Under the pieces are notes generated by a model. That model saw nothing but the letters and a program-made list of their open reading frames with translations. It did no database searches and was not told where the DNA came from. Below are positions 1-32,000 of a stretch of 32,000 bases of DNA, one piece after another (position 1 is the first letter of the stretch; each line of letters starts with the position of its first letter). Source of the DNA: Candidatus Minimicrobia sp. QA0096 (lineage in GTDB: Bacteria > Patescibacteriota > Saccharimonadia > Saccharimonadales > Saccharimonadaceae). The stretch is from the NCBI RefSeq assembly GCF_963967315.1, contig NZ_OZ017288.1, forward strand, positions 120,001-152,000, written 5' to 3'. Position numbers and translations under genes: made by a program.

Positions 1-1
1 T

Positions 2-727
2 GACAATAACGGCTCATTTATCACTGGTGTGATTAAAGACTGTGGTAACCCAGTTTGGGGTAACCCAACAACACCTCCAGTAAAGCCTGCTCTAACATGT
101 GACGCTTTGCAAGTAACTGAAATTTCTCGTAACACCTTCAAATTCAGCGTTAAAGCAACTGCCAAGGGTGGCGCATCTATCACCAGCTACACATACAACT
201 TCGGTGACAACAACATCAAGACAACTAACTCATCAGAAATTCAATACACTTACGCAAAAGAAGGCAACTACACAGTTACTATTACTGTAAACGGTAAAGA
301 AACTGGTGAAGTTAAGAGGCAAAACCCTAACTGTCAAAAAACTGTTACGGTTAAGCCAGAGCCAAAAATGATCGTTTGCGACCTTAATACTAAGAAATAT
401 CCAACAGAAATTAAGGAATCAGAATTCGACAAGAGTAAGCATTCAAAGAATCCAAACGATTGTAAAGAAGCGCCTGCTAAGATTAAAATCTGCGTAATCG
501 AGAAAAAAGAGATTCGTGAAATCAAGAAGGAAGAGTACAACGAGTCAAAGTACACAACTGACTTAAGCAAGTGTCAGGAAACTCCTACACCAAACACTCC
601 TTCAACACCAACACCTAGCCCAGAATTGCCAAAGACTGGTGCAAGTGACGCGATCATGTCAGCACTAGGCCTAGGTGGACTAACTACAGCTACTATCGCT
701 TACATCGCTAGCCGCCGCCAAATGTAA
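2..727 (+). CDS. Cell-surface protein, C-terminal part (5' end lies outside the window): PKD-like Ig domain, two Cys-bounded Lys/Glu-rich modules, Pro/Thr linker, LPXTG sortase signal
   Basis: The frame is open from nt 2, so the track start at 29 is an internal GTG. YTYNFGDN...YTYAKEGNYTVTITVNG resembles a PKD domain. LPKTG (626-640) is followed by a hydrophobic helix and an RRQ tail. TAA at 725-727. Confidence 0.75.
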   Translation, partial: DNNGSFITGVIKDCGNPVWGNPTTPPVKPALTCDALQVTEISRNTFKFSVKATAKGGASITSYTYNFGDNNIKTTNSSEIQYTYAKEGNYTVTITVNGKETGEVKRQNPNCQKTVTVKPEPKMIVCDLNTKKYPTEIKESEFDKSKHSKNPNDCKEAPAKIKICVIEKKEIREIKKEEYNESKYTTDLSKCQETPTPNTPSTPTPSPELPKTGASDAIMSALGLGGLTTATIAYIASRRQM

Positions 728-747
728 TAGGTCAAGCTAGCAACGAA

Positions 748-777
748 ATACCCGCCGAGATGGCGGGTATTTTTATT
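748..777 (+). terminator. Rho-independent terminator after the surface-protein gene
   Basis: ATACCCGCC-GAGAT-GGCGGGTAT hairpin (9 bp) followed by TTTTATT. Confidence 0.8.
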
Positions 778-796
778 GGTGATGAAGCTGTTGAGT

Positions 797-1414
797 TTAT
801 AACTGTTTTCGACCTTCTAGTGCGTGAGTTAGCGTAATTTGGTCTGCGTACTCAAGGTCAACGCCGACTGGAATACCCCTAGCCAAGCGTGTGATGGTCG
901 TATTCAGCCCAGCCTCTTGGATATATCTTTGCAAAAACAGTGCTGTTGATTCGCCTTCTACTGAAGCGTTCGTAGCGATGATAATCTCTTGAACGTCGTC
1001 TGTTTTTATACGCTCAATTAGTTCTGGGATATGCAATTGCTCTGGTCCAATATTGTCAATTGGTGAGATAACGCCGCCCAGCACGTGGTATGTGCCCAGG
1101 AACTGCCCTGTTCTTTCTATAGCGACAATGTCTAGCGGCTCCTCGACTACACAAACGACTTTCTTATTCCTGTTCGAATCTGCGTATAAAGGCGACACAT
1201 CGTCATCTGAGTCGATCAACGCAAATGTCTTCGGGCAGGTTTTTACGCGGTCGTGTAATCGGTCTAATGAATGCGCTAATTGCTTTGCGGATTTGGGATT
1301 GCGGCGTAAAACCGCGTAGGCATATCTTTCAGCCGTACGCGGTCCAACTCCAGGTAGATTACCAAAATCATCAATTAAAGCAGTTAGAGCTTTTGGTAAA
1401 ATGTCGATTGACAT
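797..1414 (-). CDS. recR: Recombination protein RecR (zinc-finger cysteines mostly missing)
   Basis: HhH motif LPGVGPRTAERYA; Toprim motifs VCVVEEPLDIVAIERTGQF and IIATNASVEGESTA; 205 aa; lies 4 nt after ybaB. Confidence 0.9.
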   Translation of the reverse strand: MSIDILPKALTALIDDFGNLPGVGPRTAERYAYAVLRRNPKSAKQLAHSLDRLHDRVKTCPKTFALIDSDDDVSPLYADSNRNKKVVCVVEEPLDIVAIERTGQFLGTYHVLGGVISPIDNIGPEQLHIPELIERIKTDDVQEIIIATNASVEGESTALFLQRYIQEAGLNTTITRLARGIPVGVDLEYADQITLTHALEGRKQL

Positions 1415-1418
1415 GGCT

Positions 1419-1709
1419 TTAGAATGGCAAGTTGCCCAAGCCGCCCATCAATGGCTTCATAGTTTCAGCAGCGACTTCCTGAGCCTTTGTCATACCGTCG
1501 CGAACTGCGATTTCGATCCAGTGTTCCAACTCTTCGATATTCTCCAAGTCGACCATTTCTGGGTCAATCTTTACAGACTTAATCTTTAACTCGCCAGTGA
1601 TTTGCACGATCACAGCGCCATCGCCAGCCTCAACTTCGATGATTTCTTTGCCTAATTGTTTCTGTGCTTTGCGTAATTGTTGCAGCATTTTTACCTGATC
1701 AAACGCCAT
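1419..1709 (-). CDS. ybaB: YbaB/EbfC family nucleoid-associated protein
   Basis: 96 aa; N-terminal MLQQLRKAQKQL helix; G(E/D)G.V.V..G core; classical position upstream of recR. Confidence 0.85.
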   Translation of the reverse strand: MAFDQVKMLQQLRKAQKQLGKEIIEVEAGDGAVIVQITGELKIKSVKIDPEMVDLENIEELEHWIEIAVRDGMTKAQEVAAETMKPLMGGLGNLPF

Positions 1710-1741
1710 ATTCCTCCTTATTTAACACTTACAATTATACC

Positions 1742-3202
1742 CTATTTGCGGTCGGATGTGTAGATATAGAATCGGTCGCCGTCTTTATGGTCATTGACAA
1801 TTACTGACGACAAGTGCCCAGAGTAAGTCTGCGGAATTTGAGACTTTACGCTGTGGCTAACATATAAAGTCTGTCCGACGTTTGCTGGCGCTGTGTGGAT
1901 AATTGATATCTGGTGATAGTTGTGTTTTTTAAGCGCTTCGTAAATCGGTGATTCTTCTTTACTAACCAATAACGAGAATGAATCGGTCGGCGCGGTATTT
2001 TTACGGAGTAGAGATAAATCTTTATTAAAGCGTGAAACTGCTTCCGGGAAATAACGATAACCGTCAATATAACGGAAGCTGCCACCCATCACCATAACGA
2101 TAATTAGCATTGATATAAAAACCAGTCCTGTGCCGCGAGCGTATGGATTGCGCGGGAAAAGTCCGTACCACATATTCATTAGAGATTCCAATCCGACCGC
2201 CAAGAGAATAAATAGCGGGATGATGATTATCGGGGTGAGGCTTGGCTGAAAGATGAGTAGCGCCAATGCTAAGATTAGCCACGACCAAATCATAAACGAG
2301 CGGGCGCTGGAGATTTTTTGGAAGCTGCGGAATAGCCCTAGCCCGATTAACACCATTGCGTTGATGTCCATAATTGGCGTGATTTGGTTCCCTACAACTG
2401 ATGGGAAAATGCGGATGTATGTGTAATATAAAGTCCTGAGGTTTGCAACGATGTCAAAACTTAGGCCGTTGATACCGATGAGATTGTAAAATAGCGCGTG
2501 GGATTTATAGCAAAGAAAACTAATCGCACAACCAATCGCGAATAAAATGGCGGACGGTATGATCCAAGACTTGCGATGTTTCCGGGAGATAAGGAAATAG
2601 CGTGGATGCGGATGCAGAAAGGCGATAATCAGAAGCCCCAGATTGATATACCAAAAATACGGAGTGAAGAGGCTGAGTGCCGTGGTGATGGCTAAGCTGA
2701 TTCGCCAAATGGGGGCGTTCTGGGCTTTCTGGAGAATCAATGTAGCGAAAAGCAAAGTTAGCGCGGTGTAAAAGATGTATAAAATGCCAACAGTTGCGCT
2801 TTGACCGATGAATAAAAATTGACCAGTCGTTGCCATGATTAATAGCGATAGAATCGTTGTTGACGGCTTAAACCAGCGTTTTAAGAGGAAGAAAATAGCG
2901 ACAGAACTGGCGATTGAAAGGATTACGGCAGGTGCTTTAATTGTTAATAAGCTGACGCCGAACAGTTTGAAGAATAGCAATTGAAGAAGATGGAATGGTA
3001 AGTTTGTGATGGCAATTCCCTCTATGCTGAAATTCAAGTGATTCGTTGTATTGACCATGTCGATTTCTGCTTGCGACAATCCACCTGGTATGTGCAGTGC
3101 AGAGATTATAATTGCTCCGACGTAAAGTAACGCTAGCAACGTATAGCCGAAAACGTAGCGCCATCGGTAAAGGAATATATCGGTAACTTTTTGCTTTTTC
3201 AT
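1742..3202 (-). CDS. Polytopic integral membrane protein, possible GT-C fold (family 39/83-like) glycosyltransferase
   Basis: 486 aa with many hydrophobic helices through residue ~380, then a soluble C-terminal ~100 aa. The family call comes from general resemblance only. Confidence 0.4.
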   Translation of the reverse strand: MKKQKVTDIFLYRWRYVFGYTLLALLYVGAIIISALHIPGGLSQAEIDMVNTTNHLNFSIEGIAITNLPFHLLQLLFFKLFGVSLLTIKAPAVILSIASSVAIFFLLKRWFKPSTTILSLLIMATTGQFLFIGQSATVGILYIFYTALTLLFATLILQKAQNAPIWRISLAITTALSLFTPYFWYINLGLLIIAFLHPHPRYFLISRKHRKSWIIPSAILFAIGCAISFLCYKSHALFYNLIGINGLSFDIVANLRTLYYTYIRIFPSVVGNQITPIMDINAMVLIGLGLFRSFQKISSARSFMIWSWLILALALLIFQPSLTPIIIIPLFILLAVGLESLMNMWYGLFPRNPYARGTGLVFISMLIIVMVMGGSFRYIDGYRYFPEAVSRFNKDLSLLRKNTAPTDSFSLLVSKEESPIYEALKKHNYHQISIIHTAPANVGQTLYVSHSVKSQIPQTYSGHLSSVIVNDHKDGDRFYIYTSDRK

Positions 3203-3223
3203 TGGTATGATTATAACACAATT

Positions 3224-4576
3224 CTATTCATGCTTGCGATCCAGACTCATAAAGCGTAGGCGCTCTGGGTGGAAGTATAACTGAACTTTACCGACTGGGC
3301 CGTTACGATGCTTGGCGATAATGAGGTCAGTAATATTCTGAACTTCCGGATTGTCGGGTTCGTAATATCCAGGGCGATAAATAAAGCTCACGATGTCGGC
3401 GTCCTGCTCAATGGAACCGGATTCACGCAGGTCGGCTAGTTGTGGAATTGGTGGCGTACGTGATTCAACAGAACGGCTCAACTGACTCAGGGCGATTAGC
3501 GGCACATTCAATTCGCGAGCAATAAGCTTCAGTCCGCGTGAAATTTCCGAAACTTCCTGAACGCGGTTTCCGTTGTGGTTTCCATTAGCCTGCATAAGCT
3601 GTAAATAGTCGACGATGATTAATCCTAATTGGTTTTCATGAGCAATTCTTCGAGCTTTCGTGCGCATTTCCAAAACTGATAATCCTGGAGTGTCATCGAT
3701 ATAAATTGGCGCCTCAGCCATTTCTCCCATAGCCTCAGACAACTTAGCAAAATCTTCATCGCTCAGATTTCCGGTGCGAATGTTCCAGCTGTCAACTCCC
3801 GACGCATCCGCCAACATACGGTCGACCAGCTGTTCCTTACTCATCTCTAGACTGAAGAATAGGACAGGATTTTTCTCAATCGTTGCCACATTATAAGCCA
3901 GATTTGTCACCAGCGTCGTCTTACCCATGGCTGGACGAGCTGCCAGAATGATCAAATCTGATTTTTGCAAACCAGCGGTCATATTGTCCAGATCGCGATA
4001 TCCAGTGCGGACTCCTCTGAGAGATCCTTTATTTTTGCTGAGCTCTTCAATTCGATCAAAGCTATCCGTCAGAATACTTTCCAGACTGACCAAATCTTGC
4101 TTGGTCGATTGGTCGGACACGCTGAAAAGTTCAGCTTCGGCCTTCTCTAATAATTCCTGCGTGGTCGTCGATTCGTCATAGCCAAGTTCAGAAATATCGC
4201 CACTCGCTTTTATCAGACGCCTGCGAACTGCTGCTTGTGCAATCATCTCCGCGTAAGCCGATGCGTGCGCCGCCGTTGGAACGTAGTTTGTTAGTTCTGT
4301 CAGGTATGCCGATCCGCCAACCAATTCCAGCTCATCCTTTCGCTTCAATTCGTCGGTTAAGGTCAGAAGGTCGACGGGCTTGTGTTTTTCAAATAGCCGC
4401 ATCATTCCGGCAAAAATCAATCCGTGATTCTTGTCGTAAAAATCGCTAGGGTGAGTAATTTCTGCGGCGTCCGCCAAAACTTCCTCGTCAATTAAAACCG
4501 CCCCAAGCAAACTCTTTTCCGCGTCCAAATTTTGTGGCGGTATCTTCCCTTTTACTTCTTCGCTTTTATCTGCCAT
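3224..4576 (-). CDS. dnaB: Replicative DNA helicase DnaB
   Basis: PQNLDAEKSLLGAVL N-terminus; Walker A ARPAMGKTT; DYLQLM; SQLSRSVE; 450 aa; ATG overlaps the dnaX stop (TAATG). Confidence 0.95.
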   Translation of the reverse strand: MADKSEEVKGKIPPQNLDAEKSLLGAVLIDEEVLADAAEITHPSDFYDKNHGLIFAGMMRLFEKHKPVDLLTLTDELKRKDELELVGGSAYLTELTNYVPTAAHASAYAEMIAQAAVRRRLIKASGDISELGYDESTTTQELLEKAEAELFSVSDQSTKQDLVSLESILTDSFDRIEELSKNKGSLRGVRTGYRDLDNMTAGLQKSDLIILAARPAMGKTTLVTNLAYNVATIEKNPVLFFSLEMSKEQLVDRMLADASGVDSWNIRTGNLSDEDFAKLSEAMGEMAEAPIYIDDTPGLSVLEMRTKARRIAHENQLGLIIVDYLQLMQANGNHNGNRVQEVSEISRGLKLIARELNVPLIALSQLSRSVESRTPPIPQLADLRESGSIEQDADIVSFIYRPGYYEPDNPEVQNITDLIIAKHRNGPVGKVQLYFHPERLRFMSLDRKHE

Positions 4577-6024
4577 TAAATATCCTCCAGCTTAACTTCT
4601 TCGCCGCCACCCATTAATTCTGCAATTTCCGCCAATTTTTCGTCCTCTGGTGGCTTCTTCTCTCCAATTATATCAATTTCCAAATCCATCTCAGTTTCTT
4701 CTGAGATAATTTCTGAGATCAATGGTTTGTTTTTTGCGTCGTCCAGCTTTTTCTTGTAAAACGCGGAACCTGCGTAAATTGTCAATTTTTCACCGTCAAA
4801 CGACCACTGACTTTTCTGTAATAATGACGCCAGTCCGAGGGATTTTTCCTTCGCTCTTTCAATGACTTTTTCCCAATTTAGCTCTAGTGGCGCGTCAGTT
4901 TTCTTTGGTTTTTCGGCGGGTTTTTTTGCTGGCTCGACTGGTTTTTCTTCTTTTTTAATCGGCTTTTCGGTCGGTTTTGCTGGCTCTGCGGTCTTAATTG
5001 GCGTTGGTTTTTTGGCGGGTTTTTGGGGCGCAGCTTGAGTTGTATCTTTCTTTGTCGCGGCTGACTTTTCTGTCTGCTGAGAATTGCTATTCATAAATAT
5101 CGTCAATAATTTCAAGTCTGGGTGCGGGTGTCGATCAACCTCAATCAATTGCTGAACCAACCCAATAAGATTCGGATTTTTTCGTAATCTATTGCGAGCA
5201 ATCGACAATAACTGATGCGACACAACAACTGAATTTGCGCCGCTATTTTCTAATTCCTGGAAGATGTTTAAGACTTTCTCATTGTCGTCGGATGTATATG
5301 AATCTAGCAAATTGCCGAGCATTGTCGCGTCGCTCAGTCCCAAATATTCGGTAACCATATTCGCTGTCAGCGGCTGGTTTGGGGTTGCTAAAATCGACAA
5401 TTGGTCAAGTGTACTAATGCCGTCACGGAATCCGCCACGGGAACGTTCAGCGATTAACCTGGCAGCATCCTCTTCGATTGCAAATCCTTCTTTTTTCGCT
5501 ATATTCATTAACTGGCGCGTCATAATTTCTACTGGAATTGGGCGGAAGAAAAATTGCTGGACACGGCTAAGAATGGTGGCTGGAAGTTTGTCGGCGTCAG
5601 TTGTAGCTAAGATAAACACCACGTGCTCTGGCGGTTCTTCCAGGGTTTTTAATAGCGCGTTAAATGCTGATTTTGACAGCATATGAACTTCGTCGATGAT
5701 ATAAACTTTTTTCGGTGCAGAAACAGGCGCGACTTGGGCTTTTTCTCTTAAAGCGCGAATGTCGTCAACGCCGTTATTGCTGGCTGCGTCAATTTCAATA
5801 ATATCCAAGTTTGAAGAATCGTCATCATATGGCAAGTGGTTAATCTCGTGCGCCAGAATTCGCGCCACCGATGTTTTTCCCACGCCACGCGGTCCGGTCA
5901 ACAAGTACGCATGAGCAATTTTTCCCTGCTCTAACGCTCGACGTAAAATACTAGTCACGTGATCTTGACCTAAAACTTCATCCAAACTGCGACTGCGATA
6001 TTTACGATATAGCGCCTGACTCAT
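4576..6024 (-). CDS. dnaX: DNA polymerase III subunit gamma/tau
   Basis: Walker A GPRGVGKTS; Walker B IIDEVHMLS; SRVQQF; Lys/Pro/Glu-rich linker; SD GAGGGG upstream of the ATG. Confidence 0.93.
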   Translation of the reverse strand: MSQALYRKYRSRSLDEVLGQDHVTSILRRALEQGKIAHAYLLTGPRGVGKTSVARILAHEINHLPYDDDSSNLDIIEIDAASNNGVDDIRALREKAQVAPVSAPKKVYIIDEVHMLSKSAFNALLKTLEEPPEHVVFILATTDADKLPATILSRVQQFFFRPIPVEIMTRQLMNIAKKEGFAIEEDAARLIAERSRGGFRDGISTLDQLSILATPNQPLTANMVTEYLGLSDATMLGNLLDSYTSDDNEKVLNIFQELENSGANSVVVSHQLLSIARNRLRKNPNLIGLVQQLIEVDRHPHPDLKLLTIFMNSNSQQTEKSAATKKDTTQAAPQKPAKKPTPIKTAEPAKPTEKPIKKEEKPVEPAKKPAEKPKKTDAPLELNWEKVIERAKEKSLGLASLLQKSQWSFDGEKLTIYAGSAFYKKKLDDAKNKPLISEIISEETEMDLEIDIIGEKKPPEDEKLAEIAELMGGGEEVKLEDI

Positions 6025-6077
6025 CCCCTCATGCTCCTCATGAGATAATTATAGCAAACTATACCTTGAGACAGAAG

Positions 6078-6299
6078 TTAACAAATGTGATTTCCGAGTA
6101 TTCGAGATCGCATAAATACGATTATTATTGTGATAATGGCAGTAATTATGCAAGTTAACAGCAGAGCCTTAGACTTCTTGCTAATTTTTTCTTTCTTAAG
6201 GATGAATATTGATGTAATTAGAGTCACCGTTCCCAAGATGTATGGCAAGTATCGTGCCAGTACTATTGAAGTATTTAATAATATTGTAGTTAAGCTCAC
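6078..6299 (-). CDS. Small two-helix membrane protein, unknown function
   Basis: GTG start preceded by AAAGGAGG with a 6-nt spacer. Two hydrophobic helices are separated by KKEKISKKSK. Very AT-rich. Confidence 0.6.
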   Translation of the reverse strand: MSLTTILLNTSIVLARYLPYILGTVTLITSIFILKKEKISKKSKALLLTCIITAIITIIIVFMRSRILGNHIC

Positions 6300-6324
6300 T
6301 AGTAGCCTCCTTTGCTGTGTTTTA

Positions 6325-6358
6325 CCCTCGCTCTCTATACTTGAATAGAGAGCGAGGG
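6325..6358. repeat. Perfect 14-bp inverted repeat (hairpin) between the DUF2690-like gene and the small membrane-protein gene
   Basis: CCCTCGCTCTCTAT-ACTTGA-ATAGAGAGCGAGGG. There is no clear U-tract on either strand. Confidence 0.6.
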
Positions 6359-6365
6359 ACTGGTC

Positions 6366-6824
6366 TCACGACCATGGTGTTGAATATGTGAAGTTGTTCT
6401 GGTCCACGAACACTGCACGCACTTTATGTGCCGGCGAGTAGATCATCGGCGTATAGCGTACAGTGACGACTGGCGCGCATATTGCATCGAAGTATACCTG
6501 TTGTGTGTATCCAGTATCCTGGACAGCTTTCAGATATCCGCTACGAGTGCACTTGATCCAGCCTGGGCTATGCATGAAAATGCGAGCCCAGTTTGTCTTG
6601 CAGGTTGGCGACCACCTAACATGCAAGGAGAATTCCTTGTGGTTGTAGATTTGGGTGGTGACGGCATCGGCACTGCAGCCCGTTGCGTCTGCGTCCTGTC
6701 CTGAGCACCAGTCTCCGTAGCACCCGACGGCATGAGCGGCGGGTGGGGTGGCTAGCGTCATCGCTGAGAACACGAGAGAAATGATGGCAATAAATGCCGC
6801 CAATCGCTTCTTGCTGTTCATCAT
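6366..6824 (-). CDS. Secreted Cys-rich protein, DUF2690-like (actinobacterial-type domain)
   Basis: SD AGAGGAG (6828-6834) precedes ATGATG. Signal peptide MMNSKKRLAAFIAIISLVFSAMTLATPPAAHA. GCYGDWCSGQDADATGCSADA...VRWSPTCKTNWARI matches my memory of DUF2690. Local G+C is 39/60 at 6661-6720. Confidence 0.65.
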   Translation of the reverse strand: MMNSKKRLAAFIAIISLVFSAMTLATPPAAHAVGCYGDWCSGQDADATGCSADAVTTQIYNHKEFSLHVRWSPTCKTNWARIFMHSPGWIKCTRSGYLKAVQDTGYTQQVYFDAICAPVVTVRYTPMIYSPAHKVRAVFVDQNNFTYSTPWS

Positions 6825-6964
6825 CAACTCCTCTGATTGTGAAACGTACACCGAGATTATTCTCGGATGAGTAGAATTATACTTCTGTTCTATCAAAAAG
6901 TCAACCCCTGCTCTTCTAAAATAAAAGTAATAATGTTAACAAAAGCCTCGCGGTTAAATTACTC

Positions 6965-7840
6965 TTAAAACAACGCCAGCTGCGTGCTGGGTATTTCTAT
7001 GTCAATGACGCCGTCAACTTTTTGCGCCCGATAGCCAATAAGCTTTTTGATGTTGTAAGCCAGCAGCTGACCATCGTAATCAGTGACGGCAATTGAGCCG
7101 ATGACACTGCGTACATGTCCGACTAATTGACTGTAATTCTTCATTAAAATAACACGTGACAAATCAACGCCAGCGGTTTGAAAATAATCTTCGCAAGGAA
7201 TTAGCTCGGATTTCGGAAACGACACACCAATTTTTTGCTCAATTTCAAGTAATTTTTGTCGCAATTCCCTTTCGCCAATCGCATAGTCAAAAGGTTGTTT
7301 TATCAATTCCATCTTTTTGTGAACTGGTAGAGTTTCAACTATTCCGTCCAGCTTGGAAATTTTCGCCTCGTATTGCCTGGCGATCAATGCCGAAGAAAAC
7401 GTTTCTAATTTTACGGCTAATCGCGCTCCCTGCTCCAATAATCTCCGAATTCCGCGCTCTTCTTGCGAGATTCCAACTTTTATGACGTTCGGCGCGAAGT
7501 ACGCCAAGTAAACAAAGTGCGGATTTTGATTGATTTTTTCTTGTTGGGCGGAAACCGAATTGGCATTGTAAAATGCTGGATTGAAGCCGGTTTTATCGCG
7601 GCATTTTAGGCAATTTTCATACTTTTCATCAACCGTGGCGTAATCTGGACAAATTTGGCTACAGCGATTCTCAAAATCCACCCAACCCGCGCAATATTTA
7701 ACAGAAAAATCGAACTTAAGAGATAAATCTTGTCCAAATAATTCATAACGCTCAATTTTATCACCAACTTGACATTTAATAAAAGGCTTATTATCAGCGT
7801 TAAAACTGGCGTAACTGAGCAAGAACTCGCTCGGTAGCAT
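6965..7840 (-). CDS. DUF2797-like protein with a Cys-rich Zn-ribbon region
   Basis: Start moved to ATG 7838-7840 (MLPSEF), 5 nt after the upstream stop. CSQICP...CLKCRD motif. HFVYLAYF...KVGIS...RRLLEQGA resembles the DUF2797 core (from memory). Confidence 0.55.
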   Translation of the reverse strand: MLPSEFLLSYASFNADNKPFIKCQVGDKIERYELFGQDLSLKFDFSVKYCAGWVDFENRCSQICPDYATVDEKYENCLKCRDKTGFNPAFYNANSVSAQQEKINQNPHFVYLAYFAPNVIKVGISQEERGIRRLLEQGARLAVKLETFSSALIARQYEAKISKLDGIVETLPVHKKMELIKQPFDYAIGERELRQKLLEIEQKIGVSFPKSELIPCEDYFQTAGVDLSRVILMKNYSQLVGHVRSVIGSIAVTDYDGQLLAYNIKKLIGYRAQKVDGVIDIEIPSTQLALF

Positions 7841-7845
7841 AATAT

Positions 7846-8361
7846 TTACAATGCAGCTTCGACAGCAGCCCAAGTTGCGTCAGGATTGTCTTCAGGGATG
7901 ATGATTGTAACTTGGTCGCCGACGTTAATTCGGAAGTAAGTTACGCTAGCAAGCAAAATACGATATTCGCGACCGGAAGCCTCGACGTAGTAAATTCCGT
8001 CGTGCTGGACAAGTGTTCCGATGACTTGTTTTCGAGGCACAGGGCCGATTTGCTTATAAATAAAGCTGCCGTCTTCAGCGATTGTCAATTTCATCAAGTC
8101 GCCTTCAACCAGCTTCGACTTTGAAGCGTAGTTGGCTGGGATTGGGTAATTTTTACCGTCAGGACTGAGCATCATTTGTCCGTCAAATACGCCTTCGATA
8201 ATCTTTCCTGCTACATTATCTGACGAAGTTTTTGGTGTGACAACTTGACCGTCGTCGCCAATAATACTAATCAATAATTCTTTTGCGGCAGCTAAATTGG
8301 TCTCCGCCTCTTGAATAAGTGTCCTCAGACGCTTAATTTGCTTTTCTGGTAATTCAGACAT
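7846..8361 (-). CDS. Hypothetical protein: N-terminal coiled coil plus two tandem copies of a ~55-aa beta-rich module
   Basis: SD AAAGGAA upstream. Internal duplication DGKNYPIPANYASKSKLVEGDLMKLTIAEDG versus SGREYRILLASVTYFRINVGDQVTIIIPEDN. Confidence 0.6.
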   Translation of the reverse strand: MSELPEKQIKRLRTLIQEAETNLAAAKELLISIIGDDGQVVTPKTSSDNVAGKIIEGVFDGQMMLSPDGKNYPIPANYASKSKLVEGDLMKLTIAEDGSFIYKQIGPVPRKQVIGTLVQHDGIYYVEASGREYRILLASVTYFRINVGDQVTIIIPEDNPDATWAAVEAAL

Positions 8362-8548
8362 GGTTCTCGCAATTCCTTTGTCTATTTTTTATAATACTTA
8401 ACTAATATATAGCATATCCCTACATTTATATCAAGTCGTGTCATCTAATTTTCTCTGATTTTCCACAGCGCTATAAGATATGGACGAAAAAGTGTTGCAA
8501 ATTTTACTCTTGAAAATGGTGTGCGGTTCGTGATATTAAGATTGGCGA

Positions 8549-8580
8549 CATAAAAATCACCGCCCAGGGCGGACGGTGAT
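8549..8580 (-). terminator. Rho-independent terminator after rplL
   Basis: Minus strand reads ATCACCGTCC-GCCCT-GGGCGGTGAT followed by TTTTTAT. Confidence 0.75.
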
Positions 8581-8611
8581 TAAACGAAACAAATTGGCGT
8601 TATATAACAAA

Positions 8612-8989
8612 TTATGAAAGCTCGACAGTAGCGCCAGCGTCTTCCAAAGTTTTCTTTGCAGCTTCAGCTTCGTCTTTAGAAACTTTTTCCTTGACTGGTG
8701 CTGGAGCGCCGTCAACGATAGCTTTTGCTTCACCTAGACCTAGGCCTGTGATTTCTTTAACAGCCTTGATGACTGCAACCTTCTGAGAACCAGCGTCTTT
8801 CAAAGTAACTGTGAACTCAGTTTTTTCGTCAGCAGCAGCGGCGTCACCACCAGCAGCTGGACCAGCAACAGCGACAGCTGCAGCAGCTGGCTCGATGCCG
8901 TATTCTTCTTTAAGATGATTTTTCAATTCGTTAACTTCTAGAACTGTCAATTTTACAAGTTCTTCAGCCAATTTCTTAATATCAGCCAT
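8612..8989 (-). CDS. rplL: 50S ribosomal protein L7/L12
   Basis: [18 protein letters not shown]; Ala-rich hinge; [24 protein letters not shown]; 125 aa. Confidence 0.97.
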
Positions 8990-9054
8990 TGATATTCTCC
9001 TTTATTATTATATTGTTGCGATGAATGCAACGTTACTAGTGTTGATTGCTAAAC

Positions 9055-9579
9055 TTAAGCAGCAGCTTTGGCTTCGATGCCGTCCAAAAGTCCGTGCAAA
9101 TTGCCGCCAAGCGCGTTGACCGTGTCGTGTACTGGTGATAGCAATTGTGATACCACTTGAGCAACGAGCTGGTCTTTGCTTGGTAGGCCTGCCAATGCTT
9201 TAACGTCAGCTTCGCTAATTGCCAAGCCTTCGCCTGAGAAGCCACCTGCAAGTTGTAATGCTGGATGTGTTTTTGCAAACGTGTCCAATACCTTAGCTGG
9301 CATAACTTCATCTTCACTACTTACAGCGTAAACCAATTGACCAACCAATAAGCTGGTGTCGGTTTCTTTGTAAGTGTCGATTCCTTGAAGAGCTACGCGT
9401 ACCAATCGGTTTTTAACAACCTTGATGGTGACGTCCGCTTCGCGAGCAGCCTTGCGTAGTTCTTGTAGGTCGGCAACGGTAAGGGTTTGATATCGAGCAA
9501 AAGCCGTGCCCTTAGCGTCTTTTAATAGCTCTGTCAGTTCAGCAACCAAAGTTTGTTTTTTATTGCGTGAAATTGCCAT
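9055..9579 (-). CDS. rplJ: 50S ribosomal protein L10
   Basis: 174 aa; MAISRNKKQTLVAELTELLK...LTVADLQELRKAAREA; immediately upstream of rplL. Confidence 0.93.
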   Translation of the reverse strand: MAISRNKKQTLVAELTELLKDAKGTAFARYQTLTVADLQELRKAAREADVTIKVVKNRLVRVALQGIDTYKETDTSLLVGQLVYAVSSEDEVMPAKVLDTFAKTHPALQLAGGFSGEGLAISEADVKALAGLPSKDQLVAQVVSQLLSPVHDTVNALGGNLHGLLDGIEAKAAA

Positions 9580-9765
9580 AAAAATCCTTTCTTTGATTGA
9601 GTTAATTTGTTATGTGCCAATTTGTTAACGTGCGGTAATGGAGAATCAAAAAACGTCTTTGATTCTCGCACTACCAAAGACGTCAAATAAAACTGTTAGT
9701 TTCATCCCTCGGTGGCATTTTTATACTTGTTTTACGTCAAGTCGCCACTGTCTTTGGTAATGTTC
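9580..9765 (-). promoter_or_regulatory. rplJ 5' leader (L10-leader-like) with alternative terminator/antiterminator pairings
   Basis: ~185-nt untranslated leader between the predicted promoter and rplJ. The 8-mer CCAAAGAC/GTCTTTGG is present three times (9654-9661, 9674-9681, 9750-9757). Confidence 0.5.
9647..9683 (-). terminator. Leader (attenuator) terminator upstream of rplJ
   Basis: Minus strand reads ACGTCTTTG-13 nt-CAAAGACGT followed by TTTTTG. It overlaps an alternative hairpin, GAGAATCAAA/TTTGATTCTC (9641-9667). Confidence 0.55.
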
Positions 9766-9771
9766 CAGACC

Positions 9772-9800
9772 ATTGTAGCAGAAATGACAACGAAAGACAA
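9772..9800 (-). promoter_or_regulatory. Candidate sigma-70-type promoter for rplJ-rplL
   Basis: Minus strand TTGTCT-17 nt-TACAAT. Confidence 0.4.
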
Positions 9801-9812
9801 GAGTTATGGTGA

Positions 9813-10139
9813 TTATTTTCCAGTCGATTCAATCGCCTTATTTATCGCATTTTCGCCTAATCGTAATATTCTTCTGCGTTGAGCGACAGTTGCGCCTCCC
9901 CACACGCCATATTCGGCAAATTCTGGGTGTCGAAGTGCATATTCTAAGCATTGTTTTAATACTGGGCATTTTCGGCACATAGCTATGGCAGCTTCCGCGA
10001 CCTCTGTCTTTCTGACGCCCCTTAGATCTTGGTCTGGAGTATTTGGGTTTATTTGGAAAAACAAGCGATCAGCTTCTTCGGGGGCTAGTTTCGCGCATTC
10101 GGCGCCTTCTAGTAGACTCTCGTTACTTAATTCTGACAT
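9813..10139 (-). CDS. WhiB-like (Wbl) Fe-S transcriptional regulator
   Basis: Cys pattern C-x(n)-CRKCPVLKQC (C-X2-C-X5-C); GVWGG turn; basic tail RRRILR. Start set at ATG 10137-10139 (MSELSNE) because a promoter-like sequence lies inside the longer TTG-started ORF. Confidence 0.8.
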   Translation of the reverse strand: MSELSNESLLEGAECAKLAPEEADRLFFQINPNTPDQDLRGVRKTEVAEAAIAMCRKCPVLKQCLEYALRHPEFAEYGVWGGATVAQRRRILRLGENAINKAIESTGK

Positions 10140-10146
10140 ATTTACT

Positions 10147-10175
10147 ATTTTACAATAATAACGTAATAAAATCAA
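10147..10175 (-). promoter_or_regulatory. Candidate promoter giving a leaderless whiB-like mRNA
   Basis: Minus strand TTGATT-17 nt-TAAAAT, then 7 nt (AGTAAAT) to the ATG. No SD. Confidence 0.4.
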
Positions 10176-10194
10176 TAGACTTCTATGTCTAATC

Positions 10195-10222
10195 AAAGAG
10201 AAAACCCGCTCCGTAGAGCGGG
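10195..10222 (-). terminator. Rho-independent terminator downstream of the adhesin gene
   Basis: Minus strand CCCGCTC-TACG-GAGCGGG followed by TTTTCTCTTTG. Confidence 0.75.
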
Positions 10223-10261
10223 TGTAGAACCTCCTAACTTTTTTCTGTATCTGTATGTTCT

Positions 10262-10300
10262 GTCGAGGGGTGCTAGTCGATTAAACTAACACCCCTCGAC
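10262..10300. repeat. Long hairpin immediately 3' of the adhesin stop codon
   Basis: GTCGAGGGGTG...CACCCCTCGAC, an 11-bp perfect stem with additional inner pairing. No U-tract. Confidence 0.6.
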
Positions 10301-10308
10301 GAGATGGG

Positions 10309-11931
10309 TTACCTCTCCGAGCGTGACGTCTGACGACGGCGCACCCAAAGGGCAATGCCTCCGAGGGCAGCTAGCGCAATCGCGCCAGCGATCGCACCTC
10401 CACTTGTACCAGTGATCGCCAGCTTCTTGTGCTGGGGTGCTGGTGTGGGGATAGCCGAGGGCGTAGGCGTCGTGCTCGGACTCGGAGTCGGTGTCACCGA
10501 CGGGGTCGTGCTCGGCGTGGGTGCCGACGGTGTTGAGCTCGGTTCCGGGGTTGGAGTTGGGGTCGGCGTCACCGACGGGCTCGGTTCCGGCGTGGGTGCC
10601 GACGGTGTTGCTGACGGACTCGGTTCAGGAGTCGTCGACGGGGTCGGCGTGGGCACGGGAGTCGGGGTTACCGACGGTTCCGGTGTGGGTGCCGGAGTTG
10701 GAGTCGGCGTTGGGCGGGTATCGTAACCCGCGTCGCCACCAGACTCACGTCGAACAACCCGGGCACTCATGTCCCAGGACTTATCCTGAGACGTGATGGT
10801 TGCCTTGTCAGTCCACGGACCGGGGTCTGTGGAACTGACGTCGATGTTCAGCTCGAATCGGGCTTTTTCACCCGTATTAAGCTGGACTTTGACGACCGCC
10901 TTGTCGCTAGAGCAGCTAGCGACATTGGCTTCCTCAAACCGGATATACTGGGGCTGACCCCAGTTGCCGGCCGAGGAATAGACCCCAACCCGTCCATTGA
11001 GCAGGCTGCTACAGACGAACGACTGACCCGGGGAGGTCAGCATGTCCGTTACGACGAATTGCTGGTTGTCCTGGGTCGCGGTGGGCAGCACGATTGTCAC
11101 GTGCTGCCTAGAGTCATCCACAGAACCCCATTTAGAGGGGTCCTTGCCAACGTGGGAACACCCGTCGCAGGTGCCCACTCGGATGGTCGTCCTGCGAACA
11201 GTGCCACCAACGTCCCACTTCAGTTCTCGGGTTTCCCCGGGAATAAGAGAACTACTCATGTGGACGCGCCACCACGCCGAGGCGTGGAAGTTCACTCGTC
11301 CGGGCACCTCTACGGCATCGGTCAGTTTGATCGACACAGTGTGGTCGGCAGAGTAGGTGGCGTGCCCAATGATGACCCCTTCCGGGGTTGTCATTGGAAT
11401 CGGTGTGAAATCCGTGTCTGTGCCAAGTTCGCTCGGCACAGATACGGTGATGCTATCTCCAGCACAGTGATTCTGTGCAAGAGTCAGGTTCACTGCGAAT
11501 TCCACCGCCTCGTAGGCGGTGTACTCAGGCGAGCCGTCAGTTGTTTTCAGGCTAGTCTGAATTTCCTCGGCTGAAATCGGCCGAGGAGTACAGTTGCTGT
11601 CGGTGGTTGCCGCCGTGGCGACACTACTACCGGACGACGACTGTTCAGTGTTAGCAGTGCTGCTCGACTGAGCCTCGCCAGCGACGCCAGACGAAGACTG
11701 AGTCTCGTTGCTGGTATCTGCTACTGTGGCAGTAACACCAGACGACTGGGTCTCGGCAACAATACCAGACGAGGACTGGGCCTCGGCAACAATACCAGAC
11801 GAGGACTGGGCCTCGGCTGCCGACTGCGCCTCGTCGGCGCGTGACGCCCCTCCGAAGAGGAACGCCATGAGTAGCGCCACGAGGGCTGCTGCTACGGGCA
11901 CTCTCAGTGGAGTGTTGTGCTGCTGGTGCAT
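10309..11931 (-). CDS. Cell-wall-anchored adhesin-like surface protein with LAxTG sorting signal
   Basis: Signal peptide; Ser-rich [10 protein letters not shown] repeats; ~300-aa beta-rich Cys-containing core; 95-aa Pro/Thr linker. LAITG (10408-10422) is followed by a hydrophobic helix and an RRRQ tail. SD AAAGGA lies 9 nt before the ATG. Confidence 0.8.
10435..10719 (-). repeat. Pro/Thr/Ser-rich low-complexity linker with imperfect ~75-bp DNA repeats (coding)
   Basis: GGCGTGGGTGCCGACGGTGTTG recurs at about 10514 and 10589. It encodes [19 protein letters not shown]. Confidence 0.7.
11728..11814 (-). repeat. Tandem repeat inside the adhesin N-terminus: two identical 30-bp units plus one degenerate 27-bp unit
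   Basis: 11755-11784 and 11785-11814 are identical (GGCAACAATACCAGACGAGGACTGGGCCTC) and encode [10 protein letters not shown] twice. Confidence 0.9.
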
Positions 11932-12039
11932 TTCGCACCATCCTTTCTCTTGTGAATAATAGATACAGATGTTAAGGTCCTTATCCAGCTAGGCTGGAAA
12001 TCAGGAGATCTGAACATCAGCATCTAGGTGGACTTTACT

Positions 12040-12067
12040 ATTTTATCATAAAAAATGAAAAATGCAA
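12040..12067 (-). promoter_or_regulatory. Candidate AT-rich promoter for the adhesin gene
   Basis: Minus strand TTGCAT-16 nt-TAAAAT. Confidence 0.35.
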
Positions 12068-12071
12068 TAGT

Positions 12072-12104
12072 AACACAAAAATCCCGCCAGAATCGACGGG
12101 ATTT
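12072..12104 (-). terminator. Terminator after rplA
   Basis: Minus strand AAATCCCG-10 nt-CGGGATTT followed by TTGTGTT. Confidence 0.55.
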
Positions 12105-12125
12105 AGTTGCCTGAAATATAAAAGG

Positions 12126-13133
12126 TTACAGAGAGTTCTCTACTTTAATGCCAGGGCCCATAGTTGTGGCAATTGCAACGCTCTTAATGTAAACACCCTT
12201 TAAGCTGGATGGCTTTTGGGAGTTCAAGCTGGTTAAGAATGCGCGTGCGTTTTCTGACAATTTTTCAGCTCCGAATGATACTTTACCGATTGACAAGTGA
12301 ACGATGGCTTGCTTATCAACGCGATATTCAACTTTTCCGGCTTTTGCTTCAGAAACGGCTTTAGCGACGTCAGTAGCGACAGTGCCAGACTTTGGATTTG
12401 GCATCAAACCGCGTGGGCCAAGCAAACGTGCGTATTTACCAAGCTTTGGCATGTACTGTGGAGTTGCGACTAAAATGTCGAAGTTCAATTCTTCCTTGTC
12501 CAATTGGCTTAGGAATTCTTCGTCACCGATGATGTCAGCGCCAGCTTTTTTAGCGGCAGCGTGTTCTGACTCTGGTGCGAAAACTGCTACACGAACATCC
12601 TTACCTGTACCGTGTGGCAATGCTACGGTTGAGCGAATGTTTTGGTCAGCTTGGCGTGGGTCAACGCCTAGGCGGATGTGGATTTCAACGCTAGCGTCGA
12701 ACTTGACTGGGCTGGTTTCTGTAGCCAATTTCAAAGCCTCGTCTAAGCTGTACAATTTGTTCTTTTCAACGTTCTTTGCAGCTTCTTGATATTTCTTACC
12801 GCGGCGCTCCAAGCGTGGACGAGTAACTGGCTTTGGACCCTTCTTTACGTGAGCTTCGGCGTCGTCTGATTGAGGAGTTGTGTCGCCAGCTTCCTTGCGA
12901 GCTTCCTTCTCTGCTTTTTCAGCGGCTTCGTCAAGAGCTTTTTGGCTGCGTTTGCCAGATTTAGCGACAGTAGCTTCGCGCTCAGCAACAACGTCTTTGT
13001 CTTTGTTGTCGTGAGATTTGCTTGCGTCTGTAGCTTCTGCAATTGCTGCTTCGATTTCAGCGATTGTGTTTTTCTCGCTGACTTCTAGTTTTAGTTCTGC
13101 TGCTTTTTCTAGCAACTCGGCTTTCTTTGCCAT
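12126..13133 (-). CDS. rplA: 50S ribosomal protein L1 with a ~107-aa N-terminal Lys/Glu/Ala-rich extension
   Basis: L1 core from [21 protein letters not shown] to the C-terminus ([28 protein letters not shown]). The in-frame upstream 107 codons have no stop. ATG 13133 is preceded by AAAGGA. Confidence 0.85.
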
Positions 13134-13193
13134 AAAAATCCTTTCTGTGGTACGAACGGCAATTTGTCATCTTAACAAATCAGCCTCCCAACA

Positions 13194-13760
13194 TTGATTG
13201 ATAATGTTGAAATTATACCATATTTTCAGAGATTGAGGCAAATGTTTGATTTTATGGAGAAGAATTGTATAATATGTAATATTATGAGTGAGTTTACGAA
13301 AATTGTAGGTAACGAAGACGGTTCTTTAGGCACGATAGATATCTATATCCCAGAGCAATGTATGTCTTGCCCAAGAATAATAGAAAAGTTAAACGACTTA
13401 GAAGAATACAGAAAAACAGTAAATAAACTTCTAGAAATGGCGTTTAGTGGTGATGAGGTGACATTAGTTAATAAGGCTACAGGTGAGGTATTAGATAAAG
13501 ATCAATCTACTAAAATTGTTTGTAAAATGGCCGCCAGTGGAATGGACGAGCTAGATGAAAATATTGCAAAAGCGCAGAGGGATATTTACATGCTAACTAA
13601 TGGGTGTGAAGGACCTTTAACTCTTGGAGGGTCTGATGGTTCTCGGGTTGTGCGCGTCGCTATGTGCGATAGTCCGAAGGTATTTTATTCAGGGTTGGGT
13701 GAAACTCAAATTGGTGAGCCGGTGATAATACAGCGCGACCTGAAAAAAGATGAAGATTAA
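13194..13760 (+). CDS. Cys-rich hypothetical protein (start uncertain: TTG 13194, ATG 13242 or ATG 13284)
   Basis: Long AT-rich ORF between rplA and eno with no recognisable domain. TATAAT at 13268-13273 lies 10 nt before ATG 13284. Confidence 0.45.
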   Translation: MIDNVEIIPYFQRLRQMFDFMEKNCIICNIMSEFTKIVGNEDGSLGTIDIYIPEQCMSCPRIIEKLNDLEEYRKTVNKLLEMAFSGDEVTLVNKATGEVLDKDQSTKIVCKMAASGMDELDENIAKAQRDIYMLTNGCEGPLTLGGSDGSRVVRVAMCDSPKVFYSGLGETQIGEPVIIQRDLKKDED

Positions 13761-13786
13761 CATATAATTGCTGTTTTTGATAAAAT
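13757..13786 (+). promoter_or_regulatory. Candidate extended -10 promoter giving a leaderless eno mRNA
   Basis: TTAACA-18 nt-TGATAAAAT, then 7 nt (AGTAATT) to ATG 13794. No SD. A second TATAAT at 13763-13768 is an alternative. Confidence 0.4.
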
Positions 13787-13793
13787 AGTAATT

Positions 13794-15074
13794 ATGGATA
13801 TAACAATTACAAACATACAAGCAAGGCAAATTTTAGATTCGCGTGGAAATCCGACGGTTGAGGCGGACGTGACTTTGAGCGACGGTTCGTTTGGGCGTGC
13901 GGCTGTTCCGTCTGGTGCAAGCACTGGCTCTTTTGAGGCTGTTGAGCTTCGGGACGGCGAGTTGGCGTTTGGCGGTAAAGGCGTGCTTCGTGCGGTTGAG
14001 AATGTCAATGGTGAAATTGCGCAGGCTTTGAAGGGCTCTAATCCGTTCGATCAGGCCGCAATTGATGAAAAAATGAAGAGCCTGGACGGAACGCCAAATA
14101 AGGCGCGTTTGGGTGCAAATGCGATTTTGGCCGTGTCGCTGGCTGTAGCGAAAGCTGCTGCTAAGTCGCGTGGCGTGGAATTGTATCAATATGTCAATAG
14201 CTTGGCTGGAAATCCTGCAATGTGCCTGCCGATGCCAATGATCAACGTGATGAACGGCGGTCAGCATGCGCTCGGTGCGACTGATTTTCAAGAATATATG
14301 ATTATTCCAACTAGCGCGGCAACTTTTGCGGACGCGGTTCGAATGAGTGCGGAAGTTTTCCATGCGTTGGCAAAAATCCTGAAAGATGAAGGCTATCCTA
14401 CGACGGTTGGCGATGAGGGTGGCTATGCACCTCATGTCAGGAATGGTAATATGGAGCCTATTTTGTTGCTATCTCGCGCCATCGAGCAGGCTGGCTATAA
14501 ATTAGGCGTGGACTTTGGTTTTGCGCTGGACGTTGCGGCGAGCGAGCTTTACAAGGACGGCAAATATAACTTGGCGACTGAACACCGAATTCTGTCGGCT
14601 GACGAAATGATTCGCACGTATAAAGCCCTGTTGGAACGTGTCCCTGTTCTATCGATTGAAGATGGATTGAACGAAGAAGCTTGGGAAGATTGGGAGAAAA
14701 TGACGGCTGATTTGGGCAATTTTGCGCAATTGGTTGGCGACGATCTTTTGGTGACGAATGTCGAGCGATTGAAGCGCGGAATTGAAGAAAAGGCTGGCAA
14801 TGCGATCTTAATCAAGCCGAACCAAATTGGCACATTGACTGAGACGATTCAGGCTGTTCTGATGGCGAAGAATGCTGGCTGGAATACGGTGATGAGTCAC
14901 CGATCTGGCGAGACGGAGGACGTAACGATTTCTCACTTGGCGGTCGGTTTGGGCACGGGTCAAATTAAGACTGGCTCGATGTCGCGGTCAGAGCGAATTG
15001 CTAAATATAATGAGCTGCTGAGAATTGCGGAAAAGCGCCCAGATTTGGAAATTGCGCATCCGTTTGTGAAGTAG
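13794..15074 (+). CDS. eno: Enolase (phosphopyruvate hydratase)
   Basis: [17 protein letters not shown]; SHRSGETED; [16 protein letters not shown]; 426 aa. Confidence 0.97.
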
Positions 15075-15082
15075 CTCACGCA

Positions 15083-15124
15083 AAAAGACTTCCCTGTAAT
15101 TCAGAGGAAGTCTTTTTTTTATTT
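15083..15124. terminator. Bidirectional rho-independent terminator between eno and the tsaC-like gene
   Basis: AAAAAGACTTCC...GGAAGTCTTTTTTTT, with an A-run upstream and a T8 run downstream. Confidence 0.75.
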
Positions 15125-15151
15125 GGCGATTTTTTGACAATTCTTTGAGGG

Positions 15152-15709
15152 TTATCTTCTTAGAAACTCAATTTCTCCGCCCTCATTGATTCGGACAATC
15201 TGCGACGGTTGAGCGTCGGCGACCTCTCCAGAATCGACATAAATTGGCACTAATTCGTGGAAATAATTTATCGCTTCGATGACGTTCTTTGCCGGTTCTT
15301 CTCCCGATGGATTTGCACTGGGCGCAACCAAAAGACCGACGGTTCGAATTAACTCTGCCAACGGAGATTCTGGCACGACTCTGAATGCCAATGTTCCGCC
15401 GTTTCTCGGAAGATATGGCAGAAAATTAGGGCTCACTTTGGTGACGATTGTTGTTGGTCTATTTTTGGAGATTTCTTGATATTTGCATTTGATTGATGGC
15501 GTGAGATTAGGAGTGTCATCAATATTTGCAGCCAAAATAATAACGGGTTTATCCAAGGGGCGCCGCTTAACTTCGTATAATTTCTCGACGGCTTTTTTTG
15601 AATTGGCAGCGGCTAATATTCCGTAAATCGTGTCAGTTTTGGCAATTATCAATTGCTCATCTTTAAGTACGGAAATTACGCTGTTGTCTAAAATATTCTT
15701 TATAATCAT
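15152..15709 (-). CDS. Sua5/YciO/YrdC/YwlC-family protein (L-threonylcarbamoyladenylate synthase-like)
   Basis: KTDTIYGILA; KRRPLDKPVIIL; VAPSANPSGEEPA; 185 aa. Confidence 0.8.
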   Translation of the reverse strand: MIIKNILDNSVISVLKDEQLIIAKTDTIYGILAAANSKKAVEKLYEVKRRPLDKPVIILAANIDDTPNLTPSIKCKYQEISKNRPTTIVTKVSPNFLPYLPRNGGTLAFRVVPESPLAELIRTVGLLVAPSANPSGEEPAKNVIEAINYFHELVPIYVDSGEVADAQPSQIVRINEGGEIEFLRR

Positions 15710-15725
15710 TTATTACATCTTACCA

Positions 15726-15750
15726 TAAAATAACCCCGAGGAGTTCGGGG
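15726..15750 (-). terminator. Terminator after rplK
   Basis: Minus strand CCCCGA-ACTCC-TCGGGG followed by TTATTTTA. Confidence 0.65.
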
Positions 15751-15773
15751 CTATTTGCTAAAAGTTCTGTAGA

Positions 15774-16199
15774 TTAGTCGACGACTTCAACGCCCATTGA
15801 GCGTGCTGATCCGGCGATAACTTTCATTGCGCCTTCGATGTCGATTGCGTTCAATTGGTCTTTTTTCGCCTCAGCGATCTCTTGCAATTGTGCGCGAGTA
15901 ATCTTACCGACCTTGTCTGAGTGTGGCTTGCCGCTGCCCTTTTGAATTCCAGCTTTTTCACGAATCATATCATCAACTGGCTGACCAAGTGAGTTCCAGG
16001 TGAATGTTCGATCTTCGTAAACTTGAATGTGAACGATTACATCCTTACCCATCATGTCTTTTGTAGCGTCGTTGAATGGATTGATAAAGTCCATCATGTT
16101 TAGTCCCCACTGACCAAGCGTTGATCCCACTGGAGGACCTGCTGTTGCTCGACCGGCTGGAATACGTAATTTCAAATTACCAATAATTTTCTTTGCCAT
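15774..16199 (-). CDS. rplK: 50S ribosomal protein L11
   Basis: AGRATAGPPVGSTLGQWGLNMMDF; 141 aa; follows nusG. Confidence 0.96.
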   Translation of the reverse strand: MAKKIIGNLKLRIPAGRATAGPPVGSTLGQWGLNMMDFINPFNDATKDMMGKDVIVHIQVYEDRTFTWNSLGQPVDDMIREKAGIQKGSGKPHSDKVGKITRAQLQEIAEAKKDQLNAIDIEGAMKVIAGSARSMGVEVVD

Positions 16200-16235
16200 A
16201 GTTCTTCCTTATAGTTTGTAGTGCGTAACTCGAAT

Positions 16236-16264
16236 ATTATATCGAAAAATGCTTAAAATTGCAA
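16236..16264 (-). promoter_or_regulatory. Near-consensus promoter between nusG and rplK
   Basis: Minus strand TTGCAA-17 nt-TATAAT. Confidence 0.5.
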
Positions 16265-16265
16265 G

Positions 16266-16811
16266 CTAAACTTTTTTAACCTGCAAGGCGTCCAGTTCGA
16301 CTGGAGTGTCGCGACCAAACATGCTAACCATAACTTTCAAAGTGCCCTTAGACGCGTCAATTTCGCTCACGGCGCCGTCAAAGCCCTTGAATGGACCGTC
16401 GATAATTGAAACAACTTCGCCTTCTGAGAAGTCAATCTGATGCTTTGGCTCTTCAACGCCCATTCTCTTCTTAATCTTCGCAATTTCTTTTTCAGAAACT
16501 GGAGTTGGCGTAGTGTCGGCGCCCACAAATCCTGTAACGCCTGGCGTGTTGCGGATGATATACCAAGTTTCATCGGTCAATTTCATCTCAACCAAGACAT
16601 AGCCCTGGAAGATCTTAGCTTCAACGATTTTACGCTTACCGTTGCGAATCTGGATCTGCTTTTCCTTTGGCACGATAACGTCAAAAATCTTATCAGCCAT
16701 ATCAACGCCATTGATTCGCTGGTGGATTGATTCGGCAACTTTTTCTTCGTAGCCAGAATAGGTATGAATTGCATACCATTGCTTACTGTCGTCATATCGT
16801 TTTGAACTCAT
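16266..16811 (-). CDS. nusG: Transcription termination/antitermination factor NusG
   Basis: KQWYAIHTYSGYEEKV NGN motif; KOW motif GEVVSIIDGPFKGFDGAVSEID; 181 aa. Confidence 0.95.
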   Translation of the reverse strand: MSSKRYDDSKQWYAIHTYSGYEEKVAESIHQRINGVDMADKIFDVIVPKEKQIQIRNGKRKIVEAKIFQGYVLVEMKLTDETWYIIRNTPGVTGFVGADTTPTPVSEKEIAKIKKRMGVEEPKHQIDFSEGEVVSIIDGPFKGFDGAVSEIDASKGTLKVMVSMFGRDTPVELDALQVKKV

Positions 16812-16821
16812 AATCTCTCCT

Positions 16822-17151
16822 CTATTTCAAAATTTGGTTAAAGCCCCAGTTGAATGCGGCGTCAAGTAATAAAATCAGAACGACAAACGCAAAGGTGAAG
16901 ATAAGCACCGCCGCTGTCATTGCCCAAGTGGCTGAGCGGGTTGGCCAGCGAACTAGCTTCAACTCTTCCCAAGCGCCTTTGAAATACCCAATCAATCCAC
17001 CTTTTTCGCCGGACTTTTTAGGTGCTTTTGCGACGATTTTGGTTGGTTTATTAATTTTTTTCGCTACAGCTTTTTCTTTTTTTGGTGCGTCGTCAGTAGC
17101 CTTGATTCGACGAACCGTAGTTTTGCTGCTTGCCTTGCCTTTCTGTGCCAT
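16822..17151 (-). CDS. secE: Preprotein translocase subunit SecE with a Lys-rich N-terminal extension
   Basis: ELKLVRWPTRSATWAMTAAVLIFTFAFVVLILLL single TM. Start set at ATG 17149-17151 (SD GGGAG at 17157-17161). The longer GTG-started ORF runs through a terminator hairpin. Confidence 0.85.
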   Translation of the reverse strand: MAQKGKASSKTTVRRIKATDDAPKKEKAVAKKINKPTKIVAKAPKKSGEKGGLIGYFKGAWEELKLVRWPTRSATWAMTAAVLIFTFAFVVLILLLDAAFNWGFNQILK

Positions 17152-17162
17152 ATTTTCTCCCA

Positions 17163-17189
17163 ATTTAAAAAGTCTGTTTTTCACAGACT
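17163..17189 (-). terminator. Hairpin plus U-tract between the histidine kinase and secE
   Basis: Minus strand AGTCTGT-GAAAA-ACAGACT followed by TTTTTAAATT. It ends 2 nt before the secE SD. Confidence 0.6.
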
Positions 17190-17240
17190 GTCAATAGTCA
17201 TTGTAATTCATCCGAGCCAAAAAAACAAGTTAACCGAATA

Positions 17241-18434
17241 TTATTTGTCATTATTTTTGAACTCTTTTAGCTTGAATCCGAAGGTTGAGCCGTGATTTAA
17301 TCGGCTTTCTACCTCAATTTTGCAGCCCAATTTCTTCGCTAACTTAGTAGAAACGTATAGACCTAATCCTGTGCCTTTCGTCTCGCGAGTTCTATAATCT
17401 TCTGCGCGGTAAAACTTGTCGAAAATTTTTACTATGTCGGCTTTGCTAATGCCAATTCCCGTGTCAATAACCTTGAAGGTGATTTCGCCAGATTTATTTT
17501 TCTTGATTGATAAAGTTATGGAGCCTTTTTGTGTATATCGAATGGCGTTGGTAATGAAGTTTTGGAGAATTTCCTCCAGATATAAACGAGAAACCTTAAC
17601 TACACCAAGTCGCCCGCCGATATCCAAATTGAAAGCCAAGCCTTTTTCGCCCGCCTGAGGTGAATATTCTGAATTTATCTGAGCCGCCAGCTCTGTCACG
17701 TCAATTATTTCTGTTTCATCAGCCACACCTCGCTCGGCGCGCGATAATGTACTGAGGTCGTTGATCATTCGCGCTAAGAATAAAATTTGCTTATGAGATT
17801 CGTCAATGGCTTCGGGAATTTTGCTAGTCATTTTACGCTCGACCAACAATTTGGCGTTACTTAGCGAACCTTCAGCAATAGCAATCGGCGTGCGTAATTC
17901 GTGACTGACTACACTAATAAATTCATCGCGCTCTTCCTCGAGGCTCTTAGTCTTCGTAATGTCGCGCAAGATAAGTACATATCCGTCTGGCGTCATTTTA
18001 TCGCCACCCTGAACTGGCGCAAGCGTAACTTCCAGGCGAATATAATCGCCATCTTCGATTTTCATCAGAACGTCGTCGCGCTGGCGAATCGCAGAAGATT
18101 TGGTGAGCTCCTTAAAAATGTCAATCGGCTTTTTATCTGTCGTTTCAAGGTTCAGCACCTGACTGATATGTTCGCCGTTAATTCCACTGTTCGTATCAAT
18201 CAAATTAAGTGCCGCAGAATTGTACGTATTGATAATTCCGCGCTCGTCCGTACTGAGAATCGCGTCGGTGATATTATTGATAAGCGTGATCATTCTTTGA
18301 TGTTCGCTTAGGCTTTTTTTATTATTTTTATAATCAGATTCATCGCTAATTTCCGACAATATTTTATGTAAAACAATAGCTATAACACCTAAAACAACAC
18401 TCAGAGTGATCAATAGAAAAATTAGCGCCCACAT
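17241..18434 (-). CDS. Membrane-anchored PAS-domain sensor histidine kinase (no cognate response regulator in the window)
   Basis: N-terminal TM; H-box SHELRTPI; N-box NFITNAIRYT; G1 DTGIGI; G2 GTGLGLYV. Confidence 0.9.
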   Translation of the reverse strand: MWALIFLLITLSVVLGVIAIVLHKILSEISDESDYKNNKKSLSEHQRMITLINNITDAILSTDERGIINTYNSAALNLIDTNSGINGEHISQVLNLETTDKKPIDIFKELTKSSAIRQRDDVLMKIEDGDYIRLEVTLAPVQGGDKMTPDGYVLILRDITKTKSLEEERDEFISVVSHELRTPIAIAEGSLSNAKLLVERKMTSKIPEAIDESHKQILFLARMINDLSTLSRAERGVADETEIIDVTELAAQINSEYSPQAGEKGLAFNLDIGGRLGVVKVSRLYLEEILQNFITNAIRYTQKGSITLSIKKNKSGEITFKVIDTGIGISKADIVKIFDKFYRAEDYRTRETKGTGLGLYVSTKLAKKLGCKIEVESRLNHGSTFGFKLKEFKNNDK

Positions 18435-18464
18435 AGCTAAAGTATAACATAAGCATATGCGTTT

Positions 18465-19157
18465 CTATATGTATGGCGAATATTTTTTCAATTCATTTCG
18501 GTGGATTTTATAATGCGGGTCAAATTTGGCAACTTCGTCCCAGAATTTCGTCGAGTGATTCATATGCCTGGTGTGGCACAATTCGTGGATAATTACGTAA
18601 TCAATTAGCTCAAATGGCAAGTTCATCATCCCGATATTCAAGCTAATCGTTCCAGATGAAGAGCAGCTTCCCCAGCGACTTGATGAGTGCGTGATTTTAC
18701 TCCGAGCAAAATAAAAACCGTGTTCTTCCGCTAAAAACGACAATCGCCTTGGTAAATACGACTTGGCTTCTTTTCTGAGTGCGATCAGAATTTTACTGCG
18801 GATAAGTTGTTGGTTTGCGGCCGATTCGACAGATTCTGCTTCGTTGATTTCTGCCAATATCTGCGTTCCGACGATTTTTACGCTCGAAGGTTTAGCGGTC
18901 GTTTGTATCAATAAATGATGGCTTTTGCCGATTTGCTGATTTTCTGTGTAAGAAAGTTTTTCTCTGTACTGAGAAACTAGTTCGCGGATTTGCTTGCGGG
19001 AAGTTTTAATCAATGCCTTTGCAGTCAATAGCGGCGCATATGGCGGCATTGTAATTTGTATTCGTCCGTCTGGCGCAATTTTCAGGCTAACGCTCTTTGC
19101 TAAGCTGCGTTTTTTAACGACAATTTCTCCGAATTCTTCGTCGGTAATAATTGTCAT
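18465..19157 (-). CDS. DUF45/YgjP-like (M48-type) zinc metallohydrolase
   Basis: HELCHTRHMNHSTKFW motif; 230 aa; starts 2 nt after the upstream stop. Confidence 0.75.
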   Translation of the reverse strand: MTIITDEEFGEIVVKKRSLAKSVSLKIAPDGRIQITMPPYAPLLTAKALIKTSRKQIRELVSQYREKLSYTENQQIGKSHHLLIQTTAKPSSVKIVGTQILAEINEAESVESAANQQLIRSKILIALRKEAKSYLPRRLSFLAEEHGFYFARSKITHSSSRWGSCSSSGTISLNIGMMNLPFELIDYVIIHELCHTRHMNHSTKFWDEVAKFDPHYKIHRNELKKYSPYI

Positions 19158-19159
19158 GG

Positions 19160-19702
19160 TTAACCTATGCTAATGCGATTTCCGGCAATTGGGCGGCGTG
19201 GAGCTTCTGGACGACTGGCGCCAATTTGCTTAAGAACAGTGCGAGCTTGACTGCTTAAGGTGTGACGACCGCTGATCACGACGTAAGATTCGCTGCTGTG
19301 TGGAGCTGAAAACTGTTTCAATCGTCGTTCAAAAGATTCGTCATTTCCGCTGTAAGTCTTTATCCAGCGATGCTTGGCTGTGGCGGGATCGGTTTGCACC
19401 CAAACAAATAGGACTTTATATCCATATTCCCTGGCAAGGCGATTGATACGCATACGATTCGTGCGCTGATCCGTTGATCCGTCCAAAATAACAGTTTGTT
19501 TAGTCTTCAAAAATTCTTCCAAAAGCGACAATGTTGCGTCAGAAATGGTTTTTGTATTGTCCGTAAAAACTTCAAATTGTCGAGAACTTACCACTGGAGA
19601 ATTGAAAATCTTCGCAAATTCTACAGCGAATTGCGTCTTCCCTGAACCTGGCGCACCAACCATGGCGATAATATGCGGAAGTGAAGGTGATAAAGGTTTC
19701 AT
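19160..19702 (-). CDS. P-loop NTPase/kinase (AAA_33/zeta-toxin-like fold)
   Basis: Walker A GAPGSGKTQ; VILDGSTDQR; 180 aa. Confidence 0.65.
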   Translation of the reverse strand: MKPLSPSLPHIIAMVGAPGSGKTQFAVEFAKIFNSPVVSSRQFEVFTDNTKTISDATLSLLEEFLKTKQTVILDGSTDQRTNRMRINRLAREYGYKVLFVWVQTDPATAKHRWIKTYSGNDESFERRLKQFSAPHSSESYVVISGRHTLSSQARTVLKQIGASRPEAPRRPIAGNRISIG

Positions 19703-19710
19703 ATTGAGAA

Positions 19711-19719
19711 ATTATAGCA
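19711..19719 (-). promoter_or_regulatory. Extended -10 element 8 nt upstream of the P-loop kinase ATG (leaderless-type)
   Basis: Minus strand TGCTATAAT, then TTCTCAAT, then the ATG. No SD. Confidence 0.4.
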
Positions 19720-19730
19720 GATTTTTGACT

Positions 19731-19762
19731 AATAAAAAAGATTCTCTTTCAAGCGAGAATCT
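19731..19762 (-). terminator. Terminator after tRNA-Trp
   Basis: Minus strand AGATTCTC-GCTTGAAA-GAGAATCT followed by TTTTTATT. Confidence 0.6.
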
Positions 19763-19839
19763 TGGCAGGAGTGGAGGGACTCGAACCCCCGACACCTGGT
19801 TTTGGAGACCAGTGCTCTAGCCACCTGAGCTACACTCCT
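19763..19839 (-). tRNA. trnW: tRNA-Trp (anticodon CCA), CCA end encoded
   Basis: Hand-folded cloverleaf, 77 nt. Acceptor AGGAGTG/CACTCCT; D arm GCTC-AGGTGGCTA-GAGC; anticodon arm CTGGT-CTCCAAA-ACCAG; T arm GGGGG-TTCGAGT-CCCTC; discriminator G; CCA. Confidence 0.93.
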
Positions 19840-19926
19840 ATAGCAACCATTTTATCACGAATTAGCTTTGTCGCAAATGTTAAAATTGTGAAAAATAAAA
19901 ACTCGTGAAAAAGATCCCAAAATCCC

Positions 19927-19955
19927 TTGAAAAAACATAAGCGTAGTTCTACAAT
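19927..19955 (+). promoter_or_regulatory. Candidate promoter for the GT4/GH57 pair
   Basis: TTGAAA-17 nt-TACAAT, then 10 nt to ATG 19966. No SD. Confidence 0.45.
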
Positions 19956-19965
19956 TAACTCAGAG

Positions 19966-21168
19966 ATGAAAATTTTAATGCTTGGGTGGGAACTTCCTCC
20001 GCACAATAGTGGCGGACTTGGCGTTGCTTGTTATCAGATGTCGAAGGCGCTTGCTTCGGAGGGCGTTGATATTGACTTTATTATTCCCTATATCGCCAAG
20101 CATCCCGGAATTGACTATATGAATATCTATTCAGCTACTCCTTTGCCGCCGAATTATCACGATTTGGGTGCGTATAATAACGGTTCAGAGGAAGACCGTG
20201 AAAACGCTAAGGACGAGTATGGTCTTTCGCCGATGCGCGCTGTACAGAGGCGTTATGGCAAATATGTTCGGAAGTTTGTGAAAAATCATCAGCCCGACGC
20301 GATTCACGCGCATGATTGGTTGACGATGGAAGCTGGAATAATTGCTAAGGAAATGACTGGTGCGCCGCTAATTGTGCATGTTCACGCGACGGAATTTGAC
20401 CGTTCTGGCGAGCAGTCAGGAAATCCTCTGGTTCACGAAATTGAGCAACAAGGCTTGTTGATGGCTGACCGGATAATCGCCGTTAGTGAAATCACGAAGG
20501 AGATAATTGTTAAGAATTATCACATTCCGCCAGAGAAAATTGAGGTGGTTTATAACGCGATTGATTTGGCTGACTTGCCGCCGCATGAGTATGACGCCAG
20601 CACTTACAGGTATTTGGAGGAGTTGAAAAAGGATGGCTATGCGGTTGTTGGTGCGTTGACGCGACTCACGGTTCAGAAGGGTTTGACGTATTTTGTGCGA
20701 GCTGCAGCGAAGGCGCTTGATAAATATGAGAAGATCGTTTTTGTTTTATCCGGAAATGGCGAGCAAAGAGATGAACTGATTGAACTAGCGGCAGACTTAG
20801 GGATTAGCAATAAGATGATTTTTACGGGATTTGTGCGCGGAAAACAATGGCGAGATACTTATTATCTAATTGATGTTTTTGTGATGAGTTCGATTTCTGA
20901 GCCGTTTGGTCTGACCGCATTGGAGGCAGCTCATCACGACACTGCACTACTTATTAGTCGTCAATCTGGTGTCGGTGAGGTATTAAATAACATTATGCGG
21001 TTTGATTATTGGGATGTGAATAAATTGGCGGATGAAATTGTTAATATCGCTGAATCGCCTGCCTTACAGAAATCTTTGAAGAAAAATGTTAAGAATGAAT
21101 ACGCGAGAATTTCTTGGCAGGACGCCGCTAGAAAATGCCTGAAACTGTACAAAGGAGCGCTGGTATGA
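19966..21168 (+). CDS. Family 4 glycosyltransferase (glycogen/alpha-glucan synthase-like)
   Basis: MKILMLGWELPPHNSGGLGVA N-terminus; E-x7-E region SEPFGLTALEAAHH. Start moved to ATG 19966 because the longer TTG ORF overlaps the promoter. Confidence 0.8.
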   Translation: MKILMLGWELPPHNSGGLGVACYQMSKALASEGVDIDFIIPYIAKHPGIDYMNIYSATPLPPNYHDLGAYNNGSEEDRENAKDEYGLSPMRAVQRRYGKYVRKFVKNHQPDAIHAHDWLTMEAGIIAKEMTGAPLIVHVHATEFDRSGEQSGNPLVHEIEQQGLLMADRIIAVSEITKEIIVKNYHIPPEKIEVVYNAIDLADLPPHEYDASTYRYLEELKKDGYAVVGALTRLTVQKGLTYFVRAAAKALDKYEKIVFVLSGNGEQRDELIELAADLGISNKMIFTGFVRGKQWRDTYYLIDVFVMSSISEPFGLTALEAAHHDTALLISRQSGVGEVLNNIMRFDYWDVNKLADEIVNIAESPALQKSLKKNVKNEYARISWQDAARKCLKLYKGALV

Positions 21169-22367
21169 ATAAAAATAAAGGAATAGTTTTATATCTACAC
21201 GTACACCAACCGTGGCGAATACGCGAGTATAGTATATTTGACGCGGCTTGGAAGCATAATTATTTCTCTGGCGGTCAAAATCCAGATCAGGACAATCAAA
21301 AAATATTCCAAAAAGTTGCAGAAAAGTCGTATTTGCCGATGAATGCTTTGCTTGAAAAATTATTGAAAAAATATCCTGATTTTAAGATTTCACTGAGTTT
21401 TAGTGGAACGTTTTTAGAGCAAGCCGAAAGGTTTAACCCTGAAGTTTTGGAGAGCTTTAAGCGCTTGGTAAAGACTAGTCAAGTAGAAATATTATCAAGT
21501 CCTTATCATCATAGTCTGGCGTTTTTCTATTCGCGTAAGGAATTTGAGGAGCAAGTCGAACTTCATCGCTGGAAGATTCGTGAGATTTTTGGTGCGGAAA
21601 CGCGAGTTTTGGCAAATACAGAGTTGGCGTATAGTGATGACTTGGCGAAATGGGCTGAACAGGACGGCTTTAAGGGCGTGTTGGCTGAAGGTTGGGATCC
21701 GATTCTGAATTGGCGCAGTCCGAATTATGTATATCGCCCGAGAGGCACGAAGAAAATTGGATTACTACTTAAGAATTATCGATTGAGCGATGATTTGGCG
21801 TTTAGGTTTAGTGATCGAAAATGGAATGAATGGCCGTTGACCGCGGACAAGTTTAATACGTGGGTGGAAGATTCTGTCCGTTACGCGCCACTGCTTAACT
21901 TGTTTATGGACTATGAAACTTTCGGCGAACATCAATGGGCGGAATCTGGGATTTTCGGCTTCTTTGAGAAGTTTGTTGATAAATGGCTGAGTGCTGATGG
22001 CAATACTTTCTATACCGTTAGCGAAGCACTGGACGCGAATGTGCCTGCTGGTGAAATAAGTATGCCGTCGCCTGTAACGTGGGCAGACGCTGAGCGGGAT
22101 TTGACGGCTTGGAATGGAAATAGTCTGCAGAAAGAAGCTTTGCGATATGTCTATGAGCTTGAAGATGAGGTCTTGAATAGTAAAGACGAAGGTTTAATTG
22201 GCGATTGGCGAAAATTGCAAACTTCAGACCACTTCTATTACATGGGAACGAAGAATTTTACCGACGGCGATGTCCACGCTTATTTTAGTCCGTATGATTC
22301 GCCATACGACGCTTTTCTTTACTATATGAACACCATTCGTGATATGAAATCTCGATTGAGGAAATAG
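21165..22367 (+). CDS. Glycoside hydrolase family 57 protein (alpha-amylase/glucan-processing type)
   Basis: YLHVHQPWR; NTELAYSD; MDYETFGEHQW. ATG overlaps the GT4 stop (ATGA). SD AAAGGAG at 21151-21157. Confidence 0.8.
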   Translation: MNKNKGIVLYLHVHQPWRIREYSIFDAAWKHNYFSGGQNPDQDNQKIFQKVAEKSYLPMNALLEKLLKKYPDFKISLSFSGTFLEQAERFNPEVLESFKRLVKTSQVEILSSPYHHSLAFFYSRKEFEEQVELHRWKIREIFGAETRVLANTELAYSDDLAKWAEQDGFKGVLAEGWDPILNWRSPNYVYRPRGTKKIGLLLKNYRLSDDLAFRFSDRKWNEWPLTADKFNTWVEDSVRYAPLLNLFMDYETFGEHQWAESGIFGFFEKFVDKWLSADGNTFYTVSEALDANVPAGEISMPSPVTWADAERDLTAWNGNSLQKEALRYVYELEDEVLNSKDEGLIGDWRKLQTSDHFYYMGTKNFTDGDVHAYFSPYDSPYDAFLYYMNTIRDMKSRLRK

Positions 22368-22386
22368 TCAGACATTCTTATCAAAT

Positions 22387-22416
22387 AAAAACTCCCTCTT
22401 AATGCGAGGGAGTTTC
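22387..22416. terminator. Bidirectional terminator between GH57 and rpmG
   Basis: AAAACTCCCTC-TTAATGC-GAGGGAGTTT. The T-run is strong when read on the minus strand (TTTTTATTT). Confidence 0.75.
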
Positions 22417-22433
22417 TGTATAATCCTGTTAAA

Positions 22434-22652
22434 TTAGCTTTTACGAGCTTTAACTTCGTTACGACCAAGGTTTTTCTTAGTCTCAGTGTAAGTAGCGTGT
22501 TGCTTCGCAATTGGGTCGTACTTACGTAGTGTCAATTTACCCTGACCTTTTGTGGTGCGGTTCTGGGTGTTAACAGTAGTATAGTAAGTTCGGTGGTTGC
22601 TCAAGTTACTCACCAAACCAATCAGCTTTCGTTTCGTATTCTTCTTTGCCAT
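22434..22652 (-). CDS. rpmG: 50S ribosomal protein L33 (Cys-less form) with a short basic C-terminal extension
   Basis: MAKKNTKRKLIGLVS...TLRKYDPIAKQHATYTETKK matches the L33 pattern, with the four Zn cysteines replaced (S..S, D..A). Confidence 0.8.
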   Translation of the reverse strand: MAKKNTKRKLIGLVSNLSNHRTYYTTVNTQNRTTKGQGKLTLRKYDPIAKQHATYTETKKNLGRNEVKARKS

Positions 22653-22859
22653 CTCTTTACTCGTTAGATTTTATAAAACGTCTTGACTAATTATAGCATG
22701 GGTGAAGTGAAAATGCTAGACCTGTATCAGATTTTTTATTAAGATTATGTCGTTCAGCTGAGTTTTTGGCGGCTGTTTTATAGTATAATTATCAGAAAGG
22801 CTGCTCTTATTAAACAGTCGCGGAGGATATTTATAAATCAATTATGGAGGATTGGCTCG

Positions 22860-24938
22860 ATGCCAGAGGCAGACTATACCCTGAAAACCGCCGGAAACAA
22901 GAATTCAAATCAGGTTACGGATCAAGCTAACTTTATTTGGAATATAGCAAATAAACTGCGCGGCGCTTATATGCCAGATAAATACGGTGACGTTATTATT
23001 CCAATGACGATCGTGCGTCGTTTTGAATGCTCTCTTGCAGACACTAAAAAAGAAATCCTCGAAAAATACGAAAAGAATAATAATTCCCCTGTGCAATTCC
23101 TCTACAAAATTTCTGGCTACCAATTTTATAATACAAGTCGCTTTACCCTGGCTGAACTTTGTAATGATCCAAACAATATCGCCGCTAATTTTAAAGAATA
23201 TATCAGCGGATTTTCACAGAATGTCCGCGAGATCTTAAGTGGTCTTGAGCTTGATTCTCATATTAAGAAGATGGATAAAGAGGGTTGTCTTTACTCCGTC
23301 GTAAAGGATTTTTCCGAGCTAGATCTATCACCAAAAACTTACGATAGCGTACAGATGGGCTATATCTTTGAAAATCTTATTGGTCGCTTCTTTGAAAACG
23401 TGGATGCAGGTCAATTCTATACTGGCCGCGATATTATTAAGATGCTCGTCGAAGTTCTCATGTCTGAGGGCTGTGATGATCTCAAGGACCCGCAAAAAGT
23501 TGTTACGGTCTGCGATCAAGCTTGTGGAACCGGTGGTATGCTTTCCACGGCTTATGATTCTATTAAGGCAATAAACCCGACCGCGAACATTCGTTTATTC
23601 GGTCAGGAATACAACTCTGTGAGCTGGTCTATTGGCCTCGCCGAAATGCTGATCAAAGGTCAGAATTCAGAAAACTTCCGTCACGCTGACACATTTAAGG
23701 AAGACTGCTTCCCAAATCAAAAGATGCGCCTAGTTATCGAGAATCCACCATTCGGTACGCCATGGTCTGGCAAAGACGCAAAGCAAGGACAGGAAGATGC
23801 TGTTCGCGCTGAATATCGACGCGGCAAAGATGGCCGCTGGGGAGCTGGCTTGCCATCTGGCGGTGATTCCCAACTTCTTTTTATGCAGTCTGCTATTGAT
23901 AAGATGGATGAAAATCTTGGTCGTGCCGCAATTATTGAAAACGGTAGCCCACTCTTCACTGGCGGTACGCTTTCTGGAGAGTCTCAGATCCGTCGCTCAA
24001 TGCTCGAGCGCGATTTAATCGAAGCGATTATTGCTTTGCCGACTGATCTCTTCTATAACACCGGCATTCAAACTTACGTCTGGATCCTCTCGAAAAATAA
24101 ACGCCAAGAACGCAAAGGCAAGATTCAGCTAATCGACGCTTCCGGAATCTTTCATAAGCTTCGCAAGCCGCTCGGCATGAAGAAAAATGAATTCAAAGGC
24201 GTGGATATTAAGAAGATTGTCGATCTATACAAAGCTTTCGAAGACGCCGACCCAGAACTCTCTAAAGTTTATAAGAATACGGAGTTCATCTATCGCGAAT
24301 ATACCGTCATGCAGCCACTACAAAGAAGCTATGCGGTAACAGCAGCCAGAATCGAAAATATGCTTTCAAGCGGATCGCTGAATACACTTTATGACGAAGC
24401 CAAGGTATATGAACTCGAAAATGCCGATAAGTTAACTGATAAAGACCAAAAGAAACTCGATAACTTCCGCGCAAATAAAGAAATCTATGATGTCGTACTC
24501 GAGGCTCTTGAAAATGCTAAGTCAGATAAGAAATATAATTCCCCAGAGGAATTTAAACCTGTGCTTGAAGATATCCTTTCAGATATTAAGCTCGATAAGA
24601 AATTTGTTACAAAGATTATGGATGGCCTTTCTGAAATGGATAAATCGGCTAAGATTCAGACCAAGAGAAATGGCGAGATTGAGTATGATAAATCTACCAA
24701 AGACTCCGAAATCGTAAAGTTTGATGAAGACGTCGAAGATTATATGGCGCGTGAAGTCTTGCCTCACATTCCAGACGCAAAGTATTTTGATGAAGACAAG
24801 ATCGGTGCGGAGATTCCGTTCACTAGATACTTTTATAAGTATCAAGAGCCAAAATCTAGTGAAGAACTAGAGAAAGAGTTCCTAGAGCTTGAGAAGTCAG
24901 TCAATGAACGCGTAGCTAAGCTATTCAAGGAGGCTTAA
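22860..24938 (+). CDS. hsdM: Type I restriction-modification system, N6-adenine DNA methyltransferase subunit M (long form, 692 aa)
   Basis: HsdM_N-like NFIWNIANKLRG; motif I DQACGTGGML; motif IV NPPFG; conserved tail IPFTRYFYKYQEP; SD GGAGGA. Confidence 0.93.
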   Translation: MPEADYTLKTAGNKNSNQVTDQANFIWNIANKLRGAYMPDKYGDVIIPMTIVRRFECSLADTKKEILEKYEKNNNSPVQFLYKISGYQFYNTSRFTLAELCNDPNNIAANFKEYISGFSQNVREILSGLELDSHIKKMDKEGCLYSVVKDFSELDLSPKTYDSVQMGYIFENLIGRFFENVDAGQFYTGRDIIKMLVEVLMSEGCDDLKDPQKVVTVCDQACGTGGMLSTAYDSIKAINPTANIRLFGQEYNSVSWSIGLAEMLIKGQNSENFRHADTFKEDCFPNQKMRLVIENPPFGTPWSGKDAKQGQEDAVRAEYRRGKDGRWGAGLPSGGDSQLLFMQSAIDKMDENLGRAAIIENGSPLFTGGTLSGESQIRRSMLERDLIEAIIALPTDLFYNTGIQTYVWILSKNKRQERKGKIQLIDASGIFHKLRKPLGMKKNEFKGVDIKKIVDLYKAFEDADPELSKVYKNTEFIYREYTVMQPLQRSYAVTAARIENMLSSGSLNTLYDEAKVYELENADKLTDKDQKKLDNFRANKEIYDVVLEALENAKSDKKYNSPEEFKPVLEDILSDIKLDKKFVTKIMDGLSEMDKSAKIQTKRNGEIEYDKSTKDSEIVKFDEDVEDYMAREVLPHIPDAKYFDEDKIGAEIPFTRYFYKYQEPKSSEELEKEFLELEKSVNERVAKLFKEA

Positions 24939-26122
24939 TGACCGACAATAATGTAAATTGGAAAAAAGCACGAATAAAAGATGTGAGTACGCCATATACC
25001 GGCAATAGCATTAAGGATGAACATAAAGATTTATATATAGATAATATCAATGCTATCCCCTACATCTCTACAAAAGATATTAATGACAAATTTCAAACGA
25101 TCGATTTTGATAATGGACTTTTCATAAAAAACAGCGATAAATCTTTTAGACGCGCGCCAAAAAACAGTACATTATTATGTATAGAAGGTGGCAATGCCGG
25201 AAAAAAGATAGCCTTTAATGACAGGACTGTATGTTTCGTTAATAAGTTGTGTTGTTTCCACTCAAAAACAGAAAACAATAAGTTTCTCTATTATTTTCTT
25301 ATGTCACCATCATTTACTGAAGAATTCAAAAGTCGTATAACTGGTCTTATTGGTGGTGTGAGCGTTTCTGTTCTGCGGAATATCCATATACGATTACCTG
25401 CTCTTGATGAGCAAGAAAAGATTGCTGACTTTCTCGACGAAAAATGCGCTGAAATTGACAGACTTTCCGAAGACATACAAAAACAAATCGATATCCTAAA
25501 TGACTACAAGAAATCCGTCATTACTCGAGCCGTCACCAAAGGCCTCGATCCAAACGCAGAAATGAAAGATAGCGGTGTCCAATGGATTGGAAAAATACCA
25601 GAAAAATGGACGGTCATACCAGTAAAATATTGCTTTGACATTGAAAATGGCTCAGATCCTAAAACTGATTATGGTGATACACCAGTATATGGAAGCGGTT
25701 CAAAAAGTTTCAAGAAGTGTGTCGAGTTTAAGAAAGGACCAACAGTGCTACTTGGTAGAAAAGGTACCGTTAATATTCCCCAGTATGTAACTGGTAATTA
25801 TTGGAACGTCGATACAGCTTTTAATACAAAACCTAAGGGCAATTATGATTTGAAGCTATTCTATTATGCAGCTTGTAGCTTTGATTATGAAAATTATTCA
25901 ACCCAGACTGCGCTCCCCAGTATGACCCAATCGAATTATTACAATTTTAAACTTCCTTTAATGAGCCAAGACGAGCAGGAACAAATCGTTACTTTTCTCG
26001 ATGATAAATGTACAGAAATAGATGAATCTATAAACTCTAAGCAAGGACAGATCACAAAACTTGATACTTATAAGAAGTCTATCATTTACGAATATGTAAC
26101 CGGTAAAAAGAGGGTTGTATGA
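24938..26122 (+). CDS. hsdS: Type I restriction-modification system specificity subunit S
   Basis: Two target-recognition halves, each followed by a conserved helix: LPALDEQEKIADFLDEKCAEID and LPLMSQDEQEQIVTFLDDKCTEID. Start overlaps the hsdM stop (TAATG). Confidence 0.92.
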   Translation: MTDNNVNWKKARIKDVSTPYTGNSIKDEHKDLYIDNINAIPYISTKDINDKFQTIDFDNGLFIKNSDKSFRRAPKNSTLLCIEGGNAGKKIAFNDRTVCFVNKLCCFHSKTENNKFLYYFLMSPSFTEEFKSRITGLIGGVSVSVLRNIHIRLPALDEQEKIADFLDEKCAEIDRLSEDIQKQIDILNDYKKSVITRAVTKGLDPNAEMKDSGVQWIGKIPEKWTVIPVKYCFDIENGSDPKTDYGDTPVYGSGSKSFKKCVEFKKGPTVLLGRKGTVNIPQYVTGNYWNVDTAFNTKPKGNYDLKLFYYAACSFDYENYSTQTALPSMTQSNYYNFKLPLMSQDEQEQIVTFLDDKCTEIDESINSKQGQITKLDTYKKSIIYEYVTGKKRVV

Positions 26123-26169
26123 GCAATACGGCTGGAGAGAATTGTAGAAAATAATAAGGAGAAAGCCAA

Positions 26170-29100
26170 ATGAAATCACTAATAGATGAGAAAACAGAAT
26201 ATCAGCAATACTTTATCGCTCGACTTTGCGATGCAGGCTACCGTGAGCGTATTGCCAAGGAAAAATACGACAAACGTTATGCAATGGACACCGAAGAACT
26301 CCTTGCTTTTTTACGAGATACTCAGCCAGAAGAAATGGCTACCCTCGAAAAGATTCATAAAGACAATACCGATGCGTTGGTTATCGCAAAAATTAACCAA
26401 CAAATTCTCCAAAGCAGTCTCCTCGACGTTCTTAAAGATGGCGTAGAAATTGCCGGCACTACGCTAAAACTCATCTATAACAAACCTGCAACTTCTTACA
26501 ACCCAACGCTAGAAGCCTTCTATAAGAAAAACCGCTTCACTGTAATGCAAGAAGCCGTAATCAGCGACCACGAGCGCGTAGATTTAGTTCTCTTTGTAAA
26601 CGGCCTGGCTGTAGTGAGCTGCGAGCTTAAGAGTGAATACTCTCGCCAAAATTATCGTAACGCAATTGACCAGTATACTAATACTCGAGACCCAAATAAC
26701 CGTCTTTTTAAGTTCAAGGCGGGTACGGTTGTCAATTTCGCAATGGACTTAAATGAAGTCTATATGACTACGAAACTCGACGGAATCAACACTACTTTCT
26801 TACCATTTAACCGCGGCTCTGGTGAAGGCGTAAAAACTGGCGCCGGGAACCCTCTAAGTGACGGTGTTAGCGAATATCCCGTCCACTATATGTGGGATGA
26901 CGTACTTACGCCAGACAGTATGATCGAACTCCTAATGAACTTCTGCTTTACGATCCGTGAAGAAAAGAAAGATCCAGAAACTGGCGAGAAATCATACAAA
27001 GAAAAGCTCATTTTCCCACGTTATCATCAGCGCGATGCCGTCAGGAAACTTCTTACCGATGTCCACGACCGCGAATCTTCGCTGAACTATCTTATTGAGC
27101 ATAGTGCTGGTTCTGGTAAAACAAATACTATCTGCTGGCTTGCACACCGTCTCTCTTCTCTCCACAACAAAGAAGATAAGCAAATCTTTGATAATGTGAT
27201 TATCGTAACTGACCGCCTAGTAGTTGATCAGCAACTTCAAAAGGCTGTAAAGAGCATTGACCACCAAGCCGGCCTCATTCGTGCAATCGGTGAGAGATCG
27301 AGTGACGATTCCTCTACTCTTCGCGATGCGCTTAAGGGTAATACGAAGATTATCGTGACAACAATTCAGAAATTCTTGTATCTTGATTTTAATGAGCTCG
27401 TAAAAGAGCTCAAGGATAAGAAATTTGCAGTTATCATCGATGAGGCTCACTCTTCTACCTCTGGTAAAGATATGTCGGCGGTTCAAAATATCCTTGGCGC
27501 CAAAGACGCAACTTCTGAGAATGCCGAAGACATTGATAGCTCGGATGTGTTGGAAAAAGAGCTCAGCAAAAACGGCAAGCAAGAAAACGTATCTATCTTC
27601 GCCTTTACAGCTACACCAAAGCCAACCACTCTACAATTATTTGGAACAGATATTGTCACGCCAGAGGGCGATGTCCGGAAAGCTGCTTTCCATCTCTATT
27701 CAATGAAGCAAGCAATCGAGGAAGGCTTTATTCTCGATGTACTCAATAATTATACCGAATACAATACTTTCTATAAAGTATTACAAGAGCCGAGCGAAGA
27801 CGATCCTATGCTAAAGACTGTGGAAGCAAAGAAGCAAATCTATCGCATAGCAATGCTTAATCCAGAGAATATTGAACAACGCATTGCGATTATTGTTGCT
27901 CACTTCCGCGACAACGTAAAGAATGAACTTGGCGGCCAAGCAAAGGCTATGATTGTAACAAACTGGCGCGAAGAGGCTGTCCGCTACTACTTCGCTTTGA
28001 AGAAATACCTTGCCGACCATGCAATAGACGATATCAAGCCACTAGTAGCCTTTACCGGCAAAGTTAAACTTGATGGCGACGAAACTGAATATACTGAACA
28101 TGGAGTTAATGGCTGCTCCGAAGACAAACTACCTGAAGAATTCAATACAGATCGCCACAATATCCTTATCGTGGCTAATAAATATCAGGTCGGCTTCGAT
28201 CAACCAAAGCTTTCAGCGATGTACATCTTAAAGCCCCTCGCTGGAGTAAACGCCGTTCAGACACTCTCTCGTCTTAACCGCACCTGCGCTCCATACGCAA
28301 AGAAAACTTTCATCCTTGACTTCGTAAATACCTACGAAGAAATGGAAAATGCATTTGCGCCATATTATACTACAACTATATTAAAAAATACCGCGTCAGT
28401 CTCCGAACTTCGTGATAAGGCTGAAGAAATTGACGGCCACGGAGTGGTTATTGATTACGACGTGGATGCACTCTTCAAAGTAGTTTATGAAAACGCTGCA
28501 AAAGACGCCAAAGGTACTGGCAATATTCGCACAAGGATTAATGCGAATGCTGAAGCGAATCAGATCATCCGCCGCAATATCCTAGTCATGAATAATATGT
28601 TTGGCGAGGATATCAATAAAAAGAAAGAGTTTATCGGAGCTTGCCGAAGCTACGTCCGTCTCTATGATTTTCTTTCGCTCATTACTGGTCAAATAGATAA
28701 TGAGCTATTCAAGAAATATATCTTCCTTTCTACTTTCTTAACCAATATCGATTTTGGTACCGGTAATGGTATCGACATCACAAAGAAAGTAAATATGGTC
28801 GAGTTCAAGAATCTATACGCCCAGAAACACGATGGTGGCCCACACGCGTCTAAACCGTTTGTTAATCTTCCAAATGCCGAAGTAAGACTTACAAAAGACG
28901 AAGAACAACTACTTTCGAGAATCATCGATGATATTAACACCGCTTCCGGCCAAACGTTTGATACGGATGTCGCAACCAAAGCCATGCTTCAGATTAAAGA
29001 CTTGCTTCTCAAAAACGAAAATCTCAAAGTTGGCGCGAAGAATAATAACGAAGACGACTTTGCATTTAGCTTCTATGACGATGCAGACGAAGCGTTGCTT

Positions 29101-29217
29101 GAGGGTTTGATGAGCAATAACGAGTTCTTCACCCTGCTCCTCAATGATCAAAATCTCAAAAAGCGCGTTCTCGATGCATTTAAACATAGTGTCTACACGG
29201 AATTAAAAAAGAATTAA
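26170..29217 (+). CDS. hsdR: Type I restriction endonuclease subunit R
   Basis: PD-(D/E)xK nuclease RVDLVLFVNGLAVVSCELK; helicase motif I HSAGSGKT; motif II IIDEAHSS; QTLSRLNR; 1015 aa; SD AAGGAG. Confidence 0.93.
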   Translation: MKSLIDEKTEYQQYFIARLCDAGYRERIAKEKYDKRYAMDTEELLAFLRDTQPEEMATLEKIHKDNTDALVIAKINQQILQSSLLDVLKDGVEIAGTTLKLIYNKPATSYNPTLEAFYKKNRFTVMQEAVISDHERVDLVLFVNGLAVVSCELKSEYSRQNYRNAIDQYTNTRDPNNRLFKFKAGTVVNFAMDLNEVYMTTKLDGINTTFLPFNRGSGEGVKTGAGNPLSDGVSEYPVHYMWDDVLTPDSMIELLMNFCFTIREEKKDPETGEKSYKEKLIFPRYHQRDAVRKLLTDVHDRESSLNYLIEHSAGSGKTNTICWLAHRLSSLHNKEDKQIFDNVIIVTDRLVVDQQLQKAVKSIDHQAGLIRAIGERSSDDSSTLRDALKGNTKIIVTTIQKFLYLDFNELVKELKDKKFAVIIDEAHSSTSGKDMSAVQNILGAKDATSENAEDIDSSDVLEKELSKNGKQENVSIFAFTATPKPTTLQLFGTDIVTPEGDVRKAAFHLYSMKQAIEEGFILDVLNNYTEYNTFYKVLQEPSEDDPMLKTVEAKKQIYRIAMLNPENIEQRIAIIVAHFRDNVKNELGGQAKAMIVTNWREEAVRYYFALKKYLADHAIDDIKPLVAFTGKVKLDGDETEYTEHGVNGCSEDKLPEEFNTDRHNILIVANKYQVGFDQPKLSAMYILKPLAGVNAVQTLSRLNRTCAPYAKKTFILDFVNTYEEMENAFAPYYTTTILKNTASVSELRDKAEEIDGHGVVIDYDVDALFKVVYENAAKDAKGTGNIRTRINANAEANQIIRRNILVMNNMFGEDINKKKEFIGACRSYVRLYDFLSLITGQIDNELFKKYIFLSTFLTNIDFGTGNGIDITKKVNMVEFKNLYAQKHDGGPHASKPFVNLPNAEVRLTKDEEQLLSRIIDDINTASGQTFDTDVATKAMLQIKDLLLKNENLKVGAKNNNEDDFAFSFYDDADEALLEGLMSNNEFFTLLLNDQNLKKRVLDAFKHSVYTELKKN

Positions 29218-29232
29218 ATCTAAAGGAATTAT

Positions 29233-31323
29233 ATGAAGATCGAAAGAGGCAGGATTATAAACGATTTCATCGAACCAAACAAACGCCAATATTCAATACC
29301 GGTATACCAACGCAATTACGAGTGGTCTGATGAGCAATGTAAAAAACTATTCGCCGATATTATAGATGCACATAATAAAGACAGGTCGCATTTTTGTGGA
29401 TCTATTGTCTATGCAAGATTAAAAGATGAACATAATATTGATTATTTTGTGATAATCGATGGGCAACAGCGTATCACGACCATTTATCTATTAATTAAAG
29501 CTCTGATGGATTCGACCGGCTCTGCTGCTGAAAAGGATCAATTTGTCTCTGCGCTTTACAACGAAGATAAATTCGAAAAGTATGATTGGGATGAAGCAAG
29601 CAAGTTAAAACTTAAACCCATTAAATCCGACAATATTCAGCTAGAGCTTCTTATGGAGAATAAGCTCGATGAACTCGATAAATCCAGTGACATTTATAAG
29701 AACTACAAACTTTTCCGCGAACTAATTAATGAAGCCTTAGAGAAATATTCCAAACTTACCATTCCAGGAATCTACGATGGCCTAGAACATCTTTCGTGCG
29801 CCAGAATTGGGCTTGAAGACGATGATGCGCCACAAGAAATATTCGAACGCATCAACTCGACTGGGTTACCATTGAGTCTTTCTGATAAAATTAGAAACTT
29901 CGTCCTTATGACCGATGTAGACCAGGAGAGCCTATACGAAGAGTTCTGGCTTCCTATTGAAAAGAATGTAAAGCGTAATAAGATGTCTGATTTCTTCTTG
30001 AATTATCTGAATATGCAATTAGATATTTTTGCAAAGGATAATATCGCCTACGATTGCTTTAAAGAGTTCTATTACGAGCATGGATATACCAATCAGTCTA
30101 TGCTAGAAGAGCTAAAACATTATTCTGAATTATACAGAGCATTTCAGGGTGGCGAGAACGAGTTTTCAAGAAAAACAAATAGTCTCCTCGGCGGTCTTAG
30201 AGATTTAAAACAGACAACAATTTACGTATTCTTATTTAGAGTTTTTGATGATCGTCTTAATGGAATTATCGACGACGAGACACTAGAAAAAGTCCTTGAG
30301 TTCTTCCTAAACTACAGTGTAAGGCGTTTAGCTTGCGAAATCGGCTCAAACTCTTTACGCGGCCTATATAAGACACTCTATAAGCGTATCTTCAATAAAG
30401 AGGAAAACAAGAATTATTATTATGATTCAATCGTATGTTTCTTTACTCAGCTGAACTCCGGCGATAAATTCCCAACGAACTCTGAGTTTTTGGTCGCTCT
30501 TCGTGAAAAAGATATATATCATAAACCAGATTTACGAAGATATCTCCTCTCCACTATAGAAAACTACGGTTCTAAAGAAAAGCTTGAAATCAATAGCGAT
30601 ATTACTATCGAGCATATAATGCCACAGAAATTATCATCCGATTGGCAGAGGATGATTGGTGATAATTGGCAAAATGATCACGCAGAATATCTCCATACAT
30701 TAGGCAATCTCACTCTTACTGGATATAATAGCGAGTTATATAATAAGCCATTTAGTGAAAAGAAGAAATTACTAGAAGAATACGGAGCAAAGATTAAAAC
30801 TCTTAATATCGATGTTCTAGATAAGGAAGTTTGGAATATTGAATACATCAAAGCTCGTGCTTTGAGACTCGCAAATAAAGTTCTTGAAATATTCAGCTAT
30901 CCCGAATCTTCTTTCGATATTTCATTTAAGGATCCGAGATATAAAGAATATGGGTGCGAAGACGCGGATACGGCAACGAACAAGAGCGTTGAATACTTTA
31001 TGCTACAGGGAGAAAAAAATTACGTTACAAGCTTCGCCGATATGCTAAGAATTATAATCAAAAAACTTTACGACGAAGATCCTAGCGTAATTGAAGAGAT
31101 GGCTAGAACGAACAGTCAAATAGTTAGCTGGTCAAAGAATGTGATGTTCTCCTATGAGCCTGGCGTCACGAGTGGCGACCAAAAGATTGATGGCACAGAT
31201 ATTTACGTATCTGAGGGCTTTTCAGCCGCTTATATTATTTGTATCATCAGGTCATTGTTGGAAAACTACGGAATTGAACTCGATGAGTTTAGCTACAGTG
31301 CGAGAAACGTAAAAGCTGCTTGA
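29233..31323 (+). CDS. GmrSD-type (DUF262 + DUF1524) putative type IV modification-dependent nuclease with an extra ~150-aa C-terminal region
   Basis: DUF262 motifs IPVYQRNYEWS, DGQQRITT, ERINSTGLPLS. DUF1524 His-Me motifs IEHIMPQ and HTLGNLTLTGYNSE. Starts 15 nt after the hsdR stop with SD AAGGA. Confidence 0.85.
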   Translation: MKIERGRIINDFIEPNKRQYSIPVYQRNYEWSDEQCKKLFADIIDAHNKDRSHFCGSIVYARLKDEHNIDYFVIIDGQQRITTIYLLIKALMDSTGSAAEKDQFVSALYNEDKFEKYDWDEASKLKLKPIKSDNIQLELLMENKLDELDKSSDIYKNYKLFRELINEALEKYSKLTIPGIYDGLEHLSCARIGLEDDDAPQEIFERINSTGLPLSLSDKIRNFVLMTDVDQESLYEEFWLPIEKNVKRNKMSDFFLNYLNMQLDIFAKDNIAYDCFKEFYYEHGYTNQSMLEELKHYSELYRAFQGGENEFSRKTNSLLGGLRDLKQTTIYVFLFRVFDDRLNGIIDDETLEKVLEFFLNYSVRRLACEIGSNSLRGLYKTLYKRIFNKEENKNYYYDSIVCFFTQLNSGDKFPTNSEFLVALREKDIYHKPDLRRYLLSTIENYGSKEKLEINSDITIEHIMPQKLSSDWQRMIGDNWQNDHAEYLHTLGNLTLTGYNSELYNKPFSEKKKLLEEYGAKIKTLNIDVLDKEVWNIEYIKARALRLANKVLEIFSYPESSFDISFKDPRYKEYGCEDADTATNKSVEYFMLQGEKNYVTSFADMLRIIIKKLYDEDPSVIEEMARTNSQIVSWSKNVMFSYEPGVTSGDQKIDGTDIYVSEGFSAAYIICIIRSLLENYGIELDEFSYSARNVKAA

Positions 31324-31324
31324 G

Positions 31325-31352
31325 AAAAAGCCACCTCTACCGGGCGGCTTTT
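31325..31352. terminator. Imperfect hairpin flanked by A5 and T4 after the GmrSD gene
   Basis: AAAAAGCCACC-TCTACCG-GGCGGCTTTT (one mismatch). Confidence 0.4.
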
Positions 31353-31580
31353 AGGTACGCGGCCATCGCTTCTTTCACACTGCATTCCGGAATGTTCCCA
31401 AGAGTTTCGACTATCTGGGTAGCTAAGCCACCTAAAGACCGTAATCGGCGCTCGCGACGAGTGATGCGATCATCAGAAAGTTCGTCGATCTTGCGATTGA
31501 TTTGACCGACACTCTAAATAATCGTGTCCATTTTTGTTTCGAGCTTCGGCCACCTTAACTTCCAAATTCTCAGTAGTCAC
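31337..31580 (-). pseudogene. Possible frameshifted small ORF (~80 aa if repaired), unknown function
   Basis: AGGAG, then 5 nt, then GTG at 31578-31580 opens a 35-codon frame ending TGA at 31473-31475. A +1 frame is open from 31513 to TAG at 31337-31339 (58 codons, SVGQINRKIDELSDDRITRRERRL...) but has no start codon. Confidence 0.25.
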
Positions 31581-31641
31581 ATTTGCTCCTAGGCTTTAGT
31601 TCGGCCATATAAAAAACGGTCATATAATGTCGCAACTTTCG

Positions 31642-31673
31642 GAGCAATAAGAGCGTCTATAAACTTATTGCTC
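31642..31673. repeat. 10-bp perfect inverted repeat upstream of the DUF4236 gene
   Basis: GAGCAATAAG-12 nt-CTTATTGCTC. Confidence 0.6.
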
Positions 31674-31705
31674 ATGTATATTATATCGCAAATAGCAATT
31701 TTGTA

Positions 31706-31714
31706 TGGTAGAAT
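31706..31714 (+). promoter_or_regulatory. Extended -10 element 6 nt upstream of the DUF4236 ATG (leaderless-type)
   Basis: TGGTAGAAT, then TGAAAT, then ATG 31721. No SD. Confidence 0.35.
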
Positions 31715-31720
31715 TGAAAT

Positions 31721-32000
31721 ATGGGTTTCAGATTCAGAAGATCTGTAAAAATAATACCTGGCGTAAAGCTTAACTTTTCTAAGCGAGGCGTTTCTACTAC
31801 GCTTGGTGTGAAAGGTGCTCGTTATACTATGGGAAGTGGAGGTCGACGAACGGCATCGGTCGGTATTCCCGGCACTGGTATTTCGTACGTGACTACGCAG
31901 AATAAACATGCTGTAAAAAAGTTATCACAAAATACAGCTGGATATCACTCCAAAACAATAACGCTAATACTATGCCTTATGCTTGGACTATTAGGAGTAC
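31721..32000 (+). CDS. DUF4236-domain protein, N-terminal part (runs off the window; not in the ORF track)
   Basis: My own translation is open to the window end: MGFRFRRSVKIIPGVKLNFSKRGVSTTLGVKGARYTMGSGGRRTASVGIPGTGISYV, then a hydrophobic helix ITLILCLMLGLLGV. This matches my memory of the DUF4236 N-terminal motif. Confidence 0.65.
   Translation, partial: MGFRFRRSVKIIPGVKLNFSKRGVSTTLGVKGARYTMGSGGRRTASVGIPGTGISYVTTQNKHAVKKLSQNTAGYHSKTITLILCLMLGLLGV

Follow-up and report, generated by a model that had tools for sequence, protein, structure and literature searches.

The stretch of DNA analysed here (the 'window') is 32 kb long and includes an ATG-initiated open reading frame (ORF) of 540 amino acids (10309-11931, minus strand) whose product is predicted to be a wall-anchored surface protein, hereafter the adhesin. 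On its upstream side, the slot that holds this gene is bordered by rplA (12126-13133, minus strand), which codes for a 335-amino-acid ribosomal protein L1 (PF00687, E 6.5e-62, residues 139-327) with an N-terminal extension of ~130 amino acids rich in Lys, Glu and Ala. The downstream border is formed by a ribosomal protein L10 leader RNA (9639-9775, minus strand; Rfam RF00557, 54.6 bits against a gathering score of 44), and rplJ, the gene for ribosomal protein L10, follows at 9055-9579 on the same strand (PF00466, E 3.7e-23). A gene for a WhiB-like protein of 108 amino acids counted from its ATG (9813-10139, minus strand; PF02467, E 4e-14) is also present. A preliminary description of this locus had the adhesin wedged between rplA and rplJ. 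The placement between these two genes holds, but the adhesin does not directly adjoin rplJ, since the WhiB-like gene and the L10 leader intervene. The WhiB-like protein carries a C-X38-C-X2-C-X5-C pattern and the sequence GVWGG, and its matches in a phage collection are limited to actinophage WhiB proteins (34-41% identity).

A terminator scan placed an intrinsic terminator for rplA (11-bp stem and T-run) at 12079-12104 on the minus strand. A promoter-like element for the adhesin (12034-12067, minus strand) consists of TTGCAT-16-TAAAAT at 12067-12040, exactly the AT-rich sequence and spacing described earlier, with a TG one base 5' of the -10 hexamer; its sequence suggests promoter function. 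The 12-mer TAAAATAGTAAA (12034-12045) occurs in the window twice exactly and once with a single mismatch, against 0.41 expected. Of the 13 Nanosynbacter-type loci examined, 11 have it ~84 nt beyond the point where the rplA match stops, and the remaining two (L009 and L050) have the one-mismatch form TAGAATAGTAAA. The two hairpins reported downstream of the adhesin (10204-10300, minus strand) were confirmed: one has a 16-17-bp stem (10262-10300), and the other is an intrinsic terminator (10204-10223) with a T-run after it. A 118-nt stretch downstream of the gene has a folding energy of -52.7 kcal/mol (z = -7.9). The locus showed neither an integrase nor a tRNA nor a flanking target-site repeat, and the repeats that were found are internal to the adhesin gene or promoter-like; the sole tRNA of the window is at 19763-19839. 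A 21-nt direct repeat that brackets the adhesin was considered as an insertion scar and rejected, because its upstream copy is a promoter-like element conserved in Nanosynbacter-type loci and its downstream copy is only loosely conserved. Scans of viral contigs found neither the adhesin nor whiB, and a megablast comparison of rplA with phages gave no match.

The protein itself contains all the parts recognized previously: a signal peptide, Ser-rich repeats, a beta core bearing Cys residues, a Pro/Thr linker, LAITG and a terminal RRRQ. Residues 1-32 (11836-11931, minus strand) are predicted to form the signal peptide, with what appear to be a basic n-region, a hydrophobic core and an AxA-type site, cleavage being expected after ASRA. 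The Ser/Gln-rich region that follows (residues 33-110; 11602-11835, minus strand) includes a 30-bp tandem repeat of 2.5 copies at 11744-11817, detected with TRF and a repeat finder, and varies strongly between alleles (entropy 1.0-1.5 bits). Residues 111-405 (10717-11601, minus strand) constitute the predicted ligand-binding core, with motifs that include NHCAGDS (of the GHCAGDS type), CDGC (a CxxC pair) and SIKLTDAVE (similar to TYTFTDYVD). There are exactly six Cys residues in the 540 amino acids (114, 156, 255, 258, 307 and 340). Five of these are invariant among 61 alleles, and the remaining position, 114, is Cys in 56 and falls in an alignment gap in 5. A Pro/Thr/Ser stalk, recognized by composition and repeats, covers residues 406-500 (10432-10716, minus strand); residues 405-500 include 37 Pro, 27 Thr and 15 Ser, a 75-bp internal repeat is present at 10487-10632, and the stalk varies in both length and sequence between alleles. 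The gene concludes with a cell-wall sorting signal and the stop codon (10309-10431, minus strand), in which LAITG (residues 504-508; 10408-10422) precedes a hydrophobic segment of 22 mostly hydrophobic or small residues and the basic tail RRRQ.

Scans of the full-length protein against Pfam (E <= 0.01) and NCBIfam gave no match, and matches were obtained only after trimming to the core or to the tail. The core alone matches PF17961 (Big_8) with 28.8 bits, above the cut-off of 22.9, as do all 13 family members tested, and the failure of the full-length protein to match Big_8 may be due to its low-complexity regions. The isolated C-terminal tail matches TIGR01167 (LPXTG_anchor) with 17.3 bits against a cut-off of 15.9. 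No Collagen_bind or Cna_B domain was detected at E <= 1 with the trimmed core or at E <= 0.01 with the full-length protein. The YPK element of the pilin motif YPKN is absent from the adhesin and no sortase gene is present in the window, so the protein does not qualify as a sortase-assembled pilin.

An AlphaFold2 (AF2) model of residues 105-410 (pLDDT 91.4, pTM 0.77) is all-beta, is organized into two blocks and terminates in a beta-strand at residues 397-405. When this model was compared with the PDB using Foldseek, the best match was SdrG (1r17; E 2e-17, TM 0.65), with matches aligning over 310-340 columns, and Bbp, Cnm, SdrE, ClfA and Cna were also matched over the whole core. A PDB sequence search with the full protein was swamped by low-complexity Pro/Thr matches and was set aside. 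A profile of the family searched against PDB sequences recovered SdrE (E 6e-9), Bbp (E 3e-7) and SdrG (E 7.5e-7), with the family's 'kvtvtLtdaVeth' aligned to 'qITYTFTDYVDKY'. The model, Foldseek and the sequence profile all support the MSCRAMM/Cna-type Ig fold of the earlier suggestion, and the core is confidently predicted to consist of two tandem Ig-like domains resembling MSCRAMM N2-N3. The earlier reading of the protein as a sortase-type, wall-anchored adhesin is likewise supported.

The Clf-Sdr group of MSCRAMMs (SdrG, SdrE, Bbp/SdrE-like, ClfA and ClfB; PDB 1r17, 5wtb, 5cfa and 2vr3) shares its general plan with the adhesin, namely a signal peptide, a disordered N-terminal region, two Ig-like domains, a repetitive stalk and a sortase signal. 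The 300-residue core superposes as a whole on these proteins (E 1e-15 to 2e-17, TM ~0.65), homology to N2 is detectable at the sequence level (TYTFTDYVD aligns with the family's VTVTLTDxVE), and Big_8 is common to both. However, identity is only 13-16%, and the adhesin has six conserved Cys residues, including a CxxC pair, whereas SdrE and Bbp have no conserved Cys at the aligned N2 positions. To our knowledge, the ligand-binding regions of Clf-Sdr proteins generally lack Cys. The stalk of the adhesin is rich in Pro and Thr rather than made of Ser-Asp repeats, and LAxTG takes the place of LPxTG as the sorting motif. The adhesin also comes from a CPR epibiont, in which one gene encodes it at a hypervariable locus of fixed position. 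The two-domain Ig-like region of Cna-type adhesins (Cna 2f6a, Cnm 8jl8 and RspB 3v10) is matched as well (E ~1e-13 to 1e-17), but the adhesin lacks Cna-B repeats, and its sequence-level link is to N2 of Sdr/Clf proteins and not to Cna.

LAxTG-anchored proteins of Actinobacteria are substrates of class E sortases, examples being Actinomyces oris GspA/SrtA and the substrates of Streptomyces SrtE. The adhesin has the same order of LAxTG, hydrophobic segment and basic tail as these proteins, but differs in that its tail passes only the general anchor model and in that some alleles have LPVTG. Most alleles carry LAVTG, LAITG, LAKTG or LAHTG, and three (L006, L024 and L041) carry LPVTG; Saccharibacteria tails score below the LAVTG- and LAETG-specific NCBIfam cut-offs and pass only the general LPXTG_anchor model. 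High-G+C members of the family have LAHTG, LAETG, LAYTG and similar motifs, and P0142, a distant member, is recognized by the Microco_LAVTG sorting-domain model. A Saccharibacteria-type sortase of 445 amino acids found on another contig (L077) scores 85 bits with the class C model and 47 bits with the class E model, both of which have cut-offs of 160. The cultured relative Southlakia epibionticum has an annotated class E sortase (SEML1_0711) as well as other sortases (PMC10633639 supplement). The LAxTG motif had been taken as a pointer to foreign origin; given the class E sortase of this relative and the three LPVTG alleles, we regard it as weak evidence on this point.

The most conspicuous property of the gene is its composition. 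Its G+C content is 61% (0.610; GC3 0.649) against 42.5% across the remainder of the window. The means of the 28 other ORFs are 0.435 for G+C (sd 0.036) and 0.423 for GC3 (sd 0.063), which makes the adhesin an outlier with z = 4.8 and z = 3.6, respectively. A G+C profile computed in 100-nt steps jumps at the ends of the ORF. Thus, the compositional break first described from hand counts, which recount exactly (40/60, 33/60 and 16/60), is confirmed by the profile and by the G+C and GC3 values of the ORFs. The WhiB-like gene is native in composition (GC3 0.36).

A break of this kind is the only observation that speaks for an assembly chimera, in which an actinobacterial fragment has been joined into a Saccharibacteria contig. 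However, the break corresponds to a complete gene with its own AT-rich predicted promoter and terminator, and the same junctions recur across ~70 assemblies made independently in different studies, as well as in a closed genome. We therefore consider misassembly, which the preliminary description had listed for checking, to be excluded for practical purposes. A search with the adhesin sequence gave 890 matches at E <= 1e-3, the best 120 of which are all 79-98% identical. About 70 independent Saccharibacteria loci hold the adhesin in the same slot, and L001-L012 and L015-L072 show the order rplA-adhesin-(whiB)-rplJ in every case where the flanks are available. Among the genomes with this arrangement is the complete one of Nanosynbacter TM7-008 (NZ_CP157587.1), 58 metagenome loci were confirmed, and the genome studied here is of the Nanosynbacter epibiont type, in line with the earlier conjecture that it might belong to an epibiont. 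The slot is likewise occupied in a second Saccharibacteria lineage (rplA 83% and enolase 78% identical). These genome and metagenome scans used a single peptide pattern and returned Saccharibacteria only, and hence have little bearing on Actinobacteria. The slot is not universal in clade G1, because in Southlakia the gap between rplJ and rplA contains other genes and no such adhesin (PMC10633639 supplement).

This distribution bears directly on the proposal that the gene was acquired 'fairly recently' from a high-G+C oral actinobacterial host as a host-type adhesin or surface mimic. The sharp G+C and GC3 break at the ends of the ORF, the LAxTG motif and the high-G+C contigs of the distant family members that were checked, one of them from Janibacter, are all compatible with such an event. 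Against it, the same slot is occupied in ~70 loci from two divergent Saccharibacteria lineages, and the slot copies are monophyletic (198 of 200 bootstrap replicates in the neighbour-joining tree described below). The closest homologues are confined to relatives of this genome, the outcome named beforehand as contrary to a recent acquisition. Best matches had been expected in Actinomyces, Schaalia or Corynebacterium, but none of the homologues found carries one of these names. No homologue above 40% identity was found on a high-G+C contig, all of them being on low-G+C contigs of the Saccharibacteria type, and on high-G+C contigs identity to the nearest homologues does not exceed 40%. Of the features that mark recent islands, only the compositional anomaly was seen, and patchy presence, a close donor homologue and mobility genes or scars (integrase, tRNA or target-site repeat) were not found. 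Recent transfer is therefore a very improbable reading of this locus.

An actinobacterial origin fares better than its recency. Among the distant homologues (30-40% identity), all four whose contigs were checked are on high-G+C contigs in which the gene is native in composition (L014, which is Janibacter alkaliphilus, and L078, L079 and L080; gene G+C of 0.69-0.72, equal to that of the flanks, and GC3 of 0.84-0.94). On low-G+C contigs, the adhesin is a compositional outlier in most cases, and the copies in the rplA-rplJ slot are G+C-rich without exception. A profile search with the distant members gave at least 26 matches. A search with the closest high-G+C member (P0127) returned only one close relative and then the Saccharibacteria family. 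The 'SDR-like Ig domain-containing protein' of J. alkaliphilus (P0271) and high-G+C metagenomic proteins belong to the same family as the adhesin. The Janibacter protein shares the six-Cys pattern, the GHCAGDS, CPxC, KWG and PWTD motifs and the Pro/Thr stalk, but is only 35-40% identical, has a native G+C content of 0.71 and the C-terminal signal VVQTDG, and is encoded as two tandem paralogues adjoining groEL. In an unrooted neighbour-joining tree (200 bootstrap replicates), all low-G+C copies group together (198/200), and this group joins the Janibacter-type clade, its sister, in 200/200. Because the tree is unrooted, the direction of transfer is taken from composition and breadth and not from topology.

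The opposite polarity was also considered, wherein no transfer into Saccharibacteria took place and the family either is native there or was passed on to Actinomycetota. Its G+C richness would then have arisen in situ, one conceivable cause being G+C-biased gene conversion at a recombination hot spot together with the Pro/Thr/Ala/Gly-rich nature of the protein. In the databases, the family is indeed much more heavily represented among Saccharibacteria, its high-G+C clusters being small, few in number and metagenomic, and the unrooted tree permits a root on the Saccharibacteria branch. Moreover, G+C remains high even though synonymous sites between alleles are saturated, with apparent W>S and S>W changes near balance, and the mosaic identity profile between alleles implies frequent recombination. 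This persistence is not what would be predicted for an old transfer that ameliorates passively. Equilibrium GC3 as estimated by parsimony was 0.51-0.61 for the adhesin against 0.37-0.41 for the flanks, but this estimate was not relied on, given that allele exchange returns the G+C content of the pool under any mutational bias. However, the gene is native in all four high-G+C contigs checked and an outlier in most low-G+C contigs, and the high-G+C members form several deep clades (~30% identity) in differing genomic contexts. In addition, the neighbouring whiB, although of actinobacterial type, has a native G+C content, so the locus is not enriched overall, and Saccharibacteria counts are inflated by heavy over-sampling of human oral metagenomes. 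On balance, we find an origin without inward transfer to be quite unlikely.

We consider it probable instead that the gene, in an oral Saccharibacterium similar to Candidatus Nanosynbacter, encodes an old staphylococcal-type wall-anchored adhesin that descends from one ancient actinobacterial transfer, has become part of a variable cassette and most likely serves attachment to a bacterial host. According to this proposal, the family would be native to high-G+C Actinomycetota and would have entered Saccharibacteria in a single old event, after which the adhesin was kept between the rplA terminator and the L10 leader in Nanosynbacter and its sister lineage. The rplA-rplJ gap may have been a safe intergenic site, in which each gene appears to have its own promoter and terminator.

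Within its conserved surroundings, the adhesin is the most variable gene. Loci that share at least 97% identity in rplA have adhesins with 54-85% identity, and rplA is 98-99% identical across Nanosynbacter-type loci. For the same strain pairs, dS is 0.4-2.4 for the adhesin against 0.15-0.25 for eno, rplA and an ORF of 171 amino acids. The median dN/dS among adhesin alleles is 0.23, and the gene is therefore under purifying selection overall; pN/pS exceeds 1 in none of its 25-codon windows, which provides no direct signal of diversifying selection. WhiB-like alleles mostly co-vary with adhesin class, although no WhiB-like match is present in loci of the L010-L012 type or in L043, and this gene is the second, accessory part of the variable cassette. 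Thus, the adhesin, with the adjoining WhiB-like gene in most loci, would make up a cassette of old allele classes that is shaped by mosaic recombination and purifying selection. Allele diversity may mirror host-strain specificity or pressure from antibodies or phages. A more elaborate possibility, which we rate as unlikely, is that the two genes act as a strain-typing host-range cassette. Balancing selection would then keep old actinobacterium-derived alleles of the MSCRAMM head that natural transformation shuffles, alleles would decide which Actinomyces or Schaalia strains can be attached to, and the high G+C content, instead of being a relic of transfer, would be kept up by an active process such as G+C-biased gene conversion at what would be a recombination hot spot.

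The architecture of the protein suggests how it could function. The signal peptide would direct Sec export, a sortase would cut at LAITG and link the protein to peptidoglycan, and the stalk of ~95 residues would space the head from the wall. The six conserved Cys residues probably form disulfides. Vitamin K epoxide reductase (VKOR) acts in disulfide formation in Actinobacteria. A gene for this enzyme has been reported in HMT-352 strains (PMC9040727). By analogy with its structural relatives, the predicted tandem Ig-like pair (the N2-N3 equivalent) would bind a peptide ligand in the cleft between the domains in a dock-lock-latch fashion. The most likely role of the adhesin would be to attach the epibiont, at close range, to the Actinomyces or Schaalia cells that are its host. 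Type IV pili have been implicated in the binding of epibionts to hosts, with further adhesins postulated (PMC11623550, PMC10633639), including further close-range surface adhesins in N. lyticus (PMC11623550).

The same protein might instead bind something in the salivary pellicle or on the human host, or serve mainly as a variable antigen, which we judge unlikely. Its solved structural relatives all bind animal proteins, among them fibrinogen, collagen, bone sialoprotein and complement factor H, and human-associated metagenomes are the source of the slot copies. Moreover, antigens under immune exposure typically show old allele classes and mosaic exchange. However, the sequence offers no identification of a ligand, and the high-G+C relatives include J. 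alkaliphilus and metagenome members. J. alkaliphilus is not known as an animal-associated species. Furthermore, epibionts are attached to bacteria during their growth phase (PMC10633639).

Our searches of the literature on Saccharibacteria sortases, LPXTG, adhesins, MSCRAMM and WhiB returned no description of the adhesin or of a WhiB protein from Saccharibacteria. The composition of the adhesin gene raises a question, in that a G+C content ~17 points above that of the genome has been kept through saturating divergence, and the gene is a clear-cut example in which to study how genes pass between a parasite and the phylum to which its hosts belong. With a ligand-binding fold that is confidently predicted and with its presence in cultured, genetically tractable strains such as TM7-008, the adhesin is a concrete and testable candidate for the host recognition and attachment of these epibionts.

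The adhesin gene is a 540-aa ORF on the minus strand (10309-11931), and every part listed in the preliminary description is found in it. The N-terminus is basic and hydrophobic and ends in ASRA, and a repeat search identifies a 30-bp tandem repeat (2.5 copies) that codes for a 10-residue unit. There are exactly six Cys residues (114, 156, 255, 258, 307 and 340), a stalk of ~95 residues (37 Pro, 27 Thr and 15 Ser), and a C-terminus composed of LAITG, a hydrophobic segment and RRRQ. With a G+C content of 0.610 and a GC3 of 0.649, the gene stands apart from the remaining 28 ORFs in the window (means 0.435 and 0.423; z = 4.8 and 3.6, respectively). Three G+C counts made earlier by hand are exact on recount, and the proposed compositional break is evident in 100-nt steps as a shift at the ORF ends. 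Because the structured core alone (residues ~111-405) has a GC3 of 0.658, the high GC3 is not merely an effect of the Pro/Thr stalk.

The full-length protein has no match in Pfam or NCBIfam family scans. The trimmed core passes the Pfam Big_8 model (28.8 bits versus a cut-off of 22.9), and the profile of the adhesin family matches by sequence the N2 domains of SdrE, Bbp, SdrG, ClfA and SdrD (E 6e-9 to 3e-4), with the family motif VTVTLTDxVE aligning on the MSCRAMM motif TYTFTDYVD in the profile alignment. An AlphaFold2 model of the core, built from an alignment of 34 family members, is confident, all-beta and two-domained (pLDDT 91.4, pTM 0.77). In a Foldseek search of the PDB it matches SdrG, Bbp, Cnm, SdrE, ClfA, Cna, SdrC, ClfB and FnBPA over the whole core (E down to 2e-17, TM ~0.65). 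Since the C-terminal tail alone also passes the general LPXTG_anchor model, the adhesin is predicted to be a wall-anchored protein of the staphylococcal MSCRAMM type, as had been guessed at the outset. Six conserved Cys residues, including a CxxC pair, and the Pro/Thr stalk distinguish it from known MSCRAMMs. The protein sequence contains no pilin motif, and a Pfam scan found no Cna-B repeat.

The sorting motif is usually LAxTG across alleles (LAVTG, LAITG, LAKTG, LAHTG), with LPVTG in three. A PKD-domain surface protein of native G+C that runs off the window start (C-terminal part at 29-727, plus strand) carries LPKTG, as first described, and the genome therefore has both LPxTG and LAxTG substrates. 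The preliminary description correctly noted the LAxTG motif, but the motif on its own is no sign of foreign origin: two sortases are annotated in Southlakia, one of class E and another that is essential (PMC10633639 supplement), so LAxTG fits the machinery of Saccharibacteria themselves. No sortase gene adjoins the adhesin or lies elsewhere in the window. Contig L077 encodes a related sortase of 445 aa, extended at length at its N-terminus (16273-17610), beside a PEGA-domain gene; this sortase falls below every class-specific NCBIfam cut-off (best, class C, 85 bits versus 160). The same pairing occurs in Southlakia at the essential SEML1_0326/0327 (PMC10633639 supplement).

Genes flanking the adhesin are 97-100% identical at the protein level to those of Saccharibacteria genomes, including the complete Candidatus Nanosynbacter sp. 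TM7-008 (NZ_CP157587.1), which is grown on S. odontolytica (PMC13622651). Cultured members of this Nanosynbacter-type group are epibionts on Actinomyces and Schaalia (PMC10633639). A large protein search returned 890 relatives, the best 120 of which are 79-98% identical. The family is small when clustered at 50%, with three clusters above 45% identity (65%, 53% and 46%) and all other core matches at 40% or less. Among four contigs with an 86%-identical core, eight species-representative genomes and 58 metagenome loci, the adhesin follows rplA and precedes whiB and/or rplJ wherever the flank is present. A second Saccharibacteria lineage (rplA 83% and enolase 78% identical; genomic G+C ~0.49-0.51) has the adhesin in this same slot, where it is only 45-53% identical to that of the window and where no whiB match was found. 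The 46% cluster (P0123) and clusters P0130, P0133 and P0136 lie outside the slot, adjoining pyrH/smpB/alpha-beta-hydrolase genes or groES-groEL, and the contigs that carry them have a flank G+C of 0.46-0.51. One of these contigs, 50 kb long, has Saccharibacteria-like gene content that includes a sortase beside a PEGA-domain gene, and we infer that the group as a whole is Saccharibacteria-like. In L075 the family member adjoins groES-groEL.

Four contigs with distant homologues (30-40% identity), Janibacter alkaliphilus among them, have G+C of 0.68-0.72, and there the gene matches its flanks in composition (GC3 0.84-0.94). J. alkaliphilus carries two tandem paralogues next to groEL (L014, 4307-7461), whose C-terminal signal is VVQTDG and not LAxTG. 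Another distant member clears the cut-off of the NCBIfam Microco_LAVTG model for sorting domains. In an unrooted neighbour-joining tree of the core (200 bootstraps), the slot copies are monophyletic (198/200), as are all low-G+C copies (198/200), and the low-G+C copies together with a Janibacter-type clade separate from the other high-G+C sequences in 200/200. Because the tree is unrooted, its topology alone leaves the direction of transfer unfixed. Transfer from Actinomycetota to Saccharibacteria is nonetheless quite probable, given that the gene is native in composition on high-G+C contigs and an outlier on most low-G+C contigs, that several deep high-G+C clades occupy unrelated genomic contexts, and that the sorting signals are actinobacterial in style. 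The actinobacterial affinity originally proposed is thus supported, but the event is old. Recent acquisition is excluded, since the slot was filled before the split of two lineages with saturated synonymous sites (rplA dS 1.8). Recent acquisition from the host is not supported, and no Actinomyces, Schaalia or Corynebacterium name appears among the family matches listed.

Complete slot alleles retain G+C of 0.585-0.64 and GC3 of 0.57-0.70 despite saturated synonymous divergence between allele classes. Their neighbours match the genome in composition, the WhiB-like gene (GC3 0.36) included. Parsimony puts the apparent equilibrium GC3 at 0.37-0.41 for the flanks and at 0.51-0.61 for the adhesin; inter-allele recombination would yield the latter value under any mutational bias, so the estimate does not discriminate. 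Two relatives outside the slot (L075, L076) have GC3 of 0.48-0.52, near their flank G+C of 0.46-0.50. The persistently high G+C may stem from selection, from unusually slow amelioration, or from gene conversion with a G+C bias at a recombination hot spot.

Strains that share 97-100% protein identity in rplA, rplJ, rplL and enolase have adhesins only 54-85% identical. Relative to the window allele, core dS is 0.40-0.63 for alleles of the same class and 1.7-2.4 for other classes. For the same pairs of strains, eno, rplA and a 171-aa ORF give a dS of 0.15-0.25, which means that the alleles predate the strains. The identity profile of the locus is a mosaic in which segments of 94-100% adjoin segments of 65-75%, which points to recombination among alleles. 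The group is documented to be naturally competent (PMC10633639). The gene is functional and constrained, with a median dN/dS of 0.23, and shows no sign of classical positive selection, as pN/pS exceeds 1 in no 25-codon window. Conservation is greatest, synonymous sites included, at residues 162-261 (the end of N2), whereas N3, the N-terminal repeats and the stalk are most variable. The neighbouring whiB co-varies with the adhesin: the LAKTG class mostly accompanies whiB alleles ~62% identical to that of the window, and the LAVTG class those 83-92% identical. There are exceptions, some loci lack whiB, and physical linkage is enough to explain the pattern.

Judged from its signals, the adhesin gene forms a self-contained transcription unit. 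A terminator scan places the rplA terminator at 12079-12104, the promoter-like TTGCAT-16-TAAAAT reported earlier is present at 12067-12040, and the downstream hairpins, also reported, correspond to one strong hairpin and one terminator that ends in a T-run. The gene does sit between rplA and rplJ as first stated, although a 108-aa WhiB-like gene and an L10 leader RNA separate it from the latter. This leader (9639-9775, minus strand; RF00557, 54.6 bits) is directly upstream of rplJ, so the inserted genes have left the ribosomal autoregulatory element intact. The slot is bounded by the rplA terminator and the L10 leader, with operon signals intact. In Southlakia epibionticum the rplJ-rplA gap holds seven other genes, an integrase remnant among them (PMC10633639 supplement), and so insertions at this junction are tolerated within the group.

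Upstream of the adhesin (12034-12045) is the 12-mer TAAAATAGTAAA, which is also found directly in front of the whiB ATG (10141-10152) and, differing at one position, directly in front of the ATG of enolase (13781-13792); three matches in the window compare with 0.41 expected. Because a -10-like box lies only 6-7 nt from the start codons of whiB and eno, their transcripts are suggested to be leaderless. Ribosomal protein L1 (12126-13133, minus strand) has a ~130-aa Lys/Glu/Ala-rich N-terminal extension, with the Pfam domain starting at residue 139, a layout like that of Southlakia SEML1_0415 (domain at 142-327; PMC10633639 supplement). Between rplA and enolase is a 188-aa Cys-containing ORF with no family match (13194-13760, plus strand). 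It is hypervariable (38-100% identity among strains with rplA at least 97% identical), and rplA therefore has variable genes on either side.

The WhiB-like gene (9813-10139, minus strand; PF02467, E 4e-14) is of native G+C, and its product has the pattern C-X38-C-X2-C-X5-C together with GVWGG. Proteins of the WhiB type are generally regarded as restricted to Actinobacteria and phages of Actinobacteria, and only actinophage WhiB proteins (34-41% identity) match in a phage collection search. The gene is present in most Nanosynbacter-type loci and is highly variable (57-92% identity); no match was found in L010-L012-type loci or in L043. The searchable literature yielded no description of this adhesin gene or of a Saccharibacteria WhiB. 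An apparently secreted, Cys-rich DUF2690 protein (6366-6896, minus strand; PF10901, E 4e-10) is encoded at raised G+C (0.51; GC3 0.60). DUF2690 is mainly actinobacterial, and the gene is possibly the second in the window with such an affinity. Gene content from the DUF2797 gene to dnaX differs among relatives L001-L004. A defence cluster (22860-31323, plus strand) comprises type I restriction-modification HsdM, HsdS and HsdR followed by a GmrSD-type endonuclease, and part of it is low in G+C (0.35-0.37).

A sortase-anchored, MSCRAMM-type adhesin is a known kind of protein; here both the organism that carries it and its population genetics are unusual. As these strains are now genetically manipulable, the adhesin can be tested as a candidate for attachment of the epibiont to its host and for strain specificity.
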